Translations under genes and position numbers: made by a program
Sequence record: PZ445527.1
DNA from: a phage
Length of the DNA stretch: 64,000 nucleotides
Direction: 5' to 3' (one strand)
The notes under the pieces: model-generated
What the model was told of the DNA's origin: nothing
Databases searched by the model: none
The model's input: only the letters and a program-made list of their open reading frames with translations
Part shown: piece after piece, positions 1 to 64,000 of the stretch
Position numbering within the stretch: the stretch's first letter is position 1
How the letters are laid out: every line of letters starts with the position of its first letter

Positions 1-93
1 GTTGCCGAACAATCTTTCGAACCTTTCAAAAATTTGCCCGCGCCCACCGACCAAAATTAAGAGATCTCGAGTGTTACGCGTGACCTAACGATT

Positions 94-1077
94 GTGACCT
101 CACGTGCGAGCGAAGTTAAGAAACGTTATCAGAAGTTCAAGCAAGAGGCTTCAAATACTGAATGCCCTACTTGCGGTACTCACCTGGATACAACTGCTGC
201 TCAAAAAGCAATGAATATGGCTAGAACAGAATATGATCCTCTGTTCAAAGAAAAGCAATCTCTTGAAGCTAAGCTAGAGCAGCTGAAGAAAGAACAACTT
301 GAGTACGTTGCGTATACTAGAGCAAAGGATGCTTTGGATAAAGCAGTGGTAGCTAGAGACGAGTTCAAAAATTCAATGAGTGATGCTTCTTTTGAAGAAC
401 TCAATGTGCAAATCCTACAGGTGCAAATCCGACAATTAGAACAGGAAATCGCTGATGGCCGCTCTAAGGTTGCAATTGCTAAAGAGCATAATGCAAATGT
501 CGAATTAGCCAATGCAAAATATAAAGCGAAACTAGAACAGATTGAGAAGGCTGAAGCAGAAATGTCTGAGATTACTTCCAAACTTGCTGGAGTATCAGAA
601 GCTGTAGCTGATCTTGATATTCTGATCGCCGCATTAAAAAATCTGGTAGGATATAAACTAGAGCATAGTGTGAAAGTATTTGAAGAACTAATTAATAAAT
701 ACCTTTCCATTATGACTGGCGGTAAATTCGCACTTGGATTTGAACTTGATGAAACGAAGTTACAAGTAGTAATCTTCAATGATGGAAACCGTACCAGTAT
801 GGAGAACTGCTCTACTGGTCAGCAAAGTAGAATTAATCTAGCAACCCTATTAGCTATTCGTATGCTGTTAACATCTATTAGTAAAGTTAATATTAATCTT
901 CTATTCCTTGATGAAGTAATTAGCTTTATTGATACAAAAGGACTTGATACTCTAGTTGAATTATTAAATGAGGAAGAAAGCCTAAATTCTATCATTGTTT
1001 CTCATGGTCATTCGCATCCACTGGCCTATAAGATTACTGTCAAAAAAGATGCAGAAGGATTTTCCTACTTAGAATGA
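94..1077 (+). CDS. SbcC/Rad50-like recombination ATPase, C-terminal portion (D13-like)
   Basis: CPTC zinc-hook-like motif, coiled-coil region, ABC signature-like STGQQS, Walker B/D-loop LLFLDE; stops in all three frames within nt 58-91 so the N-terminal half is not contiguous; GTG start. Confidence 0.55.
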   Translation: MTSRASEVKKRYQKFKQEASNTECPTCGTHLDTTAAQKAMNMARTEYDPLFKEKQSLEAKLEQLKKEQLEYVAYTRAKDALDKAVVARDEFKNSMSDASFEELNVQILQVQIRQLEQEIADGRSKVAIAKEHNANVELANAKYKAKLEQIEKAEAEMSEITSKLAGVSEAVADLDILIAALKNLVGYKLEHSVKVFEELINKYLSIMTGGKFALGFELDETKLQVVIFNDGNRTSMENCSTGQQSRINLATLLAIRMLLTSISKVNINLLFLDEVISFIDTKGLDTLVELLNEEESLNSIIVSHGHSHPLAYKITVKKDAEGFSYLE

Positions 1078-1080
1078 AAT

Positions 1081-1572
1081 ATGGCTGATCCAAGAGTTAC
1101 TGTAGAATACCTTTGGAATAGATATGATTATAGGGATGGACTGCTAATAAATAAGCAGACTAGGGGTAGGATGAAAGCAGGAGTACCTGCAGGTACTCCT
1201 AATAAGGCCGGATATCTAAGGGTTACTTTGTTCCAGAGGCAAGAGTATGTTCATAGACTGATATTTTTTATGTTCAACAATTATTGGCCAAAGGAAATAG
1301 ACCATATAGATAGAGATGTTAGTAATAATAGAATAGAAAATCTAAGAGACTGTTCTAGATCCCAGAACATGGCTAATAGGTCTAGCCCAAATACAGTTAG
1401 AGGAGTCCATTTTAATGGTAGTAGCTATATCGCTAGAATTGGCAATCCTTTCAGCAGAAAAACTGAGTATATTGGTAGCTATCCAACTGAAGAAATTGCG
1501 GCAAAAGCCTATGATATTAAAGCAAAAGAATACTTCGGAGATTTCGCAGTATTAAATTTCCCAGAGGAATAA
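1081..1572 (+). CDS. HNH homing endonuclease with AP2-like DNA-binding domain
   Basis: HNH motif EIDHIDRDVSNNRIENLR; C-terminal AP2-like segment YIGSYPTEEIAAKAYD. Confidence 0.75.
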   Translation: MADPRVTVEYLWNRYDYRDGLLINKQTRGRMKAGVPAGTPNKAGYLRVTLFQRQEYVHRLIFFMFNNYWPKEIDHIDRDVSNNRIENLRDCSRSQNMANRSSPNTVRGVHFNGSSYIARIGNPFSRKTEYIGSYPTEEIAAKAYDIKAKEYFGDFAVLNFPEE

Positions 1573-2054
1573 TGGCTGTAGATAGTAGAGAAAAAGGAAA
1601 AAGAGCTGAGTATCAAGTAAGAGATATTCTTAGAGAGCGAACAAAGCTAGAGTGGGAGAGAGTGCCTGGCTCTGGTGCGTTTGGTCAAAGTCATGGATTA
1701 AAAGGGGACATCTATCTCCCTCCACAAACAGGAAAAATCAGTAAGTACTGTTTTGAAGTAAAACATTATAAAGACGACGCATTATCAAGTAATTTATTTA
1801 ATGTTGGTGAATCCACTCTAGAGAAGTGGTGGCAGCAGTGCTCACGTGAAGGTGAGCAGATGAACTCCAAACCTGCATTAATATTCAAAAAAGACAGAGG
1901 ACAGTGGTTAGTAGCTTTGGACAGCTCAGACCCGATGGTTGACAACTTAATGAGTCGTACCCATATGGTGTTAAATAAGAAAGACATGGAAATCGTAATC
2001 GGTTTATTTGAGCCGTGGCTACATAATGCATCTGTTGAGGACTTAATTAAATAA
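1572..2054 (+). CDS. D14-like protein, possible PD-(D/E)xK nuclease
   Basis: GDIYLP ... EVKHYK resembles a D...E-x-K nuclease core; sits between HNH and flap endonuclease genes. Confidence 0.45.
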   Translation: MAVDSREKGKRAEYQVRDILRERTKLEWERVPGSGAFGQSHGLKGDIYLPPQTGKISKYCFEVKHYKDDALSSNLFNVGESTLEKWWQQCSREGEQMNSKPALIFKKDRGQWLVALDSSDPMVDNLMSRTHMVLNKKDMEIVIGLFEPWLHNASVEDLIK

Positions 2055-2929
2055 TGAGTAAATCCTGGGGAAAATTTATTGAAGAAGAGGAAGCTGAAAT
2101 GGCTTCCCGTCGTAACCTAATGATTGTCGATGGAACTAACTTAGGCTTTCGCTTCAAACATAACAACAGTAAAAAACCATTTGCCTCAAGTTATGTTTCC
2201 ACTATTCAGTCTCTTGCAAAATCTTATTCTGCTAGAACTACAATAGTTTTAGGAGATAAGGGGAAGTCTGTATTCCGCTTAGAACATCTCCCCGAGTATA
2301 AAGGTAATCGTGATGAAAAGTACGCACAACGTACAGAAGAAGAGAAAGCGCTAGATGAGCAGTTCTTCGAGTATTTGAAGGATGCTTTCGAATTGTGTGA
2401 AACTACATTCCCAACTTTTACCATTCGTGGTGTAGAAGCAGACGATATGGCAGCTTATATCGTTAAGCTCATCGGGCATCTTTATGATCATGTTTGGTTA
2501 ATCTCTACAGATGGTGACTGGGATACTTTATTAACAGATAAAGTTTCTCGTTTTTCTTTTACTACACGTCGTGAGTATCATCTTCGTGATATGTATGAAC
2601 ATCATAATGTTGACGATGTAGAGCAGTTTATCTCTCTAAAAGCAATTATGGGTGATTTAGGGGATAATATTCGTGGTGTTGAAGGGATCGGAGCAAAACG
2701 CGGATATAATATTATTCGTGAGTTTGGTAACGTACTGGATATTATTGATCAGCTTCCACTGCCTGGAAAGCAGAAATATATACAGAACCTGAATGCATCG
2801 GAAGAACTGCTTTTTCGAAACTTGATTCTGGTTGATTTACCTACCTACTGTGTGGATGCTATTGCTGCTGTAGGTCAAGACGTATTAGATAAGTTTACAA
2901 AAGATATTTTGGAGATTGCAGAACAATGA
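2054..2929 (+). CDS. D15: flap endonuclease / 5'-3' exonuclease (T5 D15-type)
   Basis: 291 aa; N-terminus MSKSWGKFIEEEEAEMASRRNLMIVDGTNLGFRF matches the T5 D15 exonuclease as I recall it; FEN motifs. Confidence 0.93.
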   Translation: MSKSWGKFIEEEEAEMASRRNLMIVDGTNLGFRFKHNNSKKPFASSYVSTIQSLAKSYSARTTIVLGDKGKSVFRLEHLPEYKGNRDEKYAQRTEEEKALDEQFFEYLKDAFELCETTFPTFTIRGVEADDMAAYIVKLIGHLYDHVWLISTDGDWDTLLTDKVSRFSFTTRREYHLRDMYEHHNVDDVEQFISLKAIMGDLGDNIRGVEGIGAKRGYNIIREFGNVLDIIDQLPLPGKQKYIQNLNASEELLFRNLILVDLPTYCVDAIAAVGQDVLDKFTKDILEIAEQ

Positions 2930-3372
2930 TTAAAATTAAGTTAACTCATCCAGATTGTATGCCTAAGATTGGCTCTGAAGATGCCGCAGGTATGGATCTG
3001 CGAGCATTCTTTGGTACTAACCCTGCCGCAGATTTACGTGCTATTGCACCAGGCAAATCCTTAATGATTGACACCGGTGTCGCGGTGGAAATTCCGCGAG
3101 GTTGGTTCGGTTTGGTGGTTCCGCGTAGTTCTTTAGGAAAGCGCCATTTGATGATCGCAAACACCGTAGGAGTAATCGACTCAGACTATCGTGGCACTAT
3201 TAAGATGAACCTCTATAATTATGGTTCTGAGATGCAAACTCTGGAGAATTTCGAAAGACTTTGTCAGTTAGTAGTAGTACCACACTACTCAACTCATAAT
3301 TTTGAAATTGTTGACGAACTAGGGGAGACTAATCGTGGGGAAGGCGGATTTGGAAGTTCAGGAAGTAAATAA
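2926..3372 (+). CDS. dut: dUTPase
   Basis: dUTPase motifs AGMDL, RSS, IDSDYRG, GGFGSSG; start overlaps D15 stop. Confidence 0.9.
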   Translation: MIKIKLTHPDCMPKIGSEDAAGMDLRAFFGTNPAADLRAIAPGKSLMIDTGVAVEIPRGWFGLVVPRSSLGKRHLMIANTVGVIDSDYRGTIKMNLYNYGSEMQTLENFERLCQLVVVPHYSTHNFEIVDELGETNRGEGGFGSSGSK

Positions 3373-3612
3373 TTTTACTGATCCTAATATGGTAAGGTCC
3401 TTTGAACATTCTTCTGCTATAACAAGCATAATGATATGTAAAAGAACCATACGTAAACAATGTAGTTCTTAAATAGGTCGTGAAGGCAATGTAATCTATT
3501 GGAATGAAGGGGGCTTTTGTTGAATTGTGTGGCAATTCGGAAGATCATATACTTAGAGCTATGTTAGCCGTATTTAAGTTAGGTATTATTGCTGGTAGTA
3601 GATAATAATAAA

Positions 3613-3644
3613 CCCCGGTGGACAATCCACCGGGGTTTTCTTTT
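3613..3644. terminator. bidirectional rho-independent terminator between convergent dut and tail-fibre genes
   Basis: hairpin CCCCGGTGG-acaat-CCACCGGGG followed by T-run on + and A-run upstream (T-run on -). Confidence 0.7.
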
Positions 3645-5826
3645 ATTTAGCAAGAAGTTGTTTTACTAGTTCCTTGAGTTCGTCAATTTGCTTCTGTTGT
3701 GCTTGAATACAACCTAAAAGATCCATTACAATTGGGTTAATATCTACACTAGGTCTATCTTGATATTCCTCCCCGATCTTGTTTCCTTCGTCATCAAAAA
3801 CCTCGGTTCCTGGTATTGGGAATTGGTTGTGTTTTATATATTGAGGCGCTATTTTTTCCGCATCCTCAGCAATTATCCCAAATCTAACACGTTGTTTTTC
3901 ATCATCCTTATAAACGAAGTTAACCATTTCAAGGTTTGTAACTCTTGATAGAGCCTCATTGCTATCTGCGGTTGAAATATCCTTTTTATACTCCCTTCCT
4001 GAAGTACCTTGAACTGCAAGAACACCACCTGTACTTGGAAGGGTGTTAATAAATTGATTAGTGTTATCATATATATTTCTTTGTACAAAATAAGGAGGAT
4101 TTCCAGCTAGCGAAGGTATCTCAAAAGATACTCTTGCTCCAATATCTGTTGAGCCACTTCTACCAGTAGCAGCTATCTCAACTCTAGGGTAAGAATTTTG
4201 TTTCAAAAAAACACAAGTTCCATTAATACTAGCATTAGAGTATAACTCAGCGAAAATGTTAACTGTTGCGTCTTCACCTATTTGAAGAATCTTTTTCCTA
4301 TAAGACCCGTCTGCTTTATATGAGTGGGCCGAAAGACTTCCGTCTGTTTCATGACCTAACCTAATAGCAGCTGTCCCATCTTCTCTATAAAAAGCAATCC
4401 ATTGATTAACTGACGCACTAGGACGCAACATAACAATAGCTTCCGAATTTAGGAATTTTTGCGTTTCCTCCCATTGTCTACCAATCTTTTGCCTTGCTTC
4501 TGAGGCTGTTATTGCTCCAGTTCCACCTCGCTCAATAGCAAGAGGTTTTGACTCTCCAGTAGTTGACTGAACGCCCCACTTGCCGTTATTGGCAATAAAC
4601 ATGCTAAGATTGCCATCAGGTGATGTAATCTGATTGAACTTGCCAGCATCTGTACCTGTAGTACAAAAAACTCCTTGCACCCCAAGATTTACCTTTGCGT
4701 CTGTTACATTCCTTGCGCCAGTACCTCCTTTGGCAACTGCCAAAGGTATAAACTGTTTACTGGTATTATCATAAGCACCCCATCCCTGTAGGTCATTAAT
4801 ATATAAATGGTAATTACCATTACCACTTTTTATTTGAGTCTCTCCACTAGGTAATTGAAAGTATCTATTAATTTGATTATCAAGAACTCCCTTCCACCAA
4901 ATAGCTCCAACATTTTTTGTCCAGCGATAGCTATATAGTGTCCCAGTATAATCACCAACAAATACCCCAGTGTAACCATGGACGCCGTCCATAGCAGAGA
5001 TAAAACCAGCTAATACGTTTTCTGAAGAAGCAATACTTGGATATCCAGTAGTTGTACTCTTAACAATACGTATAAAGCCTAGAAATTCAGATGGTTCAAC
5101 AGTAATATCAGAAACGTGTCTTGGAGAATCCCCAAGACCTATAGAAGCTTTCATACCAGAAGCTACATTTTCAGCTTTAGTAGCAGATGCCGCCGCATTA
5201 GTTTCTGAGGTCTTAGCATTGGTTTCTGATGCTTTAGCAGCATTAGCACTGTTAGCAGCAGCAGTTTTACTATTATTAGCATTAGTTTCTGAAGTTTTAG
5301 CAGCAGAAGCAGATGCAGCAGCATTAGTTTCTGAGGTTTTTGCTGCTGAAGCAGATGCAGCCGCAGCAGTTTTGCTACTATTAGCATTGGTTTCTGAGGT
5401 TTTTGCAGCCGTCTCACTAGCTTTTGCATTGGTTTCTGAAGTTTTTGCAGCCGTCTCACTAGCTTTTGCGTTAGTCTCAGAAGTTTTTGCGTTAGCCTCA
5501 GAAGTTTTGGCGGCTCCAGCACTGTTAGCGGACGCAGTAGCAGAAGAAGCAGACTGAGTTGCAGACTGCTGAGAAGATGCCGCAGAAATTTCTGCTTCAT
5601 TTTCAGAATCTTTAGCATTTAGCTCCGACTGTTTTGCATTAATTTCAGATTGCTTAGCTGCTGCAGCAGATGCTTTAGAAGACTCTATAGCAGAGACTAG
5701 CTCTCCTGCTGTAATAGAGCTGATTGTACTTCCCAGAACTATAGTATATTTAGGATATTTACTTGCAGTTATACTATTCTGGTCCATAGTGACCATTTGC
5801 TGTAAAATTATTTTAGTTATAGCCAT
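3643..5826 (-). CDS. L-shaped tail fibre protein (pb1-like) with C-terminal intramolecular chaperone (peptidase S74-like) domain
   Basis: N-terminal Ala/Ser/Thr-rich repeats (AKTSETNAKASETAAK...); C-terminal auto-chaperone-like domain; first gene of the late operon. Confidence 0.75.
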   Translation of the reverse strand: MAITKIILQQMVTMDQNSITASKYPKYTIVLGSTISSITAGELVSAIESSKASAAAAKQSEINAKQSELNAKDSENEAEISAASSQQSATQSASSATASANSAGAAKTSEANAKTSETNAKASETAAKTSETNAKASETAAKTSETNANSSKTAAAASASAAKTSETNAAASASAAKTSETNANNSKTAAANSANAAKASETNAKTSETNAAASATKAENVASGMKASIGLGDSPRHVSDITVEPSEFLGFIRIVKSTTTGYPSIASSENVLAGFISAMDGVHGYTGVFVGDYTGTLYSYRWTKNVGAIWWKGVLDNQINRYFQLPSGETQIKSGNGNYHLYINDLQGWGAYDNTSKQFIPLAVAKGGTGARNVTDAKVNLGVQGVFCTTGTDAGKFNQITSPDGNLSMFIANNGKWGVQSTTGESKPLAIERGGTGAITASEARQKIGRQWEETQKFLNSEAIVMLRPSASVNQWIAFYREDGTAAIRLGHETDGSLSAHSYKADGSYRKKILQIGEDATVNIFAELYSNASINGTCVFLKQNSYPRVEIAATGRSGSTDIGARVSFEIPSLAGNPPYFVQRNIYDNTNQFINTLPSTGGVLAVQGTSGREYKKDISTADSNEALSRVTNLEMVNFVYKDDEKQRVRFGIIAEDAEKIAPQYIKHNQFPIPGTEVFDDEGNKIGEEYQDRPSVDINPIVMDLLGCIQAQQKQIDELKELVKQLLAK

Positions 5827-6248
5827 TATTGAGTTACCCCATCACTAATATAAACTTTGCCTTCCATAATACGGAAAGAACTAGCAGCACTACCAACAGC
5901 TGTTCTAGTAATAATTACATCATAGTATCCAGCTAATCTCTGTCTAGGATTATATCTATCTCTTTCTTTGGATGCTTTGGAAGCAATAGTAGTTACAGCA
6001 CTAACGGGTAGACTTATAGATGCTACTCCTTGCTTCGCATCAACAATAGATGTAGTAAAAGATGCTAAAGTTTCAGCCCCATCTTCTAGATTGCTTTTAA
6101 TAGTACCTCTTAAAGAGAAACCAGTAAGGTCTACCGGTTTAGATGTAGAGGGATAAACACTATCATCCACATCCATAAATTGCATAAGTAAACCATAAGG
6201 TACGTTCTCGTCTACTACTAAATCAATAACTCTATTTTCTGTACTCAT
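5826..6248 (-). CDS. collar/baseplate-associated protein (T5 p132-like)
   Basis: 140 aa; position between tail-fibre and pb4-like genes matches T5 order. Confidence 0.55.
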
Positions 6249-6252
6249 TATT

Positions 6253-8355
6253 TTACCTTATATGGATATACCCGTTTTGCAGGTCTATCTTCATTTTGTA
6301 GGATCCCTCTGGGTTAGAGGATAGTGCTGCTGCACGATCATATATAATATTTACACCAATTTGTGATAAGAAAGCATTGTTAGCAACAATTTTACTAGCA
6401 GTTACCGTGCCATTAACTATCATATCCCCGTGTAAAACCATTGCAGGACTAGCCCATGCCGAACCATTCCACTGCCTAGTAAACGCTGTTCCTGGTGCTC
6501 CACTTTTATACTCGGTTAATACATCATATTTAACAGGGCCAGTACCAAAGTTAGATGTAAAGAATGAATTAGCTTGTGAATCATTCCATGCTGTTAAATT
6601 AGCGATAGCAAGAGAATACATTCCTGGACCACGTTGTCCTGTATCTCCTGGCCTACCATCAGCACCAGGTTTACCATCAGCCCCCGGTCTACCATCAACA
6701 CCTTCTGTACCACTCCATTGAACTACGTCTGACCAGCTAGTTCCAGATACTAATTGATTAGTAACAGGATCTAAAGTACCTGTAGAACAGTAAATATTTT
6801 GAGTATTAGATGTTCTATTAGGTGGAGTTTTTGACCAACCTGAAGGTGGATATGCAGGGCTTGTAGGTTTAGCAGGTAGTGAGGTTCCTAGAGTATAGAT
6901 AAATACTGTTTGCTTACCTTGTATACCTGTTGCTATATCGATGTCACCGTTAGGTGTACCAATTACAACCCCACTAGAGATTCTTAATGTATCACCGTCG
7001 TAACGAATGTACTGGGTAGCATTGCCAATATCCAGTTTTGGTTTAGCAGTAGCATTATCCATACCCATCCAGATACCAGATCTTGTATCACCCCAAGTTT
7101 TGCCTTGAGTATAAATTGCTGGATTATCTTGACCAGTTAGATTGGTCATAACAAAATTCGCAGCATTTATAGTTTTAGTGATTACACTACCATCAACGTT
7201 AACTATCTTTTTAATAGGGTCAAAAGATATTGGTGCTTTTCCTTCTGCATCTAGAAGACCTATATTAATAGCACCAGTAGCAGCATCTATCAGGAAAGTT
7301 TGTTTCCAAGTAGAACCATCTTTGATCTTGCCCTTAATATATGCGTAGTTTACCTCAATACCGGTTTCGTTTACAAAACTGTTATCTAGTGGAGTATCTT
7401 CCTTTAGTATAAAAGTTTGTACAGCAGAGTCGGTAGTATCCTGCTTACTTGGTCCCCAGGCAATAGACGACACTTTAAATTTATGCTCTACTTTCCACGG
7501 GAATGATATAATTGTTGCTGATTGGGCAGCACCCACATTAATTTTTTGTGCTTTAGTCCATCCAGTTCTTGCAAACTCTGCTGAATCTATATAGGATAGA
7601 ACAAACTCACGAACATTAGCCCCTGCACCTCTATTCCAATCCCACTGAACACGCAAATCATAGCGTTCTTTACCATCTGCAATGCGCGCTGCTTTAAACT
7701 CAATATTAGTGGGTGCGGTAGGAGGAACAAAATTATAGTTAACTTCAAAGACAGTAGGATACTCATAGTATCCAGATGAATCAATAGTAACACCGTCTGG
7801 TAGGCTTATTTGACCAGAAATTCTTACTTTATAGAATCCGATTGGTACGCCACCAAACATAATAGTTGGCATCAGTGCACCAACGTAATATTTAACCCAC
7901 GGGTTATTGGCATTAGAATTATTCTTTAATTCTATAGTACAATAATCGGCCTCCCCTGTAGTATCTATATAAACTATGGGGGCCCCAACCCCAACATCTA
8001 CTGGTTCTGACTCGCATCGAGCACCTGTGATTCTAGGTGCTGATTTCATTTTAAAAGTTTGCTTATCAGATAGATTAATTCCTATCTGTGCATTAAGAAG
8101 TTCAGAGTCTATTATGGAATCATAAAATGCACCCTGAACTTCATAAGTTGTTGTAGGTTTTAGATTATTAATAGTTACAGAGAAAGTATCAACACCCGTG
8201 AAGTCTCTACGAGTAATATTACTACCTTCTTTTAGCCAAAAAGATCTGCCTATAACGTCATAATCTGAGTAAATAGAATGCTGGATATACGCCAACGTAT
8301 ATCCAGTTAAGACGCTATTTAGAACCATTTTAGCTGGTGCATTATTTGAGATCAT
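6253..8355 (-). CDS. baseplate central fibre protein (pb4-like) with collagen-like repeat
   Basis: 700 aa; Gly-X-Y run [24 protein letters not shown]; synteny. Confidence 0.65.
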
Positions 8356-11205
8356 TTAAATAGTAGCCCAACTAACAGATTGTTCCCCACTTTCCCCTTC
8401 AGCTCGTATCCTAAATCGTAACTTACGATTGATACCTAGAGCACCTGAGTTCAGCAAAGCAAAATCCGCCTTATTATATGTTAATAGATAGTCATAAGTA
8501 TAGGCATCCTCTATCCTAATACTACGAAGCATTCTATCCTGAGAATCATGTATTTCTAGAGTGTAATAGATTTCTGGAATTATTTCTTCCTCAGGTATCT
8601 TATCCCAGGCAAGTTTCACATCTGGACCAACAAATTCAGTCACATCTCCAGAAGCTGTATTAGTTACTCTGAAGTTACTAACTACACTCAAGTTTCTAGC
8701 AGAGTTAAGATCCACGGAAAGAGTAACAGGAGAACTACGTCTACCGTTAATATCAACAGCACGTAGTTCAAAAATAGCTAAACCAGCAGGCTCACCTATA
8801 ATCTCCTGAATCATCCTTTCATTAGGATTATTCTCTAATTGCTGAATTATGTAAGGATCTACATGACCTGAATGAGCTATAGAGTAGTATACTACGTTAT
8901 TAGTAAGACTAGGTAGCCAAGATAGTTCCCCATTTTTACCTATAGCACCTATCATACCACCAGGAGTAGGAGTGTATTTAAAGTCTCTAGGAGGTAGAAC
9001 GTTATTACTAATATCAGGAATATCATTACCACTATTATCTACCTGTTCGGAATTAATAAATACATCTTCCCCGTACTCTTGGAGGACTAGATTAATTTTA
9101 CCATCACGAGTATTTTCTACTTCGTCAACCAGGAAGAACTTGTCTTTCCACCCATAACGCTCATAAGTAAACGCAATCGGATCATTTGGCTCTATACCAA
9201 TGAACTTATAAGGTACTGAGAAGCTAAGCGTACGTGAGTATCTAGATTTTTTAAGCTCTCTATCTGCGTAACTACGAGCAGTGTAGTAGTTAGTAATATT
9301 TGCAAAAGATAGCTGAAGTTTTTTATCCAAACCCTTATCTTGTTCTTTAAACTTAGAGTTATAGAATGTAATAGAGTTTGTTTTCCAACTTAGCGCAGGG
9401 TCTACTAAGGATGCTTGTACTGAGTTAAATTTATTTCTACCAGTAGTATCAGATAAGTCTAAGTCCCCATAAGTATCCAGAAAACTTATCTTCAGAGGAG
9501 TTGTAGAATGCTTCTCTACAGTTATTCTATACTCACCAGATAAGTTATTTATAGCTCCGCCAAAAGAATCCAGTACTCCTTGAACATTTTTAAATACTGA
9601 TTCGGAAGTATCTAATATAGTGTTTAACTGAACTACTTGGCGATGTTCAGAAATAGAATCACTCCAACCAACATATCTCCAATATGGTTGCCAGCTAACC
9701 TGATAAGATTCATCAATTATATCTAGAATTTTTGCTTCTGATATAATCTTTTGTAGGGGGAACTGATCTAGAGTTATATTAGCCCCATAACGTTCAGAGG
9801 TTAGATAGTCCATAAGCTGCCAGATACCGTTAAGGCTAGTTTTATCAGCTTTAACAGACCCATCAGAACTATATACTTTGACTTTCTTACCTTGTACTTC
9901 AGCACTAATTTCTGGAATTTCAGTTCTGTTCTCATTAATAGTAAATCTAACTACAGCGTAGGCTGTGTCTAAGAGCTTATAACGAGAATCCCAGTATTCT
10001 GGTCCATTGCCGTTTTGATTCTGTAAATAGAAACCTTTTCTTTTAGCAATATCCACTAATACTTGAGCTGCTGTCTGGTCTGGTTTGCCATGAAAGGTCC
10101 ATATTCTTATGTCACCATTACCATCATTATACTTATACTCTTGCCCATGAACAGAAGGTTGAGAAGTACTTGTACCAGCAGCTAGTCTATGCATTGTATC
10201 ACCCACTAGTTTCTTACGACCGAAACAGGTTCTAGCATTGGAATCCGTTTCATCGAAACAGATCATTGGGCTGTCCCCAATATAGAAATCTAGGAATCCG
10301 TCAATTTCTCCTTCCGAAAAAGCATAAACTACATACACTATATTAGGGTTATTTAGCTCAGTATCTGCAAAAATAGGGATACCAGGAATTTTCTGAACCC
10401 CATATACAACAGGTATAAATTTAGCAGCTAAGTTAAAGTCTAAATCAACTTCTTTAGTTACAGTCTCATAATACTTTTTAAGACTGTAACTTCTTGATAG
10501 ACCAAAGAGTTTCTTCTTGGACTGAAGTTTATAGCGTTCTTCTTTAACTTGGTATTTAGCTAAGATAGTGGTACTTTTATTAGAGTGGAAGAATCCATAG
10601 TCTTCTTGATATTCAGGACGTTTAGCACCATTAGAAGGCTGTAATTGTCCATTAACAACTTCAAGTCCTCGGTGAGAAGCATCATCGGTATAACGACCAT
10701 TCACCCTATCAAAGTCGTAGAACTGGTTGGAACAGTTCCATGTGATAACAGAGGTTCCTATTCCTGAAGTAGTAACATTATCTTTTATTCCGCCTCCGGT
10801 AATTCTACCACGGAAGAATAATAAAGGGCCGTCTGTACTAGGATCTACTGGAAGAATATTTCCTTCTTCATCAATTATTGCTTGATGTATAGTAATAGTT
10901 CTATCTAAGAAAGATACCCCATTTTGAACTAGTTTTAATACTTCATCTTCTGCTGTACCAGTTATAGTGAAAGATAAACTACCAATAGATAATTGGCGGT
11001 TCTGCTTATGGGAGCTTATACTTTTTACTTTACCTGATCTATATAAGATCCCGTTATAAGTAACATCTCTAAAGTAGTCAGTTAAATAAATATAAGTAGC
11101 AGCAGAGCCAGATGAACTAGGAAGCTCTAAAGCTATAAGACAAGCTGTTTTTAGCTTGTCATGAGTATTAAGATATGTTTTAGCACTATCGAGTATCTGC
11201 TTCAT
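8356..11205 (-). CDS. baseplate hub protein (pb3-like)
   Basis: 949 aa; located between distal tail protein and pb4-like genes. Confidence 0.7.
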   Translation of the reverse strand: MKQILDSAKTYLNTHDKLKTACLIALELPSSSGSAATYIYLTDYFRDVTYNGILYRSGKVKSISSHKQNRQLSIGSLSFTITGTAEDEVLKLVQNGVSFLDRTITIHQAIIDEEGNILPVDPSTDGPLLFFRGRITGGGIKDNVTTSGIGTSVITWNCSNQFYDFDRVNGRYTDDASHRGLEVVNGQLQPSNGAKRPEYQEDYGFFHSNKSTTILAKYQVKEERYKLQSKKKLFGLSRSYSLKKYYETVTKEVDLDFNLAAKFIPVVYGVQKIPGIPIFADTELNNPNIVYVVYAFSEGEIDGFLDFYIGDSPMICFDETDSNARTCFGRKKLVGDTMHRLAAGTSTSQPSVHGQEYKYNDGNGDIRIWTFHGKPDQTAAQVLVDIAKRKGFYLQNQNGNGPEYWDSRYKLLDTAYAVVRFTINENRTEIPEISAEVQGKKVKVYSSDGSVKADKTSLNGIWQLMDYLTSERYGANITLDQFPLQKIISEAKILDIIDESYQVSWQPYWRYVGWSDSISEHRQVVQLNTILDTSESVFKNVQGVLDSFGGAINNLSGEYRITVEKHSTTPLKISFLDTYGDLDLSDTTGRNKFNSVQASLVDPALSWKTNSITFYNSKFKEQDKGLDKKLQLSFANITNYYTARSYADRELKKSRYSRTLSFSVPYKFIGIEPNDPIAFTYERYGWKDKFFLVDEVENTRDGKINLVLQEYGEDVFINSEQVDNSGNDIPDISNNVLPPRDFKYTPTPGGMIGAIGKNGELSWLPSLTNNVVYYSIAHSGHVDPYIIQQLENNPNERMIQEIIGEPAGLAIFELRAVDINGRRSSPVTLSVDLNSARNLSVVSNFRVTNTASGDVTEFVGPDVKLAWDKIPEEEIIPEIYYTLEIHDSQDRMLRSIRIEDAYTYDYLLTYNKADFALLNSGALGINRKLRFRIRAEGESGEQSVSWATI

Positions 11206-11816
11206 AGACTTTCCCTCAAGGAAAGTGAAATACCAGAATAAGTACCATTGTTATTTAGGGTAGAACCGAAGGAATCTCCGTTCATTAGCTTAGTTCTAAA
11301 TAAGATACCATTAAAAACTGGTTTTTCACTACCCGTAGTAGTAATAAATAGATCAGGATATAGGGAAATATTCCATACGTTTCCTGAGCTACTAAAATTT
11401 GTTATTTTATAAACTTTAGGATGATTAGATAACTTAAATAGGTCTCCAGCTTTTGGCTGTCCAGTTAAGGTTCCATTAGTATTTAGTATAATTTGAGAAC
11501 CTTTTTGACCAGCAGGTATGGTAACACTCTTAGTATCACCACGTACTCTAAATGCTTCATACTGAGGCAGGAGTACATCTAAATAATCTCCAGTTCTTTT
11601 ATATTCTAAAAGCTTAGAGTCTAGAAATGCATATTCATCCGGGAAAAGTTCCGGGTATGAGATATTAATTCCCCAGTATTGAGCAGATATTTTAACCTCT
11701 TTGACTTTACCATTAGGTAATTCATCACGAATCATAGGGTCGTTATCTACTAAATTGACGCTTTCAAAACCTAACCCTGGGTACTCTGGGTTCGTGTATG
11801 GATCTGGTAGTCTCAT
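11202..11816 (-). CDS. distal tail protein (Dit, pb9-like)
   Basis: 204 aa; immediately downstream of tape measure gene. Confidence 0.65.
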   Translation of the reverse strand: MRLPDPYTNPEYPGLGFESVNLVDNDPMIRDELPNGKVKEVKISAQYWGINISYPELFPDEYAFLDSKLLEYKRTGDYLDVLLPQYEAFRVRGDTKSVTIPAGQKGSQIILNTNGTLTGQPKAGDLFKLSNHPKVYKITNFSSSGNVWNISLYPDLFITTTGSEKPVFNGILFRTKLMNGDSFGSTLNNNGTYSGISLSLRESL

Positions 11817-11925
11817 AGTTAATTTCTCCTCTTTAATAACAATATTATAATAGTATTGGAAAATTTTATCAAGAAATTTTTATTTTTCCATAAAGAAAAG
11901 GAGGACATAAAGTCCTCCTCCAATA

Positions 11926-14900
11926 TTAAGAATTACCAAGAGATTTCAGGGTGGTTCCATTCTCATTAAGAGCCAGTTCCACGGCATCTCTGAAAGCAGT
12001 ACTATTATTCGATGCAAAATCTCTGAAGCTTGCTGCATCCATAGTGCTGATATTCAGGATAATAGGTCTACCAGAAGAGGACCTTGATCCTTCGGAAAGC
12101 TGATCATTAGGCGTAGCTTTCATAGGAACCATAGGAGTAATTACCTCGGTACCATGCTCACCCATTTGATAGCTTACTCCAGGGTACATCATACCACCCT
12201 CAGCACGCGGAACAAAGGAGTTAGCATTACCAATACCTTTATCACCACGTAGGTAGGATAGTTCTCCTGAACTAGCTTGCATAGATACATCAACATTTTT
12301 CTGTCGTTCACCTAGAGTTAAGTACTTAGTAGTATTTGCTCCAGAATCCACAGAGGGTATAGAGGATGCACTAGAAGCAGAGGCTAAGGATAGTGCGCCT
12401 GCAGCAGCCGCAGTGGCCATCATCGTTAACCCTAATGGTAAGAACGGACGGGTAGCTGCAGCGTTCATCATAGCTACGGCTGTAGATATGATTATTTGCT
12501 TTTTAGCTTCTCGCTGCTGTATCTTAGTCTTTTCTGCCTCCAACTTCTTGATTTTAGCTTTAGATTCCTCAGACTTACCATCACGCTTCTGTTCTGCTGC
12601 AATAGCCTGGTCTATTGCACTTATTTGCTGGTTAGCAGAATATGCCATCATCTGTCCCACCATCTGCATACCTGCAGATATGGTTGTTATACTATCCAAG
12701 CTATTTTGTGCATTAGCCACCACTGCTAAGGAGAAATTACCTATGCTGTTAGCCAATGCTGTAGAAGCAGAATCCACTTCTGACATCTTAGCTATAGCCT
12801 GATCATACATAGACATTCTATTCTCAAAATCAGCAAACTCTTTATCATCACCAGATAATCCATTGGTAGGAGTGAATGTACCCCCTAGTGAGGATATGAC
12901 TGATTTGTACTTTTGATTCTCTCTTTGCTTTTTAAGCTGTTCTAGGGCCGCTGAAGTTTTATAAATCTCATTACGATATTTTATTTCTTCCTCAGTATTA
13001 GCCTTAGACAGTTCTAGCTGTTGCTGCAGAATGGATAATCTTTCCACAAGAATTTGAGATTGACCAGTAACATTTCTTTGTGTTTGGCTAACCTCTAATG
13101 CATCCATGAGGGCTGACACATGTGAGGCAGTTGCCTGATTTTCTGCTTCCCATATTTCTCTACTTATTTGTGCTTGAGCACGCCTTGACTGTTCTACTTT
13201 AGCTTGACCATCCGCTTGTTTAGAGTATAACTTCGCTTTTTCCTGCTCTAACTGCAGCTCTAGTCTTAACTGCGCTAAACGATACTGAGTACTCGTCATA
13301 GTGCGGTCATTCAGAAGAGCTATTTCTCTGTCAACACCAAGAATTTTATCTGTTTGATCCTTAACCTTTTTAGCGGTTTCAAATCCTTGAGCTTTAGTAT
13401 TAAGAATTTCTGTCTCTATCTTAGCTACTTGTTTTAATGCTTCGGGATCATTAGGGTTAATAGCTAGCAACGCTTTTGCTGCCGTAAGTTGTTCCTGCTG
13501 TTGACGCAATAATACTTCTCTAGCTGCTGCCTCTGCCTTAGCCTTGTCCTTAGTCTGGTTGTAAACCTCATCTTTGCGCTTAGCTACTTCCAGTGCATTT
13601 TGCTCACTCTTATCCATAGCAGTTACATATTCTGCTAGGCCTTTCTGAGCATTCTTAATTTGATCTAGGCTTGTGAAACCTAGATTTAGATCCTTAACTA
13701 GAGTATCTGCACTTTGCCCAGTTATTTTAGAAGTATCTTCTATTGCCTTTACAACACTGTTTAGGTCACTAGAGGCTTTCTTAGCGTTAGTAATACTACT
13801 TGCCGCCATTTTTATGTTATTTGCAGTATCACTAGAACTTTTCTTCAGGAAGTCAAAGTTCTTCTGTATCTCTGCTGCAGCTTTGAGGTTCTTAGGATCA
13901 ATTTCGAATACTCCTTTTTCTCCCGGGACAGCAGTGGCAGCATACTTCATTTTAGCTCCTAACTGCTCAGCCAGATTGCCATTACGTAACAGAGCTTCCC
14001 CGGTATCCTGTACCGCTTGTCTTAGAACCTTCTCAGTTTTGGCTCGTTCTTCTATTTCTTTGTTTTGACGAGCCAACTCATTAGTAAGTTGTACTACTAA
14101 CAGATTACTCTCATCTCTAGGAAGACCACCAAAAGCAGTCAATGCATTGACAAAAGGAGCAGTAAATGATTGTTTTGCTCTAATATCATCCAACTGCTGT
14201 TTAATCTCTTGAGCTTTCTTAATACGTTCTTCACTTTCTTTAAGATATGTATCCAGATCTTCTTGAGCCCCTACAGCATTCCCTATTAAAGCTGTAACGT
14301 TTTCAGATGGAGTAATTTTAGCGGATGCACTACGTGCCATTGCAGAAACTCTTGATTGAGAAGCCTTAGTTTGGTACAAGAAAGTATTAAGGGTATCCAT
14401 AACAGGATTTAAGTATGTAGCAGCACTTTGTTGTAAACTTCTTAGAGCTGAGTTAGCATTGGCAGCAAATTGTTCCCAAGAGGTTGCCTTAAGAGCATCA
14501 TCAAGGTATCCAAATCTACGAGTAGACTCTGCAATAACCTCATTTGCATATGCTTGTTGTTTCTGGTAGGTAGTCAGGCTATCTACAGTATATTTAATGC
14601 CTGTACTGGTAGCATTTAACTGTTTAACATAATTTGCATACGCATCGTTAAGACGAATAGTAACACCAAGTTCGTCCAGAAGTTCGATTTCTTGTTTTGA
14701 TACACCCTTAATTACACGGTTAAGTGCATCAGTCATATCAACACCAAGAACAGCAGCAGCACGACGTGCTACTAAACCAAACTGCTCCAATTGTTCACTG
14801 TCAAATCCATAAGCGGAGGCAGTAGATGCTTGACGCATAGCTTCTTCAAAGGATATAGCACCATTAGTAGCGTTTTGTAGGGATAAAGCTAATGTCTGTA

Positions 14901-15588
14901 CCGGTGTGCCTGTTATGGTGCCAACAATAGTACCGAACTGTTCTAGCCTATTTAGCTGGTCACCTACTTTTAGGCTCTCAAAAGCAGTCTGCAGGACGAA
15001 TACGTTAGAAGCAAGAGCTGCATACATAATAGGTAAACTACCACCAATTTTAGCCATTGCTGCAAAATCACGAGTAGCGCCACGAGCGGAACCAGAAGTA
15101 TTACCTATAGCTCTAGAAGCCCTGCTAGCAGCACCTGTAGTATTATTAAATCCTTTAGCTGTACCTCCTAAAGCCCTATTGGTGTCATACAATCTATCTT
15201 GAACCTTCTCTGTTGCAGCTGCAACATCATTACCCATTGCTTTAACAGACCTAGATACTCCATCAAATCCAGCCTCTAGTTTGTCTGCTACTTCAATCAT
15301 TGCAATAGCTAGATCATCCAGCTTAGCACCTATACTATCAATAGATTTAGTGATACTAAGCATGCCCCTACTAGCTTGCATATTTGTAAGACTTTTTGCT
15401 GCCCTATCCGCTGCCCTCTCAATGGAGTAAAGGGTTTTGGGCATTTTACCTAACTGCTCATTTGTCAGTTCGGAAGCAGCAGCAGCGTTTTCTAACGCAT
15501 CAGATACGTTTTCAATAGACTTTGCAGTACGGGTTGCCCCTTTCTGTTTAACGTCTATTAGTAATTCTCGTATTAGCTTATCAGTCAT
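11926..15588 (-). CDS. tail tape measure protein (pb2-like)
   Basis: 1220 aa, extended coiled-coil, hydrophobic segment, C-terminal region; size matches T5 pb2. Confidence 0.88.
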   Translation of the reverse strand: MTDKLIRELLIDVKQKGATRTAKSIENVSDALENAAAASELTNEQLGKMPKTLYSIERAADRAAKSLTNMQASRGMLSITKSIDSIGAKLDDLAIAMIEVADKLEAGFDGVSRSVKAMGNDVAAATEKVQDRLYDTNRALGGTAKGFNNTTGAASRASRAIGNTSGSARGATRDFAAMAKIGGSLPIMYAALASNVFVLQTAFESLKVGDQLNRLEQFGTIVGTITGTPVQTLALSLQNATNGAISFEEAMRQASTASAYGFDSEQLEQFGLVARRAAAVLGVDMTDALNRVIKGVSKQEIELLDELGVTIRLNDAYANYVKQLNATSTGIKYTVDSLTTYQKQQAYANEVIAESTRRFGYLDDALKATSWEQFAANANSALRSLQQSAATYLNPVMDTLNTFLYQTKASQSRVSAMARSASAKITPSENVTALIGNAVGAQEDLDTYLKESEERIKKAQEIKQQLDDIRAKQSFTAPFVNALTAFGGLPRDESNLLVVQLTNELARQNKEIEERAKTEKVLRQAVQDTGEALLRNGNLAEQLGAKMKYAATAVPGEKGVFEIDPKNLKAAAEIQKNFDFLKKSSSDTANNIKMAASSITNAKKASSDLNSVVKAIEDTSKITGQSADTLVKDLNLGFTSLDQIKNAQKGLAEYVTAMDKSEQNALEVAKRKDEVYNQTKDKAKAEAAAREVLLRQQQEQLTAAKALLAINPNDPEALKQVAKIETEILNTKAQGFETAKKVKDQTDKILGVDREIALLNDRTMTSTQYRLAQLRLELQLEQEKAKLYSKQADGQAKVEQSRRAQAQISREIWEAENQATASHVSALMDALEVSQTQRNVTGQSQILVERLSILQQQLELSKANTEEEIKYRNEIYKTSAALEQLKKQRENQKYKSVISSLGGTFTPTNGLSGDDKEFADFENRMSMYDQAIAKMSEVDSASTALANSIGNFSLAVVANAQNSLDSITTISAGMQMVGQMMAYSANQQISAIDQAIAAEQKRDGKSEESKAKIKKLEAEKTKIQQREAKKQIIISTAVAMMNAAATRPFLPLGLTMMATAAAAGALSLASASSASSIPSVDSGANTTKYLTLGERQKNVDVSMQASSGELSYLRGDKGIGNANSFVPRAEGGMMYPGVSYQMGEHGTEVITPMVPMKATPNDQLSEGSRSSSGRPIILNISTMDAASFRDFASNNSTAFRDAVELALNENGTTLKSLGNS

Positions 15589-15600
15589 AATTTATTTTTC

Positions 15601-15636
15601 CCAATAAAAAAGGCTCTGGGCAAATCACCCAGAGCC
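15601..15636 (-). terminator. intra-operon rho-independent terminator upstream of tape measure gene
   Basis: hairpin GGCTCTGGG-caaatcac-CCAGAGCC followed on - strand by TTTTTTATTGGGAAAAATAAAT; same motif as the terminator after the capsid gene. Confidence 0.6.
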
Positions 15637-15671
15637 AAGCCTCATCGTGGAACGCCCATTGGAGGAAACTT

Positions 15672-16040
15672 TTACCGTGCTCGAGATTTAGCATGTGGCT
15701 TAACGTTAGGTATTCTACCGTTTTGCGGCTTATGCTTCTCAGCACGTTTACGTGCAGCGTCTACAGCTTTAGCATCAAATATATTGATAATGTGTAGAAC
15801 AAATTCTTTCTCTATAGGATCGGTAATCCCATAAATATCGAATAAAACACCTAAAGCAGCCCTGTCTTTACCTATAAAGATAGGGAAGTCACCAGGTATG
15901 AAACAGTCAACTAGACTATTATAAATATTCATACTAATAGCTACAATAGGTGGAAAGTCTTCAAGTTCAACAGGCATAGCCTTAGGATCAGGCTCTATAC
16001 CCATTGATTCACAAAGTATTAAATATTGTTGTTTAGTCAT
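15672..16040 (-). CDS. putative tail assembly chaperone (downstream frame)
   Basis: 122 aa between tail tube and tape measure genes; its frame is open upstream to nt 16127 and overlaps the 3' end of the preceding ORF in the +1 frame. Confidence 0.4.
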   Translation of the reverse strand: MTKQQYLILCESMGIEPDPKAMPVELEDFPPIVAISMNIYNSLVDCFIPGDFPIFIGKDRAALGVLFDIYGITDPIEKEFVLHIINIFDAKAVDAARKRAEKHKPQNGRIPNVKPHAKSRAR

Positions 16041-16101
16041 TTTAGATGCTGAGCTTTTAATACACTTATCTGCAAAATCAGCAACAGCATCTAGTAATTC
16101 T

Positions 16102-16506
16102 TTACGCTTTTGAGCTACGAAAAGTGTCTAAGTGGAACACTGTCTGGTTGATCCAAGAATCAAACGCAGCAGAGTTCTGCATAAGCATTACAGCATTATC
16201 ACGACTAAAGGGAACTTCAGTAGTAGGATCAGCATCTGTTTCAATCAGCATCAGCTTCTCAACGTCACCTACAGTCAAACCAGTCCAACCTTTAATTGCA
16301 GCATCAACGAAAGCTTCAATAAACTTATCGTCATCCTGTACTTGAACTAGAGTACCATTAACCCACTCATCGCGTTTGGCGGAAGAGATAACACGCTTCG
16401 AGGTAGCACGAGACATATAGTTAAGCTCTAACTTAAAGTTAGGCATACCTGGGTATGAAAGAGTAATAGTACGGGTATCGAGAGTAATATCTTTTAAGTT
16501 AATCAT
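16102..16506 (-). CDS. putative tail assembly chaperone
   Basis: 134 aa, acidic; canonical position between tail tube and tape measure genes. Confidence 0.45.
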   Translation of the reverse strand: MINLKDITLDTRTITLSYPGMPNFKLELNYMSRATSKRVISSAKRDEWVNGTLVQVQDDDKFIEAFVDAAIKGWTGLTVGDVEKLMLIETDADPTTEVPFSRDNAVMLMQNSAAFDSWINQTVFHLDTFRSSKA

Positions 16507-17402
16507 TATTTTCTTTCTCCAAAGAAGTTTATTTCTACAGGATCTGAATCAGCAGTAGGAATTACATCATACTCTACCTGATACAAATCTGAGAATTTTA
16601 GGCGTTTTGAAATACGTGCTAAAGGAAATGTTACAGAAACATATTTATTTTTAATAATTAGTGGAGTTCTTGTTTCAGGATCTAGATTCAAGAACTTATC
16701 TCCTACCAATCTCTTAACGTAATAGAAAGCTAGCGTTGCGGAAGCATTCATTTCATTGACATAAGCTCGTTTATTAGTATAAACTTTATTTATATCAAAT
16801 ATACTTCTATCTTCTCTCCAAGAACATTGTTGTTGGAAGGACATAGATGCTGAAATTAATGCCGGCAGCGGAGCGCTATTAGTATACACAGCTGGAGGAC
16901 TATACGGAAGTACTTCACCTTGTGTAATTGTATATCCATCACGGAAAGTAGATACTTCAGAGAATTTTCCAGACTCAATACCAACATTTAGAATTGGTAC
17001 ACTCTTATCTAGAGAAAAATCAACTGTTGATACATAACAGTTTTCGAAATAAATACAGCTATTATTATAATTAATAATATACATATTGAACATAATAGGT
17101 TCAATATTGGGAGTATTTCTTGGCAAAAATAATGAATTTCCCTCACGCGTGAATCCCATCCAATCAAAGAAATTAGACTCAATAAGCGTAGTACTGAAAT
17201 TTATTGCCAATGAAATAGATGAAGGATCTTGAGCATTAATAATAGAGTCTGCATAGTTTGTACGATTATGAATAGTACGTCTAAGAGTTTTAAACTCTTG
17301 AAAAGACGTACTAGCGTCATAGTTAGAGAGGGCATCAAAATGATACCCTCTACCATCATACTCAATAACTATTTTAGACTCTCGCATGAGAGAATAAAAC
17401 AT
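16506..17402 (-). CDS. tail protein (T5 p140-like)
   Basis: 298 aa; synteny downstream of major tail tube gene. Confidence 0.5.
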   Translation of the reverse strand: MFYSLMRESKIVIEYDGRGYHFDALSNYDASTSFQEFKTLRRTIHNRTNYADSIINAQDPSSISLAINFSTTLIESNFFDWMGFTREGNSLFLPRNTPNIEPIMFNMYIINYNNSCIYFENCYVSTVDFSLDKSVPILNVGIESGKFSEVSTFRDGYTITQGEVLPYSPPAVYTNSAPLPALISASMSFQQQCSWREDRSIFDINKVYTNKRAYVNEMNASATLAFYYVKRLVGDKFLNLDPETRTPLIIKNKYVSVTFPLARISKRLKFSDLYQVEYDVIPTADSDPVEINFFGERK

Positions 17403-17406
17403 TTAA

Positions 17407-18798
17407 TTAACCACCTGTTACAGTAATCTGTTTAGTACCTTTAACTCCAGAACCATCTTTAGCAGTAGCTTCTACAGTTACTGCACCAGTTTTACCAGCA
17501 TTTGCTGTTAGTAACCCTGTTGCACTGATAGTAGCTGCATCACCGGCAGTGATAGCCCAAGTAACTTCCTTATTCTTTGCGGAAGAAGGAGTAACTTCAA
17601 CACTCATCTGAAGAGTAGCTGATCTATTTAATGTAGTAGCATTTCCAGCAGACTTAACAGTAATTGCGGTTACAGCTTCAGAAGCACCGTCACCGTTAAC
17701 AATTAGATTATTAATAGTTGTTTTGGTATATTTACTAGAGAAGCCCAAGTAACCCTCATCACCAGCATCCAGATCTGACGGAATAGCTTTAAATTCTACT
17801 GAAGTACCAAGTACATCATCAGTCTCAATAGTAGGAATATTAACGTGTGCCTGTTTAGCTACCAGAATAGCGGCAGGACGTTCATCATCGTATTCACCAC
17901 CAAGTACCAGAGCGATTTCGAAGCGGTTAACTACTTTCAGAGCTTTGATAAGATCTTTATACAGTTCCATAGAACCAAGAGATTTATCATTCAGGTAAGC
18001 AGTTAATGAACCAGTTAATTCAAAAGCACCAGTAAATGAGCCGATAGGAATAGTAACACGAGACATTACGTTAGGTGTCAGATAAGTAATGTTGTTGTTA
18101 ATAGTAAAAGTACCACCGGTAATTGGTATATCATAAGACTTATTGGTATCCATGTCCTTGATCTTCAAGACAGTTAATTTGTTCTTAATGTAAGAACCCT
18201 GGATAGTCATATAAGTTTCATCATCAATACCTATTTTATCTGGATCAAATGGTTGCGCGTCCAGTGGGATTAGCTGGTTACCATTACCAGACCAAGTTAC
18301 ACGACCAATATCTTCAATATCAACGTTAACTTCTGCCTGATTAATCTGACAGGAATCGATATAACTCCATGTTTTATCAGTCAGAATGTAAATATGTAAC
18401 ATTGCTAACTCATGATAGGAGTTATCTTTAAAGTTAACCATGAAGTTAGTAGCATTATTATGTGCTCCAGTAGTTCCTTCAAGATTAATAGCTCTACCAC
18501 TAGAAAGTGCATGCCATAACATATAGTCAGGAACAATTTGTTTGCTAGTAGTTTTATCCTTGTAGGGCAGGATATAGGTAGAGAAGCTCCACTCAGCCGC
18601 ATTCAAGGAATCGTTAAAACGTTTAGAACCACGAGTTGGACGCGGACCAGCTTCATTAACAGTAATATCTGTTGAGTTACTGTCCTGACCCCAAGAAATA
18701 TCATCCTGAACTAGAATCTCTTGCGTGTTGGTCTTATTGTGACCAGTCTTAACCGTAGACACGAAGATTCGAGTATTACGTAATAGTTGTAAAGACAT
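17407..18798 (-). CDS. major tail tube protein (pb6-like) with C-terminal Ig-like domain
   Basis: 463 aa; C-terminal Thr/Ala-rich Ig-like segment; size and position match T5 pb6. Confidence 0.82.
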   Translation of the reverse strand: MSLQLLRNTRIFVSTVKTGHNKTNTQEILVQDDISWGQDSNSTDITVNEAGPRPTRGSKRFNDSLNAAEWSFSTYILPYKDKTTSKQIVPDYMLWHALSSGRAINLEGTTGAHNNATNFMVNFKDNSYHELAMLHIYILTDKTWSYIDSCQINQAEVNVDIEDIGRVTWSGNGNQLIPLDAQPFDPDKIGIDDETYMTIQGSYIKNKLTVLKIKDMDTNKSYDIPITGGTFTINNNITYLTPNVMSRVTIPIGSFTGAFELTGSLTAYLNDKSLGSMELYKDLIKALKVVNRFEIALVLGGEYDDERPAAILVAKQAHVNIPTIETDDVLGTSVEFKAIPSDLDAGDEGYLGFSSKYTKTTINNLIVNGDGASEAVTAITVKSAGNATTLNRSATLQMSVEVTPSSAKNKEVTWAITAGDAATISATGLLTANAGKTGAVTVEATAKDGSGVKGTKQITVTGG

Positions 18799-18824
18799 TT
18801 AATTATTTTCTCCTAATCTGTAAC

Positions 18825-19310
18825 TTATCTGCGAAGTGACCTACGTGGAGGCTGATACCTCACTGTTACATTTATTTCTGCTAAACCATATGGGGCCAGT
18901 AGACCCTCATCTGTACTAACTGATGTAATGATCATATCAGTTGCCTCACATGGGAAGGTCGATCCATTAGGTTTACTAACAGTATATTCTAAATTTCCAC
19001 CTGTGTCAATAACGGTTTTTATATCCGCTACGAGTTTTTCAAGTTGCTCTTGAATGTCTGTTTTCTCTTTATCGTACACCAGGATTGGAAGTTCTAAAAA
19101 CATCCACTGTTGGCCTGAAGGAAGATACTGCCCAGTTTCAGTTCCGATATGAACTGCTACATAAGGAAACTCTCGTATTTCCTCAAATTTATAAGTTTGA
19201 CGAGAAACGTTTCCATATAGGTTATTAAAATATTCGTCAGGTTGAGAACCATCCATTTGTTTAGAGATTCGGTCAACCATAGCTTGTGCAATACTTGTTC
19301 TATGGTCCAT
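18825..19310 (-). CDS. tail terminator protein (p142-like)
   Basis: 161 aa; immediately upstream of tail tube gene. Confidence 0.5.
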   Translation of the reverse strand: MDHRTSIAQAMVDRISKQMDGSQPDEYFNNLYGNVSRQTYKFEEIREFPYVAVHIGTETGQYLPSGQQWMFLELPILVYDKEKTDIQEQLEKLVADIKTVIDTGGNLEYTVSKPNGSTFPCEATDMIITSVSTDEGLLAPYGLAEINVTVRYQPPRRSLRR

Positions 19311-19313
19311 TTA

Positions 19314-20081
19314 CTAGGTTCCTTGATTAACCTTAATTTTATATCTGGAGTGAATTAGGTCTCTTGCAGCTTTTGCTATAGCCTCACCAATAAGTTTTTG
19401 TGGGTTTCTAGCGCCAGGATAAGGTCGTAGGGATAATCTTCTATATGTAGATACTGCTGGGTTGAATACAGAATATGGACGAGTCATATAATTATATGTT
19501 ACGTTTAATTCAGGAGAGCCTTTACTGGTTTCAGAATCACGAAGCATAACATCTTTAATTTTTAAAGAGTTTGCAAAGCGACCAGTTCTAAACTTTAATG
19601 GTGCTCCAGCTTTTTTCATATCCTTTATTAAGTATTCTTTAGCAACTATCTCTAGTATAGTCTTCATATTGCTGTTAGACACGAAACGTCCAGAAGCACC
19701 TGTTACTGCACCAGAATATCCATCTTCTACGTCTCTAGGATCACCAAAGTTTACCTGCACTCTACCAGTAGAACGTTTTTTACCTACTGAGGATTTTTTA
19801 CCAGCGGTTGCTTGTATTAGATTCTCCAAAGCACCTAAGTCTCCTGTTAGATCTAAGCTAGAAGAAACTGCTTTTAGTATAGAGGCTGTTCTAACGTTAA
19901 GGAGATCTTGTGATACAGGTTTTGAAAACTTGAAAGATACTTGAGCAACAGTACCATCTCTGGTAGGATCTTTTAATCCTGTTTCAACAGAGTATACAAC
20001 AGTATTCTTATTGTTCTCAGATCGGCTTGCAGTATCTAGCTGCTCCTTAATAATTTGTGTAGCTAAATCAGAAAGAGACAT
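19314..20081 (-). CDS. head-tail joining / tail completion protein (putative)
   Basis: 255 aa; between head completion and tail terminator genes. Confidence 0.4.
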   Translation of the reverse strand: MSLSDLATQIIKEQLDTASRSENNKNTVVYSVETGLKDPTRDGTVAQVSFKFSKPVSQDLLNVRTASILKAVSSSLDLTGDLGALENLIQATAGKKSSVGKKRSTGRVQVNFGDPRDVEDGYSGAVTGASGRFVSNSNMKTILEIVAKEYLIKDMKKAGAPLKFRTGRFANSLKIKDVMLRDSETSKGSPELNVTYNYMTRPYSVFNPAVSTYRRLSLRPYPGARNPQKLIGEAIAKAARDLIHSRYKIKVNQGT

Positions 20082-20593
20082 TATACTCTCCTGTAAACTT
20101 CAATAATAGTACGAATATGCTCTGGAATGCCAGACTTAGTATTATTAAAAGTAACTGTTTCTCCGCCAATTGTTTTAGCTTGACGGTAATCCTGTTTATG
20201 CCAATGGTCTACTAGCATACATGCTGCAAGTTTGAGATCCTCAGGCATTGGATTAAATCCCCCTTGTGTGTACTCTACATCCATATAACCTTCTGGAGGA
20301 CTAAATTTAAGAAGTATAACCCCATCAGAGTACAACTTATACTGTTCGGGATCTATCTCCTTATCATTAATAGTCATTTTGATTATTGAAGTAGCTGAGG
20401 GAGAGCTTAAAAAGTATTTTTTACGAGTAGGTTTTGTATTGATTAACTGGTCTACCGCATCAGCATCATCCATACCTAAAAGGCTAGTAATCAGCGCATT
20501 GGCAGCAGTAATCATCACCTCTACTCCAGATTCTAGTTCCGGTCGTTTTAACCCGCCATATAATCTATAGTCTTCAGCTGTGATTATTTGCAT
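20081..20593 (-). CDS. head completion / connector protein (putative)
   Basis: 170 aa; first gene after major capsid terminator. Confidence 0.4.
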   Translation of the reverse strand: MQIITAEDYRLYGGLKRPELESGVEVMITAANALITSLLGMDDADAVDQLINTKPTRKKYFLSSPSATSIIKMTINDKEIDPEQYKLYSDGVILLKFSPPEGYMDVEYTQGGFNPMPEDLKLAACMLVDHWHKQDYRQAKTIGGETVTFNNTKSGIPEHIRTIIEVYRRV

Positions 20594-20599
20594 TTATTT

Positions 20600-20631
20600 T
20601 TCCCAATAAAAAAGGAGAGCCGAAGCTCTCC
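20600..20631 (-). terminator. rho-independent terminator after major capsid protein gene
   Basis: hairpin GGAGAGC-cgaa-GCTCTCC followed on - strand by TTTTTTTATTGGGAAAAATAAATG, which runs into the next start codon. Confidence 0.7.
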
Positions 20632-20652
20632 TTATCGGCTGAAAAGCCTGTA

Positions 20653-22029
20653 TTAAGATGCAGCGTAAGCACCGGATACAACGCCATTATTAAAGTAACG
20701 TTGCAGGTTAACACGCTGAGTAACGTAGTATGCATCACGCTGTTTACCAGCTTGGCGCTCACGTTCAACAGTAACAGCACGCTGACGCGGCATTACGAAG
20801 TTATCTTTATAAACAATAACTGCGAATTCTGCTGAGTTAGCTTTAGTCGGGAAATACTCGGAAACTACAACCGGCAGACCATAAATACGACCAACCTGAC
20901 CCTGCAGTTTAACAGCATCGTTACCAACTTGGGAAACATCCTGCCATTCTTCATCTTCCAGCAGATCGTAGTAAGCATCCATAGATACGATCAGTACCAG
21001 CTTGCTCAGTTTCAGACCATGGCGGCCCAGTTTACGACGCAGTTTAGAGATAGTCTTAGCAGTTACCTTCACGGAACCGTCAGCTTTAGCTTCTGTGACA
21101 ACCTTAGCACTATCTTCACTAGCAAGGGTCAACAGACCTTTCGGCTTACCAGAACCATCACCAGTCATAAACGCTTCTTCGATAGAAACAGCGTGTGCTT
21201 CAATCAGACGTTTACGCAGCAGCGGTAACAGAGAGAAGATTGCATCTTCTTCAGTTTCATCAGTAATGAAGGACTTAGCAGCCAGTTTGTAGGTTTTAAA
21301 ACTAATTTCAGTTAATGCACCTTTAACTTCGTTACCAGTAGTATTGTCAGTACCATAAGCGGAAGCATCTACCCAAGTAGCTTTACCAGCTTCTGGTTCA
21401 ACCAGCATAGTAAGAATCTTACTAGACATCGGCAGTTCTTCGAACAGTGCACCAACTACCAGCTCTTTCTGCAGATCACGAATGATACGCTGGGAGAAAA
21501 TAGTTTCATAGTTTTCACTGGAAACCTGAACTGAAGAAGAGGTGTTTACAGCTTTAAGGTGATTCTGACCATGTTCAGTTTCGAATACGCCTTTTTCCAT
21601 TACATAAGATAACAGAACCAGTTTTTCAACTTCATCTTCAAAGGCTTCCTGAGTACCGTACAGTGCTTTAGCAACACTATCCCCTACGAAGGAACGACCT
21701 TCACGAGCTGTCAACAGGGATTTGATTTCATCCTGAAGACCAACAATAGTTTCCTGTTGTTTTTCTACAGTTTGTGCAAACAGTTCTGCACTCTTCTTAG
21801 ATTTCTCATCCAGGGACTTAACCAGTTCCAGAGCTTCTTCCAGACGCTTACGGTCTTCGCCAACTGCCTTAGAAACCAGGTCATTCATACGAGCCAGTTC
21901 TTTTTCTTCCTGCTCTTTACGCATACGTTCAGCTTCCTGAGCTTTCTGAGCAGCGGTCAGACCTTCCAGAGATTTAGCCAGATCACCCAGACCAAGTTCT
22001 TCTTTCAGCTTATTAATATCAATAGTCAT
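20653..22029 (-). CDS. major capsid protein precursor (pb8-like, HK97 fold with N-terminal scaffold domain)
   Basis: 458 aa; N-terminal coiled-coil scaffold-like region; follows prohead protease gene. Confidence 0.88.
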   Translation of the reverse strand: MTIDINKLKEELGLGDLAKSLEGLTAAQKAQEAERMRKEQEEKELARMNDLVSKAVGEDRKRLEEALELVKSLDEKSKKSAELFAQTVEKQQETIVGLQDEIKSLLTAREGRSFVGDSVAKALYGTQEAFEDEVEKLVLLSYVMEKGVFETEHGQNHLKAVNTSSSVQVSSENYETIFSQRIIRDLQKELVVGALFEELPMSSKILTMLVEPEAGKATWVDASAYGTDNTTGNEVKGALTEISFKTYKLAAKSFITDETEEDAIFSLLPLLRKRLIEAHAVSIEEAFMTGDGSGKPKGLLTLASEDSAKVVTEAKADGSVKVTAKTISKLRRKLGRHGLKLSKLVLIVSMDAYYDLLEDEEWQDVSQVGNDAVKLQGQVGRIYGLPVVVSEYFPTKANSAEFAVIVYKDNFVMPRQRAVTVERERQAGKQRDAYYVTQRVNLQRYFNNGVVSGAYAAS

Positions 22030-22046
22030 TTTTAAATAATTCTCCG

Positions 22047-22679
22047 TTATTCTTTAACGTAGCCTAAAGCTATCGCAAGTTTTTCTAGTTCAGAAAGATT
22101 ACGTTCTTGAGCTGGGACAGCTTTAGAACTTATTGCAGTAAAAGATTTACGCCATTCAGTATAATCATGACCATTCATGCTCTTAGCGAGATTGAACGTT
22201 GAGTCTTGATTACAAGGTACAGAAACTACCGAAACTTCGTATAGTTCTAAATCTTTAATAATAAATATATCAGTAGCTTCATCCCACTCTGCATCTAGGC
22301 AGCGGAATCCGATACTAAAAGTTTTCAGTACACCGTTTTTAATTAGTGAAAAGATAGCCGGATCGGAACTTTCATAGATCTCACATTCGATTTCGAGACC
22401 CATTTCAGTAGGGTTAAGATCAATACACTTACCGATTGGACGACGATGATCGTGTCCGAAAAGAATAATCGGGTTTTTCATGTAGTTAGTAAGTGCATTA
22501 GACGTTTTCCACGCAGAAGCAGGAATTATATCACCAGCGCGATCTTTACTAATTGTATTAGCGAATCCACGGATTTTTACAACGCCCTCTTTGGATTCGC
22601 TATCAATAGATTTAATATAAGCATCTAAATGAACCGGTGCTGATTTCAACTTATTATAGTCAATAGCAGCTTGTGTCAT
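22047..22679 (-). CDS. prohead maturation protease (pb11-like)
   Basis: 210 aa; GHDH and ELYEVSVVS motifs typical of HK97-type prohead protease. Confidence 0.8.
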   Translation of the reverse strand: MTQAAIDYNKLKSAPVHLDAYIKSIDSESKEGVVKIRGFANTISKDRAGDIIPASAWKTSNALTNYMKNPIILFGHDHRRPIGKCIDLNPTEMGLEIECEIYESSDPAIFSLIKNGVLKTFSIGFRCLDAEWDEATDIFIIKDLELYEVSVVSVPCNQDSTFNLAKSMNGHDYTEWRKSFTAISSKAVPAQERNLSELEKLAIALGYVKE

Positions 22680-22682
22680 TTA

Positions 22683-23174
22683 TTAGCCTCCAACACCAGG
22701 GTTAACTGTCACAGTACACGCAGTAGAATCCTTACTTACTCGCTTACTATCTGTTACAGTTACTTTATAAGAGCCGGCATCCTCAGCTGCTGCTGCAGGC
22801 TTAGTATAGGTAGCCCCTGAAGCACCAGGAATAGGAGAACCATCTTTAGTCCATGCATAAGTATATGGACCAGTACCACCAGTTGCAGTAACAGAGAGTG
22901 TTAATGCTGCTCCCTCTTCAACTGACATGCTCGCAGTTAAATCTTTAGAAAGAGTTAATGGTGGAGCCGGTGGAGCAGGAGGAACTGCTTTACCATAAGC
23001 CTCTACAAATTTCTTCCATACTTTACGGTTAGTATGCGCAGATGAAAGCCCTAGTTCTCTACGCAGAAAAGCATAGCTAGGAACATATTTATGCGCAGCA
23101 ACCGTAGCAAAGAAGATATGAGATTCTGGCAGTTTTTCACCAAAAATGGTCTTTAGACCATTATAATCAATCAT
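22683..23174 (-). CDS. capsid decoration protein (pb10-like) with C-terminal Ig-like domain
   Basis: 163 aa; Pro-rich linker PPAPPAPP then Ig-like domain. Confidence 0.65.
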   Translation of the reverse strand: MIDYNGLKTIFGEKLPESHIFFATVAAHKYVPSYAFLRRELGLSSAHTNRKVWKKFVEAYGKAVPPAPPAPPLTLSKDLTASMSVEEGAALTLSVTATGGTGPYTYAWTKDGSPIPGASGATYTKPAAAAEDAGSYKVTVTDSKRVSKDSTACTVTVNPGVGG

Positions 23175-24388
23175 TCTTTATCTCCCTCGGTGGAACCTTG
23201 AGGTCTACCACCTTCTTGACCAGATACACCTGTTGCAGAACCAGCAACGTTAGCAGGAATACGAATCCTATCCATCTGCTCATCATCTAAAGGTTCAAGG
23301 TTCAGCTCTAAACGAGCTTCGTTACCAGTCATAATACCATTATTAACCAATGAGGTTAAATGTTTAGCCTCAGCTTCTTTATCTGGTGTTAATGCAGCTA
23401 CCTCCTTAGTATTAGGGGTAATCTTATAACCAAAAAAGAAAGTAAGAGAACTAGTCAGTTTGTTCAGCATAGGAATGATAGTCATATAATAGAACAATTC
23501 GATGTTTGGTCGAATATTCGCATTATTACCACCATCAAGCAGTACTTGCGGAACTCCAAAGGCTAGACAAATAGATTTATTGAATCCTTCGATGTCTTCC
23601 TTAAAGTCTAGATCTTTAAAAGAGGATATTTGGGAGTACGGTTTAGCTTTCATGCCACCATCTAGAATCAGGACAGAAGACTGACCAGTACTAGGATTAT
23701 AATCGAGTTGTAATTCTTCTTGTTTACGCTCACGCAATTTCTTGTTCAGGATTTCATCCGTTTCAAGAATAAGACCAATCACGGTTCCGTTATCTAGGAA
23801 TTTCTCTTTAAAGTTAAGCATCTTAGAACGCTTCTCAAGAGAATCAATAACAGTAGCAACACGAGATTGTCCAGAAATTTGAGAGTTTGTGCCACACACG
23901 TAACTGTTATCCTTTATAAAGATAATCTCATCTACGCGATAGTTTATCTGATTATTAAATATAAATTTTTTGATAAACTTATTGGCATCTGCCTCGACCT
24001 GCATAAGAGCAGCCGGGACATGGTAAAGCGATGTGCCATCCCAATAGATGTATGCACAACCTTCAAAAAGTAGGTCAGTGACTACAAGTCTACGGAATGT
24101 GCTTATATCCATGAATGGATTAGGTCGTACATTTAAGAGAGTGTCTAGAGTCTTTGTCTTGATGCCATTGGCATACGTGACAATATTATATTTATCTCCG
24201 ACAGTATAAGAACACTCCGCCGCACTATCTATAACCATATTAGCAGTTCTATTGAGAATCTCAATTTTACTGTAGGCTTGTCCAGTGGTAAAAGGCTTAC
24301 GGTTAGTGCGATGACTAACTGGTTCCATGTCTCTTATAATACGTTGACCCGGATTTAGCTTTTCAGTAATCCAGCTTTTAAAACCCAT
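23171..24388 (-). CDS. portal protein (pb7-like)
   Basis: 405 aa; between terminase and protease genes. Confidence 0.82.
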   Translation of the reverse strand: MGFKSWITEKLNPGQRIIRDMEPVSHRTNRKPFTTGQAYSKIEILNRTANMVIDSAAECSYTVGDKYNIVTYANGIKTKTLDTLLNVRPNPFMDISTFRRLVVTDLLFEGCAYIYWDGTSLYHVPAALMQVEADANKFIKKFIFNNQINYRVDEIIFIKDNSYVCGTNSQISGQSRVATVIDSLEKRSKMLNFKEKFLDNGTVIGLILETDEILNKKLRERKQEELQLDYNPSTGQSSVLILDGGMKAKPYSQISSFKDLDFKEDIEGFNKSICLAFGVPQVLLDGGNNANIRPNIELFYYMTIIPMLNKLTSSLTFFFGYKITPNTKEVAALTPDKEAEAKHLTSLVNNGIMTGNEARLELNLEPLDDEQMDRIRIPANVAGSATGVSGQEGGRPQGSTEGDKE

Positions 24389-24840
24389 TATAAGAACCTT
24401 GCGAATCCTGATTTTGTTTCAGTCTTGACTTGTGTCTTTTCTTGAGGATTCTGTATTTTGTCTTTCTGCTTTTGAACCCACGCTTTTTGCTTATTAGCAG
24501 AAAATAAGGGAGGTTCTTTCGTGTAAACCTTATGTAATAGTTGGTGATGGTGCTGGCACAATGTTACCACGTCCCTAACTAACTCATGCTCATATTTCTT
24601 GTAGAATGCTTCCCTATTTGAAAGGACGATATTCTCATCAGTGAAATCCAGCTGGAGTTCTTTAGCAAATTTTTTTATTAGCTGAGATATAGTATGATAA
24701 TGATGAAGTTCTAGGTCTTCACTACTACCACATATAGCACAGCAACCATCCTTACTATACCTAGATTTTATACCATCCCTCATTATGGAAATGGCATCAC
24801 GTTTGTACTTAGTATTAGTGGCCATACTCCTCCAATCCAA
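24388..24840 (-). CDS. HNH endonuclease (packaging-associated or homing)
   Basis: zinc-finger CAIC ... HHYH ... CQHHH HNH motifs; start overlaps portal gene. Confidence 0.75.
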   Translation of the reverse strand: MDWRSMATNTKYKRDAISIMRDGIKSRYSKDGCCAICGSSEDLELHHYHTISQLIKKFAKELQLDFTDENIVLSNREAFYKKYEHELVRDVVTLCQHHHQLLHKVYTKEPPLFSANKQKAWVQKQKDKIQNPQEKTQVKTETKSGFARFL

Positions 24841-25342
24841 AGCTACTTAGAAAGATTACTATATCCTCTAGGGCAACATTGAGATTCCATCTAATGTGGT
24901 ATAGCATATATGACCCTTATTGTGTTATAGATGTAGTTTTTATTAGTATAGTTATTTAATGGCACATACCCTATTCTGAGTATTTTGGCTTTAATAGCTA
25001 CATCTAGTGATATAGTGTAAAGGTGCAATGTGGTGTTGCTTCCCAAACGTGTGCTCTCTGGCATCTAAATACTGTTTTTGTACGTTGGTTTACATATTCA
25101 CCTACAATTTGGATTCCACGATCAGCTAATCTAATATTTATATCTTTTATTGTTAGCTTTTGTCGACCTATAGAATCTCCTACACCCCATGTAGAGCATT
25201 AATTTTTCTTGTTTACGTTCTATTATGGGAGAAGTTCTCCCGATCAATGAATATAGTATACATAATCGTATCGAATTTGTAAAGGAGATTTTAAAATACA
25301 GGAATGGGGTACCAACTGAGTAGTATCCCATCCTATACTTAT

Positions 25343-26659
25343 TTATTTACCACGGGAAATAGAGTAAATTCCATAGCGCAGCGCATCACAAAGGTGAGAG
25401 TTAGCATCATGACGTGGTTTTTCACGTGATAATTTCTCTTCACCTTCTTGGAAATCCCACTTATAGTTCTGCAATGCATGGATTAATGAGGAACATGAAG
25501 CATCTACAATAATCTTACCCTGTTGGAACAGTGCTTGCAGGCATGCTAGACCATCTAAGACAGATTTTTTAGCTGGAGCCGATGCAATTTCATGCTCATA
25601 AGCTAAGTCCTGGCGGAACTGAGCTGCTGCAGAGTCAACAAAAATACGATCAACTTTATAACGATCTATACAGTGCTGAATATAAGCAGCATGCTGAGCT
25701 GTAGTTTTCTCCGCCTGCTGGTATTCTTCTAACACATAGTAGGTATCTGTATCGTAATGATATTTAATAGTAAGAACTGCTGTAGGATCACGATAACCAA
25801 CGTCAATACCAAGCAACGTTTCGAATGCTTCATCATCTTTAAAGAAGTGACGCATACCTTTGAGGTCTTTAACATGATCGATAGCATTAAAGGTATCAAA
25901 GATCTGGCCTTCGAATACAGAGAAGTCAGCCTCGTATTCCTGGCGGAAGTAGTTTTTACTAACTGTACGACGTGCTTCCTCAATGTCATTCAGATCAGCA
26001 CGAGGATTATCACGATATGTACCATGAATAGATACCCAGTTAGGTAACGTATCATCGAATCCGTAGGCGTAAAACTCTTTAAACCAGTTACCCCCACGAG
26101 GGGTGGAAATAAATAGAGCCTTAGAATTAGGTTTATCTAGAGTAGGACGCAGCTGAACCCTGAAGGCATCACCACCCACGTCGGAAATTGCCGCCTCGTC
26201 AAAGATGATAAAATCATATGAACGCCCAACTGCGGAGTCAGCCTGAGCCGCGGAAGCTAGTTTAAATAGAGAACCATTAGCTAACTCAATCTCTTTATCT
26301 TTAGCGTTTTCACGTTCGGTTTGTAGGCCATACTTCTTAATAAGACCACGAATCTGAGACCATCCGATATTAGCCAGTGAATAGTTAGGGGCAACTACTA
26401 GTACCTTCACATTAGGTTCCAGCAATTTTAGGAACCCAAGTGTATACGCTATAAAAGACTTGCCTACACGGCGTGATACACACGCCGTTACAAAACGATG
26501 TCTAGGGTCTTCTAGGGCATTGATAATTGCTATTTGAGGGCCATTAGGTGTAATACCCTCTTGTGCTAGTATTCCAGAAACAGGTAGACGGAAGAAACGT
26601 TTGTCTATTCCGAAATCAATAACGTCTACTGTATTAACATAGGGTCTTGATACTTCCAT
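25343..26659 (-). CDS. terminase large subunit
   Basis: 438 aa; Walker A-like VSRRVGKSF; C-terminal nuclease-like region. Confidence 0.88.
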   Translation of the reverse strand: MEVSRPYVNTVDVIDFGIDKRFFRLPVSGILAQEGITPNGPQIAIINALEDPRHRFVTACVSRRVGKSFIAYTLGFLKLLEPNVKVLVVAPNYSLANIGWSQIRGLIKKYGLQTERENAKDKEIELANGSLFKLASAAQADSAVGRSYDFIIFDEAAISDVGGDAFRVQLRPTLDKPNSKALFISTPRGGNWFKEFYAYGFDDTLPNWVSIHGTYRDNPRADLNDIEEARRTVSKNYFRQEYEADFSVFEGQIFDTFNAIDHVKDLKGMRHFFKDDEAFETLLGIDVGYRDPTAVLTIKYHYDTDTYYVLEEYQQAEKTTAQHAAYIQHCIDRYKVDRIFVDSAAAQFRQDLAYEHEIASAPAKKSVLDGLACLQALFQQGKIIVDASCSSLIHALQNYKWDFQEGEEKLSREKPRHDANSHLCDALRYGIYSISRGK

Positions 26660-27141
26660 TACTTTTTACCTCCAGTAGCTAGGGAAGTAATTAGGTCCAT
26701 GTAGTTTTGATCCCCGGCTCCAGCAATAATGTTATTCTGGATATTGGTCTGATTAGCAGGAGCTCGAACGGCAGCTTTAGCTTTTTCTAACTCTACCATC
26801 ATCTTCATTTCTTCCATCTTCATCTTATGTGCTTTCCAGAGAATATCCATAATATCCTGGTCAGAACCCATGCCAGTTTCTTCTAACTCTTCTAGCTTGC
26901 GCTTAATAACTTCGTCTAGAACACCAAATAAACGATCTCTATTACGGAATCCGCTTTCCATAAAAATATCGTTTAAGTAGTTCTTAACTTCACTACGATT
27001 CATAATATCTCGGAAAGCTATTTCTGACATTCCAAGACTACGTGCGGCAAAAGGCACATCACTGCCGCACTGTAAATAAGCTTCAATCACATCCATCCCT
27101 TCAGGGGACATAAGATCTGGTACTAATACATCATTTGCCAT
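26659..27141 (-). CDS. putative terminase small subunit / DNA-binding protein
   Basis: 160 aa with N-terminal HTH-like segment; directly upstream of and overlapping terminase large gene. Confidence 0.45.
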
Positions 27142-27151
27142 ATTTCCTCCT

Positions 27152-28939
27152 TTAGGTAAGGCGTTGAATTGTTACTCTTAATCTAGGTAAGAAGACGGCG
27201 GCGGATTCATTTGCATGTATAACTACACCCAACTCAGCGTTACCGTTACCCAAATTTTTAATAGTATAAATAAACCCACTTCTAGTAAATGTTAAGTCAT
27301 CTGGTCGACTAGCCCACTGTTGTGTATAACTATAGGAAGCTGTAGTATGAAATGGCACCAAATGATTAGGAGGTAGAGTTAATATTTGATGAAATATCCC
27401 ATCACCTCCTGTATAACTTTGCTGCCTTCTCCCCTGCACCTGCCATGCAGTGCCACCATATGTTCGTATAGGACCCCCTGCTGTATTAAGGTTTCCAGCA
27501 ACCACCTCAGTAGTTAGGATTACTGTAGAGTTTGCATTTGGTAGCCCAAGACTTACTGTGGATAAGGCTACATACTTATTACCTGTACCTGGGTAAGAAG
27601 GGTTTATGTCATCACCTATGTAAGTACTAGCTACGTTATTCGGTAGTAATCGTAAAGGTACTGAAGAAGGCCCCCAAACGACCCCGTGCTCATTACCTAT
27701 AGTATTATTGTTGGAATTAACATACCATTGTTTACCGGCAGAGAATTTGTAAATACTTATCTGAGACTTAGAACCCCCATAATTTACGGGAGACCATAGA
27801 GAGCCATTATTAGACCCCACAATTTCGCATCTTGCTGTAGTATCTCCAAATACTCCAGTATAAGCAACGTTATTTCCAATATATTCCATATCAGGTCTAG
27901 ATGATAAGTTACCAAAGGCATTCTGATTAATGAATTTGTAACTAGTATTTGGAAGACTAACACCTTTTATAGTAAAGTTAGAGGGGCTTATAAGAATATC
28001 GGATCCAGTAAATGGGTTACTAGCAACGCTCATACCACCATTAGAATATCTAAGGTTCAGCACATACCAGATAACTTTGGTTGGAGTAATATTATAACTA
28101 TCTTGCACATACTGCTTCTTTGCTGCTTGTGATGCTAAGTTAGACGTTGAGCCTCTACATACATAAACCTTATCTGGATAGGTTGAAGAATTATATAGTA
28201 CACTAACATTACTTGGCGTAGTACCCTTTTTACCAGCGTATCCACGTATATTGGAGTTACAAACATAAAACCAAGTATGCCCCCTTTTCCCCGCCCCTAT
28301 AGGAGCCTGCCAGTTAGGGTGCCAGAAGTCAACATTACCACTATTTATCGATACTTTAGATGCTCCGGCTGGAAATCCTGCTAGAGTCCACGCTCTGCCC
28401 ATAGCTTCGGCGGCGTACGCCCCTCCTGGTCTGTATAAGTTAAACCCAGAAGCCTGTGATATAGTACCGCCAGTACCTTGTCTAGCTATTGATTCTTCAT
28501 GCCCTAGACTAGAGTTATAAGTATAAGTACCATGTGCTAAACTATTACCAGATGCAAAAGCTGATGTAAGACCTACTTCAGCACCAGCCCTACCAATAGG
28601 AGGGTCTTCAAAAAATGCAAGAAATTGTCCAACCTGGGATTGAGTACCGTTCAAAAAACCACGATGAGTACCATTAATTTCAACAGCGGTTAGTATAACT
28701 CTACCAGGATCGTTGCTCTTTAGATTAGCTATTACAGAAGGCATTTGGCACACAAAGAACCCATTACCCGCGTTACTTAATGCACTCTCATACGTACTCT
28801 CGACTAGAACAAATGGCATATCAGAATGAAATATAGTATTGGCGTTAGGAGTTTTGTGAGCATTAATATCCCCACCATTCACCTTGTTTAGTGATAATAC
28901 AGTTTTACCATCACTATATTTTCCAGCGAAAAAACCCAT
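27152..28939 (-). CDS. receptor-binding tail protein (pb5-like)
   Basis: 595 aa Gly/Ser/Thr/Asn-rich; divergently paired with lipoprotein gene as in T5 oad-llp. Confidence 0.65.
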
Positions 28940-28964
28940 ATAATCTCCTATTATAAAAATGTAT

Positions 28965-28993
28965 TTGCTTTCATCCCTCTATTTTGCTATAAT
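28965..28993 (+). promoter_or_regulatory. sigma70-like promoter for llp-like gene
   Basis: extended -10 TGcTATAAT (28985-28993), -35-like TTTGCT 17 nt upstream, RBS GGAGAG before ATG 29025. Confidence 0.5.
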
Positions 28994-29024
28994 ATATTCA
29001 TAAATTAGAAATGGAGAGATAAAT

Positions 29025-29291
29025 ATGAAAAAGTTTGTGACTGCACTAGTTGCCGCAGTTATGTTATCTGGTTGTGCACCTGCCCCCAAACCATTTTGTA
29101 CGGGATTTGTAAAATCTTTTGGTGGTGCGGGAGAGGAACATTACGGCCTCAAGGTTCAAAAAGTTCGTATTAAGGGAGATCGCTTTCCAGTAGTACAGCT
29201 CCGTACTAAATTTGGGTGGTGGGATCTCAGTCAGTTTGACCTTAAATATGGTGATTGTAAATTTAAACTAGAGCAATCTAATTACCTGTAA
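29025..29291 (+). CDS. llp: Llp-like lipoprotein (candidate receptor-blocking superinfection exclusion)
   Basis: 88 aa; signal peptide with lipobox LSGC; divergent from receptor-binding protein gene. Confidence 0.65.
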   Translation: MKKFVTALVAAVMLSGCAPAPKPFCTGFVKSFGGAGEEHYGLKVQKVRIKGDRFPVVQLRTKFGWWDLSQFDLKYGDCKFKLEQSNYL

Positions 29292-29467
29292 TTAGTATAA
29301 AGCAAAAAGACATCTAAGTAAACTAAATTTTTTATTTCTTGGATGGTGTACTGGCAGAAACCACTATATGAGAAAAGTTGAAGTCCTTCTAGGAGTTCAC
29401 AGGCACGGTTGGTTGCGCACAAATTGTAGAATATTTTAAATACCACACTTATAGGAGCATAAAAGAT

Positions 29468-29596
29468 ATGTCAAACAAGAGAAAGAGCAGACGTGGAGAA
29501 GTGTATGATAGTTGGATTAATAGCTTTGGATTCGGAACTATCCTATTCTTTATTTTCGTAGGTTTTTGGTTGGCAGCTATGGCGGGGTGGATTTAA
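29468..29596 (+). CDS. small membrane protein (42 aa)
   Basis: RBS AGGAG 7 nt upstream of ATG; one TM helix; stop overlaps next start (TAATG). Confidence 0.45.
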   Translation: MSNKRKSRRGEVYDSWINSFGFGTILFFIFVGFWLAAMAGWI

Positions 29597-29703
29597 TGGA
29601 ATGGGTAATTATTGCACTACTAGGGGTTGTGATTATTGGGCAATGTATTTTAGATAATCACTTAGCTAGAATTGAAACTTTATTAACGGAGAAACGTAAA
29701 TGA
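29596..29703 (+). CDS. small membrane protein (35 aa)
   Basis: translationally coupled (ATGA overlap with next ORF); one TM helix. Confidence 0.4.
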   Translation: MEWVIIALLGVVIIGQCILDNHLARIETLLTEKRK

Positions 29704-29894
29704 TAGAAGTAGTAGCTACACTAATAGTAATACTAGTCTGGGCAACTTTCATTGTTTCTTATAACGCATATGTTCGCCTAAAAACTCTAGAGGCTCAGGT
29801 AAAGCAGCAACAATTTGCTATAGAAAAATTATTAGAACTGCAACGTTGTGATAGTATCCGTATTCTGCAAGTTGAGAGGGAATTAGATGTTTAG
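29700..29894 (+). CDS. small membrane protein (64 aa)
   Basis: N-terminal TM helix then coiled-coil-like segment. Confidence 0.5.
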   Translation: MIEVVATLIVILVWATFIVSYNAYVRLKTLEAQVKQQQFAIEKLLELQRCDSIRILQVERELDV

Positions 29895-30132
29895 TATTAT
29901 AGTTGCTTTTATTATCGGGATAATCGCGGGAGTTTTCGGAATGACTGCGGCTATTAACAAGCATCGCAAATATATTGCGGAAGTATCGCGGGAGATTGCG
30001 GAAAGGGAGCGGAGGTTTGATGAGAAGCGTGCGGAGTTTGAGCGGGAGTGGAATGATGGTTCTCGGGCGTCGCGGAAGAGATTCCGTGAGTTCAGACCAG
30101 AACACAGGTTTGATGACCCTTCTATGCGCTAA
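29887..30132 (+). CDS. small membrane protein (81 aa) with Arg/Glu-rich cytoplasmic tail
   Basis: N-terminal TM helix; overlaps preceding ORF. Confidence 0.5.
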   Translation: MFSIIVAFIIGIIAGVFGMTAAINKHRKYIAEVSREIAERERRFDEKRAEFEREWNDGSRASRKRFREFRPEHRFDDPSMR

Positions 30133-30243
30133 TTGACTTTTGCCAAATTCTTTGGATTACGTACGCGTGGGTGTGCTCACTACCTCCGGCGAAAATACTT
30201 AGTCTCCTAACCGCCACCCCCGTTACTATTATCATGCTAACTG

Positions 30244-30280
30244 TTTCACCCTGCAACCATTTTAATTGCAAGGTGAAACA
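30244..30280. terminator. long hairpin between convergent genes (candidate bidirectional terminator)
   Basis: GTTTCACCCTGCAA-ccattttaa-TTGCAAGGTGAAAC, 14-bp stem with one mismatch. Confidence 0.5.
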
Positions 30281-30296
30281 ATTTCAACTTTAATTA

Positions 30297-31031
30297 TTAT
30301 GCGACTTTTAGTTTCTCAATATATTGTTGCGGGCTGCAACTATATTCTGCGCGTTCTTCCTCGGTCATACTTTCCCAACATAATTGCAAACGGTCGGCTA
30401 GGAACTGATAATCATTATCATCGTCGAGAGATTCATCGATAAAGGTTTCACCTATCAATGTAACGCCGATTGATAGAATATCGTTAACGGCTTGCGCGTC
30501 CAGCGTTTTAAATCCGTATGATGCCGCCGCCGCCAATACTCCTTTATGGTCGTCGATCATCGTGAAATCAGCGTTCGGATATAGCTGCTTAAATAACTCA
30601 AAATAATGGCTTTTATATATAGCGTCTTTACTGTGGTATATTTCGCTAACTTTATCAGCTTCAAAATATTTATGTAGTGTATCGCGGGAAAATACACGGA
30701 TATTACTATCCCCACGCCCTCGCAGTCCTTGCTTGCGTAGGTAATAATAATCTGATTTGCTCATTAGTCGAGCGGTGCAAATAATGTTTAACGTGTTGGC
30801 GTCATTCATGCATTGGCGCATATATGTAACAAGCGGCAATAGTGTGTCTTGCATTATTAAATCATGTTTACACGCTTCATTCTTATACTTATTTAGATCT
30901 AGATTGCCCTCACTATCAAAGCAAGGCGCTACGCGATGGAATGAATTAACGACCGTGCCGTCAAGATCCCAAATCATGACGCGGGAAATATGCGGGAAAT
31001 TACGGGTAATATTCGTTTTAACTTGATTCAT
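30297..31031 (-). CDS. dmp: 5'-deoxyribonucleotidase (HAD family), T5 Dmp-like
   Basis: 244 aa; HAD motif I WDLDGTVV; size matches T5 Dmp. Confidence 0.8.
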   Translation of the reverse strand: MNQVKTNITRNFPHISRVMIWDLDGTVVNSFHRVAPCFDSEGNLDLNKYKNEACKHDLIMQDTLLPLVTYMRQCMNDANTLNIICTARLMSKSDYYYLRKQGLRGRGDSNIRVFSRDTLHKYFEADKVSEIYHSKDAIYKSHYFELFKQLYPNADFTMIDDHKGVLAAAASYGFKTLDAQAVNDILSIGVTLIGETFIDESLDDDNDYQFLADRLQLCWESMTEEERAEYSCSPQQYIEKLKVA

Positions 31032-31105
31032 TTTGTTACGTTCTCCATTAAAGGGATTAAATTAAATTAATTCAGCCCACTGGATGGGCTGGACTATTCC
31101 AGCTA

Positions 31106-31501
31106 TTAAAGGCCAGACGCTAACGCATCAGCGATGACGGTAATATCTTCGCCCGATACGCTGGAACGAATCCCCGCACAAGTATATACTTTTGCGCTCG
31201 CTAGCTGGTCATCAAGGCAAGCGGGGCAAGGCGTGACAACTGCAAAGGCTAACCCTGATTTCACCGCGTCAATAATGGTCGTTTCCTGCTTCATCGTGTC
31301 AATGTAAACGCCTTTCGCCTTGATGCGGCTGGATAGTTTGCCCGTGGTATAGGCGAAAGTAGTGATCTGTAGCGCCTCATTAAACTCGATTAAATCATCG
31401 ACAACGTGACCGGCCTCAACGTGATACCGCTCACCATTAGAATAAACCAGAACGATAGAAGACTGAGCGCGATCGAATGGAATACGGTTAGAAATAGCCA
31501 T
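31106..31501 (-). CDS. hypothetical pre-early protein
   Basis: 131 aa ORF between dmp and A1. Confidence 0.5.
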   Translation of the reverse strand: MAISNRIPFDRAQSSIVLVYSNGERYHVEAGHVVDDLIEFNEALQITTFAYTTGKLSSRIKAKGVYIDTMKQETTIIDAVKSGLAFAVVTPCPACLDDQLASAKVYTCAGIRSSVSGEDITVIADALASGL

Positions 31502-31570
31502 TTTTATAACTCCAATTAATTTAATAAACTTTTATAGGGGCGGTATATTTCAACCGCCAACCTGATTTAT

Positions 31571-33235
31571 TTACGCAAAAAATTTACCGTTCTTAAAGTC
31601 GATCAAAGTGCGCTGACCGTTTGCATAGGTAATTAAATGCGTTTGCGTCCAGCTTGACGCGCCAACGTTGTAACCCATGTCCAGACTACCAGCCACGCCG
31701 GCGGTATATACCCCGCCGTAAATGCTGGCGGTATGAGTGTGCCCCGTGTTTAATTTGCCCAATTTCTTAAATTGCTTCGGATTGCCGCGGCTCCCGTTTA
31801 TGCCATTGTGACCGTGTACGCCGCACTCAATGCCTGCAATCTTGAAAGATTGGTCAGTCGTTAGAAAAATGGCGTTAAATTCACAACCTGCAACCTTGCG
31901 CAACGCATAATCAAGCACGTTGAAAGTATCGTCTTTTTCTGCAATAGCTCCGTAAATTGCAGCATTAAGGCGGTGATATAGTTCCGCGTTCGCTGGGTCG
32001 TCTTTAATGTTAGCATTACGATCATCAAGCCAACGGGATAGCGCCAAATCGTGATTCGATTCAACAATGATTGTTTGAGAAAAATCGCGCTCCATCGATT
32101 CCAGCACGCGACCGGTATCGATAAGATCATCCAGAATTTTATCACGTCCAGCGGCGTACTGTTTTGCTAGGAATACACCGCTGGCGCGATTGTGATGGTT
32201 GCGTGATGTAAAATCATGCACGTCATGCACGAATTGATATTTTGGTTTAAGAATATCAAGCAAGCTATTTTCGCCAGCCCATGACGCTGCGGCGCAATCG
32301 TCATCTAATTTTTCGGCGTGTATGTCACCATATTGCAAGCCTAAAACATGCCCCGACGTTTCATAGCATCCGGCGGGAGTGGCGCAAATATTCAAATCGT
32401 AAAACACGCCGCTTTCATCCATCGTTTCAAGCTGGCGAACAAAAAATTCTCCGTCTTCGTCGAACTCGACAACAAGCGCGCCAAAGTTATGCAGCGCCTC
32501 CGCTTTCTGTCCTGCTTTCTGCTGGATGTAATTTTTTAGCGTTGCCGTTCCGGTTGAATACATACGGCGCACTACTTCACCTTTTAAAGCTGGAACGCTT
32601 TCGGCGGTGATTTTAGCCGCTCCAATTGCCAGACCTTCAAGATTAAGCGCGGTTGCAGTTTCAGCGAATCCAGAAAGCGGATAGTCTGCGGTAGGTAAAA
32701 CGTTAATTTCAGCCATGAAAGCAAAGCGGCGGTTATTTAAAAATACATTCTTATTGCAGATATATTTGTCAAAAGCGGAATCATATTTGATTCCGTTGGC
32801 GCCCTCGCCATTTTGAAAACCGTTTTTGTTATAAATAAACTTGCTAACCAGCAAATCAGCGCCGATAAATTGGGCATATTGCTCCAGTGAGGCCAAAAAG
32901 TTTTTATGCGGGAACGTATTATTCTGAATCGATGTAATAATAAAGCGTTTTCCCTGCTTTACTTCCCATTGCTCGATCGTGCTAGAAATAACTCCAGCGG
33001 CTTCAGGGCGGTCATCGTTTTTTATGGCTTTTGCTACTTTCGCCGCTTTTGGTTTCGCTGGTTTATTTGCTTCCAGCCAGTCACAAATCGCAGTGGAATG
33101 TTTTGCAGTATCGTAAACCGCTTTTGATATATCGTCGCATACTTCCAGCTTAGTAGCGCGCAGACGTTTACCGTAGAAATTGAAATCAGCGGCAAGGTTG
33201 AGGATCTGGGTTTGTTTTTCTGCGGAAATAACCAT
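31571..33235 (-). CDS. A1: A1-like pre-early protein (calcineurin-like metallophosphoesterase / nuclease)
   Basis: 554 aa; metallophosphatase motifs GDIHAE, HDVHDF, ESNHD, GHTH. Confidence 0.8.
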   Translation of the reverse strand: MVISAEKQTQILNLAADFNFYGKRLRATKLEVCDDISKAVYDTAKHSTAICDWLEANKPAKPKAAKVAKAIKNDDRPEAAGVISSTIEQWEVKQGKRFIITSIQNNTFPHKNFLASLEQYAQFIGADLLVSKFIYNKNGFQNGEGANGIKYDSAFDKYICNKNVFLNNRRFAFMAEINVLPTADYPLSGFAETATALNLEGLAIGAAKITAESVPALKGEVVRRMYSTGTATLKNYIQQKAGQKAEALHNFGALVVEFDEDGEFFVRQLETMDESGVFYDLNICATPAGCYETSGHVLGLQYGDIHAEKLDDDCAAASWAGENSLLDILKPKYQFVHDVHDFTSRNHHNRASGVFLAKQYAAGRDKILDDLIDTGRVLESMERDFSQTIIVESNHDLALSRWLDDRNANIKDDPANAELYHRLNAAIYGAIAEKDDTFNVLDYALRKVAGCEFNAIFLTTDQSFKIAGIECGVHGHNGINGSRGNPKQFKKLGKLNTGHTHTASIYGGVYTAGVAGSLDMGYNVGASSWTQTHLITYANGQRTLIDFKNGKFFA

Positions 33236-33332
33236 AATAATAAAACTCCATTAAAGGGATTAAAAACGTTTGTTATTGGCAAATATTGCCAGATATAACG
33301 CCTCAAATAATAGGCGTTATAATTTGCAATAT

Positions 33333-33548
33333 TTAACTAATTGGCATTAGGCTAGAACTAACCCCACAAGCAATGGCGGCTATTAAACAAAGTAAGCCCA
33401 ACCGCTTTGCTAATTTAGCTTTACGCTTAAAATAATACGAATCCAGATCATTTTGGAAGTATGCAAATAATAATGAGGCCGCCATAATAAATAAGCCTAG
33501 AATGAGGGATTCAGTAGGGTAAAAGACCATTTTAATAACTCCAGTCAA
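33333..33548 (-). CDS. small membrane protein
   Basis: 71 aa, two predicted TM helices. Confidence 0.4.
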   Translation of the reverse strand: MTGVIKMVFYPTESLILGLFIMAASLLFAYFQNDLDSYYFKRKAKLAKRLGLLCLIAAIACGVSSSLMPIS

Positions 33549-33586
33549 AGGAAATTATAGCGGGGAATATTCCCCGCTAATTAAAT

Positions 33587-33994
33587 TTATTCGCCTGCGG
33601 CTTGTTTTACTTCATCGGCAACGCCTAACAGCTGCGCCACGGCGTCCAGCGTTTCTAATTTTGCGCTTTCCAGGGATGCCAGATCGTCAACGTCTTTGAT
33701 AATGCCGGAATCAATGGCATGTTTTGCAATAACGCGCACGTAATGCGCTTTGCGGATAGAACTACCGCCGCCAACTTTGCGCGGCTTATCGCTTTTCTGA
33801 TACGCTTTCGCGCTGGTCAATTTTGAGCGAACGGACACGGGAGAAGTCGCGCCAACTGCTTTTGCAATTTCTCTCAGGCCGTCGCTGTTGGCGAACTCCA
33901 AGCCGTTCTCATTGATTAGCTGTTGATACATGGTAACAGCCTGCTGGGTGTTTTCTTCATTCCAAGAGAATTTTGCGGTTTTAACGTTAGTCAT
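33587..33994 (-). CDS. A2: A2-like pre-early DNA-binding protein
   Basis: 135 aa; position upstream of A1 as in T5. Confidence 0.65.
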   Translation of the reverse strand: MTNVKTAKFSWNEENTQQAVTMYQQLINENGLEFANSDGLREIAKAVGATSPVSVRSKLTSAKAYQKSDKPRKVGGGSSIRKAHYVRVIAKHAIDSGIIKDVDDLASLESAKLETLDAVAQLLGVADEVKQAAGE

Positions 33995-34090
33995 GATATA
34001 AACTCCAATTAATTTAATTTAAGGGATAAGATTAACACAATGTTAATCGTTATATACCCCGAACTGCTGGGGTATATAAAGTTAACACTA

Positions 34091-34342
34091 TTACGCTACA
34101 GCTTCCCATTTTTCGTTACGTTGAACAACCTTTACAACGTCGCCGGATTTAACGCGAACGTTATAAATAGTTTTCCCGTTGTTACTCCGTTCCGTTTCAG
34201 CGTAAACCGCATCAATTACATCAAACGGCATAAGCGACGCGCCTTTAATGCGTTCGGCTTTTCCGGTTAGTTCATCCGTTTTAGTAACGAAAGGAATGAA
34301 GACGGATTGACCAATTTTCGGCGCATTAGTAACGTTTTTCAT
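34091..34342 (-). CDS. hypothetical pre-early protein
   Basis: 83 aa ORF upstream of A2. Confidence 0.45.
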   Translation of the reverse strand: MKNVTNAPKIGQSVFIPFVTKTDELTGKAERIKGASLMPFDVIDAVYAETERSNNGKTIYNVRVKSGDVVKVVQRNEKWEAVA

Positions 34343-34569
34343 AGTATAAACTCCAGTTTATTTCGTGGATTGTTCCGCATTACCTGCTAAAAAGTAACAG
34401 GTAATAAGAAAAAATCCGCTCGCCAATATAATCAATTTAAAGAACTCCACTCAGGCCGCTATATCCCGTTAGGGGGCGGGGCACATTTTGGCAAGTACCG
34501 GCCGTCAAATTGTATCAAGTTATCGCTCTTATCGAACTGGGTACATCTTAAAGCCTATCGGCTAGGGTG

Positions 34570-34773
34570 TCAAACTATTTTTTGCAGTTTTTTATGATTT
34601 TCCTTCAGGTCGATCATAATATTTCGCCAGATCATTTCTAGACCTTGCTGGCGGCCTTTCTTGTACTGCTTAAATCGATATTTTACCGATCTTTGCGCTA
34701 TTGTCAATAGCTTTCTAGTATTGCCATCCAGTTTTTTGGCTGGTTTACCAGTGACTAATAAAGTTTGTTTCAT
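34570..34773 (-). CDS. hypothetical basic protein
   Basis: 67 aa Lys/Arg-rich ORF. Confidence 0.3.
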   Translation of the reverse strand: MKQTLLVTGKPAKKLDGNTRKLLTIAQRSVKYRFKQYKKGRQQGLEMIWRNIMIDLKENHKKLQKIV

Positions 34774-35446
34774 ATCTGCGATCCCTTATAATGTAATAAG
34801 TTTGCCGCCGATAGACTTTAAGATATACCCAATTTTTAAAGAGCGCGGCGGTAAACTTCCCGCCGTGTAGTTCGTCATTGCCGCCCTACGAGATAAATAA
34901 TAACAAATGCCAAAAATGGCGCAACCTTATTTTTGTAAAGAAACGTAAAGAAAGCAAATACTCGCACCGCGTCCGGCGATTGCCCAAGTTTAAAGGAAAC
35001 GGGCGCGCGGATACCATAAAATCCAGCAGATAGGCAAGTAATTTTTTCATTTATATTTGCCTTGCCCTACTTGATTTTTCTAGAATCCATCAGGTGACGA
35101 TAAACGGGCTATCCCTTTATGATGGGATACCTGAAAAATTTACCTCGTTGTAGGACGTTTTAGGCCGCTTATTTTCGAGTTAACAAATATTTAACAAAAG
35201 CAAAATTGAAAAATAGTTGTAAAAGGTATTGACTTTTAAAAATCAAGATTAAACGAGTTATTTTATAAAATTAATTAATTGACTTTTATTTGTTGTTGTG
35301 TACTAGAAAGATAGCAGACTAATAATTACTAGAATGATAATCATGCTGGTGGATTGTAACAGCCTGAACCATTAGCAGACTACTAATTCCGGAAAATCTC
35401 ATTAGCCAACTAACTATTTCCTGAGTTATAATATAAACATAAATTA

Positions 35447-35600
35447 ATGAGAAATAATAACTATAAAAATAATCACCATTATAATAATAACTATAAAAAT
35501 AATAACTATAAAAATAATCGCCATTATAATAATAATTATAAAAATAATCGCCATTATAATAATAACTATAAAAATAATCACCATTATAATAATAACTATA
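35447..35600. repeat. tandem direct repeats, about 26-27 bp unit, about 5.5 copies
   Basis: unit ATAATAA(C/T)TATAAAAATAATC(A/G)CCATT repeated head to tail. Confidence 0.85.
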
Positions 35601-35639
35601 AGAAACTATCGGTCTAAGTGAGAATCACTATCATTTAAG

Positions 35640-35721
35640 TTATTCACAAAGTTATCCACAGCACAAAATGATTTGACACGATAGGCGGCGATATAAGGGC
35701 TTATCCACAGACTTATCCACA
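35640..35721 (+). promoter_or_regulatory. cluster of DnaA boxes
   Basis: TTATTCACA (35640), TTATCCACA at 35652, 35701 and 35713 (three perfect consensus boxes), all same orientation. Confidence 0.75.
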
Positions 35722-36041
35722 GGTTTTCCTACTGTATAAATATACAGGGTAAAAAGGTAGTGTTAACGACTGCAATCAATTTTAAGCGGCCTAAATCGCT
35801 TTCTAACGAGCTAAATGATGCGGGGTAATATTAAAGTAAAGCCTCCACCCGTTGCCCTGGGTGAAGGGTATTGATATTTCTACTTTTACCGTTAACAACG
35901 AAAACGAGTAATAATTAACCTAATGTAAAGTTTTGTAAAGGTCGCCATAATCGGTGGCTTTTTTGTTATAATGCCCCTACACCGTTTGAGGACGGTTGAA
36001 AATTTTCCCAAAAAAATTTTGGAGGCTTAAAATGGTTGCGT

Positions 36042-36262
36042 ATTCTTCTTCTGACGCTCTTTTCACTGGAAAAGGCTGGGTATCAAATCGCTGGATCATT
36101 CAAGAAATGGTGCGGGAGTTCGGCATTGCTAAAACTTACACTACCATTCAGGCGCTTTATGATAATGATCAAATCGATCAGCAAACGGCGGGCTTTTTGC
36201 TGGATACCCTGAAGGCGGAACATTGTACTAAAAAACAAGCCGCCAAAATTGCTTTAATGTAA
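36042..36262 (+). CDS. hypothetical protein (73 aa)
   Basis: RBS GGAGG 6 nt upstream of ATG 36042; first gene of + strand cassette between inverted DnaA-box arms. Confidence 0.5.
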
Positions 36263-36304
36263 CTAATAACGGGGCGTTATTTTCGCCCCACTAACTAGGG
36301 GGGA

Positions 36305-36457
36305 ATGAAAATGGTTATTTTTCGATCAATTCTGGCGGGTATCTTGGGCGCTGTTTTATCACTTTTTGCCATAGCTTTCGGCGTTCACGCGGTTATTGTT
36401 GGCGCGGGTATCGCCGTTTTTTCTTATTTGCTGGGCTGCATGAGTAAAGGGGAATAA
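36305..36457 (+). CDS. small membrane protein (50 aa)
   Basis: two hydrophobic helices; G-rich RBS. Confidence 0.4.
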   Translation: MKMVIFRSILAGILGAVLSLFAIAFGVHAVIVGAGIAVFSYLLGCMSKGE

Positions 36458-36459
36458 AA

Positions 36460-36672
36460 ATGATCCGCAACGTTTCTCTTGCTCGTTCGAAAGGCTTTAA
36501 GCTGGTGGACGTTAACACGTTCGAGCGGGAAGATTGTAAAATTGAATATATAGCACGGAATAAAAACGCCTTCCGTGTTACTGAAAAGAAATTCGATAAG
36601 CGCGGCAACGTGATCGCTGAAACGGTTAGACACTTTGCCACCTTTTACGCGGCCTTTCGTGGGGTACTATGA
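36460..36672 (+). CDS. hypothetical protein (70 aa)
   Basis: ORF tightly packed after previous gene. Confidence 0.5.
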   Translation: MIRNVSLARSKGFKLVDVNTFEREDCKIEYIARNKNAFRVTEKKFDKRGNVIAETVRHFATFYAAFRGVL

Positions 36673-36794
36673 AAAGCGTTGTTATTGTTATCCTTGCAAT
36701 GGTTGGCGGTTTTACCGCCACCTTATTTAAGAATGATCCCCTTTCATTGGGGATTTTTATGCTTTTATCTGGTTACCTGATTGGGAGGTTATAA
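36669..36794 (+). CDS. small membrane protein (41 aa)
   Basis: ATGA start/stop overlap with previous ORF; TM helix. Confidence 0.4.
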   Translation: MKSVVIVILAMVGGFTATLFKNDPLSLGIFMLLSGYLIGRL

Positions 36795-36795
36795 A

Positions 36796-37140
36796 ATGGT
36801 AATTTATGAAGGCAATCGCTTTGTTACTAATTGCCGCCCGGCATTGTTAGCAAACTACTTAAACCAGCTTTCTCCTGAATATAAGGGCGTTGTTAATATT
36901 TACGAGGGAAAAGCGCATTATAAGATTAATGCGGTCGTTGCCCGTGAACTAGCGTTTCAATTTTTGACCTTTGCATCTTGTGATATTCAGGTCATGGGGG
37001 AGGCGTTAATCGCAGAAAATGAAAATGATTTTATTAATATTTTTCGCAAAGTATGCACCGAGCGCCTGATAATGAAAGGCGCATATATTCAATCCACTGC
37101 GGATAGTATTGAAACAGCGTTTCGAAAGGTGGCACAATGA
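36796..37140 (+). CDS. hypothetical protein (114 aa)
   Basis: RBS GGGAGG then ATG 36796. Confidence 0.5.
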   Translation: MVIYEGNRFVTNCRPALLANYLNQLSPEYKGVVNIYEGKAHYKINAVVARELAFQFLTFASCDIQVMGEALIAENENDFINIFRKVCTERLIMKGAYIQSTADSIETAFRKVAQ

Positions 37141-37155
37141 AATTATATATTTTCG

Positions 37156-37434
37156 TTGGTAATAGTAAGGCAGCTAATGATTCCGCTGGGGGCGATAACG
37201 TTCGCCACTATTGGCAAAAATATATTTACTAGGGTTATTATGAGCAATAAAATTATTATAACTAAAACTACCACAATGGTAGACGTTTTTTACGTGCCCG
37301 ATACGCCGGAAAACCGGCAAGCGGTCGAGCGGGGTGATTATGGTAGCGTTATTTATGATGCCGATGGCTATTATCGGCATTTGGTCGATTCCTATGGGGA
37401 AGAGGAGAAGATCACGCATCGACTACCAGACTAA
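37156..37434 (+). CDS. hypothetical protein
   Basis: 92 aa ORF, start uncertain. Confidence 0.35.
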   Translation: MVIVRQLMIPLGAITFATIGKNIFTRVIMSNKIIITKTTTMVDVFYVPDTPENRQAVERGDYGSVIYDADGYYRHLVDSYGEEEKITHRLPD

Positions 37435-37469
37435 TAATAACGGGGCGCAACTATCAGGGAGTGCCCCCA

Positions 37470-37507
37470 ATTCTCAAATGAGAATCATTCTCAAATGAGA
37501 ATGATTC
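37470..37507. repeat. overlapping near-perfect palindromes TCAAATGAGAAT(C/G)ATTCTCATTTGA
   Basis: dyad symmetry read directly; flanked by GGGGCGC...GTGCCCC inverted repeat. Confidence 0.8.
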
Positions 37508-37747
37508 TCATTTGACCGCGCCCGCGATGGTTAGCCTGCTAATGATTAGGGTGTTACGTGTCGCCTTGTGTGATCGTTAGCTCGCTAACTAATTTTCAAG
37601 CCTCCTCCAATTTTGCCCTTGTTTTAGTATCCCCGCCAAAATTAAACGCGTTAGAATGCGATTCAGGACGTTTTAGCGGTATATTAGAATTATTCACTGC
37701 ATAGGAATACTGTATAAATATACAGTAGAATAACCTGGGGATAAGTC

Positions 37748-37816
37748 TGTGGATAACGCTTCAAAATGGCTAGGATTCTGTCAAGTCAAATCGTGCTGTT
37801 GATAAGTCTGTGGATA
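37748..37816 (-). promoter_or_regulatory. DnaA boxes in inverted orientation
   Basis: TGTGGATAA at 37748-37756 and 37808-37816 (reverse complement of TTATCCACA), preceded by palindrome TACTGTATAAATATACAGTA (37708-37727). Confidence 0.75.
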
Positions 37817-37839
37817 ACTTAAATAACAGTGTTTCTCAC

Positions 37840-38047
37840 TTCCGTTTTTAAATGCGAATCATTATCATTCGTATTCCACTATCTAACCGATAATCATTCC
37901 ACTTTTTAAATGAGAATCGTTTCACTTCTTGAATAGTTCTCATTCCCTTTCTTAAATGCGAATAATTATCATTCGCATTTCACTTTTTAAATGAGATTGA
38001 TTCTCATTATCATTCGCATTCAGGCGAGCAGGGCAATTGCCCTGCGC
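37840..38047. repeat. array of AATG(C/A)GAAT...ATTCGCATT palindromic motifs ending in perfect 18-bp palindrome GCAGGGCAATTGCCCTGC
   Basis: repeated TTTTTAAATG(A/C)GAAT units and dyad-symmetric AATGCGAATAATTATCATTCGCATT. Confidence 0.75.
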
Positions 38048-38050
38048 TTT

Positions 38051-38276
38051 TGTGCAAATCCGACATCTGCTCCAAGGGTTACGTGCTGGCGTGTATGTGC
38101 AAATCCGACAATTTTTGGTAGTGTGCAAATCCGACCCGAAAAATTTTTATAGTGTGCAAATCCGACGACGAATCTGTCTCCCAAAAACTCCAGCAATCAC
38201 GAACTGCGTTCGAATCCTGTGGGATATGTGCAAATCCGACATGGTTTTTCTAGGATTAAGATGTGCGAATCCGACA
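38051..38276 (+). repeat. six direct 14-mer iterons GTGCAAATCCGACA (one variant GTGCGAATCCGACA)
   Basis: copies at 38051, 38097, 38123, 38154, 38228, 38263; irregular 25-75 bp spacing; same orientation. Confidence 0.85.
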
Positions 38277-38605
38277 AGATTTTTGTGACTTCGATTGAAG
38301 GGTGTGTGATTGTGTGGGTTTGAGGAGAAGATGAGAGAGCGAGAGAAATTTTGGGACTAGAAGGATGTGGGCGCAGGATTGGTGCGGAGCACCTGATTTG
38401 CGGGGATTTTGGGGAAGATGTGGGATAATTTGGGAAGATTTGAGATAGGTGCAGAAAAAGTGAAATTTTATTAGCAAAATGGGGCAAAATAGCTTGACAA
38501 GTGAAAATTTCTGTGGCTCTAAAAACTCAGGCAATCATGGGCCTTCGGCCCGAAATAATGCTGCTATTTTCAGGAGAGTAGGAGTTCCTAAAAACTTAGG
38601 CGTTT

Positions 38606-38654
38606 GTGCAAATCCTACCATAAATTTCTAGAATATCAATGTGCAAATCCGACA
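38606..38654 (+). repeat. two further copies of the 14-mer iteron
   Basis: GTGCAAATCCTAC (38606) and GTGCAAATCCGACA (38641). Confidence 0.8.
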
Positions 38655-38694
38655 GTAATTTCTGGAAATGTGTTTTCGAAAAATGTCTCCTAGA

Positions 38695-38770
38695 AATAAC
38701 CGCCCTCCCTATAACCGCCCTATATTAACCGCCTATTGCTAGAGTTTCTAGGAACAATGAAAACCGCCTG
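38695..38770 (+). repeat. four direct AACCGCC heptamer repeats
   Basis: ATAACCGCCCTCC, ATAACCGCCCTAT, TTAACCGCCTATT, AAAACCGCCTGAG. Confidence 0.6.
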
Positions 38771-39189
38771 AGTTGACTAAAGTTTTCATAAAAACTTAGG
38801 AGTCTAGAAGAAAGTGTTGTGCCATCCTAGCAGATGAGCGGCAACAGGTGTATCATCTTGAATGTAAATTATATGGTCAAAAGTTTTACTTTTATTTTAA
38901 ATATAAGATCCCCCAGGGTTCTCATATAGAGCTTTGCCCCCGCCAGAAGGTCTCGTGATGTTTCTAGCAATTTATATTAAATTACTTATTAACTTGTCCT
39001 GTCGCTCCGTATCCTCCGCTACAAGTTAGTAATTTTAAATTACTGAACCACCACACCTTCTGTGTGGCAACTCTAAATGGTTAATTCTATTAACTCATAG
39101 AGTTATGATAACATACATTTAGCTATCTGTCAACGAAAGTTTGTATTTGAGTCTCGGTACAGGTATTGTGCACCGAGACATGCAGAGTA

Positions 39190-40074
39190 TTATAATAATT
39201 CTTGGTATGCTTTTTGATACGCCTCAGTATCTGTAGGTGTATCTTTTGCTAACGCAATTAGTTCATCTGTTATCTGAACATTCGTACTATAACGTTGGTG
39301 GAACTCTTCTGGGATTTCTAGGTATCTATTTATGAACGCTGCAGCAAGCGGTGTAACTAACCCAATTTCTAGGGATAACTTAACTTGTTTCTCATAAATT
39401 AAATATTGAGAGTCAGATGGGGTTGGTGGGGTTACATCAACTTTTTCTGGTTCTTTTTCTGGAAGCAATGGATTGTTATACAATGCTTCATCTGGAAGCA
39501 CAGATTTACGCTCTTTAAATATATAAGTTTCTAGATCCGATGCTTTAGATCCTGAGTAAACAGCGAAGATGCTAGCTTTACCTTGAGATGCCCTAACTGG
39601 TAAGTAACTAGTAGGATAGCTCCTTAATGCATCGTGGAATGGACTTCCTGAGTATTTGTACGTATCCCCATAGAGATCATCAATATTCATTCGTTCATCT
39701 TCAAAGATATGGAAAGAGCTAAATGATGGAATGGTGAAGTATTCCATCTGTAACCCATAAACTAAGAAACGATGTGCATATGCGCTAATCTTTAAGACTG
39801 TAAATGCTTTCTCACCTTCTTTATAAGAATTGCCCTTTGAAGTAACTTGATAACGCTTACAAAACATCTCTACTAGACGTTTCTCATTAATATTGAGTGA
39901 GGAATATAAACGTCCATTTAGCCCTAGAAGGGCATCAAACATAAATGCTAACTTATCTTTTTCTTCTTGGGACAGTTCTGGAAATGGTAATACTTTCGCA
40001 TTAGGAACATTATTGTTCTCTTTAGGTTTTGTTTTACCAGCATTTTGTCTTAGCTTATCTTTAAAGTTATACAT
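39190..40074 (-). CDS. hypothetical early protein
   Basis: 294 aa ORF, first early gene next to repeat region. Confidence 0.55.
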   Translation of the reverse strand: MYNFKDKLRQNAGKTKPKENNNVPNAKVLPFPELSQEEKDKLAFMFDALLGLNGRLYSSLNINEKRLVEMFCKRYQVTSKGNSYKEGEKAFTVLKISAYAHRFLVYGLQMEYFTIPSFSSFHIFEDERMNIDDLYGDTYKYSGSPFHDALRSYPTSYLPVRASQGKASIFAVYSGSKASDLETYIFKERKSVLPDEALYNNPLLPEKEPEKVDVTPPTPSDSQYLIYEKQVKLSLEIGLVTPLAAAFINRYLEIPEEFHQRYSTNVQITDELIALAKDTPTDTEAYQKAYQELL

Positions 40075-40153
40075 TATTATCTCCCGTTTTTAAGGTCTGG
40101 ATGACCTTCTTTTTATTTTAGAGCCTCCATAGAGGCTCGTGTATTAGGAATTA

Positions 40154-40765
40154 TTAATCCTTTTTACTTTCGTTAATAACAGCCCCTAATGCTTCCATAA
40201 TTGCATCTTCTAAACTTCCATGTTTATCAGGATTGCTTAAGTGAATAGTATAAACAGAATTCCTAGAAACTCCAGAGTCCGCTGGTGCTACGCTTTTCAT
40301 GTCAGATTCAAAAGCTTCTTGAGTATGTTTCAATTGTACAGAAGGTCCATAATCTTCACCAACTCGGTAGGACTGATTAGACGACAGTGTACCACCACAT
40401 GGAACATTGTGCAAATCCGACGTTATTTTAGGGCTGTTCCACATTGTAATTGGCCCTGACTGCCACGGATCTCGAATAGTCACAGGAGTACTAGGACGGT
40501 TAACCTCAGTCTTCACAAGTTTATAGCCAGCATCGATTAGTGTATTAATTAGATTATCAGCTGGGATGCGAGCTTTGCCAAAGATCTTACGAGCGTTGTT
40601 GAGCCTACCTTCAAAATCTTTACATGCTTTAATATTAGTGTGCGCAAAGGTTAGCTTCATAGATTTGAACTGTACAGTGGCAGTTAAATCTTTAAAAGCA
40701 TAATCCCACGTATTCAGTTCATGATCTGGTACTACTTGAATAGATTGCTGTGCATATAAAGTCAT
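40154..40765 (-). CDS. hypothetical early protein
   Basis: 203 aa ORF; contains an in-frame copy of the GTGCAAATCCGAC iteron at 40429-40441. Confidence 0.55.
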   Translation of the reverse strand: MTLYAQQSIQVVPDHELNTWDYAFKDLTATVQFKSMKLTFAHTNIKACKDFEGRLNNARKIFGKARIPADNLINTLIDAGYKLVKTEVNRPSTPVTIRDPWQSGPITMWNSPKITSDLHNVPCGGTLSSNQSYRVGEDYGPSVQLKHTQEAFESDMKSVAPADSGVSRNSVYTIHLSNPDKHGSLEDAIMEALGAVINESKKD

Positions 40766-40950
40766 TATTTATTCTCCAGTTTGTCTAACATCTTATGAGC
40801 TGCTAGGTTATATTGTTTAAGTTCACGATTAAGGATTTGGTTCTCACACTTTAGTTCTAGGTTCTCCTTGTTAAGGAGATTGCAGATTAGTAGAAGTGCT
40901 AGTATAACTAGCAGAGAACCTACGAGCATTAAAAGAAAAAGAGTTTCCAT
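40765..40950 (-). CDS. small membrane protein
   Basis: 61 aa, N-terminal TM helix. Confidence 0.45.
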   Translation of the reverse strand: METLFLLMLVGSLLVILALLLICNLLNKENLELKCENQILNRELKQYNLAAHKMLDKLENK

Positions 40951-41183
40951 TATTTAATTCCCATGTAACGTTTGAGATACATGATGAAGTCTTCTGTTGT
41001 ATGTTCTACGCTACCCTGAACCACAAACAACTTTAAAGCCTCACGCTGTAATTTAAGAGCAGCTAACTCACCGCGTAATTTTGTTATATCTTCCGCTAGT
41101 TCTCTAGCTCTGCGCATAATAGCAAATGATACAGATGTTACAATAAATAACATAACTGCTAAAATAATTACTATGAACTCCAT
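40950..41183 (-). CDS. small membrane protein
   Basis: 77 aa, N-terminal TM helix and coiled-coil. Confidence 0.45.
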   Translation of the reverse strand: MEFIVIILAVMLFIVTSVSFAIMRRARELAEDITKLRGELAALKLQREALKLFVVQGSVEHTTEDFIMYLKRYMGIK

Positions 41184-41461
41184 ATTAACATCCAGCTCTT
41201 ATCGTATATTTGGGCATGTTCTACTAATTCATTTATTGATATAGAATTATCGTAGATACTCTCTAGTAAACATTTTCTGTCAAATTTATCTACCAAATAC
41301 TCCGCGCCATTTATCACTACCCTATATAGCTCTGGAACTAAGGGGTGTTTGTTTGGTATTGGGCGACTGCCTAAGTCTATTTCATTATATCCCCACGTTG
41401 TTTTAAATAGTTTGTTACTAAGTGCTGCTAGTGGGTTTGACCATACAATATAGCTACTCAC
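41171..41461 (-). CDS. hypothetical protein
   Basis: 96 aa ORF. Confidence 0.45.
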   Translation of the reverse strand: MSSYIVWSNPLAALSNKLFKTTWGYNEIDLGSRPIPNKHPLVPELYRVVINGAEYLVDKFDRKCLLESIYDNSISINELVEHAQIYDKSWMLIWSS

Positions 41462-42002
41462 TATTTATCTCCATTCTTAACTTTGAAAACTTATTATACC
41501 AAACTATGTAATTATCGTCAATTACAAATTTATGATAACATGCTGGTACGGTATAAGTTCCATAATCCGTGACACGCTGCACAACCTTGTGTGCGCACAG
41601 TCGACATCCATGCCCTTCTAAATGAGATCTAGCAGTTTGCCAGTAATAACCATCATGGTCTGGACAATAGATCTCGACTTGCTGTTGCATTGTCTTATAA
41701 TTTACACGCTCATACCCGAAGAAAGCCCCGTGAGCTGCAATAGCTTTCTTGATAAATATAAGGTTTAGCGCTTCTTGCTGGAAGTCGGGATGTAGCTGCT
41801 TAATTTTAGTTCTATTAATAGACCCATCCGATTTGATGAACCTATTTATTGGAAAGTTGTTAGCTTCCTCGATTAATAATTCATTTACTTTCTCTCTCAT
41901 ATTAGATACTCTCACAACTAAGGTGGAAACATTCGTAAGCATCCCCAGTAAACTCTTTATCTTGTAATAAACACTTAGCCTGGTCTTCCGGTACTCCAGC
42001 AT
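41454..42002 (-). CDS. Cys/His-rich putative zinc-binding protein
   Basis: CPDHDGYYW...HLEGHGCRLCAH; start likely at an internal Met. Confidence 0.45.
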   Translation of the reverse strand: MLEYRKTRLSVYYKIKSLLGMLTNVSTLVVRVSNMREKVNELLIEEANNFPINRFIKSDGSINRTKIKQLHPDFQQEALNLIFIKKAIAAHGAFFGYERVNYKTMQQQVEIYCPDHDGYYWQTARSHLEGHGCRLCAHKVVQRVTDYGTYTVPACYHKFVIDDNYIVWYNKFSKLRMEINSE

Positions 42003-42105
42003 CTAATAATTGTTGTTTACTTGGCTTTTCAGCAAATACCTTTACAAAATACTCGCCATCCTGATTATACTCATTTATATCTCTAGTAAGGACATATACT
42101 TGCAT
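41902..42105 (-). CDS. hypothetical protein
   Basis: 67 aa ORF. Confidence 0.35.
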   Translation of the reverse strand: MQVYVLTRDINEYNQDGEYFVKVFAEKPSKQQLLDAGVPEDQAKCLLQDKEFTGDAYECFHLSCESI

Positions 42106-42161
42106 TTAAAGTTCCTTGAAAACATAAAAGGCCAGAACAATTAAGTCCTGGCCTCCTAAAA

Positions 42162-42599
42162 TTAATGAAGTTGTTTACCACTTCTTAACATAGTGGCCGT
42201 TTCCATAAGACCTAGCGTAGCATCACGCTTATTGATCTGTTTACCAAGTTCATCAGTACGTTTACTGATGTAAGCATTAATAGCCATATTCATAGCTGTA
42301 GCGAGATCTTCTTTGGTTATCTCTTCATCGTCTAAAGCTAATTTAGCCAAAGAATCAAATGTGCTAGAGAGTCCTATAAGATCTGAGGTTTCTCCAGCCA
42401 AAATAGGATTAATATTATCTACTGTTACTTCTAGCATGGAGTTGACAATATCTTCACCGTCTATTAGACCAGTTTCAATATTACTCTCCCACTCCTTCAT
42501 CTGCTCCAATAATGGATTTTTCTTTTCTGTCATGGTAGAGGTTTCCTGTGTCAGTCGGTAAGAAGGATGATTGCGTTTTAGGTGGATGTTGCTTAGCAA
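42162..42599 (-). CDS. hypothetical acidic protein
   Basis: ORF; true start probably internal (MTEKKN). Confidence 0.45.
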   Translation of the reverse strand: MLSNIHLKRNHPSYRLTQETSTMTEKKNPLLEQMKEWESNIETGLIDGEDIVNSMLEVTVDNINPILAGETSDLIGLSSTFDSLAKLALDDEEITKEDLATAMNMAINAYISKRTDELGKQINKRDATLGLMETATMLRSGKQLH

Positions 42600-42942
42600 T
42601 CCAGTTAAGAATCAGCACGCGACTAGGAACAATATCGGTGTTATACCAAAAATCGTGAACCCATTGACGAGCGTCTTCAAACTTACCAAATTTATATGCT
42701 TTCTTAAACAATTCAAATCCAAAACAATCTGGTGTAAAGTCTACTTCGCGATATTGAATTACTTTAGAACCAGTTAGGTCTTGGATCGCTGCATTAATTT
42801 CTGTATGTGAGAATTTTGTTTCATGAAACTTATTAAAGAATCGGTAGTTGAAGCGTCCGTTCGTTTCGACAAACAACTGGATGAAAAGATCGTTAAATTG
42901 GTTATCAAACCAGTAATTCTGTAGTTGTTGTAGTGCTGTCAT
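42481..42942 (-). CDS. hypothetical protein
   Basis: 153 aa ORF. Confidence 0.45.
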   Translation of the reverse strand: MTALQQLQNYWFDNQFNDLFIQLFVETNGRFNYRFFNKFHETKFSHTEINAAIQDLTGSKVIQYREVDFTPDCFGFELFKKAYKFGKFEDARQWVHDFWYNTDIVPSRVLILNWIAKQHPPKTQSSFLPTDTGNLYHDRKEKSIIGADEGVGE

Positions 42943-43139
42943 TTACGAACCCCGTTAATCGCCATAATGATGCCTTCGTACATAAAAGGAAGTAGCCCAG
43001 AAGTATAGAATATACTTTCCGTTATTCCTAGATGTCGAAAAAGTACATTAAATAACGCTGTTAGAAATACAATCTGAGGCAATAATACAAAATACTCAGT
43101 TACAATCTTTGGTGCCTGATAAACAAGACGTTTTATCAT
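42939..43139 (-). CDS. small membrane protein
   Basis: 66 aa, two hydrophobic segments. Confidence 0.4.
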   Translation of the reverse strand: MIKRLVYQAPKIVTEYFVLLPQIVFLTALFNVLFRHLGITESIFYTSGLLPFMYEGIIMAINGVRK

Positions 43140-43238
43140 TGTTTTTAAGTCTCCTTATTACTTTGGCCTGCTCCACAATAATGAAAACTGCGAGCACTAA
43201 TAGTGCTATTAGCCCCGCAGTAATTGGTACTAAATCAA

Positions 43239-43583
43239 TCATGGGAGACGCCATACGTAATTAGCTGTCTGTAGGACCATAGGAGTACCATTATGGTGCA
43301 TTACTACAGACGTTGGAGAGTAACTATTCGCCAGTTCTGTACGAACCATCTCACGTTCTTCTCCAGTTTCAATATTTTTAACAACCACCTTCATTTTGAG
43401 AGGTGTCAGTTCAGAGAGCGGTTTCCAAGAGTCCTCAATTTCAATTCCTACCTTTTTCTCAATTAACATGAGAACTTCTAGTGTATCATCTGGAATACTA
43501 ATATTATTATTTACAAACTGTAACAGCTCATGCAAAGTATTTAATTCGTTGAAATTAAGTTTCATCTTTAAGAATATCCTCAA
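43239..43583 (-). CDS. hypothetical protein
   Basis: 114 aa ORF. Confidence 0.45.
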   Translation of the reverse strand: MRIFLKMKLNFNELNTLHELLQFVNNNISIPDDTLEVLMLIEKKVGIEIEDSWKPLSELTPLKMKVVVKNIETGEEREMVRTELANSYSPTSVVMHHNGTPMVLQTANYVWRLP

Positions 43584-43800
43584 TCATATCACAGGACTGT
43601 TGCAATTCGTCAGCAATGCGCTTAACATCGGTCTTCGTCACTTTACCGATTAACATCACTAGTAGCATAGAAAATATAACAAGGGGAACTGGAATAACAA
43701 ATAATGCTACCTTAACTACATTCTTTGGTGCCCATGTATGGTATTTAGTAACTAGAACTCCCACCACGATTAGATAAAATGCTAGAATAAACATCATCAT
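43555..43800 (-). CDS. small membrane protein
   Basis: 81 aa, two TM helices. Confidence 0.45.
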   Translation of the reverse strand: MMMFILAFYLIVVGVLVTKYHTWAPKNVVKVALFVIPVPLVIFSMLLVMLIGKVTKTDVKRIADELQQSCDMIEDILKDET

Positions 43801-44078
43801 TTTTTAATCTCCGTAATTATCTGTGCACGCATTACTTTATTAGGTAATTTTGTATTCCCAGCTATTGCTTCAATATTATTTAGTTTTTCTTTAAGAATAT
43901 CTGAGCGTCTTTGTGCTAATTCAATATCTTGCTCTTGCTCTAGTAACCGGTGGTGTAGCCCATCATTAGTAATGAGCATACTTTCCATGTTTTTTCGTGC
44001 GTTTACAATCCCAATAACTCCACCAATCGCTACTAGCGTAGTAAGAACCAGTAACCCAATAAGAATTTCAATCAACAT
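43797..44078 (-). CDS. small membrane protein with coiled-coil
   Basis: 93 aa, N-terminal TM. Confidence 0.45.
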   Translation of the reverse strand: MLIEILIGLLVLTTLVAIGGVIGIVNARKNMESMLITNDGLHHRLLEQEQDIELAQRRSDILKEKLNNIEAIAGNTKLPNKVMRAQIITEIKK

Positions 44079-44241
44079 TAAATGTCCTTACATTTTTCAT
44101 TGTTTGGAACTAGTTTACACATCTCCACATTTAACTCGTGGATAGAATTGTCTAGTTCTTCTAAACGTGTGTGAAGAAAAACTATACTATATATTAACAC
44201 TCCTAAAAGGAGTGACAGCATAAAAATGGATAGTCTTTCCA

Positions 44242-44538
44242 TTATTTCTTACCTTTCAGTTGTTTAACTTCACGCTCAAAGCTAGCTGCACGGCGTTCTG
44301 CCACTGCTTGATGCTCCTTAGCAAAGCGTGCCTCTTGTTTTGCTAAGTTAAAGGCCATAGCGTTCTTGTTAAGAGAATCATACATCTTCTTCATCGCCGG
44401 AATAGACATTTTCATCAGTTGCCCCTCAAATCCTTGCATGTCGAGGAGAATTGCTAATACATTGGCCATTTCAGTCTTGGTAAGGTTAGAGGCGTCGAAG
44501 TCTTTAGTCATGTTTTCCATTAGAATTTCCTCTCTCAT
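44242..44538 (-). CDS. hypothetical protein
   Basis: 98 aa ORF with own promoter-like element upstream. Confidence 0.5.
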   Translation of the reverse strand: MREEILMENMTKDFDASNLTKTEMANVLAILLDMQGFEGQLMKMSIPAMKKMYDSLNKNAMAFNLAKQEARFAKEHQAVAERRAASFEREVKQLKGKK

Positions 44539-44544
44539 TAATTT

Positions 44545-44590
44545 ATGAACTTATTATACAGAATTTTGAGGTTTAAAGCAACTGAATTTT
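44545..44590 (-). promoter_or_regulatory. early sigma70-like promoter
   Basis: on - strand TGTATAAT (reverse complement of 44553-44560), A/T-rich upstream, then AATTAATGAGAGAGG RBS region. Confidence 0.45.
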
Positions 44591-44598
44591 TTAATTAC

Positions 44599-45030
44599 TT
44601 ACCAATCGTTAACAACACCAGAGAACTCAGAAGCAAAAACTTTCTCAAATTTTTCTGCAATTTCAGGATGATCCTTACAGATCAACTCAATACATGCTTC
44701 TGGAGTCATTCCTTCGTCTTCAGGATCACCATAATACTTGTCCCAAAGATCGTCAGGGATGATGTGCTCTGCCAAATCTTGGAAAGAGATTAGCTGATAA
44801 CGTTCTGCTTCCTCAGGGATAAGGATTTCACAAAGATCTTTATCTATATCACTACGGTAATCAGCAATTAGCAGGGCATTGCAAGCATGACACTCCCAAA
44901 CCATCAAGCGTTCAGAAATAGAATTAGACTTATCCTGAATGTAGGACTGAAACAGGGTTCGAAAAGTAGCTTTAACTTGTTCAAACTTATCTGCTGCTGC
45001 AAAAACTAGAGCTTTATCAACTTTGTTCAT
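44599..45030 (-). CDS. hypothetical protein
   Basis: 143 aa ORF. Confidence 0.5.
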   Translation of the reverse strand: MNKVDKALVFAAADKFEQVKATFRTLFQSYIQDKSNSISERLMVWECHACNALLIADYRSDIDKDLCEILIPEEAERYQLISFQDLAEHIIPDDLWDKYYGDPEDEGMTPEACIELICKDHPEIAEKFEKVFASEFSGVVNDW

Positions 45031-45057
45031 TTTGTTTCCTTCTCATCAATTTATAAA

Positions 45058-45100
45058 GTAATTATACAGAAACTTAGGCATTTTAGCAAATAAAACTTTT
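45058..45100 (-). promoter_or_regulatory. early sigma70-like promoter
   Basis: - strand TTTGCT-18nt-TGTATAAT (reverse complement of 45061-45068); downstream TTTATAAATTGATGAGAAGGAAACAAAATG. Confidence 0.45.
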
Positions 45101-45197
45101 AATTAAAATGCCTAATCCTGTACTAATAGCAATACAAATGATTATAAGTATTGCTACTGCTTGTATGACTCGTTTAATGATAACCTCAGCTATATAC

Positions 45198-45719
45198 TTA
45201 GACATTTAACATCCAGCTAGTTTTATCATGGGAAGTATACTTACCACTCATGATGTCTTCCAGGCGTACTGGTGATTTTGCATACTCTACACAAACGTTA
45301 ATATAACGAGGGTCTCCCATTAACTCAAAGTGAGTATGCCCATGTAAGTTCTTTTTACCCCTCAGCTCCTCTGGATGTACTGGAGCATGGGAAAGCCAAA
45401 AGTTTTTATACTTAACTAGGGATTGTACATTATCTACTACTCCTACTAAGTCTTTGAAAGATAACCCTTCTCGTTCTAAGTCGTGGTTCCCCAAAACTAA
45501 TATAGTTCTAACATTGCTAAAGAGTTTTTCGAACTTTTCCAAACCATTTCTAGATACAAATGCATCTCCTAAAATATAAAATACTGTACGCTTATCTTTC
45601 ATGGATGTAATAGTATCCATAATAAATTCATCATGCTCTTCCATAGTAGAGAAGATTGGTCTGAATTTAGTAATATTTGCATGTCCTAAATGGAGATCAC
45701 TCCAAAAGCAAACTTTCAT
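45198..45719 (-). CDS. metallophosphoesterase (calcineurin-like)
   Basis: DLHLGH, GDAF, GNHD, GHTH motifs. Confidence 0.7.
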   Translation of the reverse strand: MKVCFWSDLHLGHANITKFRPIFSTMEEHDEFIMDTITSMKDKRTVFYILGDAFVSRNGLEKFEKLFSNVRTILVLGNHDLEREGLSFKDLVGVVDNVQSLVKYKNFWLSHAPVHPEELRGKKNLHGHTHFELMGDPRYINVCVEYAKSPVRLEDIMSGKYTSHDKTSWMLNV

Positions 45720-46594
45720 TAAAGGATCCTCTGTACACCACAGCTATTATTTTTGTCAGTGGTAAATGCTGTGATTTTGCCAGTTTCATCATTAACCTGC
45801 GCAACCGTCAACTGCCCGTTGAAAACACCGCCAGTATCAAGATAAACACGGTTTTTATAAAGAAGTGGGTAAGGTACTCCAGTATGCCCGTGAAACACGA
45901 AATCTATCCCTTTAACTTCTGGCACTTCCACCATATATTCTTCTTTAAATCCTGCATAACGCTGGAAATAGGGGTGTTCCTCAACATTTTTAGACAAGTG
46001 GAAGCCTATTTCTTGGATTACATCTCGATCCCATAAATATGGTTCAACATGGTATCCAGGAGGGTCATGTGGGTCTTCCTTAGCTGCTTCTACTTGTGCA
46101 ATAAGGTTATCCCATACTGGGGTTTCAACTTCGTTACCACATTCTTTGTACATAAAAGGTACACCACCATGAACAACACCATATTTCTTGCCACGATGTT
46201 TAACAGTTAGGAATACTGGCATTTTTTCAGCCATGTCTTCGGCAATATTTTTAATGGTATCTGCATCTAGTTCATTCATAGCCCACATACCACCGTTATA
46301 CATCCAGTTAGCCCAATCTCCTACAATCATAAACTGGTCATGATTTCCACGAACGCTACAGAAACGTGGATTATACAGGAATTTGGCTAAAACTTGTAGG
46401 TTCTGCGTGCCTCGATCAATTAAATCTCCCACGCATACAACGCAATCTTTCTTGCCGTTATAGCCAGCTAATTGTAGTGCATCTTCTAGCAAATCGTTGC
46501 ATCCATGAATATCACCAACAAAGAATAAGTTAACATCATCAGGTACTACTAGTGTTTTATGTACATTAAATTCTTTTTTCATAATTATTCCCAA
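45719..46594 (-). CDS. Ser/Thr protein phosphatase (PPP family)
   Basis: GDIHG, GDLIDRG, GNHD motifs. Confidence 0.75.
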   Translation of the reverse strand: MGIIMKKEFNVHKTLVVPDDVNLFFVGDIHGCNDLLEDALQLAGYNGKKDCVVCVGDLIDRGTQNLQVLAKFLYNPRFCSVRGNHDQFMIVGDWANWMYNGGMWAMNELDADTIKNIAEDMAEKMPVFLTVKHRGKKYGVVHGGVPFMYKECGNEVETPVWDNLIAQVEAAKEDPHDPPGYHVEPYLWDRDVIQEIGFHLSKNVEEHPYFQRYAGFKEEYMVEVPEVKGIDFVFHGHTGVPYPLLYKNRVYLDTGGVFNGQLTVAQVNDETGKITAFTTDKNNSCGVQRIL

Positions 46595-46830
46595 ATAACA
46601 TTTAAAATAGTTGTACCATAGTTATTCGATAGTTTGAGAGTATAACCCTCTTTATTGAGGGCTTTTATAGCCTCATAACTAATTTCGTCACGATTAAGCT
46701 GTACAAAGGAACCTCCAATCTCGACAGAAGATACTATCCTCCGCTTAACCCATCTATACGTTTTCTTTCGGCTCTTAAGGAGTGCAGCTCTATTAACCCT
46801 AGCTAAATGTTTTGCTTGCTCTGCTAACAT
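46585..46830 (-). CDS. hypothetical protein
   Basis: 81 aa ORF; extended -10 (TGGTATAAT on - strand, 46858-46866) upstream. Confidence 0.45.
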   Translation of the reverse strand: MLAEQAKHLARVNRAALLKSRKKTYRWVKRRIVSSVEIGGSFVQLNRDEISYEAIKALNKEGYTLKLSNNYGTTILNVIWE

Positions 46831-46927
46831 TTAATCCTCCTATCAATCTATATAAATATTATACCAAAATTTTTAGCAAAAAGCAAGTAAAATAAAAGCC
46901 TGATCCGCTAAGATCAGGCTTGGTTTA

Positions 46928-47224
46928 TTAATCCTCTGGATTATCATCCAGGAAATTTTTAATAGCTTCGTGCATAGTTTCCTTACGAAGCTGACGTCCA
47001 ATCAAAATATGGTTAGCTTCTACTCGACCATTAGGTAAGCGATCTGCCAGAACTACTACAGGTACTTGACGTACACCAAATTTCTGCATTAATTCTGTAT
47101 TATCAGTCTCTTTATGGACTTCCAAGTTATAGTCATTGACTACTTTATCAAATACTGGCTCGAAAAGAGCACAAGGACGACACGTGGAACCTTTTAATAA
47201 ATAAATAATTTTGCTCATATACAC
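46928..47224 (-). CDS. thioredoxin/glutaredoxin-like protein
   Basis: CRPC redox motif, about 98 aa. Confidence 0.55.
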   Translation of the reverse strand: MYMSKIIYLLKGSTCRPCALFEPVFDKVVNDYNLEVHKETDNTELMQKFGVRQVPVVVLADRLPNGRVEANHILIGRQLRKETMHEAIKNFLDDNPED

Positions 47225-47231
47225 TCCTATT

Positions 47232-47771
47232 TTACTTGTTAAGCTCTTCTAAATCTGGTATATATCCAAGAAACTCCTCAATTAAAGCGTACTCCCCAGC
47301 AATCTCCTGTCTAGACTTATTCGCTAAGTCTACTGCCAGAGCTAAGTCTTCATAATTGAAGGTTCCTTTCATACGTTTTCGGCCTGTTTCATCCGTAATT
47401 TGAACTCTCCATTTCTGCCTATCTTTAGCCCACATAACATTTGCATATCCAGATTTGGACTTTCTATGCTTCTTATTACGACAATTTTGTGGTTTAGATG
47501 CAGAACGTAAGTTTTTCCATCGGTTATTTTGTGGATTTCTATCTATGTGATCCACAAATTCAGGTATATATCCTTCCATATATAGGAAGGCCCATCTATG
47601 GGCTCCCTGCCTCTCCCCTTCCACCATTATCATTATGTAATCATTGTTATATAGAGTTCCAGCTTCCATTCCCCTCTTTACATACTGATTATTACCATCT
47701 ATCTTCCAGGTAAATATCCCGGTTTCTGGATTATATTCTAGTAATTCTTTTAGTCTTTCTTGAGTGATCAC
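47232..47771 (-). CDS. HNH homing endonuclease
   Basis: HNH motif EFVDHIDRNPQNNRWKNLR; AP2-like C-terminal region. Confidence 0.75.
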   Translation of the reverse strand: MITQERLKELLEYNPETGIFTWKIDGNNQYVKRGMEAGTLYNNDYIMIMVEGERQGAHRWAFLYMEGYIPEFVDHIDRNPQNNRWKNLRSASKPQNCRNKKHRKSKSGYANVMWAKDRQKWRVQITDETGRKRMKGTFNYEDLALAVDLANKSRQEIAGEYALIEEFLGYIPDLEELNK

Positions 47772-48172
47772 AATTTATTAATGGCCTCTAAGAAGTTTTT
47801 CATGCACTTAACAGTTGCGGTGCTGAGGTCTAGAGTAGTTCCTAAACATTCTGTTAATGCTGCCTGGTAAGGCGCTTTTAAACGCCCTTCAGGGACTTCT
47901 ACCTTTTTGTAGGTTTTATTCTTTACTTTATCTAGCATAGCTTCAAGAACATTGAGAGGCAACTTCGCACCCTCAATATTCACACCAAGCATTTCGGTCA
48001 GCATGTTATTAAGATCAATACGAGTAAGTTTCTTGCCTTTAGACATAGTAGTTCCTGCCTTCTTCTCAAGTTTTTTACGCTCTGGTGAATCGAGGTCACG
48101 TAATGCGATGTTCAACTCATATGGAGCCATGTTATAATGTTCCGCCATTTGAGTGTAGAAACGATCAGACAT
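47768..48172 (-). CDS. hypothetical protein
   Basis: 134 aa ORF. Confidence 0.5.
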   Translation of the reverse strand: MSDRFYTQMAEHYNMAPYELNIALRDLDSPERKKLEKKAGTTMSKGKKLTRIDLNNMLTEMLGVNIEGAKLPLNVLEAMLDKVKNKTYKKVEVPEGRLKAPYQAALTECLGTTLDLSTATVKCMKNFLEAINKL

Positions 48173-48247
48173 AGTATATACCTCTCTTAACTAATTTATG
48201 TATATATTATATAATAACTAGGGCTAAAAGTCAACTACTTTTTTATC

Positions 48248-48664
48248 TTAATCTACTGCATGTATAAATCTTTTCCTAACTAGATACATAGTTATTGGGT
48301 AAATTGAGTACATAAGTATAGGGGAGAAAAGGGTGAAATACGCTGTAACTCCCCCAGCTAACATCAAAGGTATTAATGCTAGAGTAAGGGCCATAAGAAT
48401 CATACCGAATGAAACAGCCAAAGCTATGGATATAGGATTCTCTAGTTCCATCCATAACCAACAATATTTCGTATCTCTGTGGCAATTGCATTTACAAACG
48501 CCGAATAAACCCATAATTATATACTCTAGTCCGTGAATAACCTTTATTAATAAGCTATTTCGGGTAGTTAATGCAATGATAGTAAAGACTATCATTAAAA
48601 CGAATACTACTAGACTTATTTTCCAAATACCTAGCAGCATCATAGTGAATAGTTCTGCAAACAT
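48248..48664 (-). CDS. integral membrane protein
   Basis: 138 aa, about 4 TM helices. Confidence 0.5.
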   Translation of the reverse strand: MFAELFTMMLLGIWKISLVVFVLMIVFTIIALTTRNSLLIKVIHGLEYIIMGLFGVCKCNCHRDTKYCWLWMELENPISIALAVSFGMILMALTLALIPLMLAGGVTAYFTLFSPILMYSIYPITMYLVRKRFIHAVD

Positions 48665-48703
48665 GGCTTTCTCCTATCTTCAAAAGTTATTAAAGCCCCC
48701 TTT

Positions 48704-48730
48704 GCCTAAAAAGGCGGGAGTATTCCCGCC
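48704..48730 (-). terminator. rho-independent terminator after endolysin gene
   Basis: hairpin GGCGGGA-gtat-TCCCGCC followed on - strand by TTTTTAGG. Confidence 0.55.
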
Positions 48731-48739
48731 GTATCTTAC

Positions 48740-49153
48740 TTAAATCAATTCTATATGTGGGCCATCAAAAGTACCACGTTGGATTTCATCCTTATAACTT
48801 CCGTTCTGGTTCCAATCACCACCCCATCTAATCTTTACCCCTAGCTCTTCTGCTGCCTTAAAGAAGGCATCTGCCACTAATTTGAATGATTCTAAATCAT
48901 TCCAATCAATCTTCCCATTTTTAAGAGGAGCAAAGTCAACGGCCAGCCCTTGTACGTGTTTTGACTTGCTCGGGTCTTTTAAAAACGAGGTTCCATTCTT
49001 AATATTTTGGGCGCTTTGTTCTAAGGAACGTAATCCTTCTGTAATTGTAAAATCATATGGGCTTAATTCTAAAGCTCTATGAGTTACTCTTACTAAATCT
49101 GGATGAACACCCTTTAATCTATCTAAACTTCTTTTACTAAATTTAAAACTCAT
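48740..49153 (-). CDS. endolysin, L-alanyl-D-glutamate peptidase (T5 endolysin-like)
   Basis: 137 aa; H...D...H zinc-peptidase signature (HVQGLAVDF ... GDWNQ...HIE); adjacent to holin. Confidence 0.8.
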   Translation of the reverse strand: MSFKFSKRSLDRLKGVHPDLVRVTHRALELSPYDFTITEGLRSLEQSAQNIKNGTSFLKDPSKSKHVQGLAVDFAPLKNGKIDWNDLESFKLVADAFFKAAEELGVKIRWGGDWNQNGSYKDEIQRGTFDGPHIELI

Positions 49154-49860
49154 ATTGACCTACCTAAAGACCTCTGTTGTGGGGAACAGAGCTTTGCTAA
49201 ATATTCCTTGAACTGTTCAGAATCAGCTGTATCTACCGGATTATCTTTCCAAGCAATACCAATGTACCCAGCATAGATATTTTTTAGATTGAAGTATGGA
49301 CAAGTGTATATGTAATTAAAAGTAATGTTTTTAAACGCAGGTATATTTAACCCCATATATTTATTTACTCTTACACTTAAATCCGATGCGTAGTTAAAGC
49401 CCTCTAAATGACGTCTGTATAATTCAGACGTTTTATTTACCGCTTTATCGGCCAAGTCAGCCCTATCTAATTGCGCATTACTTTCCCATGCAATAATATT
49501 GGAATAATCATTGATAGCATCTGGTTTATACTTGACTACAAAAACAGCATCTGCACCCGTCTGAGAGAAGAGAACCATGCTCTTTTCCCTCGCCACATTA
49601 GGGAAGTTATCTATCCTCTGGGTTTGTAAATCCTGTAAAACTGCAGACGTGGAAAAAGTCTTTAAGAATGACATCACTTCACTAGTATTACTAACGAATA
49701 AGAAAATAATGACAGCAACTAAGATAGTTAGCAGACGTTTAAGAAGCGATGCTGGGTCTTTCGCTTCTTGGAGCAGTACTGTTAATAATTGTAAGAACTT
49801 TTCCAATTTGTAACCTCCTCTAACCAGTACCATTATACTAATTTTGGAGGAAAATTTCAA
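49150..49860 (-). CDS. holin (T5-type)
   Basis: 236 aa with single TM helix (LLTILVAVIIFLFV); immediately upstream of endolysin with overlapping stop/start. Confidence 0.65.
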   Translation of the reverse strand: MKFSSKISIMVLVRGGYKLEKFLQLLTVLLQEAKDPASLLKRLLTILVAVIIFLFVSNTSEVMSFLKTFSTSAVLQDLQTQRIDNFPNVAREKSMVLFSQTGADAVFVVKYKPDAINDYSNIIAWESNAQLDRADLADKAVNKTSELYRRHLEGFNYASDLSVRVNKYMGLNIPAFKNITFNYIYTCPYFNLKNIYAGYIGIAWKDNPVDTADSEQFKEYLAKLCSPQQRSLGRSI

Positions 49861-49962
49861 TGGGTTTTTAAATGTTATACTTGGAGCACAAAATTATGTC
49901 GTTGTCAAGAAGAATTTTAGATAAAAGAAAAGCCAGGGTACTTAACCCTGGCTTAAAATTAC

Positions 49963-50562
49963 TTACTCTTCGTTGCGCTCCTCGGATTGAGGTAACTGCG
50001 CTTTATTATATTGCTCAGATCGATATTTTGCCAAGATTTCAATACGTTTATGGATTTCCTTGCTATCTAGATAGATATTTTTGTTGTCTTTTACCATCTC
50101 GTCGATTTCATCTATTGAGAAGAACGGATAGTAGACATCTAGCATCATATCTTCTACGAACTTGTTGTAAGATTCATAGGCTTTCTTGATTTCTTGACCT
50201 TTCTCACAGAACCCGCCAGAGAACGTGTGTCCCATTAGCGTAGCATGTGGATGTACTACCCATCCATGACAAGATAGGAAAATTGTGCAGTAAGCAGAAG
50301 CACTAGGACCAATCAGGTGTCCTATAACTGTTCCACGGCAATTAGCAATTAAGTTAGATAACTGTGCAGCGGTATCAACATAGCCACCAGGGCCATTAAT
50401 CATCAGATTAATTTCATCGTCCTCATTTGCCTGCATAAGTACCATTGATAAATCACGGTATTCATCCGGCGGACCAAGTTCTTCATCAAAGAAAAAGGTA
50501 TACTCGTTAGATTGGCGAATAGAGTGGAACAGGTTAGTCTTTTCTTCTTTTTTATTAGTCAT
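49963..50562 (-). CDS. ClpP-like serine peptidase
   Basis: INGPGGYV and GPSASA motifs resembling the ClpP family. Confidence 0.5.
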   Translation of the reverse strand: MTNKKEEKTNLFHSIRQSNEYTFFFDEELGPPDEYRDLSMVLMQANEDDEINLMINGPGGYVDTAAQLSNLIANCRGTVIGHLIGPSASAYCTIFLSCHGWVVHPHATLMGHTFSGGFCEKGQEIKKAYESYNKFVEDMMLDVYYPFFSIDEIDEMVKDNKNIYLDSKEIHKRIEILAKYRSEQYNKAQLPQSEERNEE

Positions 50563-50574
50563 AGCGATCCTTGA

Positions 50575-51327
50575 TTATCCAACTAGTGGTTCTAGCTCTA
50601 AGTCACAGAAGTTATACACTTCTAGTTTAAGGTTATTGATACCATCGAATTTATTAACTAATTCATGAGTAATATATTTTGCAGGAATACCACTTTCAGA
50701 TGGATGATCTGATTTAATAGTGAACTTCTGCTCAGCGGGCACTACATTTACTAGTAAAGAATCCATATCTAAATGGTTTGTTTCTCTGAGTAACTCTCCT
50801 TCATTGGGGAATCTCACATCTGTTATTACGGCGACATCTGGGTCGTCTTTAGCGATGGATTGCTCCAGAATTATGAGCCAAATGCGTTCATGTACTAGCT
50901 GCCTTCCTAGCTCTGTTCCTACGAGCTGTAACATTTTTCTCGGAGAAATAAATAAACTATAAAGTCCATCTTCTTTATTCTCTGAGATAAGTTGTTGAGG
51001 ATTAAGATATTTTTCCTCAAAAATAGGCCAAACGTACGAGAAGTCCTCAAACTTATCGATACCATATTTAAACCATACGTCTCTAGCTCGCTCCAATTGA
51101 TATTGTGTGACCGTAAACCATTGGTCAATCTCTTTCCCCCTGCGCTCTCCTAGAAACTCTGGAGTTACCCCGAGGATTACGGATGCAAGCTCATAAACTG
51201 GTTTAGCAAAACTGTAACGACGTGGTAAACACGTTGGATACGTGTCATTACACCAATCGATAATTAATTTTGCAACGGTATCTTTTCCTGCACCTGCCTC
51301 GCCATGTAAACCTACTAATACTGACAT
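50575..51327 (-). CDS. dnk: deoxynucleoside monophosphate kinase
   Basis: P-loop GLHGEAGAGKDT similar to T4-type dNMP kinase; 250 aa. Confidence 0.65.
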   Translation of the reverse strand: MSVLVGLHGEAGAGKDTVAKLIIDWCNDTYPTCLPRRYSFAKPVYELASVILGVTPEFLGERRGKEIDQWFTVTQYQLERARDVWFKYGIDKFEDFSYVWPIFEEKYLNPQQLISENKEDGLYSLFISPRKMLQLVGTELGRQLVHERIWLIILEQSIAKDDPDVAVITDVRFPNEGELLRETNHLDMDSLLVNVVPAEQKFTIKSDHPSESGIPAKYITHELVNKFDGINNLKLEVYNFCDLELEPLVG

Positions 51328-51680
51328 TAATCTTTCCTATTGTTAATGGGTGGATAGTAAATTAAGCAACGTTTTTCTTGTAAATCTTGGCGATAGAAGC
51401 AAACCATACTAGTCAATCGTGAGATATATGAATATTCTGCCTCCCGACATTTTGCTAACATATTCCAATCTTTATATGGTACAACAACTACTACACCATC
51501 TTCGCCATTTGTAGCTAATTTCTTTTCGAATTTGAAATCAAAGCTACAAGGCTGAAGTCCTTTAGGCCAATCTACATGAGCTGTTGGTAGCTCATGTGTA
51601 GGTTCTGGCTTTACTTCTTGTGCACAGCCTGTGATTGTGATTGCGGCTGTGAGCAGTATTCCACACTTCCAGTTAAACAT
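51327..51680 (-). CDS. candidate o-spanin (outer-membrane lipoprotein)
   Basis: signal peptide with lipobox ITGC; overlaps 3' end of upstream i-spanin-like gene in a different frame. Confidence 0.5.
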   Translation of the reverse strand: MFNWKCGILLTAAITITGCAQEVKPEPTHELPTAHVDWPKGLQPCSFDFKFEKKLATNGEDGVVVVVPYKDWNMLAKCREAEYSYISRLTSMVCFYRQDLQEKRCLIYYPPINNRKD

Positions 51681-52054
51681 GCTAATCTTTCCTCGAACTC
51701 CTTACTCTGCTTTTTAGCAATTAATGTAACCAATCCAGGCTTTGCAGCTATAATATCTTGACGACTAAGTGCTTTATCAAGCTGGGAGATCTTCTTATCA
51801 AGATCTTGTTGGGAAATATTATGGAAAGTGAAATATTGATTCATACGTGTTTCACGTTGTTCACTTTCAACTTTAATCTTGTTTAAGGAAGTTTCTAGAG
51901 TAGAGATCTTTTTAGTAGCTACTGCAAGATCACCTGATAGAGTCTCAACCTTATTAACTAAGTGATAAGCACCGAATCCGATGCCTATCGCTAGACCTGC
52001 TCCCAGGATATACCATTTACCTTGCCATAGAGAACTAATAAAGTTTTTTATCAT
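51611..52054 (-). CDS. candidate i-spanin (Rz-like)
   Basis: N-terminal TM helix then coiled-coil; 147 aa. Confidence 0.5.
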   Translation of the reverse strand: MIKNFISSLWQGKWYILGAGLAIGIGFGAYHLVNKVETLSGDLAVATKKISTLETSLNKIKVESEQRETRMNQYFTFHNISQQDLDKKISQLDKALSRQDIIAAKPGLVTLIAKKQSKEFEERLACLTGSVEYCSQPQSQSQAVHKK

Positions 52055-52731
52055 CTTTTCATATTCCTGAATGACGTAACCGTATCAAATCCATGTGCTG
52101 CTAGGCGGTCTTTATCAGAAGTGGTAATAATATCTGGTTCTCCTGTTCCAAGTACACCCCAAATATACTGCTCGATTCTTTGGTGCAGCCGATATAGGTT
52201 AGGTTCCACACTCTGCCACGGAATACCTGATAGGTGTAGACGCGGATTAGTTATAACCTTGAAGTATTTATTGTTATCTTTATCATTTGGAACTAATGAA
52301 TCTAGAACTGCTAACGGTACTCTTAACTCAGTTAAGGCTTCTTCAGCTTTGGGGGTAACTTCTTCTTGCCATGCTAAGATAGACTCTTTTGGCTTCCCCC
52401 TATTTATGTCTAGCAAAGAAAACCCTGTTGACCATCCCTTCTCCTCCAAAATTTCTAACGCCTCGTCCAAACTGAAGGTTTTTACTTGGGTATCCAGTAC
52501 ATCAATGTGGTATAACCAGTAAATCTCCCCAGCTAGGAAGAAAGGCAAAATTTTAAAGTAGCCAATCTTTCCCTCAATACGAGCAATCCTACGTTCTTGC
52601 ATGATCATATAGTTGTCATCATCTGGGGCTTTTATTGTTAGCTCTTCAGTTTTACGTTCCCAAACGCGATCGGGGTCGAACAAACTGTTCTGCAAATCAT
52701 ACACATCTACGAATTTAGAGATGATTCTCAT
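52051..52731 (-). CDS. hypothetical protein
   Basis: 226 aa ORF. Confidence 0.5.
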   Translation of the reverse strand: MRIISKFVDVYDLQNSLFDPDRVWERKTEELTIKAPDDDNYMIMQERRIARIEGKIGYFKILPFFLAGEIYWLYHIDVLDTQVKTFSLDEALEILEEKGWSTGFSLLDINRGKPKESILAWQEEVTPKAEEALTELRVPLAVLDSLVPNDKDNNKYFKVITNPRLHLSGIPWQSVEPNLYRLHQRIEQYIWGVLGTGEPDIITTSDKDRLAAHGFDTVTSFRNMKR

Positions 52732-52885
52732 ATTTAATCCTCTTGCCTCAATCTATGAATATATTATACAAAAGTTTGGGCATCTATGCAACTAAAATTT
52801 TATTACAAAAATAGCCCAGTCGCAAAAGTGCAGGCTGGGCTTTGTCATTATTTGCTTTTGCTAGTAAGTTGACTTAGTGTCAATC

Positions 52886-53266
52886 TTATGTAATATTAGT
52901 TTCTCTAGCTTTGCGTAGTACCCCTGCATTTCTCCATAACTTAATATCGTCTACTGTTTCTTTATAAGGAGCTATGGTAAAACCTAGTGGGCCAGCACTA
53001 AATAATCCTAAGAATCCTATTGCACGCATATAGAATAAACATTCTTCGCCTGTCATTTCTTCAACTGCTTTTCTTTGTTTTTCGTTTTCAAACTCGTGAT
53101 CCTTGTTGTCTATACGAAGGTGTTTAATGAACCATTCAGCAGAATATTCATCTAAGTGTCTAAGTATGGCTACTGCATACCCAGCACCAATTAAAAACCA
53201 AGTGGTAACAAGAATTAATACTATAGTCATATCATCTCCAGTTAAGGTCAGCGACCAACTCACCAC
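52886..53266 (-). CDS. membrane protein
   Basis: 126 aa, N-terminal TM helices. Confidence 0.45.
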   Translation of the reverse strand: MVSWSLTLTGDDMTIVLILVTTWFLIGAGYAVAILRHLDEYSAEWFIKHLRIDNKDHEFENEKQRKAVEEMTGEECLFYMRAIGFLGLFSAGPLGFTIAPYKETVDDIKLWRNAGVLRKARETNIT

Positions 53267-53340
53267 TTACCGCACTAAGGGGCACGACTCCCTTATCCGT
53301 AACAGTTGCAGGTGACGCAACTCGGTCCTACGCGAGTTCT

Positions 53341-53625
53341 TTAAGTATTCTGCATTTCTGCTTTAAATTTTCTCATATTACGGGTTTTTCGGTAATAGAA
53401 AAATACAGATGTTGGGCCTAAAAGAATGTCTATAATAAATATTGCAGATCTAGCACACCTGAGCAACGTTTTATCATCAAGAGGTGCTAGGTCTGATGGA
53501 CGTGTTTTATGTACAACATATAAGATCACATCTTTATTCTTGGAGATGAATAAATCATCTATTAGACTATAAATAGCAACCACAGAGCCGATGACGAACC
53601 AAAGAGCAAATGGAGAAACAATCAT
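53341..53625 (-). CDS. membrane protein
   Basis: 94 aa, two TM helices. Confidence 0.45.
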   Translation of the reverse strand: MIVSPFALWFVIGSVVAIYSLIDDLFISKNKDVILYVVHKTRPSDLAPLDDKTLLRCARSAIFIIDILLGPTSVFFYYRKTRNMRKFKAEMQNT

Positions 53626-53918
53626 TTCAGATCCTTTTCATTAATTAAAATATTTGTAAATAATGGAGTATTTCCTAAACTCATAGTAGGTCCAAATGTT
53701 TTCATAGCTACCCATAACTGCATAGTAATCATGCCATCTTTAATTTCTGGATCTTTATACTCCTCGATACGTTTTTTAGCAAAGGCAACTACATCTGGAG
53801 TGCTGCCATTCTTTATAACATGATCATGCCAAAATTGTGCATCCTCACTACGCAGGAATGTTAAGATGTCCTTAGTTGCTGGAATCTGCACTGTGCTATT
53901 GATGTTTAGCTTTTTCAC
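53622..53918 (-). CDS. hypothetical protein
   Basis: 98 aa ORF. Confidence 0.45.
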   Translation of the reverse strand: MKKLNINSTVQIPATKDILTFLRSEDAQFWHDHVIKNGSTPDVVAFAKKRIEEYKDPEIKDGMITMQLWVAMKTFGPTMSLGNTPLFTNILINEKDLK

Positions 53919-54315
53919 GTTCTTCTCTCCGACGTTTGCATTCTTTCATCATATGAGCTGCTACTACTTCATGGTAGTAGTCATTAATGTTATCTTCTGG
54001 CAAGAAATGCTTAATAGTCTCTAGCTGACAAATAACTCGATGAAGATGATTATTTGGTAGACACAATTTCATACCTGCAACAAATCCAGAGAAGCCTGGA
54101 ACACTGAACATGGGTTGGGCTTCTACTCTACCTTCAGAGTTGATATTAAGCTCAATTGAGATACCCATTTTCATGCTATAAAGCTGGCAGTATTCCCCAT
54201 TACCAGATCTTGACCAAATAGTGAAGTCTTCATCAATTTGATCTTGGATTTCTGTAATTGCAAATTTAATTCTAGGATCTAAATTATTCATCTTCACCTT
54301 CAAAGTCGCAATCAT
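53896..54315 (-). CDS. hypothetical protein
   Basis: 139 aa ORF. Confidence 0.45.
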   Translation of the reverse strand: MIATLKVKMNNLDPRIKFAITEIQDQIDEDFTIWSRSGNGEYCQLYSMKMGISIELNINSEGRVEAQPMFSVPGFSGFVAGMKLCLPNNHLHRVICQLETIKHFLPEDNINDYYHEVVAAHMMKECKRRREEREKAKHQ

Positions 54316-54694
54316 AACGACAAGTAAAAGAACTAGAGCTATTAGTACGTTGAGTAGTTATCTCACCGCGTTTGCTAATGGTAATAGCTGGTGTAGAGAA
54401 ATTTTTGTTAGTGTATACCTCTACTTTACCATTACGTTCCCTAACATCACGAACTTTACCATACTCGGTAATAATACCATTCTGTTGTACCCTAACATTC
54501 CCATTTTTCATAAAAACTTTGGTAGATGCTAGAGAACCGAAACTAACTGCTGAAACCATCAGTGCAATAATAAACTTATTCATCATGGTCTTCCTCATTG
54601 CAGTCACGGCATACATCATAATCATTGAAGGAATGTTCGTGGGCTTCACACCACCAAGAACAAGAATCACAGAGGAATATTTCGGTTTTCTCAA
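54284..54694 (-). CDS. putative secreted protein
   Basis: 136 aa with N-terminal signal-like hydrophobic segment. Confidence 0.45.
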   Translation of the reverse strand: MRKPKYSSVILVLGGVKPTNIPSMIMMYAVTAMRKTMMNKFIIALMVSAVSFGSLASTKVFMKNGNVRVQQNGIITEYGKVRDVRERNGKVEVYTNKNFSTPAITISKRGEITTQRTNSSSSFTCRYDCDFEGEDE

Positions 54695-54857
54695 GTGCTT
54701 GGCCTAAAAGATCATCAGCTTCCTCAGCAGTAATCTTCAATCCACATACATCTGCCACACGTTCTTTAATTAAGCGACCTGCCTCATGGTAAGACATACA
54801 GGTTCCAACAACACTATGCTCGACAACGTGAATAGCACAGTCTAGACGAGTTTTCAT
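54576..54857 (-). CDS. Cys-rich small protein
   Basis: 93 aa; CDSCSWWC and CRDC motifs; promoter-like TTGTTATAAT upstream on - strand. Confidence 0.45.
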   Translation of the reverse strand: MKTRLDCAIHVVEHSVVGTCMSYHEAGRLIKERVADVCGLKITAEEADDLLGQALEKTEIFLCDSCSWWCEAHEHSFNDYDVCRDCNEEDHDE

Positions 54858-54933
54858 TTCAAACCTCTCTCATCAATTTATAAATATATTATAACAAGAA
54901 AAGAGAGGTTTAGCAAATGAATTATTTCAGAAA

Positions 54934-55281
54934 TTAGTCGTAGCACCACCATAACCCACGCTTACGCATGTCATGATCGCGATTATAGTCGTAATTTTCT
55001 GGATCTTTCATCACGCGGTGGAGTTCTTGACGATTCCCTTGACGAACCATTTTATTAGAATGCCACTTAACATTCTTACTAATGGAATTCCAGTTATAAC
55101 CATCCTTTTTCTCATTACGAATGGTTGCTTCCTTCATTTCTTTTTTGATGTCGTCCCAGGATTTAGCATAAGTAACACGAATCCAGTAGCCATTTTCTTT
55201 TAGGAAAGAATATTCTTGAGAGAATTGTTCTTTAGACTTCCACCACTGATCACCAGATTGTTTACGATAAGTACGGCTCAT
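54934..55281 (-). CDS. hypothetical basic protein
   Basis: 115 aa ORF. Confidence 0.45.
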   Translation of the reverse strand: MSRTYRKQSGDQWWKSKEQFSQEYSFLKENGYWIRVTYAKSWDDIKKEMKEATIRNEKKDGYNWNSISKNVKWHSNKMVRQGNRQELHRVMKDPENYDYNRDHDMRKRGLWWCYD

Positions 55282-55402
55282 ATTACCTCCATTAAGTCTT
55301 TTAAACTAACCTAATGTGGATGAATTTTGTTATACATATATTATGTACCTTTATACAGAAAAACCCCAGACTACTTATTCAATAGCTGGGGTTTGTTATT
55401 AA

Positions 55403-55714
55403 TCACAGATCGGGGCGCTTATCTTCTAAACAGTCCGAGCTAATATCTTCTCCGAATCCTACGAAGCCATCAAATTCATTTGAAATATCCGTAATCATTG
55501 CTTCCATTTTCCTAATCTCCGAGGTTTTCATCCCTGCTTTACTATTCTTAAAGTGTTTGCGAGGATTCCCGCACATCCAACAAGAACAGATACAAGGAGT
55601 AGTAGTGATAATACCTAACCGTTTAGGGCTTTCTTCATGCGGGAAGACTGTCCAATATTTCTTGCGGTTGTTCTTCACACGTTGCCGGTGATGACGTCTT
55701 AATGCTCGATCCAC
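55403..55714 (-). CDS. putative zinc-binding protein
   Basis: CICSCWMCGNPRKH motif. Confidence 0.45.
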   Translation of the reverse strand: MDRALRRHHRQRVKNNRKKYWTVFPHEESPKRLGIITTTPCICSCWMCGNPRKHFKNSKAGMKTSEIRKMEAMITDISNEFDGFVGFGEDISSDCLEDKRPDL

Positions 55715-55795
55715 ACATTTCTCCTAAAACTTGGGAGATAAATGGAGTTTGCTCGACTACCTTACGTAGTTCGTAGAAACCGTATCCAAGCCCCA

Positions 55796-56164
55796 TTACA
55801 TCGCCTGAGTAAATGTACGACTAATAACGTCGTTCTGCTGTTCACGCGTCAGTGCGTTAAAACGCACAGCATAACCAGAAACACGAATGGTTAGCTGAGG
55901 ATATTTTTCAGGATGTTTCTGAGCATCCAAAAGCTGGTCACGACTTAACACATTGACATTTAGGTGTTGACCCCCTTCAATTTGAGGGGCGACTTCCACC
56001 TTGACTTCACGAAAGGATTCGGGGTCAAAGTGAGGTGTGATACCTTCTAGATCCTCAACTAGAACTTTTTGTTTAAGTTCACCATCTTTAGAGTATAATT
56101 GAATAATCTGATTATTATGAACAATATTAATTACGCCAGATTTAAGATTTTGATATGCTTTCAT
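55796..56164 (-). CDS. grcA: autonomous glycyl radical cofactor (GrcA/YfiD-like)
   Basis: 122 aa; C-terminal glycyl-radical motif [13 protein letters not shown] and GGQHLNVNV...[19 protein letters not shown] closely resemble E. coli GrcA and the pyruvate formate-lyase C-terminus. Confidence 0.8.
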
Positions 56165-56529
56165 TAGATCTCCCTGATGTTAGAATTTGGCTCAGCTTTT
56201 TGTTAACCCAGAAGCAAGATAAAAACTGGAAGGCAGGCTTGCTTTTCTCTTAACCACTAGGCTACTTTTGGGTGCTAGCATTCCGGTGAGATTGATGGTC
56301 TCGGTTAAGAAGAAAAACACGGGACTTCTGTTTTAACGTCGTGCTCCCGGATTGATGCGACTACGTGATTGCTCGCGCTAAGACAATGGCTATCTAAAGT
56401 CTTAGCTTCTACATTTATACTCCTGGATAGCATGGAGTTGCAGTCTACTTCCTGCTGTCACGCCCGGTCATTTATAGAATGTGGACTCTCTTCTCAGCAA
56501 GTTCTGGCACTATGGCCTGATCTTCTGTT

Positions 56530-56604
56530 TGGTAGTTAGTAGTGGAATCGAACCAGGTTCCACGGTTTACAAGACCGTTGCATCGCCAGCAATGCTTTAA
56601 GAGC
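56530..56604 (-). tRNA. tRNA-Thr(UGU)-like element with unpaired acceptor stem
   Basis: CCA end, T-loop TTCGATT, perfect anticodon arm ACGGT-CTTGTAA-ACCGT, D-arm GCAT-TGCTGGCG-ATGC; the 5' seven nucleotides do not pair with the 3' acceptor strand; abuts HNH gene stop. Confidence 0.35.
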
Positions 56605-56996
56605 TATCGTTGTCTTGTTGAAACTCTATTTCTGGCCCTATGCGTAGAGGTCATAGAGTGGCAGTTAGGGCAGAGAATCTTTAGATTTTCTGGAGAACAG
56701 TTAGTTGCATCTCCATCTATATGATCTACCTCAGTTAAAACTGCTCCGTCAATTGGATGTTTCCCATCCCAACCACATACTTCACAAGCAGTACCACGAG
56801 TATCCCACAGCCACTTCCTAACAAAAGGTTTTAATTGTGCAGCTTTACCAGTATAACCAGGTTCTTCACCTGCCAGCCACTTTAATACTTTTTGCTTTGT
56901 CTGGTACTCCTGCTGACAAGCAGGACCACAATACTTACCTGCGGAACCTCTACTTTTAGGTTTTGTGATTCCGCAATTTAAACAAGTAAACTCCAT
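56604..56996 (-). CDS. HNH endonuclease with N-terminal zinc finger
   Basis: CLNC...CGPAC zinc finger and HNH motif EVDHIDGDATNCSPENLKILCPNCHS. Confidence 0.75.
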   Translation of the reverse strand: MEFTCLNCGITKPKSRGSAGKYCGPACQQEYQTKQKVLKWLAGEEPGYTGKAAQLKPFVRKWLWDTRGTACEVCGWDGKHPIDGAVLTEVDHIDGDATNCSPENLKILCPNCHSMTSTHRARNRVSTRQR

Positions 56997-57160
56997 GTTG
57001 CTTCCTATTTCAACGGGATTTCTTTTTCAATAACAAGGGCTTATCAGTCATAACTGTCATTGCCATTTGTTGTAGAAATTCAAAGGTGAAGGCTACACGT
57101 TCTTCACCAATCTCTACTTCTACACGTTTCTTTTGTTTGTCAACCTTTAATTTTAGGCTA

Positions 57161-57382
57161 TCAGCCATCTTCGGATTCTCGTTGCTCGGCTACTGCTAGC
57201 CAGTCTGGTAAAAGAAACTTAGTACGAAACTCTTCATACGTTTCTTCTGGATAAAAGCTAAAACCCCCTTTCTCATCATTCAAGATAACAGAGCCGTCAG
57301 TTTGTTCATATGCTCGATATGTTTCTCCAATAATGATAACTCGCTTATCAGTACTTTTATTACGAAACTCAAAAACGTGCAT
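57161..57382 (-). CDS. hypothetical protein
   Basis: 73 aa ORF. Confidence 0.4.
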   Translation of the reverse strand: MHVFEFRNKSTDKRVIIIGETYRAYEQTDGSVILNDEKGGFSFYPEETYEEFRTKFLLPDWLAVAEQRESEDG

Positions 57383-57398
57383 AACGTTTCCTTAAAGT

Positions 57399-57474
57399 TG
57401 GAGCGGCTAGAGGGAATCGAACCCTACTCAGCGAGGCTTGGAAGGCCTGCGACACAACCCGTGTGCTTAACCGC
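57399..57474 (-). tRNA. tRNA, anticodon tentatively UCC (Gly)
   Basis: encoded CCA, T-arm TAGGG-TTCGATT-CCCTC, 7-bp acceptor stem with one G-U; anticodon loop CTTCCAA; atypical short D-loop. Confidence 0.5.
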
Positions 57475-57482
57475 TTATTGTT

Positions 57483-57557
57483 TGGCAGGGGATATTGGAT
57501 TTGAACCAATGATCTCGACTTCAAAGGCCGTTGTGCTAACCGTTACACTACTCTCCA
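57483..57557 (-). tRNA. tRNA-Gln(UUG)-like
   Basis: perfect T-arm ATTGG-TTCAAAT-CCAAT, D-arm GTGT-AACGGTTA-GCAC, anticodon loop CTTTGAA, CCA encoded; acceptor stem pairs poorly (4 of 7). Confidence 0.4.
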
Positions 57558-57648
57558 ATTGTTTGGCTGGAGTGCCTGATTCAATCCCAGGCACCTTCGG
57601 AGTCAGAGGCCGACGACTTGACAATTGATCTACACCTCAAGAATACTA

Positions 57649-57885
57649 TTAACTAGATGCTGGTTCTGCTGGCTGAGATACAGCAGGCTGTTCTAATGTA
57701 TCTGGTGCTGATACAGAGAAAAGAGCTTGTAATGCTGCAATATCACGCTCGTAAGTTTCAATACGAGTAGTAAGAGTATCTACCATCTGTTTATGATAGG
57801 CTAAGTTATTCTGAGATTCATCTCGAAGGGTTTGCAGTTCTGCAAGACGTGTTAACATAATTTCACTAATTAAAGCATTACTCAT
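57649..57885 (-). CDS. hypothetical protein
   Basis: 78 aa coiled-coil ORF. Confidence 0.45.
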   Translation of the reverse strand: MSNALISEIMLTRLAELQTLRDESQNNLAYHKQMVDTLTTRIETYERDIAALQALFSVSAPDTLEQPAVSQPAEPASS

Positions 57886-58075
57886 TTGTTTCTCCTAAAT
57901 TTTCCGGTTCTTCTAAACGTTTGCCTTCATGATCTACTCGAATAACTCCGCATCCTTCGCAAATCACAACTGCACCATAACCTTCTTTGACTTCAGCTTC
58001 TGTAATCAAACCAGAAAGATCACCAGTATCTCTGCCCCACATATCAATGGAGCATTGTTTGCAGAAATCAGCCAT
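57878..58075 (-). CDS. zinc-ribbon protein
   Basis: CKQC ... CEGC. Confidence 0.45.
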   Translation of the reverse strand: MADFCKQCSIDMWGRDTGDLSGLITEAEVKEGYGAVVICEGCGVIRVDHEGKRLEEPENLGETNE

Positions 58076-58100
58076 ATTTTATTTCCTATTTAAGTTAATT

Positions 58101-58177
58101 TGGGGTGGCTAGTGGAACTCGAATCCACATAGGCCTGATTCACAATCAGGATCATTAACCAATTATGATATAGCCAC
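58101..58177 (-). tRNA. tRNA-His(GUG)
   Basis: hand-folded cloverleaf: acceptor GTGGCTA/TAGCCAC, D-arm TCAT/ATGA, anticodon arm CCTGA-TTGTGAA-TCAGG, T-arm GTGGA-TTCGAGT-TCCAC, discriminator C, CCA encoded. Confidence 0.85.
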
Positions 58178-58406
58178 AATTGAAAACTCGCAGGGTTAGC
58201 GAAACCATCCTCAATTAGCATGTTCTAGAATACTAATCAAGTTATCTCCTATTGCACGCAGCTCAAGACGAGTACGAATTTTCAATTGTGGCGGCTCTCA
58301 GAAACTCTTCTATTCTAGCCTCAGAAGCTTACCCCCGAACGCATGTCGGGAAAGTCTTTCCAAGCGCATCAAATAGCACCGTTACACTTTGAGCCATTGA
58401 TGTATC

Positions 58407-58476
58407 AAGGAATAGAAGGACTTGAACCTTCATGAGTTAGACCATTTAACTCAACCGCTTTTTAGGGTATATTTCT
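58407..58476 (-). ncRNA. aberrant tRNA-like element
   Basis: canonical T-arm GAAGG-TTCAAGT-CCTTC and acceptor-like ends, but only one internal hairpin (TGAGTTA-AATGGTC-TAACTCA); no separate anticodon arm found. Confidence 0.3.
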
Positions 58477-58543
58477 AGGAGTGGATGTTCCTAGTAAACC
58501 TATTCGGCAGTCCCGTCTACCAATTCCGGCATATTCCAAGATT

Positions 58544-58638
58544 TGGAGGTAGGTAAGGGGATCGAACCATTACACCGTATCACTACGGTCAACCGATTTC
58601 AAGTCGGAGTCCATCGCCAGCCGTTGGATTGACCTACC
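58544..58638 (-). tRNA. tRNA-Ser(UGA)
   Basis: acceptor GGTAGGT/ACCTACC, anticodon loop CTTGAAA, long variable arm ACCGTA-gtga-TACGGT, T-loop TTCGATC, CCA encoded. Confidence 0.82.
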
Positions 58639-58650
58639 TTATAAATTGTT

Positions 58651-58735
58651 TGGTGGGTTAGGAGAGACTCGAACTCTCACGCACTTAAGCAAGGGCTTCT
58701 AAGACCCTCGTGGCTACCAATTACACCACTAACCC
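58651..58735 (-). tRNA. tRNA-Leu(UAG)
   Basis: acceptor GGGTTAG/CTAACCC, anticodon arm AGGGT-CTTAGAA-GCCCT, long variable arm, perfect T-arm GAGAG-TTCGAGT-CTCTC, CCA encoded. Confidence 0.8.
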
Positions 58736-58741
58736 CTAATT

Positions 58742-58816
58742 TGGTGGACAGTAGGAGAGTCGAACTCCTCACTCCTGAGTGCAAGTCAGGTATTTTCCCA
58801 GATAAACTAACCGCCC
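58742..58816 (-). tRNA. tRNA-Ala(UGC)
   Basis: acceptor GGGCGGT/ACTGTCC (two G-U pairs), anticodon arm CCTGA-CTTGCAC-TCAGG, T-arm AGGAG-TTCGACT-CTCCT, CCA encoded. Confidence 0.82.
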
Positions 58817-59185
58817 AAATTCTTTAATTTACTAAGGCTATTAGCTCGGCGTAACTACAGCACCTTCGCTTCAAGCGGAAGGAACCGCGTCATCTCGCAA
58901 ACCCAATACACTATTCAGTTGCCGCTGAATCTAGTGGACTAATCTAGAACTTCTCCCGAGTCGTAGGGATCGTGCTTTTTGGCAGCCAGTCCTAGGTCGA
59001 GCTAATACCTTAGTGAATTATGATGAGGATTTCTCCCATATCAATTTATATAAATATTATAACAAGAAATTAATCATCAAGCAATTGAGTTTTTCTTGAA
59101 ATTGGTAGCGGGTTCCAGTACTGCCCTGGACTTACTTAGCTTATGAGACTAAGAAGAACTCTATGCCTTCCACCCGCAATTGTTT

Positions 59186-59309
59186 GGTTATTCTAGACAG
59201 GATTCGAACCTGTTATCACTTGTGCGGACTTACGAGAACCATTCTTTCACTCGAATCGAACGAGCTTCTGCCCTAGCCAAGCTGGTTTCCCCATCAACCA
59301 CGCTAGAAT
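59186..59309 (-). ncRNA. about 121-nt tRNA-like element containing two T-arm-like hairpins
   Basis: perfect 7-bp acceptor-like pairing ATTCTAG/CTAGAAT enclosing D-arm-like TGGT-TGATGGGGAA-ACCA and T-arms GCTCG-TTCGATT-CGAGT and ACAGG-TTCGAAT-CCTGT. Confidence 0.3.
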
Positions 59310-59431
59310 GTTTGATTGTTTTCAGTGCAAGAGTCCGAGTCTTGGACACGACCGTTTCGCAAGTACATAGGCAGCTTATCATGAGTCAGCACTTCCGAAT
59401 TGCTAGCCCCGTGTTCTGCACTGAAATTTTA

Positions 59432-59779
59432 TTAGTTTAACCGTAAAGTATTATCTAATTCACCATTAATTGTTCGGCATTCCTCTGGAATTGCTGGTGT
59501 GGCCTTGTATTCCCACCACTCAGCACCATCATATTCCCCACGTTCTAGCCAAGTTCCGTCGGCAAACCATACATTACCATAAAGTAATTGTCCACCGTAT
59601 CCAGAATCATACTCAAAGTCTAGGTTATCAAGAAAATCCTCAATATCTTCTTCTGTATAGCCTAAAGGTAATACCCAAACTTTTTTATCCCCATAATACC
59701 CGAATTCTATTTTAATACACTTAATTTTAGAATTGGTATTTTTTAAGGCAAGTAACAACTCTTCTTTAGCATTACGCAT
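59432..59779 (-). CDS. hypothetical protein
   Basis: 115 aa ORF. Confidence 0.5.
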   Translation of the reverse strand: MRNAKEELLLALKNTNSKIKCIKIEFGYYGDKKVWVLPLGYTEEDIEDFLDNLDFEYDSGYGGQLLYGNVWFADGTWLERGEYDGAEWWEYKATPAIPEECRTINGELDNTLRLN

Positions 59780-59802
59780 AGTATATTCTCATACTGAATT
59801 AA

Positions 59803-59879
59803 TTTGGCGCGACTGATGGGATTTGAACCCACATTCCCTCCCGTGATAGGGGAGTACCATTACCAAGCCAGCCACGGTC
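59803..59879 (-). tRNA. tRNA with atypical anticodon loop CTATCAC (anticodon uncertain)
   Basis: CCA encoded, T-arm GTGGG-TTCAAAT-CCCAT, acceptor 6 of 7 paired, perfect anticodon stem CTCCC/GGGAG. Confidence 0.45.
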
Positions 59880-59890
59880 GCATAATTTAT

Positions 59891-60076
59891 TTACTCAGCT
59901 TTGAGTTTTTCAATAGCTGCATTAAGTTCTTTAAGAAACTCTTTTCGTACATTAAGACGATTGAGACTTACTAGTATATCATGTTTAAGTTCTTCGATGT
60001 ATTTCTTCTCAACTTCAATATTGTTGATAGTGCTATCACGATGAACTTCTAGCTGCGCAATCACATTCTTGGACAT
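59891..60076 (-). CDS. hypothetical coiled-coil protein
   Basis: 61 aa ORF. Confidence 0.4.
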   Translation of the reverse strand: MSKNVIAQLEVHRDSTINNIEVEKKYIEELKHDILVSLNRLNVRKEFLKELNAAIEKLKAE

Positions 60077-60178
60077 GCTTGTTTCCTCAGTTATTAATGA
60101 AAATGGTATCTGTGGCTGAATTAGATGTCAGCAATGATAGCTGGTTGGCTACCGGTTTACTTAACTCTACACAGAATT

Positions 60179-60261
60179 TGGCGGGCCGTGTAGGATTCGA
60201 ACCTACGTTGTCTTTCGACACGGATTAACAATCCGCCGCCAAACCGCTTGGCTAACGACCC
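60179..60261 (-). tRNA. tRNA-Asn(GUU) with unusually long variable region
   Basis: acceptor GGGTCGT/ACGGCCC, D-arm GCCA-AGCGGTT-TGGC, anticodon arm GCGGA-TTGTTAA-TCCGT, 13-nt variable region GTCGAAAGACAAC, perfect T-arm, discriminator G, CCA encoded. Confidence 0.65.
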
Positions 60262-60416
60262 TAAAAAATTTATATTGCTGACTAGGGTTTTCACCTAGAC
60301 GGAGTTAGCACCGTAGCGTGTAGCGGCATACCTCTCCAAACCGTGCCTCATCTTTCAATTACGGAGACAGTGTTCCTACGCGTGCCTGAATTGATTTAAC
60401 AATTCTTTCAGCAAAT

Positions 60417-60492
60417 TGGACGACCGCATGAGGATTGAACTCACATAAAAAGGATTTGCAATCCTTCGCCTAAGCCATTCAGCCAACGGTCG
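60417..60492 (-). tRNA. tRNA-Cys(GCA)
   Basis: acceptor CGACCGT/GCGGTCG, anticodon arm AAGGA-TTGCAAA-TCCTT, T-loop TTCAATC, CCA encoded. Confidence 0.82.
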
Positions 60493-60670
60493 ATTTATCT
60501 TGTTTTTCGAGATCTTCAAACTCTAAATCATTGAAGTTCCCTAGAGTACGGGTATAGAACCCATCCCCTGCGTCATAGCCTGATTTACCACAATCACACA
60601 TTTTAAATTCGCGCAGGTGTGTGAAAACATGTTCAGAACCACAACACTTAAATCTAACTAATCGTTTCAT
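60479..60670 (-). CDS. zinc-finger protein
   Basis: 63 aa; CCGSEH...CDCG motifs; 3' end overlaps tRNA-Cys by about 14 nt. Confidence 0.4.
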   Translation of the reverse strand: MKRLVRFKCCGSEHVFTHLREFKMCDCGKSGYDAGDGFYTRTLGNFNDLEFEDLEKQDKSTVG

Positions 60671-61009
60671 TAGCTTCTCCAGTTCAATTTATGTAATTAT
60701 TATATAGAACTTTTGGGAACTAAGCAACTACATTTTTTAAGAATTTGATGCCTTTCTTTTTCTTCTTATATTTCCACGTTAATGGATTCTGTCGATTATG
60801 AACGCTTGAGATCTTTGTCTCGTCAAAGTTCTTCAATATCATGTAATCACAAGATAATTGTTCTAGTGGAATGTGATCACCGTCAAAAGCGTATACATAA
60901 GGCTGTTGACTAGCACGATAATGATAGACTTTGTTAATTCTACGTTTCAGCGACTTATCCGCGCAGTAAATAAAGAAGTTTTAAGGGTGCATCAGCATCT
61001 CCTTCAATT

Positions 61010-61093
61010 TGGTGCATCGTGCTGGATTTGAACCACCAACCCCGAAGGGCACGGATTTACAGACCGCTGCAATAGCCATTCTGCCAACGATGC
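61010..61093 (-). tRNA. tRNA-Tyr(GUA)
   Basis: acceptor GCATCGT/ACGATGC, D-arm GCAG/TTGC, anticodon loop CTGTAAA, long variable arm GCCC-ttc-GGGG, discriminator A, CCA encoded. Confidence 0.82.
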
Positions 61094-61143
61094 ACATTTA
61101 AAAGTATTCAAATACTAGTTTAAACACTTTTAAATATGTTTCC

Positions 61144-61160
61144 AAATTAGATAACTATTA
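61144..61160 (-). promoter_or_regulatory. extended -10 promoter element upstream of tRNA-Tyr
   Basis: - strand TGGTATAAT (reverse complement of 61147-61155). Confidence 0.4.
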
Positions 61161-61221
61161 TACCAAGTTTTAAGGCACTGAGCAAGTCAGATTTTGAAGA
61201 ACTTGCTCAGTGCTGTATTAG

Positions 61222-61506
61222 TTAGTCGAACTTAGGAGTGACAGATAAGGAGAACGGAAGTTCAAAAACTTCTTCACCCTCATTACTAACGGTAACTACA
61301 CGACCTTTAAGTTCAGACATTAAAATATCAATATCAGCTTTTGCATCTGGAGCCATGCCAGCTTCAATACATTTAGCTTTAACTTCCGGTAAAAGCTCTA
61401 CGTTATAGAGATAGAGCCACTCAATCTCACCTTCCCAGTCTTCCCAGTCTTCCCAGGATTTGCAGATTGCACTTTCAATACCAGTTGCTACAACACGATT
61501 TTGCAT
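61222..61506 (-). CDS. hypothetical acidic protein
   Basis: 94 aa ORF; repeat WEDWEDWEGEIEW. Confidence 0.5.
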   Translation of the reverse strand: MQNRVVATGIESAICKSWEDWEDWEGEIEWLYLYNVELLPEVKAKCIEAGMAPDAKADIDILMSELKGRVVTVSNEGEEVFELPFSLSVTPKFD

Positions 61507-61539
61507 TCGTTAACTCCTTCATCAATTTATATAACTATT

Positions 61540-61580
61540 ATACCAGAAATTTAAAGCAAAAGGCAAGTACATTTTTAAAA
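61540..61580 (-). promoter_or_regulatory. early sigma70-like promoter
   Basis: - strand TGGTATAAT (reverse complement of 61543-61551) then ATATAAATTGATGAAGGAG RBS region. Confidence 0.45.
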
Positions 61581-61596
61581 ATTCTGTTTGGAGGAG

Positions 61597-61803
61597 CTAA
61601 ACTCCAGATTCTTCTGCCAAGTCTAGACTAATAAGAGTTATAGCCATAATTGCTGCACCGTGTTCTTTTTCTCCGGTGTTTTTAGCAGAGTCTATAATAT
61701 CCTTAATCTGTTCGTAATAACTTTTTACTTCTTGTTCAATGCCTGCCTCGGCTATCATGCCTTTAGTCATGAGTCGTTGCATGGTAATTTCAGTATTAGC
61801 CAT
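61597..61803 (-). CDS. hypothetical protein
   Basis: 68 aa ORF. Confidence 0.45.
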   Translation of the reverse strand: MANTEITMQRLMTKGMIAEAGIEQEVKSYYEQIKDIIDSAKNTGEKEHGAAIMAITLISLDLAEESGV

Positions 61804-61978
61804 GTTGTTTCTCCAGTTTCATTTTTAATAGTTTACAAATGAAATCAACGTCTTCATCCGTGCCTAGATCTCTATCTTCAAGGGTTGCCTTGAAATTTTT
61901 TGTTAGTTCCATAAGAATAACTTCCCTGGAACGACGTGTTGGCGGGGGTGGATGTCTATACATCTTATTTCCTTAATT

Positions 61979-62053
61979 TGGTGGGTCGGAGGAGAATCTA
62001 ACTCCTACTCGTTAGCTTATGAGGCCACCGCTTTAACTTTAAGCTACCGACCC
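61979..62053 (-). tRNA. tRNA-Met or Ile2 (anticodon CAU)
   Basis: acceptor GGGTCGG/CCGACCC perfect, D-arm GCTT/AAGC, anticodon loop CTCATAA, T-arm AGGAG-TTAGATT-CTCCT (atypical T-loop), CCA encoded. Confidence 0.65.
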
Positions 62054-62059
62054 TATGTT

Positions 62060-62148
62060 TGGCGGAAGAAGTGGGAATCGAACCCACAAGGCTATATTTC
62101 AAACCGACAGATTAGCAATCTGCTGCAATACCGTTATGCTATTCTTCC
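62060..62148 (-). tRNA. tRNA-Ser(GCU)
   Basis: acceptor GGAAGAA/TTCTTCC perfect, anticodon arm GCAGA-TTGCTAA-TCTGT, long variable arm, T-arm GTGGG-TTCGATT-CCCAC, CCA encoded. Confidence 0.8.
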
Positions 62149-62168
62149 GAATTTATAAATATATTATA

Positions 62169-62687
62169 TTAGAAATTTAGCTTCATAGCAAGAAAATTTT
62201 TCAAGTTTTCGGTAGACATCTCATCCACATCTACAGGAGAAACAAATCCATTTAATTGTCTAGCAAATTTTTTACCAGCAGGATCATTATCCCCAACAGC
62301 TACCAATTTAAAAGGTAGTAATTTCAATTGCTTTAATAGCGCTTTTCCTGGAGAAGAACCCAACATTGCCAAGGCTGGATAACCAGCGTTATGTAACGCA
62401 ACTGCCTTAAATACAGATTCAGCAATCAATACCACTTTTTCATCTCCATTGAGAGTTTCTAGTCCCCATACACACTGTGTAGTAGAATAAGTAAAATATC
62501 TAGCTTCAAAGGGGCACTTACCATGACCTTTTGGAGCAGAAGGATTATAAGTCTGATAGCCTCTCAACATCCCAGAGAAGTCATACAATGGGACTGTTAG
62601 CCATCCTTCCGGGCTTAACCAGCAATGATATTTATCTGTATCAAACCCTCTAGATAAGAGATGTTCTGTTAGTTCATCAACAGTCAT
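62169..62687 (-). CDS. Toprim-like domain protein
   Basis: 172 aa; LIAESVFKA (conserved Glu) and GDNDPAGKKFA (DxD) resemble a Toprim fold. Confidence 0.4.
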   Translation of the reverse strand: MTVDELTEHLLSRGFDTDKYHCWLSPEGWLTVPLYDFSGMLRGYQTYNPSAPKGHGKCPFEARYFTYSTTQCVWGLETLNGDEKVVLIAESVFKAVALHNAGYPALAMLGSSPGKALLKQLKLLPFKLVAVGDNDPAGKKFARQLNGFVSPVDVDEMSTENLKNFLAMKLNF

Positions 62688-62783
62688 ATTTGATCCCCTA
62701 GTTAGTTGTATAAATACATTATACAGAAAAGCCCTGCGCTCTCCAGTGAACGCAGGGCTTACTTCGAATATTACGTGTGGGTA

Positions 62784-63731
62784 TTACTTGTTACGCATAT
62801 CCATAATCATTTGGCCATCGTAACCAGTGCCAACCACAGTCTGCGGTACACCACCTTGATACTTCTGAGCACGAATCATTTCAACTTCTAGTTGCTTCCA
62901 GCGAATCATCTCAGGAGTAATGGTACGTTGCAGAGCGGCGTTAGCTTCAGCTTCTTTCTTAGCTGCGTACAGTTTAGCATCTGCATCACGTTCGTTTGCA
63001 ATAGCTTGGTTGTTACGAGCTTCACGATCTGCTTCTGCTTGTTTAACCTTCTGCTGTGCTTCTTGTTCAACACGAGCCAACTCAGCTTTCGCAGCATTAA
63101 CTTGTTCTTCACGAACTTTGGTATTCTGTACCTGTTCCATGATTACAGGCGGCAAAGTAATATCCTGAAGGAACACTTGCTTAACTGTGTAACCATAAGG
63201 GCGTGCATACTCTTCAACTTCCTGTTGAATTGCAGTTTGCAATTGAGCCTGAATTTTAGCATCAAACAAATCTTGTGCTTTAGGTACAGACTTACCAAAC
63301 TCACGAATAGTAGACAGTAATTTTTCAGTTACATACTTGTCTAGTGCCTGATCCTGAGTACCTGCATTAATACGGTTAATCGGTGCCTTAGAACCATCAA
63401 ACTGCAACATAACAGTCAGGTCAACAGTGGATTTAAACTTATCCTGACTAGGAACCTGAAGTTTATCTAATTTTACAGCAATATCTTTTGTACTGAAAGT
63501 ATCGAAAGATGCAAACGGGTTTACAATATGGAAACCAGGTAATACTGGATTAGGGTCTACTTTACCAAGAAATGTTTGGGTTTTAACCGTACCATCAGAA
63601 ACAATAGTATATGAATTAAAAGCTAGGATTAAACCTGCTAAACCAACTACAGCACCAATACCCCAACGTTTAATAGTACGGATTACTTTCTGCTCAGAAG
63701 TCAGTTCTTTCATATTTTTAGTAGCAAACAT
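62784..63731 (-). CDS. SPFH/Band-7 (prohibitin/HflK-like) membrane protein
   Basis: N-terminal TM helix, SPFH-like core, long C-terminal Ala/Glu/Gln-rich coiled-coil. Confidence 0.65.
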   Translation of the reverse strand: MFATKNMKELTSEQKVIRTIKRWGIGAVVGLAGLILAFNSYTIVSDGTVKTQTFLGKVDPNPVLPGFHIVNPFASFDTFSTKDIAVKLDKLQVPSQDKFKSTVDLTVMLQFDGSKAPINRINAGTQDQALDKYVTEKLLSTIREFGKSVPKAQDLFDAKIQAQLQTAIQQEVEEYARPYGYTVKQVFLQDITLPPVIMEQVQNTKVREEQVNAAKAELARVEQEAQQKVKQAEADREARNNQAIANERDADAKLYAAKKEAEANAALQRTITPEMIRWKQLEVEMIRAQKYQGGVPQTVVGTGYDGQMIMDMRNK

Positions 63732-63764
63732 ATATTTCCTTTGTTTTAGTTACAGTTAATAAAA

Positions 63765-63839
63765 TTGGCCGAGGTGACAGGATTCGAACCTGCATAAAGG
63801 AATTTAGAAGACTCCTGCCTCTCCCTTAGACTACACCCC
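63765..63839 (-). tRNA. tRNA-Arg(UCU)
   Basis: acceptor CGGGGTG/CACCTCG, D-arm GTCT/AGGC, anticodon arm GGAGT-CTTCTAA-ATTCC, T-loop TTCGAAT, CCA encoded. Confidence 0.82.
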
Positions 63840-64000
63840 GTTTAAGTATTTTTAAGAACTCTCGTAAAAACTCTTAAAAATACAGACGATACCGGGAGAG
63901 TCATAAGTCTCACTCATTAAGTATTTCAAGACAAAATACAGTAACGTCTATTATTTTCCAGTTTAAGTCAGGGTGACTTAGTGGTTATGTCCTGCGGTAT

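Follow-up and report, generated by a model that had tools for sequence, protein, structure and literature searches.

The window analysed here, 64,000 nucleotides of phage DNA from sequence record PZ445527.1, carries a lateral tail fibre gene, ltf, in a setting familiar from phage T5 (Table 1). PHROG calls on the neighbouring genes place ltf directly 3' of ltfC/p132, within a pb3-pb4-ltfC-ltf block that adjoins dut. The PHROG name matched by the ltfC/p132 product is 'collar tail protein for L-shaped tail fibre attachment', and a Pfam LtfC domain is present in the syntenic gene of relatives. The order dut/terminator/ltf/ltfC/pb4/pb3 is identical in T5 and in two metagenomic T5-like contigs (L003 and L004), and a bidirectional terminator is annotated in T5 at the position equivalent to the one found between ltf and dut.

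Table 1 Features of the ltf locus, with positions in the 64,000-nt window.
Feature	Position	Strand	Basis
ltf, lateral (L-shaped) tail fibre precursor, 727 aa	3643..5826	(-)	ORF list and translation
ltfC/p132 collar gene, stop overlapping ltf start	5826..6248	(-)	PHROG, E 6.5e-33
Bidirectional intrinsic terminator between ltf and convergent dut	3610..3638	both strands	13-bp stem, T runs
N-terminal segment, aa 1-38, predicted to insert into LtfC collar	5713..5826	(-)	identity and DT57C LtfA alignment
Ala/Ser-rich heptad rod, aa 39-224, putative three-helix coiled coil	5155..5712	(-)	heptad table, 21-nt periods
Extra heptad AKTSEAN, aa 106-112	5491..5511	(-)	7-aa insertion unique among compared relatives (N-terminal alignment)
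Post-rod domain A, aa 225-318, beta-rich	4873..5154	(-)	identity to relatives
Connector module 1, aa 319-370, GGTG end at aa 367-370, left breakpoint	4717..4872	(-)	motif and DNA homology
Orphan connector module 2, aa 371-433, without close relative	4528..4716	(-)	protein and DNA comparison
Second GGTG and rare distal domain, aa 434-608, putative receptor-binding tip	4003..4527	(-)	DNA homology and identity
Peptidase S74 intramolecular chaperone, aa 609-727	3646..4002	(-)	Pfam PF13884, dyad and fold
Spurious antisense ORF over heptad array, 112 aa	5219..5557	(+)	low-complexity mirror translation
Second spurious ORF over heptad array, another frame, 151 aa	5163..5618	(-)	low-complexity mirror translation

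The ltf product matched PHROG tail-fibre families with E values down to 4e-113 and DT57C LtfA (PDB 8hqz) with an E value of 2e-86, or 6e-37 for domain 1 of that protein; its aa 1-223 are 68% identical to T5 pb1. The open reading frame is a real gene, the lateral tail fibre gene of a Tequintavirus-like phage. The original prediction, made from the letters alone, had called it an L-shaped fibre about half as long as T5 pb1. The fibre is indeed T5-type, as seen in the synteny with ltfC, pb4 and pb3 and in the N-terminal homology to T5 pb1 and DT57C LtfA, and its 727 aa amount to 52% of the 1396 aa of pb1. An exact look-up found no record of the whole 727-aa protein, and no relative had its full-length architecture, the best matches spanning at most 62-73% of the protein.

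At the N-terminus, aa 1-45 are 93-100% identical to many T5-type fibres. In the DT57C cryo-EM structure, the N-terminus of LtfA contributes beta-strands within the LtfC ring, ahead of a helix that starts at T40 and makes a three-helix coiled coil (PMC10713586). The corresponding part of the ltf product runs into 25 uninterrupted in-phase heptads of the form A-x-x-S-x-x-x (aa 50-224, window 5155-5679), with Ala or Ser at position 1 in every heptad and Ser at position 4 in 24 of the 25. Among them are AKTSETN (six copies), AKASETA (two), AKASETN and AKTSEAN, in line with the AK(T/A)SETNA-type N-terminal repeats first noticed in this protein. By analogy with DT57C, the heptads would form a trimeric coiled-coil rod, which would extend beyond the short stretch resolved in that structure. 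Ala or Ser at both core positions makes for an unusual coiled-coil core.

On the DNA, Tandem Repeats Finder picked out 21-, 42- and 105-nt periods across 5195-5509 (top score 257), and a repeat search listed 11 copies. These are spaced at multiples of 21 nt throughout the array (5150-5526), the exceptions being the two outermost intervals of 30 and 117 nt. The tandem array is thus real, and because it occurs in many independently assembled relatives (93-94% protein identity), it is not an assembly artefact. To call its DNA repeats near-identical, however, was an overstatement: copies are 61-91% identical, the 21-nt units average ~57% pairwise identity and no exact repeat exceeds 29 nt. The two ORFs that overlie the array are spurious, as had been proposed: Pfam assigned neither to a family, and their few PHROG matches are marginal and reflect composition; the description of such frames as antisense fits the first, whereas the second lies in another frame of the same strand as ltf. 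In the N-terminal alignment, which shows the extra heptad of ltf (Table 1), T5 is likewise set apart from the other fibres by 7-aa indels.

At the other end of the protein is a genuine S74 intramolecular chaperone. Residues 610-663 scored 37.9 bits (E 2.2e-9) with Pfam Peptidase_S74 (PF13884), above the gathering score of 22. Ser609 and Lys614 (codons at 4000-4002 and 3985-3987) align with T5 Ser1264 and Lys1269, T608-S609 aligns with T5 T1263-S1264, and neither S609 nor K614 varies among 30 aligned sequences. An alignment-based AlphaFold2 (AF2) model was confident for the chaperone only, with pLDDT of 83-95 for the residues from about aa 615 onwards and 67 over the ten residues that include Ser609 and Lys614; a C-terminal helix follows the chaperone domain in this model. 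The prediction agrees with the fold of such chaperones, in which a mixed alpha/beta domain is combined with a beta-hairpin and a C-terminal coiled-coil helix. Foldseek matched the modelled chaperone to the MyRF ICA domain (7dc3, E 8e-7) and to the endosialidase K1F chaperone (3gw6, E 2e-5), both with probability 1.0, despite sequence identities of 12-20%; the domain upstream of the ltf chaperone is unrelated to endosialidase. The chaperone domain foreseen in the original prediction is therefore present with its Ser/Lys dyad intact, and autoproteolytic release after trimer folding, by cleavage between Thr608 and Ser609, is predicted.

Between rod and chaperone, the product is assembled from parts with different relatives. 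Residues 225-334 are 91-95% identical to the fibres P0001, P0003, P0004 and P0006 and 63-82% identical to other T5-type fibres, and the first connector carries a motif, R-x-x-Q...ET...WG.Y...PL....GGTG, that recurs in relatives. DNA homology to the P0001-type locus (L003) breaks off in the last codon of this GGTG (ltf nt 1109). Homology to Kenya-K18 and L004 starts again at nt 1300, the first codon of a second GGTG, from which aa 434-608 are 85-90% identical to the fibres of K18 and P0002. For the connector in between, we found no DNA homology in K18, L003 or L004, and the best protein identity among the best 120 homologues was 54-58% (aa 398-458). The gene is thus a three-part mosaic with breakpoints exactly on two conserved GGTG motifs, a recombinant whose proximal part (aa 1-370) is of P0001 type, whose aa 371-433 are the orphan connector and whose tip and chaperone (aa 434-727) are of Kenya-K18/P0002 type.

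The closest known relatives of the distal part, the fibre of Salmonella phage Kenya-K18 (WCZ57323.1) and the metagenomic P0002 (1183 aa), share the distal domain and chaperone at 85-98% protein identity. Within the gene, K18 DNA is ~94% identical to this stretch, and the K18 and P0002 loci are 90-92% identical when the alignment runs into the downstream flank. Both contain a module of ~300-370 aa (SVGAGDWMEIAAP...) that the ltf product lacks, along with more connectors ahead of the tip. In the K18 record the chaperone is frameshifted by 2 bp, whereas the ltf ORF is intact. The distal domain itself is rare: an index-free search gave only 10 matches among 1.84 billion representatives, and K18 alone among 50,697 phage records carried the whole domain. 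A word-index protein search with the domain came back empty even though P0002 and K18 carry it, which reflects a limit of the index and not absence. Pfam assigned no family to aa 225-608, the distal domain had pLDDT below 50 in the alignment-based model, and a single-sequence AlphaFold2 run on aa 225-727 was unusable (pLDDT 34). No homology was found between the distal domain and the bullet domain of T5 pb1, and it is the position of the domain that suggests a role in receptor binding.

In the ltf product, this rare domain of ~150 aa is joined directly to the connectors, and the extra modules that add 300-600 aa to relatives are absent. Such a layout could in principle mark a deletion derivative and no natural functional variant: either a defective or crippled fibre that was selected while the phage was grown on a rough laboratory host, or an assembly collapse between repeated connector modules. 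The ltf gene of T5-like phages is a documented deletion hot spot, in which DT530(1) and DT571/2-ABF arose through recombination and fibre-less mutants reached ~30% of clones on C600 (PMC4728585); the present product is a length outlier among T5-type fibres, and both of its junctions lie on repeated GGTG motifs. The gene is not, however, a simple deletion of any sequenced relative: the 63 aa between these junctions are an orphan segment at most 58% identical to anything found. Exact DNA matches between connectors 1 and 2 do not exceed 7 nt and the two are not linked by any direct repeat, so an assembler collapse or a recent intragenic homologous deletion between them is implausible, and we rejected both. 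The gene also keeps its frame and every functional motif. Moreover, two independent short fibres of LtfB type, P0121 (524 aa) and P0122 (520 aa), carry this distal domain too (46-52% identity), placed immediately after connector or linker motifs and ahead of a similar chaperone, that of P0121 being nearly identical to the ltf chaperone by inspection. The compact layout therefore exists elsewhere in nature, and we consider a deletion derivative unlikely. The N-termini of P0121 and P0122 differ from that of the ltf product. In P0121 this part resembles the product of the second fibre gene in Epseptimaviruses, so its tip cassette sits on a different scaffold.

The original prediction had looked instead to variation in the number of Ala-rich repeats as a likely route by which fibre length and host range change. 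Copy number does vary, from 7 to 39 strict heptads among 44 T5-type fibres; indels relative to T5 and other fibres are whole heptads, including the one found only in ltf; and in DT571/2-ABF a change in the copy number of a different, 19-aa motif reportedly had a compensatory effect. Yet the ltf array is of modal length, with 24 strict heptads (25 by the in-phase table) against a family mode of 23, and its low-complexity region of 181 aa compares with a family median of 186 aa. In a set of 45 T5-type fibres, those with longer repeat regions tend to be shorter overall (r = -0.36), and repeat length accounts for little of the length variation (variance ratio 0.13). The 21-nt units are also too diverged for frequent slippage (mean 57% identity, longest exact repeat 29 nt), and the specificity-determining regions of T5-type fibres map distally (PMC4728585, PMC4690869). 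Gain or loss of whole heptads occurs in the family and would alter the length of the rod, not receptor specificity. Repeat number as an account of the compact size or of host range is not supported, and we regard it as slightly less likely still than deletion. The shortness of the fibre comes from what follows the rod: the ~400 missing aa are distal modules lost or replaced through recombination at the GGTG motifs. No S74-bearing fibre among the best 120 homologues is shorter than these 727 aa (the next has 840 aa), and the function of so short a fibre is therefore putative.

Comparison with the two best-described systems separates what is conserved in the ltf product from what is not. T5 pb1, whose distal domain and chaperone structures have been described (PMC4690869), has the same genomic position, N-terminal collar-binding segment, Ala-rich heptad rod and C-terminal S74 chaperone, with a Thr-Ser scissile bond and Lys at +5. 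It has 12 strict heptads rather than 24 and no GGTG connector motif, and beyond aa 223 of the ltf product we detected no similarity to pb1, its bullet-shaped polymannose-binding domain (970-1263) included. DT57C LtfA (PDB 8hqz chain d, 1076 aa) shares the N-terminal lasso segment and the putative coiled coil of the ltf product, and its last ~185 aa, comprising a pre-chaperone region and the chaperone, align closely and share the motif QGTSG(R/I)EYKKD; it differs in an LtfB docking site and ~600 aa of other central modules. That ltf encodes an LtfA-type scaffold of a branched two-protein fibre, on which LtfB supplies additional receptor binding, is highly improbable. Such fibres do exist in DT57C and many Epseptimaviruses, and many of the homologues are short T5-type fibre proteins (630-807 aa), but these have no S74 domain whereas the ltf product has one. 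No ltfB-like gene follows ltf, the terminator and the convergent dut lying directly 3' of it, and tblastn with LtfB-type N-termini over the 64-kb window matched only ltf itself; since the window has no second fibre gene, we rejected the branched system.

The three-part recombinant reading remains, in which ltf probably encodes the precursor of a short homotrimeric lateral tail fibre. Following this logic, aa 1-38 would be inserted into the tail-tip collar of LtfC (p132), and aa 39-224 would form a three-helix coiled-coil rod of ~25 heptads, roughly 27 nm long at canonical helical rise. Residues 225-318 would form a small domain, followed by the two GGTG-bounded connectors of ~52 aa (aa 319-370) and 63 aa (aa 371-433). 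The distal tip (aa 434-608) would most likely bind a surface glycan, the O-antigen, and speed adsorption; T5-like lateral fibres bind O-antigen, and the ltf locus is hypervariable (PMC8594841; PMC4728585). The chaperone (aa 609-727) would trimerize and template folding of the preceding domain, and autocleavage after Thr608, dependent on Ser609 and Lys614, would then free it to leave a mature fibre of 608 aa.

The gene is of an ordinary kind, and the known picture of how T5-type fibres work is unchanged by this allele. What is unusual is that ltf is a short three-part recombinant that keeps the usual rod and folding domain and has lost the long middle, so that a rare distal domain and the shortest S74-bearing architecture of the best 120 homologues come together in one allele. 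We tentatively propose that the GGTG-bounded connectors may be in-frame recombination joints that move a cassette of tip and chaperone between LtfA- and LtfB-type scaffolds, and that ltf may represent a near-minimal functional fibre. If so, its rod, small domain, two connectors, 150-aa tip and chaperone would offer a natural template for fibre-swap engineering. T5-like lateral fibres decide which O-antigen types a phage penetrates, and their alleles therefore matter for host-range prediction and phage engineering; recombination joints placed to the codon on a conserved motif provide a testable design rule for swapping fibre tips.

The window is a portion of a T5-like phage genome; over its first 20 kb it is collinear, with 91-93% identity, with Tequintavirus genomes including T5, Bf23 and Kenya-K18. 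Residues 1-223 encoded by the ORF at 3643..5826 (-) are 68% identical to T5 pb1, and the product as a whole matches DT57C LtfA (PDB 8hqz, E 2e-86), which identifies it as the lateral (L-shaped) tail fibre gene (ltf). An unbroken ORF and a gene order identical to that of T5 and two metagenomic T5-like contigs bear out this call, which had been made from the sequence alone. The fibre is also about half the length of T5 pb1, as had been stated (727 aa versus 1396 aa).

Features of the window and segments of the ltf product
Feature	Position	Strand	Size	Remarks
ORF with HNH_3 endonuclease domain	1081-1572	+	163 aa	E 2.4e-14
T5.132 homologue (DUF7369)	3335-3605 (3335..3472, 3504..3605)	+		Broken over two frames; just downstream of dut
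Bidirectional terminator	3610-3638		13-bp stem	Downstream of ltf, between it and convergent dUTPase gene
Overlapping ORF	5163..5618	- (other frame)		Over heptad array; low-complexity mirror image of repeat
Overlapping ORF	5219..5557	+		Over heptad array; low-complexity mirror image of repeat
ltfC/p132		-	140 aa	Stop overlaps ltf start; match to collar protein for L-shaped tail fibre attachment
pb4 and pb3 homologues				Upstream of ltfC/p132
pb5-type receptor-binding tail protein	27152-28939	-	595 aa	phrog_4815, E 7e-266
ltf product, segment	aa 1-224			Closest: family-wide, 93-100% identity
ltf product, segment	aa 225-~385			Closest: metagenomic fibres P0001/P0003/P0004/P0006, 91-95% (aa 225-334), 74-83% (aa 335-~390)
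ltf product, segment	aa 398-458			No close relative; identity at most 58%
ltf product, segment	aa 459-727			Closest: P0002, 90-98%; Kenya-K18, 85-98%

Between D13-like and D14-like genes, the HNH_3 ORF probably represents an inserted free-standing homing endonuclease; Kenya-K18 and two metagenomic relatives lack this stretch (about 485 nt) but are otherwise collinear in its flanks. The split T5.132 homologue suggests either a pseudogene or a frameshift introduced by sequencing. The pb5-type protein is the phage's terminal-receptor binder, with FhuA, BtuB or FepA as candidate receptor.

DNA homology to the metagenomic locus encoding P0001 extended from the upstream tail genes through ltf nt 1109, where it ended sharply; homology to Kenya-K18 and the P0002 locus restarted at ltf nt 1300. 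The first breakpoint falls on the last codon of one GGTG motif (aa 367-370), the second on the first codon of another (aa 434-437). GGTG ends a connector module of some 63 aa that is found repeatedly (...R-x-x-Q...ET...WG.Y...PL....GGTG.....EAR.NL); it flanks differing domains in most relatives but is not present in T5 pb1. Together, segment identities and DNA breakpoints show that ltf is a three-part mosaic of a P0001-type proximal part, an orphan connector, and a K18/P0002-type tip and chaperone. Kenya-K18 and P0002 carry a 300-370-aa module ahead of the tip, whereas the ltf product has none. A short ltf could a priori also be a deletion derivative or an assembly collapse, and ltf deletions readily appear in culture (PMC4728585); however, what lies between the junctions is an orphan and not the leftover of a known parent, and the two connectors have no common exact string longer than 7 nt. 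Searches of phage records and a 5.8-billion-protein collection and an exact look-up returned no full-length match to this mosaic. The gene family is well known, and ltf is a new, compact recombinant allele within it.

Variation in repeat number had been proposed as a route to changes in fibre length. The repeats form 25 heptads in unbroken register (aa 50-224), with Ala/Ser at position 1 in all 25 and Ser at position 4 in 24; units include AKTSETN (six times), AKASETA, AKASETN and AKTSEAN. On the DNA, periods of 21, 42 and 105 nt were found at 5195-5509, and within the array (5150-5526) the 11 members of the repeat family are spaced by multiples of 21 nt, the two outermost spacings (30 and 117 nt) being the only others. 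The array is genuine, far beyond chance, but 'near-identical' overstated the likeness of its copies, which are 61-91% identical (57% mean pairwise identity for 21-nt units; longest exact repeat, 29 nt). Because the same array recurs at 93-94% protein identity in many independent relatives, the repeats are not an assembly artefact. The two ORFs overlapping them belong to no family, save for marginal compositional matches, and are spurious, as anticipated.

The helix of DT57C LtfA begins at T40, in a three-helix coiled coil projecting from the collar (cryo-EM; PMC10713586). By homology, aa 39-224 would form the proximal rod, with a length of roughly 27 nm at canonical helical rise. Its presumed core positions (aa 50-224; 5155-5679 (-)) are small and partly polar; long trimeric coiled coils rarely have such a non-hydrophobic core of Ala/Ser and Ser, but the family keeps it throughout. 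This AAKxSE-type stretch also matches N-terminal regions of the solved depolymerases 7vyv, 7vz3 and 7lzj.

Among 45 fibres sharing the T5-type N-terminus, the low-complexity rod of this one is near the median (181 versus 186 aa), whereas its total length is not (727 versus 1138 aa); rod and total length correlated at r = -0.36, and rod variance was 13% of total-length variance. By strict count the product has 24 uninterrupted heptads, against a family mode of 23 (21 of 44 proteins; range 7-39). Heptads are indeed gained and lost in the family, as proposed: the heptad at aa 106-112 is found in no other aligned relative, and whole-heptad indels also separate T5 from other relatives. Such changes nevertheless do not account for the compactness, given the near-normal rod and heptad number. 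The deficit lies after the rod, in a part of 503 aa here versus about 800-1000 aa in relatives. Some relatives (fibres P0008, P0023, P0034 and P0035) have 32-39 heptads, the excess in P0008 arising from a duplicated rod block of about 110 aa, so that large block duplications occur besides single-heptad changes. Among the 120 best homologues, the fibre is the shortest bearing S74 (next, 840 aa); those of 630-807 aa lack it.

The predicted self-cleaving chaperone is upheld as an S74 member by Pfam score (Peptidase_S74, aa 610-663, 37.9 bits versus gathering score 22), catalytic dyad and fold. T5 pb1 is cut at Thr1263-Ser1264, with the serine activated by Lys1269 (PMC4690869). The aligned residues in the ltf product are Thr608-Ser609 and Lys614, so that the Ser/Lys dyad, whose loss was to have refuted the chaperone reading, is retained. 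When 29 relatives were aligned with the product, just five columns proved invariant, Ser609 and Lys614 among them. AlphaFold2, with an alignment including 29 relatives, gave pLDDT 83-95 for the chaperone (about aa 615 to the C-terminus) and an average of 67 over ten residues containing Ser609 and Lys614. Only two Foldseek matches were significant: the MyRF ICA domain (7dc3) at E 8e-7 and, at E 2e-5, the intramolecular chaperone of K1F endosialidase (3gw6); each had a probability of 1.0. With the predicted cleavage after Thr608, the mature fibre would be 608 aa long and the chaperone 119 aa. In Kenya-K18 (OQ291031.1), a 2-bp AT insertion relative to the window in the ATATATAT run (about 7200-7215; window about 3840) cuts short the annotated chaperone domain at ...APQYI; the record either has a sequencing error there or reflects a true frameshift.

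Few proteins carry the distal domain (aa ~445-612). When 1.84 billion representatives were scanned with HMMER, free of any index, 10 matched at E <= 1e-3 and no more than three at E <= 1e-10, and among 50,697 phage records the whole domain occurred only in Kenya-K18, a Salmonella phage. Pfam has no family for it, and structure prediction gave no confident model. T5-like fibres recognise specific O-antigens and can be dispensed with on rough hosts (PMC8594841; PMC4728585); on that basis and from its position, the domain is the putative receptor-binding part. In its two best representatives, the LtfB-type short fibres P0121 (524 aa) and P0122 (520 aa), connector/linker motifs run straight into the distal domain and a chaperone. 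The direct layout is thus not confined to ltf, and this speaks for a functional compact fibre; the P0121 chaperone is nearly identical by inspection to that of the ltf product. At its N-terminus, P0121 resembles the second fibre gene of Epseptimaviruses, so that the tip-plus-chaperone cassette is found on different scaffolds. That the ltf product is itself part of a branched LtfA/LtfB fibre is improbable, since no second fibre gene was found downstream of ltf or elsewhere within the 64-kb window. As a mosaic, ltf illustrates textbook tail-fibre evolution by module exchange, with unusually clean breakpoints.

Follow-up and report, generated by a model that had tools for sequence, protein, structure and literature searches.

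A conserved candidate +1 frameshift site in the tail assembly chaperone gene pair of T5-like phages

Introduction

In phage lambda, the tail assembly chaperones gpG and gpGT (Levin, Hendrix & Casjens 1993; Xu, Hendrix & Duda 2004, 2013, 2014; summarised in PMC5009743) come from two ORFs just upstream of the tape measure gene. The second ORF lacks initiation signals of its own and overlaps the end of the first, and a −1 slip on a tandem-slippage heptamer (X_XXY_YYZ) makes gpGT as a minority fusion. Forward geometry (+1 or −2) is a known minority variant of such chaperone pairs: the SEA-PHAGES training set, which covers actinobacteriophage tail assembly chaperones, holds 350 forward and 2,368 backward slippery-site cases (PMC10274946).

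A +1 shift can also rest on one codon. In prfB (RF2), a lone P-site tRNA re-pairs one base 3' on CUU_U, with an upstream Shine–Dalgarno (SD)-like stimulator and a slow UGA in the A site. Fu and Parker in 1994 and Schwartz and Curran in 1997 are said to have described UUU-pyrimidine sequences as +1 shift-prone sites in E. coli, and +1 shifting was reportedly measured at UUU/C-CGG/U dicodons in the latter work.

Here, we analyze the chaperone locus in a 64,000-nt stretch of phage DNA (record PZ445527.1; hereafter, the window), for which an original prediction made from the sequence had proposed an ORF pair overlapping in the +1 frame. The locus resembles lambda in that the two ORFs stand just upstream of the tape measure gene, the second has no initiation signals of its own and overlaps the end of the first, and a minority fusion is expected; lambda-like X_XXY_YYZ heptamers, furthermore, occur in more distant homologues of the family. 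It differs from lambda in the direction of the shift (+1, not −1), in its site, one shifty codon (UUU_C) where lambda has a tandem-slippage heptamer, in its sequence, which has no detectable similarity to lambda G or T, and in having the p140 gene between the tube gene and G. As in prfB, a lone P-site tRNA would re-pair one base 3' (on UUU_C), but neither the upstream SD-like stimulator nor the slow UGA in the A site is present. With the E. coli UUU-pyrimidine sites the locus shares a UUU followed by C, which lets tRNA-Phe re-pair on UUC, and the avoidance of UUU-Y; however, those sites are error-level or engineered, whereas the site in the window appears to be productive and is conserved across a virus family. 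The actinobacteriophage forward cases share its geometry, although their sequences and hosts are unrelated.

Results

The chaperone gene pair of a Tequintavirus

The window belongs to a Tequintavirus (T5-like phage) whose tail genes lie on the minus strand. A 1-kb query matched Salmonella phage Kenya-K20 at 97.3% identity and Escherichia phage DT57C at 95.9%, and at least 80% of the query was covered in 441 phage records. The minus-strand order is pb6, p140, G, T, a hairpin, pb2, pb9 and pb3, and the order around G and T was the same in every relative fetched. The genes concerned are as follows.

17407-18798, minus strand: pb6, major tail tube protein, one gene further upstream than p140
16506-17402, minus strand: p140, baseplate tube protein (PF23779, E = 4e-141)
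16102..16506, minus strand: G-like tail assembly (tape measure) chaperone ORF, 134 aa, homologue of T5p139, the zero-frame product
15672..16040, minus strand: T-like domain ORF, 122 aa from its ATG, homologue of T5p138 (= T5.142)
11926-15588, minus strand: tape measure gene pb2

The positions and sizes predicted for the two ORFs were thus confirmed, both on the minus strand, and their predicted placement between the tail tube and tape measure genes is true in a broad sense, the adjoining upstream gene being p140 and pb6 standing one further away.

G matches PHROG 313, "tail assembly chaperone" (E = 5.6e-34, profile positions 12-141), is 96% identical to its T5 homologue and has a good SD sequence (−6.4 kcal/mol). 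T matches PHROG 3914 (E = 6e-56) and also a later part of PHROG 313 (E = 2.5e-17, profile positions 170-258). In Pfam-A (E <= 1), neither G nor T nor the extended form of T had a match; PF27119 (Phage_YdaY) is absent from the G of the window and appears among the precomputed matches of the G proteins of distant relatives, several of them marked as weak. A PDB sequence search returned a chance match only, and the predicted structure of the G domain may resemble the solved chaperones 3klu and 2ob9. Pell et al. are said to have described, in 2013, spiral structures of the tail-assembly-chaperone fold, represented by HK97 2ob9 and YqbN 3klu. The profile matches and the gene order support the assignment of the two ORFs, in this T5-like phage, as its tail assembly (tape measure) chaperone pair of the gpG/gpGT type.

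The T frame is open upstream of the G stop codon

With minus-strand codon starts at 0 mod 3 for G and at 2 mod 3 for T, the T frame is +1 relative to G (equivalently, −2). Reading in this frame is blocked by a TAG at 16130-16128 and free from 16127 onward, which leaves a stretch that can be read in both frames.

16102..16127, minus strand: overlap in which the G and T (+1) frames are both open, 26 nt including the G stop codon

The original prediction had put the T-frame opening at 16127 and this overlap at about 25 nt, and both hold once the stop codon is counted. Such an overlap in one genome, taken alone, is weak evidence; it lies far beyond chance because 76 of 78 related loci, described below, keep an overlap that holds a matching shift motif.

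Could T simply be translated from a start codon of its own, upstream of or at the annotated one? Between 16127 and the ATG at 16040, the T frame contains no ATG, GTG or TTG. An N-terminally extended T, initiated in the linker at a non-canonical or upstream codon and made without any frameshift, would be in keeping with the upstream T starts found in some records and gene callers (TTG in pVp-1; TTG, GTG or ATG in P0004, P0006 and P0111), but these starts differ between lineages, no ATG, GTG or TTG is available in the window or in any Tequintavirus with the 26-nt overlap, and the constant opening of the T frame past the G stop, with its matched motif, would be left unexplained. We regard this reading as barely credible.

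The annotated spacer evolves as coding sequence

The DNA between the two annotated genes was compared among 27 distinct Tequintavirus and Epseptimavirus sequences, with codon variants counted in each frame.

16041..16101, minus strand: annotated "intergenic spacer", 61 nt, corresponding in the T frame to the linker of a G-T fusion (…KELLDAVADFADKCIKSSASK)

Read in the T frame, the spacer showed 19 synonymous and 3 non-synonymous variants with no stops across the 27 unique sequences, and these variants include a serine switch among AGC, TCC and TCT. The other two frames gave 1/23 and 3/19 synonymous/non-synonymous variants, and both contain stops. Over its first 20 codons, T proper resembles the spacer (19 synonymous and 6 non-synonymous variants). 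Because the variant counts fit the T frame only, the spacer is protein-coding in that frame, upstream of the sole available start.

Furthermore, the start codon itself is poorly equipped. Anti-SD pairing at the ATG of T is almost nil (−0.1 kcal/mol), as against −4.2 to −9.1 kcal/mol at 10 neighbouring genes. Sugarlandvirus has Ile (ATT) in place of the methionine, and pVp-1, Cilsick and vspsw1 have Phe or Leu there; many lineages in each of the two groups defined below, +1 and −1, keep the methionine.

These data bear on the simplest alternative, in which no recoding occurs, G and T are separate proteins, T starts from its own ATG at 16040 and the overlap is incidental. Most GenBank records, that of T5 included, annotate two genes; the methionine at the T start persists in many lineages; and T5.142 made from its own ATG is soluble, folds, and binds and activates the Schlafen tRNase RorSlfn5 (PMC13056530). 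However, T-frame coding constraint extends over the 61 nt on the 5' side of that ATG, no SD precedes the codon, Sugarlandvirus and the Vibrio phages do not share the start, the overlap comes with a frame-matched shift motif in 76 of the 78 loci, and distant homologues carry textbook −1 heptamers. We therefore consider separate translation quite improbable. The features that the original prediction had named as speaking against a shift were a strong ribosome-binding site and a conserved start on the downstream ORF, together with the lack of a conserved overlap. What we found is an ATG with −0.1 kcal/mol of pairing that is not conserved across genera, and an overlap kept in every intact relative.

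Shift motifs across 78 loci

The comparison of the junction covered 78 loci, drawn from IMG/VR contigs, annotated phages and metagenomic contigs that encode distant homologues. The annotated phages included T5, DT57C, Klebsiella Sugarlandvirus, Pectobacterium My1 and Proteus Novosibvirus, as well as the Vibrio phages pVp-1, Cilsick, vspsw1 and D13. Two of the 78, AhSzq-1 (L063) and L068, are visibly broken assemblies and were left out as exceptions.

T is in the +1 frame in 48 of the 78 loci, and the overlap of each of these contains TTT_CGN in frame, N being T, A or C. In another 28, which are more distant, T is in the −1 frame, and all of these have a canonical X_XXY_YYZ heptamer inside the overlap (G_GGA_AAC, A_AAT_TTT or A_AAA_AAC). 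The heptamer adjoins or includes the homologous Phe codon in 27 of the 28 and lies further downstream in the remaining one. The comparison with T5 homologues that the original prediction had recommended thus returned the same gene pair, with the overlap and a matching motif in 76 of the 78 loci. At the locus of the window, the canonical −1 heptamer X_XXY_YYZ is not applicable, the T frame being +1; its absence bears on the label "lambda-type −1" and not on that of a frameshifted chaperone pair.

The +1 set comprises about 16 lineages and is saturated at synonymous sites; still, the Phe codon is always TTT, never TTC, and the Arg codon is always CGN (CGU, CGA or CGC, never CGG). By comparison, the Phe codon varies between TTT and TTC in the −1 relatives with G_GGA_AAC. 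TTT_CGN is the sole element common to all +1 lineages, and the shift site is invariant in the 27 unique Tequintavirus and Epseptimavirus sequences. The smallest overlap, in My1 and Vibrio phage D13, is just 14 nt (…AAC/TCC TTT CGT TAA), which confines the shift to the codons AAC/TCC-TTT-CGT-TAA.

The +1 and −1 arrangements are one T apart (AACTTTCGAA in the +1 group and AACTTTTCGAA in the −1 group); consequently, a single indel can switch the direction of the shift while both the G-frame N-F and the T-frame F-E are kept. The dipeptide F-R occupies the junction position in 59 of 118 G-type cluster representatives (<=50% mutual identity), so the +1 type is common rather than a curiosity of T5. 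The +1 arrangement of this family is thus genuine and conserved, a variation on the backward slip that is usual in such pairs.

A +1 shift at UUU_CGU is the favored mechanism

When the region around 16102-16127 was searched for slippery sequences, as had been suggested, UUU_CGU was found at 16122-16117, inside the overlap.

16117..16122, minus strand: candidate +1 shift site UUU_CGU, with the Phe codon at 16122-16120 and the skipped C at 16119
15672..16506, minus strand: predicted G-T fusion CDS, 277 aa, join of 16506..16120 and 16118..15672

According to the mechanism that we propose, most ribosomes would make the 134-aa G and stop at 16104-16102, while a minority would shift by +1 at UUU_CGU (16122-16117). 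The peptidyl-tRNA-Phe (anticodon GAA) would move from the wobble-paired UUU (16122-16120) to the fully cognate UUC (16121-16119), and decoding would resume in the T frame at GUA (16118-16116) and continue through a 26-codon linker into the T domain to give the 277-aa G-T fusion. The junction tryptic peptide expected for a +1 shift at UUU is …NQTVFHLDTFVAQK. From the sequence comparisons, we consider a +1 ribosomal shift at UUU_CGU that yields a G-T fusion to be likely, and hold this with good confidence. That the shift is ribosomal, that it takes place at this exact codon, that it is inefficient and what the proteins do, we infer.

Several observations are consistent with this mechanism. The move from UUU to UUC is the sole cognate re-pairing possible in every +1 lineage. 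Within the ORFs of the window, TTT is followed by C or T in 78 of 373 cases, compared with 137 of 260 for TTC; this strong avoidance of TTT-pyrimidine fits a shift-prone UUU-Y. Other observations speak against it. By eye, no SD-like stimulator (GGAGG-like) was found upstream of the shift site. The A site would not be "hungry", since no Arg codon is used more often in the window than CGU (269 uses). TTT_CGN occurs in frame 6 further times in the candidate ORFs of the window, so the dicodon by itself does not mark the site. With neither an upstream SD-like element nor a slow A-site codon, a low, unstimulated efficiency is expected, and this would fit an excess of G over GT like that of lambda.

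A fusion might also be reached by a −2 shift or at another site of the overlap, for example the A-run TCA_AAA_GCG (16113-16105). The frames alone cannot separate +1 from −2, the A-run does lie inside the Tequintavirus overlap, and a fusion CDS annotated in the related phage Shivani (see below) is written with a 2-nt overlap. On the other hand, the A-run is missing in My1, D13, pVp-1 and others, where the overlap ends right after TTT_CGN; a −2 move from TTT or CGN, to ACT/CCT or TTC, would leave at most 1-2 matches in most lineages; in the smallest overlap, every codon would meet a non-complementary triplet at −2; and TTT_CGN alone is common to all +1 lineages. This route is, in our view, very improbable. 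The programmed shift to a fusion chaperone, which had been proposed as +1 or −2, is supported, with +1 at UUU_CGU much more plausible than −2.

The same product could, in principle, arise if RNA polymerase slipped on the T-run, so that one U is lost in some transcripts and the event is transcriptional rather than ribosomal. Productive transcriptional slippage normally needs about 7-9 identical bases. The site in the window reads CTTTTC, with four T, but most lineages have just three (AAC TTT CGA); the homopolymer runs are too short, which disfavors slippage. Fusions of this kind are known to arise by transcriptional slippage elsewhere (review PMC5009743), but we give it only a slight chance here. 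The +1 ribosomal shift at UUU_CGU is the reading followed below.

The predicted fusion and its prior annotation

The predicted fusion gives one continuous match to PHROG 313 (residues 1-262 against profile positions 12-258), and the predicted fusions of the +1 and −1 groups align collinearly, without gaps across the junction. The AlphaFold model of the fusion has a mean pLDDT of 90.6, and a helix (126-149) spans the junction at 129/130. Against viral models, Foldseek returned full-length fused chaperones of the siphophages Loki, CcrColossus, Seurat and 9NA. The best match came from Salmonella phage Shivani, whose "tape measure chaperone" of 277 aa is 97% identical over 277 columns.

In the Shivani record (KP143763; CPT_Shivani132/133), a two-piece joined CDS at 93207..94038 stands beside the short G CDS, and its nucleotide shift site is identical to that of the window. 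The join spans 832 nt for 277 aa, which means that it was written as a 2-nt overlap (−2) and not as +1. Shivani, a sister Tequintavirus, thus has the same genes as the window, with the fusion given as an annotation in a −2-style join rather than a 1-nt skip. The Shivani genome announcement does not mention the fusion. The records of T5 and DT57C and the other GenBank records examined have two separate genes. Since the fusion has been annotated in this sister phage since 2015, its novelty is low. No paper on frameshifting in T5-like phages was found in the accessible literature, and no natural in-frame G-T fusion was found among the best 150 matches in a search of 1.8 billion representatives. 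The one protein that seemed to span the junction (P0003) was set aside, because its assembly is noisy and has other frame errors as well.

By analogy with lambda, G and the G part of GT would coat the tape measure protein pb2, the T domain would recruit the tube protein, and both G and GT would be absent from the finished virion.

A putative terminator separates the pair from the tape measure gene

The DNA between the T stop codon and pb2 contains a terminator and a conserved element, and part of the terminator recurs behind the capsid gene.

15640..15668, minus strand: conserved non-coding element TTTCCTCCAATGGGCGTTCCACGATGAGG, between the T stop and the terminator
15601..15636, minus strand: putative intrinsic terminator, stem-loop 15636-15612 followed by a T-tract
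15590..15613, minus strand: 24-nt motif CCTTTTTTATTGGGAAAAATAAAT (stem end, T-tract and leader of the next gene), with an exact copy at 20592-20615
20592..20633, minus strand: post-capsid terminator hairpin (20633-20612) and the second copy of the 24-nt motif

The stem GGCTCTGGG/CCCAGAGCC, with an N7 loop, has 11 pairs, 7 of them G-C, and is followed by TTTTTTATT. The hairpin with TTTTTT at 15636-15606 was the top-ranked terminator-like site in a 16-kb scan, and the 81-nt context folds at −31.4 kcal/mol (z = −3.4). The T5 record AY587007 annotates the terminator as "putative rho-independent". It is kept across Demerecviridae directly 3' of the T stop, with compensatory stem changes: GGCTCTGGG in the window becomes GGCCTAGGG (paired with CCCTAGGCC) in Sugarlandvirus and GCTCTAGGCG in the Proteus phage, and the Vibrio phages and L065 have other stems in the same place. 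The terminator hairpin predicted before the tape measure gene is thus the best site in 16 kb, is conserved and is already annotated in T5. It had also been said to share its motif with the post-capsid terminator, and this is correct for the final two bases of the stem, the T-tract and the leader of the next gene; the hairpin stems differ. The 24-nt motif CCTTTTTTATTGGGAAAAATAAAT occurs exactly twice in the window, the second time 3' of the capsid gene, with 0 matches in shuffles.

The −1 relatives carry a weak hairpin and then a near-consensus sigma-70 promoter before the tape measure gene; consequently, an expression boundary between the chaperone and tape measure genes seems general. The terminator would cut read-through into the tape measure and distal-tail genes, the products of which would be needed in far fewer copies. 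Its probable role is to keep expression of the distal tail proteins, which are low-copy, below that of the tube and chaperone proteins.

The element TTTCCTCCAATGGGCGTTCCACGATGAGG is unique in the window and is kept in Sugarlandvirus, My1 and Proteus Novosibvirus and, in part, in pVp-1. A search of Rfam with 15300-16700, this element included, gave no match.

Discussion

In what form does the T domain reach the host? T5.142, the T ORF translated from its ATG, binds and activates the Schlafen tRNase RorSlfn5, and escape mutations (D18G, D68G and I72T) map to the same ORF (2026, PMC13056530). Residues D18, D68 and I72 of T in the window match the T5.142 numbering. The word "frameshift" is absent from that paper.

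We tentatively propose, at slightly less than even weight, that an unstimulated +1 shift at UUU_CGN operates in Demerecviridae and in about half of the larger chaperone family, interconverting by a one-base indel with −1 heptamers at the neighbouring codon, and that T5.142 is present in infected cells mainly or only as the rare 277-aa G-T fusion rather than as the free 122-aa protein. With the fusion already annotated in Shivani, the residual interest lies in the delimited conserved site, in the +1/−1 dichotomy and in how the Schlafen trigger is presented.

The T5 reference and most of the approximately 440 T5-like records carry a false 61-nt spacer and list separate or "hypothetical" genes, and the joined CDS should enter the annotations of T5-like phages. 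For recoding, the locus would show a bare UUU-pyrimidine +1 site in natural use throughout a family, and the +1 sites, set against the −1 heptamers of homologues one codon off, would form a clean evolutionary pair for the study of shift direction and efficiency. For the interaction with the host, if the proposal is true, the published Schlafen assays would have used a free 122-aa protein that is not the main form of T5.142 in infected cells, and a scarce G-T fusion in place of an abundant free T would alter the reading of RorSlfn5 sensitivity and escape.

The G/T Overlap and the Codon Context of TTT

Is the upstream edge of the overlap between the two tail chaperone ORFs, G and T, fixed? In the DT57C-like loci L001, L002 and L029, we observed that CTC replaces TTA in G. 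The substitution, which is synonymous, abolishes the T-frame TAG and leaves the T frame open over 86 nt, compared with 26 nt in the window. As this loss shows, the overlap's upstream boundary is not itself under constraint.

Two sequences were set aside and not taken as biological evidence, namely the tail region of Aeromonas phage AhSzq-1 (locus L063, NC_047949), which is fragmented in RefSeq and carries several apparent frame errors, and the protein P0003, an apparent in-frame G-T protein whose source assembly is noisy and contains further indels.

Among the 64 long ORFs of the window, the nucleotide directly after TTT was a pyrimidine (C or T) in 78 of 373 cases, compared with 137 of 260 cases after TTC. 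This strong codon-context bias at TTT is consistent with selection against UUU-pyrimidine sites, which are prone to shifts. Six further in-frame TTT_CGN sites were found:

2147, 2813, 37042, 37120, 44964 and 56014: TTT_CGN in candidate ORFs of the window

Sequences between T and the Tape Measure Gene

The region between the T stop and the T5-type terminator contains a conserved element:

15640-15668, minus strand: 29-nt non-coding element TTTCCTCCAATGGGCGTTCCACGATGAGG

This element occurs once within the window and gave no match in an Rfam search. Sugarlandvirus, My1 and Proteus Novosibvirus have retained it, as has pVp-1 in part, despite the fact that the flanking proteins are just 31–60% identical. 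The element's 5' end is the anti-SD-like UUUCCUCC.

T5 (AY587007, L055:3385-4182) carries a 265-aa ORF inserted between the terminator and the tape measure gene pb2. This ORF, which has a CapR homology domain as well as a treble-clef zinc finger, is not present in the window (15589-15611 compared) or in DT57C. An ORF of 245–253 aa, for which Pfam gave no match, occupies the same position in the Vibrio phages pVp-1, Cilsick and D13.

Putative Transcription Signals around the Tape Measure Gene

Two features of the window lie between the tape measure stop and pb9:

11897-11921, minus strand: 10-pair hairpin GGAGGAGGAC…GTCCTCCTTT, directly after the tape measure stop

11844-11872, minus strand: sigma-70-like promoter match TTGATA-17-TATAAT (11/12), after the hairpin and ahead of pb9

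Four distant relatives with T in the -1 frame (L030, L032, L046 and L050) have, in the stretch ~30–75 nt past the T stop, a weak hairpin and a T-run followed by a near-consensus promoter, TTGACA-N17-TATAAT, ahead of the tape measure gene. With these signals after T, a transcriptional boundary at the junction of T and the tape measure gene appears to be conserved even without the T5-type terminator.

Follow-up and report, generated by a model that had tools for sequence, protein, structure and literature searches.

Two predicted terminators in the late structural operon of a T5-like phage share a conserved tail that leads up to the next start codon

The window analyzed here, a 64-kb stretch of DNA taken as a whole, belongs to a Tequintavirus and is 96% identical to BF23. 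Two junctions of its late structural operon are considered, and all genes at both lie on the minus strand. At the first, the major capsid protein gene (458 aa; 20653..22029, stop codon TAA at 20655-20653; the BF23 locus is annotated as "major capsid protein D20") is followed by the gene of the head completion or adaptor protein (170 aa; 20081..20593), the equivalent of T5 p144. At the second, a second tail-assembly-chaperone-like open reading frame (122 aa; 15672..16040, stop codon TAA at 15674-15672) precedes the tape measure protein gene (1220 aa; 11926..15588). The adaptor and tape measure genes were assigned from their open reading frames and the BF23 annotation; the chaperone-like frame is a "hypothetical protein" in BF23, and its positional equivalent in Sugarland is a "putative tape measure chaperone." Endonuclease genes are found naturally inserted exactly at junctions of these two types.

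Each junction contains a predicted stable hairpin, T1 behind the capsid gene and T2 behind the chaperone-like gene, both recognized by terminator scans and folding. T1 (minus strand, 20612..20633) has the sequence AAGGAGAGC-TTCG-GCTCTCCTT, with the 3' arm GCUCUCCUU in the RNA, and starts 19 nt past the capsid stop codon. Its stem of 9 bp carries a C(UUCG)G tetraloop, and a 48-nt segment folds with −19.7 kcal/mol (z −5.1). Folding and comparison between genera also revealed a mini-hairpin, GGCT-TTTC-AGCC (minus strand, 20637..20648), just past the capsid stop codon; all enterobacterial genera share its GGC...GCC stem, with a variable loop. T2 (minus strand, 15612..15636) reads GGCTCTGGG-TGATTTG-CCCAGAGCC (RNA 5' arm GGCUCUGGG, loop UGAUUUG), has a stem of 9-10 bp and starts 35 nt past the chaperone stop codon; here a 43-nt segment folds with −20.3 kcal/mol (z −4.3). 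Terminators are already annotated at orthologous positions (capsid/adaptor, chaperone/tape measure) and with identical or near-identical sequence in BF23 (OR083247.1; 95644-95661 for T1 and 90639-90663 for T2), at both junctions of Klebsiella phage Sugarland (MG459987.2) and at T2 of Providencia phage PR1 (NC_041913.1). All of these calls are predictions of rho-independent terminators, made by ARNold (as for T1 of BF23) or by curators. The records flag the hairpins only; none mentions the 24-nt tail into the start codon, the conservation across the family, the intragenic promoter ahead of the tail-tube gene or the block preceding T2, all of which are described below.

The preliminary description of this DNA had noted that both hairpins are followed on the minus strand by the same sequence of roughly 22 nt, which runs into the next ATG. 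This observation stands, with coordinates that were right to within a few bases, and with the CC that closes the 3' arm of each hairpin, the identical stretch is 24 nt long. Exact matches of the 22-mer TTTTTTATTGGGAAAAATAAAT lie at 15590-15611 and 20592-20613 on the minus strand, and the window contains no further match with up to 3 mismatches; about 0.01 matches are expected by chance, and none of 100 shuffles gave two or more. Likewise, CCTTTTTTATTGGGAAAAATAAAT occurs exactly twice in the window, both times on the minus strand, once behind the hairpin of the major capsid gene and once ahead of the tape-measure gene. A genome-wide search covering 102 kb of BF23, the closest complete genome, found the motif only at the same two junctions, plus a degenerate third copy after the tape-measure gene. 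The sequences on either side of the shared 24 nt, namely, the stems and the upstream regions, are unrelated between T1 and T2.

The tail reads as the two final C residues of the stem, a U-tract of 9 nt (UUUUUUAUU) that directly follows the stem at both sites, a putative weak Shine-Dalgarno (SD) sequence (GGGA) and an A-rich, unstructured spacer. The 3' module of T1 (minus strand, 20591..20613) thus comprises the U-tract TTTTTTATT (20613-20605), the SD GGG(A) (20604-20602), the 8-nt spacer AAAAATAA (20601-20594) and the adaptor ATG (20593-20591), into which the last T of the motif falls (AAATG). In the 3' module of T2 (minus strand, 15586..15611), the U-tract TTTTTTATT (15611-15603) and GGG (15602-15600) are followed by the 11-nt spacer AAAAATAAATT (15599-15589) and the tape-measure ATG (15588-15586), with three extra bases between the motif and the ATG (AAATTATG). 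The SD match is weak at both sites (3-4 nt); GGGA stands 8 nt from the ATG at T1 and 11 nt at T2, inside the usual range of 5-12 nt, and other genes of the operon carry GGAG-type SDs. L025, L027 and D124 have GGAG, GAGG or AGGAGG instead of GGGA, equally far from the ATG, and retain the U-tract, which supports the reading of this part as a ribosome-binding site.

Across Demerecviridae, T1 and T2 keep their positions, as seen in Tequinta/Epseptimavirus, Sugarlandvirus, two Pectobacterium-type loci, Novosibvirus, Priunavirus and one Vibrio phage. At T1, 43 of 59 columns are invariant, compared with 26 of 119 third-codon positions in the flanking genes (Fisher p 6e-11); at T2 the numbers are 76 of 83 and 37 of 111 (Fisher p 2e-17), so that about 22-33% of the flanking third-codon positions are invariant. 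Judged from these columns, both intergenic regions are under strong purifying selection. The T1 stem is nearly invariant, with a compensatory change from A-U to G-C in L027 and the paired loss of one G-C pair in L008 and L021, and 4 pairs of the T2 stem show compensatory changes on both sides across genera. At T1, 46 nt are identical in PR1, where the flanking protein is only ~30% identical. Upstream of T2, between the hairpin and the chaperone stop codon, lies a conserved, non-coding block of 35 nt, AAGTTTCCTCCAATGGGCGTTCCACGATGAGGCTTGG (minus strand, 15637..15671), which contains the anti-SD-like sequence UUUCCUCC. It is invariant in 29 loci, largely retained in Sugarland, L027, PM135 and PR1, and present once per genome in T5-like genomes only. 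A coding role for the block is excluded by a 1-nt indel among close relatives.

Two further elements frame the junctions. Inside the tail-terminator gene and upstream of the tail-tube gene (ATG 18798), we found an intragenic sigma-70 promoter, TTGACA-17-TATACT (minus strand, 18981..19009), that matches the consensus at 11/12 positions. Every Demerecviridae lineage examined retains both hexamers at a spacing of 17 nt, with a variable spacer sequence, and the promoter presumably restarts transcription between T1 and T2. The second element, T3 (minus strand, 11844..11921), consists of the hairpin GGAGGAGGAC-UUUAU-GUCCUCCUUU (11921-11897), an interrupted U-tract and the promoter TTGATA (11872-11867)-17-TATAAT (11849-11844), upstream of the distal tail protein gene (ATG 11816). 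This layout of terminator and promoter is retained in PR1, PM135, Sugarland and D124. A third copy of GGAAAAATAAA follows the T3 hairpin (11889-11879), placed like an UP element 6 nt upstream of the strong −35 hexamer. Since this copy is ~60 nt away from any start codon, that half of the motif is not only a ribosome-binding site. The promoter scan gave no match (hexamer pair of at least 9/12) in the T1 or T2 gap, nor at the spacing equivalent to T3, where the hexamers read by eye are TAATCA/TTATAT at T1 and CTGATA/CTAATA at T2. Because there is neither room for a promoter nor a match to one between terminator and ATG, the genes downstream would depend on read-through RNA as far as the next promoter. 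The BF23 record places a "hypothetical late promoter" called by Sigma70Pred over the T1 gap, which, if real, would make read-through unnecessary at T1.

We propose that T1 and T2 are Rho-independent terminators within the late structural operon, each merging at the 3' end into the following gene's ribosome-binding site, and that a minority of polymerases reads through to serve the low-copy genes. We consider this reading probable. Both elements have every sequence feature of an intrinsic terminator: a G+C-rich stem-loop in the usual range of about 5-14 bp with a short loop, an immediate U-tract, a non-coding gap after the stop codon and compensatory changes. Most RNA polymerases would stop at the U-tract, producing abundant capsid mRNA at T1 and tail-tube/chaperone mRNA at T2, both protected by a hairpin at their 3' end. 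A minority would continue into the downstream cistron, with a weak SD whose A/U-rich surroundings may aid initiation, and small amounts of the adaptor, tail-completion and tail-terminator proteins and of the tape measure would be made. The intragenic promoter would bring back high transcription for the tail-tube gene, and T3 with its strong promoter would reset transcription after the tape-measure gene. Each virion contains 775 copies of the major capsid protein, 12 of the adaptor, 6 of the tail terminator and 120 of the tube protein (PMC11313276). With a restart promoter before the tail tube and T3 with its promoter after the tape measure, the terminators sit at the drops in copy number (775 to 12; 120 to a few).

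The preliminary description went further and suggested that regulated read-through sets the stoichiometry of capsid and tape measure. A stoichiometry set by partial read-through is plausible in view of the anatomy of the terminators, their position at the copy-number drops and the promoter-free gaps; what finds no support is the word "regulated." With processive antitermination of the lambda N/Q, HK022 put or RfaH-ops type in view, no antiterminator-type element was recognized: an Rfam scan of 11000-27000 gave no match at an E of 1 or below, and the block upstream of T2, compared by eye, agrees with ops at only 5 of 12 positions and with boxA in GCUCU alone. An attenuator or riboswitch was rejected, because minimum-energy and consensus folds keep the terminator stems, with no alternative pairing to either arm predicted, and Rfam gave no match. 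Constitutive leakiness accounts for the architecture equally well as regulated read-through, and the coupling of the U-tract with the start is adjacency, with an only putative mechanism. The literature searched contained no transcript 3'-end, RNA-seq, Term-seq or reporter data for T5-like phages, and hence termination and read-through remain predictions; we infer from the sequence the efficiency of termination, the translation strength of the modules and the link to stoichiometry.

Could the shared tail serve another purpose? It might bind a trans-acting factor, such as a phage translational regulator or host Hfq, CsrA or ribosomal protein S1, by which the adaptor and tape-measure genes are regulated jointly, or which directs RNA processing just past the hairpins. 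Read-through or translation would then be regulated, and the levels of adaptor and tape measure would depend on AAAAATAAA beyond the strength and spacing of the SD. The conservation does exceed what is usual for a ribosome-binding site, above all in the 46 nt of T1 shared with PR1, and GGAAAAATAA is found nowhere but behind the three late terminators, one of which, T3, is not followed by a start codon. Moreover, the motif can form a 6-bp A-U hairpin with GGA in its loop, and it includes an (A-R-N)n-like tract beside a hairpin with a U-tail, both of which resemble features of CsrA and Hfq sites. However, the A-U hairpin is of marginal stability (−1.5 kcal/mol, z −1.7, matched by 18 of 200 shuffles), more distant genera carry ordinary GGAG/GAGG SDs at both sites, the motif after T3 is confined to the Tequintavirus group and stands at an UP-element position, and no candidate regulator and no Rfam match were identified. 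We therefore regard a trans-acting factor as unlikely. For T2, a switch in cis is conceivable, in which UUUCCUCC of the upstream block pairs with the tape-measure SD (GGGAA) and translation needs a ribosome that finishes the chaperone gene. RNAalifold closes the T2 region of 9 diverse sequences with a UUUCC:GGRAA helix, single-sequence folds of PM135, PR1 and the chaperone junction of D124 contain 5-8 bp of this pairing, and in every lineage the box follows the stop codon at a distance of 1-10 nt. Such a switch is nevertheless rather improbable: the helix shows no compensatory change, the minimum-energy folds differ among lineages, and the predicted accessibility of the SD is the same at T2 (0.36-0.55) as at T1 (0.27-0.65), which has no such box.

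The identity of the tails could also be a mere by-product of DNA copying, through a recent gene conversion or a duplicated terminator cassette, with no functional meaning. Three terminators within 9 kb bear related tails, an exact identity of 24 nt is hard to reach by convergence alone, and ATTTG is present in both modules of L027. Against this, both sites keep the motif independently across genera, and where one site varies the other does not follow (T1 in L005, L006, L008, L019, L021 and L028; T2 in L002, L016 and L026); in addition, the sequences around the 24 nt are unrelated. The edit distances between T1 and T2 are no smaller within genomes (2-10) than between genomes (2-14), which argues for an old shared motif over ongoing gene conversion. 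We hold recent copying to be highly doubtful; the comparisons argue for an old identity that predates the split of the enterobacterial Demerecviridae genera and has been kept by purifying selection at each site separately. An ancient duplication is possible and compatible with the terminator reading. Finally, the A-rich half of the motif could be an UP element, making T1 and T2 couples of terminator and promoter like T3 and the downstream genes promoter-driven rather than dependent on read-through. The placement of GGAAAAATAAA at T3 and the promoter called over T1 in BF23 would fit, as would the widespread bacterial promoter-terminator coupling reported in the abstract of a 2026 preprint. However, the ATG is 0-3 nt past the motif, so that a promoter with the motif as its UP element would initiate within the gene, past the start codon, and the gaps contain no hexamer pair of at least 9/12 at the T3-equivalent spacing or elsewhere. 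This makes promoter-driven expression very improbable indeed.

As predicted leaky terminators, T1 and T2 have parallels in other phages. In T7, the terminator T-phi described by Dunn and Studier in 1983 reportedly follows major capsid gene 10 and terminates incompletely, with genes 11 and 12 expressed by read-through. The systems are alike in that a stable hairpin terminator, here predicted, directly follows the most abundant structural gene, that the low-copy genes behind it rely on read-through and that its likely role is to set relative expression and to stabilize the capsid mRNA. T-phi differs in being a terminator for T7 RNA polymerase, and it is not known to merge with the ribosome-binding site of another gene or to have a second copy with the same tail. 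T5-like phages use the host sigma-70 RNA polymerase (PMC7472727). Predicted intergenic stem-loop terminators also bracket the late structural gene clusters of siphophages such as SPP1 (PMC6316719), and they delimit gene clusters as here, but neither a shared terminator/RBS tail nor conservation to the depth of several genera is reported there. The composition of the tail, a weak SD (GGGA) between a U-rich tract and an A-rich spacer, is that of S1-type enhancers. Komarova, Boni and co-workers are said to have described such A/U-rich translational enhancers, bound by ribosomal protein S1, upstream of weak SDs. Unlike in these, the U-rich tract of T1 and T2 doubles as the predicted terminator tail, and any enhancer role would be hypothetical here.

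Purifying selection on a plain ribosome-binding site does not obviously account for the perfect identity of 46 nt between genera. It also fails to explain the invariant block of 35 nt that precedes T2, as does the reading as terminator and ribosome-binding site. We can imagine, with little expectation of being right, that the 46-nt element of T1, unaltered from Escherichia/Salmonella to Providencia phages, and the T2 element with its block are recognition sites of a dedicated post-transcriptional control in Demerecviridae, by a protein or small RNA, that coordinates the amounts of adaptor and tape measure with those of capsid and tube. It could possibly involve an RNA derived from the 3' UTR and ending at T2, with UUUCCUCC as a seed that masks Shine-Dalgarno sequences. 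Of all the elements described, only the block has the potential to lead to something new.

In summary, T1 and T2 look like ordinary, already annotated leaky terminators at copy-number drops, unusually well conserved across the family, and they leave the current understanding of termination unchanged. The elements described here can aid the annotation of ~550 related genomes. For phage engineering, insertions at the T1 and T2 junctions would alter the dosage of adaptor or tape measure, and compact terminator-RBS cassettes may be used as parts of synthetic constructs. If our reading is true, the layout of the T5-like late operon is simple and very old: three terminators and two conserved promoters would divide it into segments of high and low output that match the copy numbers in the virion, and both points of step-down would share one compact terminator/RBS cassette.

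Over 15400-21000, the window shares 96% identity with BF23, an Escherichia phage (Tequintavirus, Demerecviridae) and the closest complete genome; 548 phage records match this region, most of them from T5-like phages with Salmonella, Escherichia, or Klebsiella as hosts. All genes of the region lie on the - strand, and we took their order and product names from the BF23 annotation. Terminase, nicking endonuclease, portal, decoration protein, and prohead protease genes lie, in this order, upstream of the major capsid gene (22029-20653). The predicted terminator hairpin after the capsid gene, T1, stands ahead of the head completion/adaptor gene (20593-20081), which is followed by the tail completion and tail-tube terminator genes, the tail tube (18798-17407), the baseplate tube, and two chaperone-like ORFs of 134 aa (16506-16102) and 122 aa (16040-15672). 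The second predicted hairpin, T2, precedes the tape-measure gene (15588-11926), and T3 separates the latter from the distal tail protein gene (11816-11202). Within the chaperone-like pair (15672-16506), the second ORF is in the +1 frame relative to the first, and its frame continues without a stop for 29 codons ahead of its own ATG, overlapping the end of the first; a programmed frameshift fusion of the +1/-2 type (G/GT-like) is therefore conceivable, in place of the usual -1. Farther away, an A/T-rich noncoding stretch with repeated TAATGG(C/T)GATTA units (~35470-35560, - strand) is, from its position relative to BF23, probably the repeat-rich noncoding region at the first-step/second-step transfer border of BF23/T5, in which case the window would cross a genome end or terminal-repeat junction.

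Read on the - strand, T1 gives ...GATAAGGAGAGCTTCGGCTCTCCTTTTTTATTGGGAAAAATAAATGCAA... and T2 gives ...GGCTCTGGGTGATTTGCCCAGAGCCTTTTTTATTGGGAAAAATAAATTATGACT..., and both hairpins are followed by a common tail that runs directly into the next ATG. The preliminary description had placed the length of this tail at about 22 nt, and the 22-mer is indeed present in exact copies at 20592-20613 and 15590-15611; a third copy with up to three mismatches is absent from the window, and the 0.01 matches expected rule out a chance origin. The identity amounts to 24 nt once the closing CC of each stem is counted. Beyond these 24 nt the two sequences are unrelated, and the start codons differ in register by 3 bases (AAATG at T1 versus AAATTATG at T2). 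The motif search proposed in the same description, carried out on the window and on the 102 kb of BF23, confined the motif to the T1 and T2 junctions.

Both hairpins were detected by a terminator scan and again by a separate scan of the whole window. The 48-nt segment containing the T1 mini-hairpin and terminator folds with -19.7 kcal/mol (z of -5.1 versus shuffles) and the 43-nt T2 segment with -20.3 kcal/mol (z of -4.3), and neither matched an Rfam family at an E-value of ≤1. An A-U hairpin that would display GGGAAA in its loop was discarded, as its -1.5 kcal/mol is not separable from shuffles. The T2 stem has compensatory double changes at 4 pairs, for example GGCUCUGGG/CCCAGAGCC to GGCCUAGGG/CCCUAGGCC in Klebsiella phage Sugarland. 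The T1 stem is almost invariant, with an A-U to G-C swap in one locus (L027) and one G-C pair lost on both sides in two others (L008 and L021). The exact T1 24-mer comprising hairpin and U-tract, GGAGAGCTTCGGCTCTCCTTTTTT, occurs in 61 IMG/VR stretches, of which at least 12 (among loci L076 to L134) are unrelated phage contexts, where it follows genes for a holin, MazG-like, DNA-binding, structural, or unknown proteins. Hence, T1 is not a capsid- or family-specific signal. The 24-mer appears to be an optimal C(UUCG)G terminator that recurs through convergent reuse, which would partly explain the invariance of T1.

Both gaps are nearly unchanged among 30 IMG/VR T5-like loci and BF23. Counted over 28 to 29 genomes, 43/59 intergenic columns are invariant in the T1 gap, compared with 26/119 flanking third-codon positions (Fisher P = 6e−11), and 76/83 in the T2 gap, compared with 37/111 (P = 2e−17). 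Terminators are present at both junctions in Sugarland, in the loci L025 and L027 (106 and 122 kb), in Proteus phage PM135, in Providencia phages PR1 and PSTCR5, and, with diverged sequences, in Vibrio phage D124. PR1 shares 46 identical nucleotides with the window at T1 (GATAAGGAGAGCTTCGGCTCTCCTTTTTTATTGGGAAAAATAAATG) and has an adaptor protein that is only ~30% identical; the sole DNA-level match of PSTCR5 to a 5.6-kb query is 49 nt over the T1 element, at 98% identity. These comparisons suggest that both elements are old and under selection.

What, then, is the shared tail? We read it, including the stretch AAAAATAAA, as a U-tract followed by a weak Shine-Dalgarno (SD) sequence (GGGA) and an A-rich spacer. 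The U-tract TTTTTTATT is kept across genera at T1 and T2, and the purine core changes in the fashion of an SD: it is GGGT or GGAA in Sugarland, AGAGG and GGAA in L025, GGAG and GAGG in L027, and AGGAGG at both sites in D124. The tail is not the generic ribosome-binding site (RBS) of the phage, because GGGAAAAA and GGAAAAATAA are absent from the rest of the window and of the 102 kb of BF23, aside from the further copy of GGAAAAATAA described below. The other late genes of the window have GGAG-type SDs, which argues that the GGGA module is a weak, unusual RBS reserved for the adaptor and tape-measure genes. Ongoing gene conversion or concerted evolution would predict a closer likeness between the two sites of one genome; the edit-distance matrix shows T1 and T2 to be no more alike within than between genomes, and in none of the compared loci is a variant at one site accompanied by the corresponding variant at the other. 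This argues for an ancient shared form, probably held by selection at each site. The main rival is a trans-acting factor that recognizes both modules. It could account for the 46 identical T1 bases across genera, which seem to be more than a plain RBS normally shows; we nevertheless consider such a factor improbable.

The A-rich half of the tail has a wider distribution. Both the window and BF23 have only three copies of GGAAAAATAA, all of them directly after a late-operon terminator. The third copy, after T3, has no start codon behind it; instead, a strong promoter, TTGATA-17-TATAAT, follows 6 nt downstream. In our reading, the A-rich half is thus a multipurpose A/T tract. The layout of T3 and promoter is kept in PR1, PM135, Sugarland, and D124; the string after T3, GGAAAAATAAA, is limited to the Tequintavirus group and occupies the position of an UP element. 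The whole arrangement at 11813-11921 (- strand) consists of T3, the A-rich tract, TTGATA-17-TATAAT, and the RBS/start ATTAAAGAGGAGAAATTAACTATGAGA, a string apparently identical to "RBSII" of pQE/pDS, a group of expression vectors with T5 promoters. The third copy is no evidence for hidden promoters at T1 and T2, because these two sites lack a hexamer pair and the tail leads straight into the ATG. A consensus scan found no promoter in the T1 gap (59 nt) or the T2 gap (83 nt), and the Sigma70Pred promoter placed over T1 in the BF23 record has no recognizable hexamers. Missing from that record is an intragenic sigma-70 promoter, TTGACA-17-TATACT, at 19009-18981 (- strand), within the tail-terminator gene and ~185 to 215 nt ahead of the tail-tube ATG. 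Every Demerecviridae lineage examined, Vibrio and Aeromonas phages among them, keeps both hexamers and the spacing of this promoter; its spacer sequence varies.

Because the T1 and T2 gaps lack a promoter, the downstream cistrons depend on read-through up to the next promoter. The late region would thus consist of five segments: the capsid module, terminated at T1; the adaptor, tail completion, and tail terminator genes, supplied by T1 read-through; the tube, baseplate tube, and chaperone genes, transcribed from the intragenic promoter up to T2; the tape-measure gene, supplied by T2 read-through up to T3; and the distal tail and baseplate genes, driven by the promoter after T3. The tape measure is present in a few copies (three) per virion. 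The virion copy numbers, which include 775 capsid, 12 adaptor, 6 tail terminator, and 120 tube subunits (PMC11313276), fit this layout, and the step-downs of ~65-fold and ~40-fold could be attained if an efficient terminator and a weak SD act together. T5-like phages rely on the host sigma-70 polymerase at all stages (PMC7472727), and signals of the host type are thus to be expected, for terminators and promoters alike. The literature searched for T5/BF23 transcript mapping yielded no usable transcript-end data.

Is the read-through regulated, as the preliminary description suggested? Single and consensus folding predicted no alternative antiterminator fold for T1 or T2, and no nut-, put-, or ops-like element is recognizable. 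To our knowledge, the sequence does not match ops, boxA, RNase III sites, or the nick sites of T5, and RNase III would require longer stems than these. Constitutive leakiness suffices. Hence, the earlier interpretation holds only in part: terminators fused to RBSs with a role in stoichiometry are plausible, and regulation is unsupported, with no Rfam family, antiterminator fold, or nut/put/ops element found.

The T2 gap contains a further conserved element, a 35-nt block, AAGTTTCCTCCAATGGGCGTTCCACGATGAGGCTTGG (15671-15637, - strand), which separates the chaperone stop codon from T2. This block shows no variation in 29 genomes, is largely kept across genera, and is present in one copy per genome and in T5-like genomes only. 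Coding potential is ruled out, since close relatives differ there by an indel of 1 nt and the gene frames are interrupted by stop codons. The block includes the anti-SD-like UUUCCUCC, which RNAalifold pairs with the tape-measure SD. Sequestration of this SD was judged unlikely, as the helix lacks covariation and the SD is predicted to be as accessible at T2 as at T1.

In some loci, endonuclease-like ORFs are found at both modules. In phage T5 (L001, ~9200-9970), a 250-aa, HNH-related ORF (phrog_681) directly follows the T2 U-tract TTTTTTATT and takes the place of the RBS GGGAAAAATAAA. Three loci with variant T1 modules (L006, L008, and L021) have ~680 nt between the capsid stop codon and T1; in L006 and L008 ORFs of 189 to 190 aa, with motifs in common by eye, are located behind the capsid gene and ahead of the T1 mini-hairpin, and the insert in L021 is of the same size. 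The T1/T2 intergenic modules look like insertion hot spots for homing endonuclease genes.

In summary, the feature is real, nonrandom, and strongly conserved. Its kind is ordinary, namely, predicted intrinsic terminators fused to weak RBSs in a phage late operon, and the records of the closest relatives already list T1 and T2 as predicted terminators. New are the tail common to both terminators, the conservation of these terminators throughout the family, the conserved promoters that give the arrangement its logic, and the conserved block upstream of T2.

Follow-up and report, generated by a model that had tools for sequence, protein, structure and literature searches.

What occupies the ∼500 bp between the terminase gene and a small HNH gene of this phage, and what is the role of the HNH protein? 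The window, a stretch of 64,000 nucleotides (sequence record PZ445527.1), stems from a T5-like phage (∼97% to DT57C and Gostya9), and the locus in question is the terL/nicking-endonuclease/portal junction of a Tequintavirus-type T5-like phage. All genes at the locus are carried on the minus strand, and the name terL is also given in the annotations of T5, DT57C, and other records.

23171-24388, minus strand: portal protein gene (Pfam Phage_portal, E 2.2e-50)
24388-24825, minus strand: HNH-type protein of 145 amino acids, assigned as nicking endonuclease SciA by identity to T5 T5.153
25343-26659, minus strand: terL, terminase large subunit, 438 amino acids (Pfam Terminase_6N and Terminase_6C)
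25343-25345, minus strand: terL stop codon TAA

The original prediction, made from the sequence alone, described an HNH gene that overlaps the portal start and a spacer of ∼500 bp devoid of convincing open reading frames. Both descriptions were confirmed. Base 24388 belongs to both the HNH stop and the portal ATG (TAATG, an overlap of 1 nt), and the gap between terL and the HNH open reading frame comprises 502 bp (24841-25342) without an intact gene; its longest open reading frames encode 66, 59, 57, and 30 amino acids. This length is counted from a TTG start of the HNH open reading frame (24388-24840). The true start is probably the ATG at 24825, and the alternative TTG at 24840 is unlikely: a ribosome-binding site (RBS; GGAGGAG, 24827-24833) precedes the ATG, the TTG lacks one, and the ATG is the annotated start in T5, DT57C, and others. 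With the start at the ATG, the gap is really 517 bp long. It is the largest ORF-free stretch within the structural-gene block and the eighth largest in the whole window (70-amino acid threshold). A Pfam search of the 66-, 59-, and 57-residue frames gave no match. The 66-residue frame was considered as a gene and rejected, because it begins upstream of the promoter described below and is just 29 residues long in insert-free phages.

The HNH protein is identical to T5.153 of T5 in 145 of 145 residues. It also matches the PDB entries 9QGV and 9QGX (chains 9qgv_A and 9qgx_A, “Nicking endonuclease”) with an E-value of 7e-96, the sole difference being His-42 of the HH motif, which is an engineered mutation in these entries. 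DT57C, Gostya9, and the BASEL phages annotate the gene as sciA or nicking endonuclease, and the Swiss-Prot label Q6QGD4 ENDON_BPT5 was found in the annotation of a relative. Judged by sequence identity, the HNH gene is the already characterized T5 gene for SciA, the site-specific nicking endonuclease; it belongs to the core late genes, and the single-strand interruptions typical of T5 virion DNA would, according to the literature, be the product of this enzyme. The functional assignment draws on sequence identity, on the names given in databases, and on older genetic work cited second-hand; a paper on the 9QGV/9QGX structures or a biochemical assignment of sciA to the open reading frame was not found in the literature searched. 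The core motifs of an HNH nuclease can be read in the protein (C29-x2-C32, H41-H42, and C90-x-H92-H93-H94), and PHROG 8048 “HNH endonuclease” matches it with an E-value of 2.5e-7; this match and the identity to 9QGV/9QGX confirm it as a member of the HNH (ββα-metal) nuclease superfamily. None of the Pfam HNH families gave a significant match, the best being HNH_2 with an E-value of 1, under the cutoff. Sites for the nick consensus RGCGCRGG were counted in the window.

The nickase gene is under purifying selection (dN/dS ∼0.1) and occupies the same locus in 534 of 534 related records, including those from Sugarlandvirus, Priunavirus, and Novosibvirus, with no empty site. Because it is present in all of these records, it is a core gene and not a homing element. 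The order terL-nickase-portal is conserved in Markadamsvirinae, Sugarlandvirus, and Priunavirus; in the Novosibvirus PM135, a tail protein gene lies upstream of the nickase gene instead. The intergenic regions upstream of the nickase gene measure 120-137 bp in these other genera.

HNH proteins of the HK97 gp74 type reportedly assist terminase in cos phages. They are small and encoded beside the terminase and portal genes, as in the window, and the original prediction had considered the HNH protein as an essential co-factor of terminase. That the protein primarily serves packaging cuts in this manner, instead of or besides nicking, is consistent with the conserved position of its gene between terL and portal and with the label of the small terminase in the T5 record AY692264 ([quoted passage not shown]), which ties nicking to packaging proteins. 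However, only the genomic position recalls gp74: the sequence shows no match at the family level, none of the classic HNH Pfam families is matched significantly, and the ends of the non-cos phage T5 are long direct terminal repeats (PMC10644984). Depositors and Swiss-Prot name the protein a nicking endonuclease. Moreover, an essential role in packaging is argued against by the viability of interruption-deficient T5 mutants that lack nicks, as quoted in a passage of PMC3517423. Together with its identity to the T5 nickase, this speaks against the proposed essential function, and we regard a primary role as terminase co-factor as unlikely.

The spacer itself is composed of two parts. The part adjoining terL is shared by all close relatives and contains the following features.

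25247-25342, minus strand: core terL-nickase intergenic region, 96 bp, common to all close T5-like phages
25294-25340, minus strand: terminator-like hairpin just past the terL stop, followed by UGUAUUUU
25255-25283, minus strand: candidate sigma-70-type promoter, TTTACA (25283-25278), 17 nt, TATACT (25260-25255), from a consensus scan and conservation

All 442 records of close relatives match at least 25247-25342, with 85-98% identity, and most of them match nothing past this core. In phages without the insert described below, the whole intergenic region is 114 bp long, consisting of the 96 bp and a further 18 bp. The 96 bp adjoining terL are the ancestral intergenic region.

The hairpin behind terL folds with −20.6 kcal/mol (z −4.05) in the window and with −25.3 kcal/mol (z −5.67) in T5, and Uniso31, PSTCR5, and PM135 possess unrelated hairpins in the same position. 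The element escaped our scan, which counts stems much shorter than this one. It is probably a leaky terminator that closes the terS-terL unit. The promoter hexamers are identical in 9 of 9 aligned phages and coincide with a putative promoter annotated in the T5 record AY692264. On T5 late promoters, the literature searched gave nothing specific. The architecture TTTACA-N17-TATA(A/C)T is kept in three other Demerecviridae genera (with TATAAT), the spacer sequences differing. The promoter scan did no better than chance (5 sites versus 4.9 expected from shuffled sequences), so that the promoter call rests on conservation and not on the scan. Transcription is predicted to start at ∼25248 and would drive the nickase, portal, and downstream head genes; in most relatives the promoter abuts the nickase RBS. 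In the insert-free phages this RBS is GAGGAG, directly after the promoter, unlike that of the window. The late-promoter signal that had been suspected in the spacer thus has a plausible counterpart in the terL-proximal 96 bp.

Beyond this core, alignment with T5 and IrisVonRoten identified the remnant of a homing endonuclease gene (HEG).

24815-25246, minus strand: pseudogene of a free-standing HEG of the T5.154/T5p150 type (tblastn and pairwise alignment with T5 and IrisVonRoten)
25172-25246, minus strand: former 5′ UTR of the HEG (alignment)
25227-25241, minus strand: small hairpin GGGAGAACTTCTCCC in the former 5′ UTR (weak fold)
25176-25181, minus strand: RBS AGGAGA of the dead gene
25019-25171, minus strand: 5′ end of the dead gene (codons 1-51), which includes the first half of zinc finger 1; 96% identity with the intact counterpart
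24886-25018, minus strand: degenerate middle of the dead gene, 68-75% identity, with in-frame stops and indels
24815-24885, minus strand: last 23 codons of the dead gene and its stop (24815-24817)
24827-24833, minus strand: nickase RBS GGAGGAG, contributed by the 3′ terminus of the dead gene

The remnant begins exactly at the point where the HEG-free genomes diverge. The insertion point lies directly after TATACTATATTCAT, from where the HEG-free genomes run straight on into the nickase RBS; the empty site was defined in chee24 and GreteKellenberger, and the outgroup genera are empty as well. The intact protein comprises 224 amino acids with two CapR/DUF4379 zinc fingers and a T5orf172/MUG113 domain at residues 126-211 (Pfam). 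It matches PHROG 681 “endonuclease” and is labeled “putative homing endonuclease” in IrisVonRoten (bas32_0003) and “GIY-YIG nuclease family protein” in JLBYU43. The 277-residue T5.154 of T5 is an over-extension that results from a 1-nt difference, and the real protein has 224 residues. A tblastn search with the 277-residue T5.154 recovered codons 1-49 and 49-101 at 96% (this segment corresponds to HEG codons 1-48 in the numbering of the 224-residue protein) and the last 21 codons at 90%, with a degenerate, stop-containing middle.

Several lesions separate the copy in the window from the intact gene. The start codon at 25169-25171 has changed from ATG to ATA; it is ACG in DT57C and still ATG in smaug. 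Three indels mark the degenerate middle: 34 bp are missing at 25018/25019, 3 bp have been inserted, and 7 bp are deleted. Furthermore, 280 bp (codons 109-202) are missing at the junction 24885/24886, and with them residues 126-202 of the nuclease domain (residues 126-211). Because of the ATA start, the in-frame stops, and the 280-bp deletion, the window copy is a pseudogene and not a functional HEG. The window contains no further member of the T5.154 family. The hairpin in the former 5′ UTR is not significant in a fold test (z −1.7). The degenerate middle is only 66-77% identical to every intact allele, the nearest being those of the S113 type (76-77%), versus 90-96% at the ends of the remnant. 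Simple decay of a T5-type copy fails to explain the middle, because it is far more diverged than the ends; an unsampled allele or recombination may be its source.

We are highly confident that the HNH gene encodes the T5 nickase and that the spacer consists of a conserved terminator/promoter region and a decayed T5.154-type HEG. The comparison with T5, which the original prediction had proposed as a check, was decisive here, as T5 possesses an intact T5.154 and the window a decayed remnant. The suspicion of a homing element at the locus was correct for the T5.154-type neighbor and incorrect for the HNH gene, which is present in all 534 records; likewise, the spacer holds the wreck of a conserved protein gene, but no intact one.

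The insert is distributed unevenly among the relatives. It is absent in ∼350 of the 442 records and intact in ∼74; 88 records hold the gene or a remnant, and 12-14 share the deletion junction of the window. Presence of the insert is accompanied by a distinct form of the adjacent nickase gene.

24526-24825, minus strand: insert-linked allele class of the nickase gene, codons 1-100, putative co-conversion tract (step in dS)

Compared with the HEG-free allele, dS is 1.74 in nickase codons 1-100 versus 0.17 in codons 101-145. Identity in this tract is bimodal, with 83 records at 90% or above and 449 at 60-80%, and the linked allele is found in 83 records versus 88 with the insert. A deeply diverged 5′ allele of the nickase gene occurs in tight linkage with the insert, a pattern that reads as the signature of co-conversion. 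The linkage is not absolute, because the nickase gene of PNJ1902, a phage with an intact insert, represents a third allele. The phages S113 and smaug carry the T5-type insert and a T5-type nickase segment (nucleotides 1-300/400) in an Epseptimavirus backbone. In terL, S113 shares 94-100% identity with GreteKellenberger, and from nickase nucleotide 301 into portal 96-100%, whereas its insert and nickase nucleotides 1-300 are 88-100% T5-like. Between the window and smaug, 37% of the terL third codon positions differ but only 3.4% of the remnant sites, which points to transfer of the wreck.

The original prediction had also considered an RNA or packaging signal in the spacer. Were the spacer a functional regulatory leader, a non-coding RNA, or a packaging signal kept for its own sake, the HEG likeness would be incidental or an exaptation. 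In favor of this, the remnant with the same junction occurs in ∼12 records across two genera, an essential operon has it in its 5′ leader, and its divergence of 2.7-4.2% is no higher than that of linked third codon positions (4.8-9.7%). This low divergence can be attributed to recent horizontal transfer together with the nickase allele, however, and ∼350 close relatives as well as three other genera lack the remnant and have the promoter abutting the RBS. A search of Rfam over 24700-25450 (E up to 1) gave no match, and a structured RNA is unsupported because the 441-nt leader as a whole folds like shuffled sequence (z −1.1). The packaging ends of T5 are its terminal repeats and not this locus (PMC10644984), and no evidence for a packaging signal in the spacer was found. 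A function of this kind is very improbable.

The same holds, even more strongly, for a short zinc-finger peptide (∼43-56 residues, the N terminus of the old enzyme) that would still be made and bind DNA, for example for target-site protection. In its favor, conservation of codons 1-51 reaches 96%, the RBS AGGAGA has survived, and smaug retains the ATG, with a 43-residue open reading frame annotated there. Against this, the ATA of the window and the ACG of DT57C represent two independent losses of the start codon, no other in-frame start codon is available, and the 34-bp deletion has cost zinc finger 1 its second pair of ligands (GCPHC), which makes such a peptide extremely doubtful. Finally, HNH is a common fold of homing endonucleases, T5 is reported to have 9 HNH homing endonucleases, and the 5′ 300 nt of the HNH gene are mosaic between phages, but the probability that this gene itself invaded the terL-portal junction as a homing endonuclease is close to nil, as the site is occupied in every one of the related records, the gene evolves under purifying selection, the overlap of its stop with the portal start suggests translational coupling, and the mosaicism tracks the presence or absence of the neighboring T5orf172-type gene.

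Returning to a decayed HEG beside a core nickase gene, the homologies, deletions, distribution among relatives, allele linkage, and promoter footprint, all of which were directly observed, are compatible with the following history. The HEG probably integrated precisely where the promoter met the nickase RBS. It then probably spread across T5-like phages and genera by homing or recombination, co-converting the first ∼300 nucleotides of the nickase gene. In the lineage of DT57C, Gostya9, and the window, the nuclease domain was probably lost via the 34-, 7-, and 280-bp deletions, and the start codon would have been lost later and independently in different phages. The ∼430 bp of the spacer beyond the core are a dead T5.154-type HEG, once encoding two treble-clef zinc fingers and a T5orf172/GIY-YIG-clan nuclease. 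The wreck presumably now forms a ∼420-nt untranslated leader, whose 3′ end still provides the nickase RBS.

An intact T5.154-type enzyme would be predicted to cut the nickase allele of HEG-free phages, and the allele of the window to resist cleavage; a cleavage or homing assay for an enzyme of this type was not found in the literature searched. Tentatively, the HEG and nickase codons 1-100 might form one cassette, in which the live enzyme cuts the insert-free allele and the dead cassette acts as immunity, a possibility that we consider worth stating but less than probable. Homing would then swap the catalytic and recognition half of the nickase for a deeply divergent, cleavage-resistant version. 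A dead cassette could persist, and could even have crossed genera in the case of smaug, because it would still confer immunity to relatives with a live enzyme. Should nick sites be chosen differently by the three nickase allele classes (T5/window, chee24/GreteKellenberger, and PNJ1902/phC11), a selfish element would reshuffle the T5 nick pattern among phages.

The value of these findings lies mainly in annotation and in phage population genetics. The ∼500-bp unannotated gap in DT57C, Gostya9, smaug, SA001, and this phage can be annotated as a HEG pseudogene with a conserved terminator/promoter region, and the 277-residue model of T5.154 in T5 should be shortened to 224 residues. One locus in a well-sampled phage family displays the full life cycle of a HEG (empty, intact, and decayed). 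The sharp co-conversion tract inside the nickase gene yields a testable prediction of the cut position of T5.154, and the locus hints at nickase alleles being swapped between genera. The arrangement of spacer and nickase gene is ordinary phage biology and not a new kind of system.

The closest known counterparts are found in T5 itself. The T5 nickase (T5.153, T5p149, or ORF142) has the same 145-residue sequence, the same position between terL and portal, and the same overlap with the portal start as the protein of the window. The difference to T5 lies in the upstream neighbor, which is an intact T5.154 gene in T5 and its wreck in the window, the nickase protein being no different. T5.154/T5p150 is located at the same insertion site as the remnant, and its 5′ UTR, RBS, codons 1-51, and last 23 codons are homologous (90-96%). 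Whereas T5.154/T5p150 is intact, the copy in the window has no start, a broken frame, and nearly all of the nuclease domain deleted.

The free-standing HEGs of T-even phages (Seg, Mob, and I-TevI-like GIY-YIG enzymes) are known for marker exclusion, co-conversion of flanking sequence, and a cycle of invasion, decay, and loss. Like these, the T5.154-type gene occurs sporadically at one intergenic site among near-identical genomes, is accompanied by a sharply bounded co-converted tract in an adjacent conserved gene, and is also represented by degenerate copies. Unlike these, the T5.154 type is a T5orf172 enzyme with treble-clef fingers and resides in Demerecviridae.

Every gene of the region is encoded on the minus strand, in this arrangement:

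23171–24388, minus strand, portal
24388–24840, minus strand, 150-aa ORF (HNH gene)
24841–25342, ORF-poor gap of 502 bp
25343–26659, minus strand, terminase large subunit (terL)
26659–27141, minus strand, terminase small subunit (terS)

The portal ATG and the stop of the HNH ORF share one base (TAATG), and the longest ORFs of the gap (66, 59, 57, and 30 aa) have no Pfam match, which confirms the layout of the original prediction, namely an HNH gene overlapping the portal start and an ORF-poor spacer of ∼500 bp up to terL. The HNH gene probably starts at ATG 24825 behind GGAGGAG rather than at TTG 24840, in agreement with annotations. Nowhere else in the structural-gene block is there an ORF-free stretch as large as this gap. 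Outside this block, ORF-poor stretches are found at 34343–35995 (1653 bp) and within 37435–39189 (602 and 655 bp); those at 57.9–62.2 kb are explained by a minus-strand cluster of 12 tRNA genes (57483–63840), one of which (59805–59881) is called as tRNA-Asp and has an unusual anticodon, ATC.

The region is 97–98% identical to the T5-like phages DT57C, Gostya9, SA001, and T5, and the 145-aa HNH protein is identical to T5.153/T5p149 of T5. Two PDB depositions titled "Nicking endonuclease" (9QGV and 9QGX) have the same sequence except for residue 42 of the HH motif (H42Q or H42A). Records of DT57C, Gostya9, and BASEL phages name the protein sciA or nicking endonuclease, and one relative's annotation cites Swiss-Prot Q6QGD4 (ENDON_BPT5). 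The HNH fold is marginal in Pfam (E = 1) and positive in PHROGs (E = 2.5e-7). As reviewed in PMC3517423, sciA and sciB were genetically mapped to the T5 late region; terS is labeled probable sciB in the T5 record AY692264. Our literature search found no primary paper tying sciA to this ORF or describing the 9QGV/9QGX structures. PMC3517423 also gives RGCGCRGG as the T5 major-nick consensus, matched in the window at 9392, 36401, and 38370 (plus strand) and at 62740, 51146, 38048, and 44 (minus strand).

This nickase gene is present in 534 phage records, including the Demerecviridae genera Sugarlandvirus, Priunavirus, and Novosibvirus, where a short 120–137-bp intergenic region precedes it. It is a core gene and not mobile, and its proposed role as a homing element is not supported. 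Nor does the evidence favor an essential gp74-like terminase co-factor, given the Pfam score and the viability of T5 mutants without nicks, as stated in PMC3517423.

We dissected the spacer by aligning nine relatives and by BLAST of the spacer only. Only the 96 bp adjoining terL (25247–25342) are common to all 442 close relatives. In phages without the insert, such as chee24 and GreteKellenberger, the intergenic region measures 114 bp in all and consists of this core, directly followed by the nickase RBS and start. A hairpin with a 20-bp stem (25294–25340) and then a U-rich run directly follow the terL stop. Its folding energy is −20.6 kcal/mol (z −4.05) in the window, whereas it is −25.3 kcal/mol (z −5.67) in T5; the weakening is caused by a single substitution, T to C, in its 3′ arm (GGTACCCC versus GGTATCCC in eight of eight aligned relatives). 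The core also contains TTTACA-17-TATACT, where AY692264 annotates a putative promoter. Taken alone, the promoter scan finds no more than chance would give. Yet a hairpin and then TTTACA-N17-TATAAT also precede the nickase genes of three other genera, whose intergenic sequences are otherwise unrelated. We read this shared layout as a phylogenetic footprint, left by a genuine terminator and promoter, and infer their activity. Among the signals proposed for the spacer, the promoter thus has support, whereas a packaging site and an RNA are not supported: there was no supporting evidence for the former, no Rfam match in the spacer, and no significant structure in the leader RNA. The ends of T5-like genomes are long terminal repeats (PMC10644984).

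In T5, the remaining interval is occupied by T5.154/T5p150. Judged by alignment, 24815–25246 is a dead homing endonuclease gene of this type. A homing element therefore does exist at the locus, and the suggested comparison with T5 reveals it, but the HNH gene is not that element. The real coding region of T5.154 comprises 224 aa, the length given in the IrisVonRoten and S113 annotations. The 277-aa model of T5 (positions 2116–2949 of the T5 locus, NC_005859), annotated with "contains single transmembrane domain," extends too far at the N-terminus, across hairpin and promoter (window 25172–25331), which the absence of a single base makes possible (GGG, against GGGG/GAGG in relatives). In its intact form, the protein combines two treble-clef zinc fingers (CapR/DUF4379) with a nuclease domain (T5orf172/MUG113, aa 126–211), and it matches PHROG 681 "endonuclease." Segment by segment, the window compares with the intact gene as follows:

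old-gene 5′ UTR and RBS, intact
25169–25171, old start codon, ATG to ATA
codons 1–51, 96% identity
25018/25019, 34-bp deletion, second ligand pair of finger 1 lost
middle, 133 bp, degenerate (68–75% identity), with stops, a 3-bp insertion, and a 7-bp deletion
codons 109–202, 280-bp deletion, nearly all of the nuclease domain lost
last 23 codons, 93% DNA identity, overlapping the nickase start and providing its RBS

The same deletion junctions occur in 12–14 records (DT57C, DT571/2, Gostya9, SA001, smaug, and three short contigs). The old start codon is ACG in DT57C and still ATG in smaug, so it was lost independently in different phages and later than the shared deletions. In the records inspected, no pseudogene or decayed gene is annotated here (feature listings are empty or give only "hypothetical protein"), and the window holds no paralogue of the insert elsewhere.

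Insert or remnant is found in 88 of the 442 close records (∼52 intact of T5 type, ∼22 intact of S113 type, and the 12–14 remnants); the others are empty or carry other remnants such as phC11. Outgroup genera have an empty site, which is therefore the ancestral state. phC11 (OQ680480, 1078–1340) represents a different decay state, in which the 96-bp core and 47 bp of the insert 5′ UTR are kept and ∼120 bp of unrelated sequence, carrying an RBS of its own, separate them from the nickase. chee24 (MF431730) has a 488-bp unannotated stretch (257–744) between the nickase and a shortened portal annotation (729 nt), which may reflect a further insertion or a portal that is split or mis-annotated. Contigs labeled "Listeria phage LM ..." (OR848653, OR847562, and OR846838) and "Campylobacter phage C13/A148" (MG065692 and MG065642) match the sequence of T5-like coliphages or Salmonella phages almost exactly and probably reflect contamination or mislabeling.

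Nickase codons 1–100 (24526–24825) fall into at least three deeply divergent allele classes (T5/window/S113, chee24/GreteKellenberger, and PNJ1902/phC11), and the divergence stops abruptly at the conserved HHHQLLHKVYTKEPP segment; in PNJ1902, the third class occurs together with an intact insert. Between window and chee24, dS is 1.74 (dN/dS 0.10) for codons 1–100 and 0.17 for codons 101–145. S113 has an Epseptimavirus backbone, being 94–100% identical to GreteKellenberger in terL and 96–100% from nickase nt 301 into portal, and carries a T5-like insert and a nickase nt 1–300 that is 88–100% identical to T5. The phage smaug shows the same pattern, but with a dead copy; its differences from the window amount to 37% of terL third positions, 3.4% of the remnant, and 5.5% of nickase third positions. 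Across the collection, identity in nickase nt 1–300 is bimodal (83 records at ≥90% and 449 at 60–80%), and the 83 nearly match the 88 insert-bearing records. Such a pattern is classically left by a free-standing homing endonuclease whose spread co-converts the neighboring gene. We infer that its target is in the 5′ part of the nickase gene and that the allele linked to the insert resists cleavage.

The finding holds but is ordinary, as the locus combines a known enzyme gene, a conserved putative terminator/promoter, and an unannotated pseudogene of a known selfish element. Of modest interest is a by-product, namely the co-conversion tract, which crosses genera, has sharp bounds, and covers the catalytic half of the T5 nickase.
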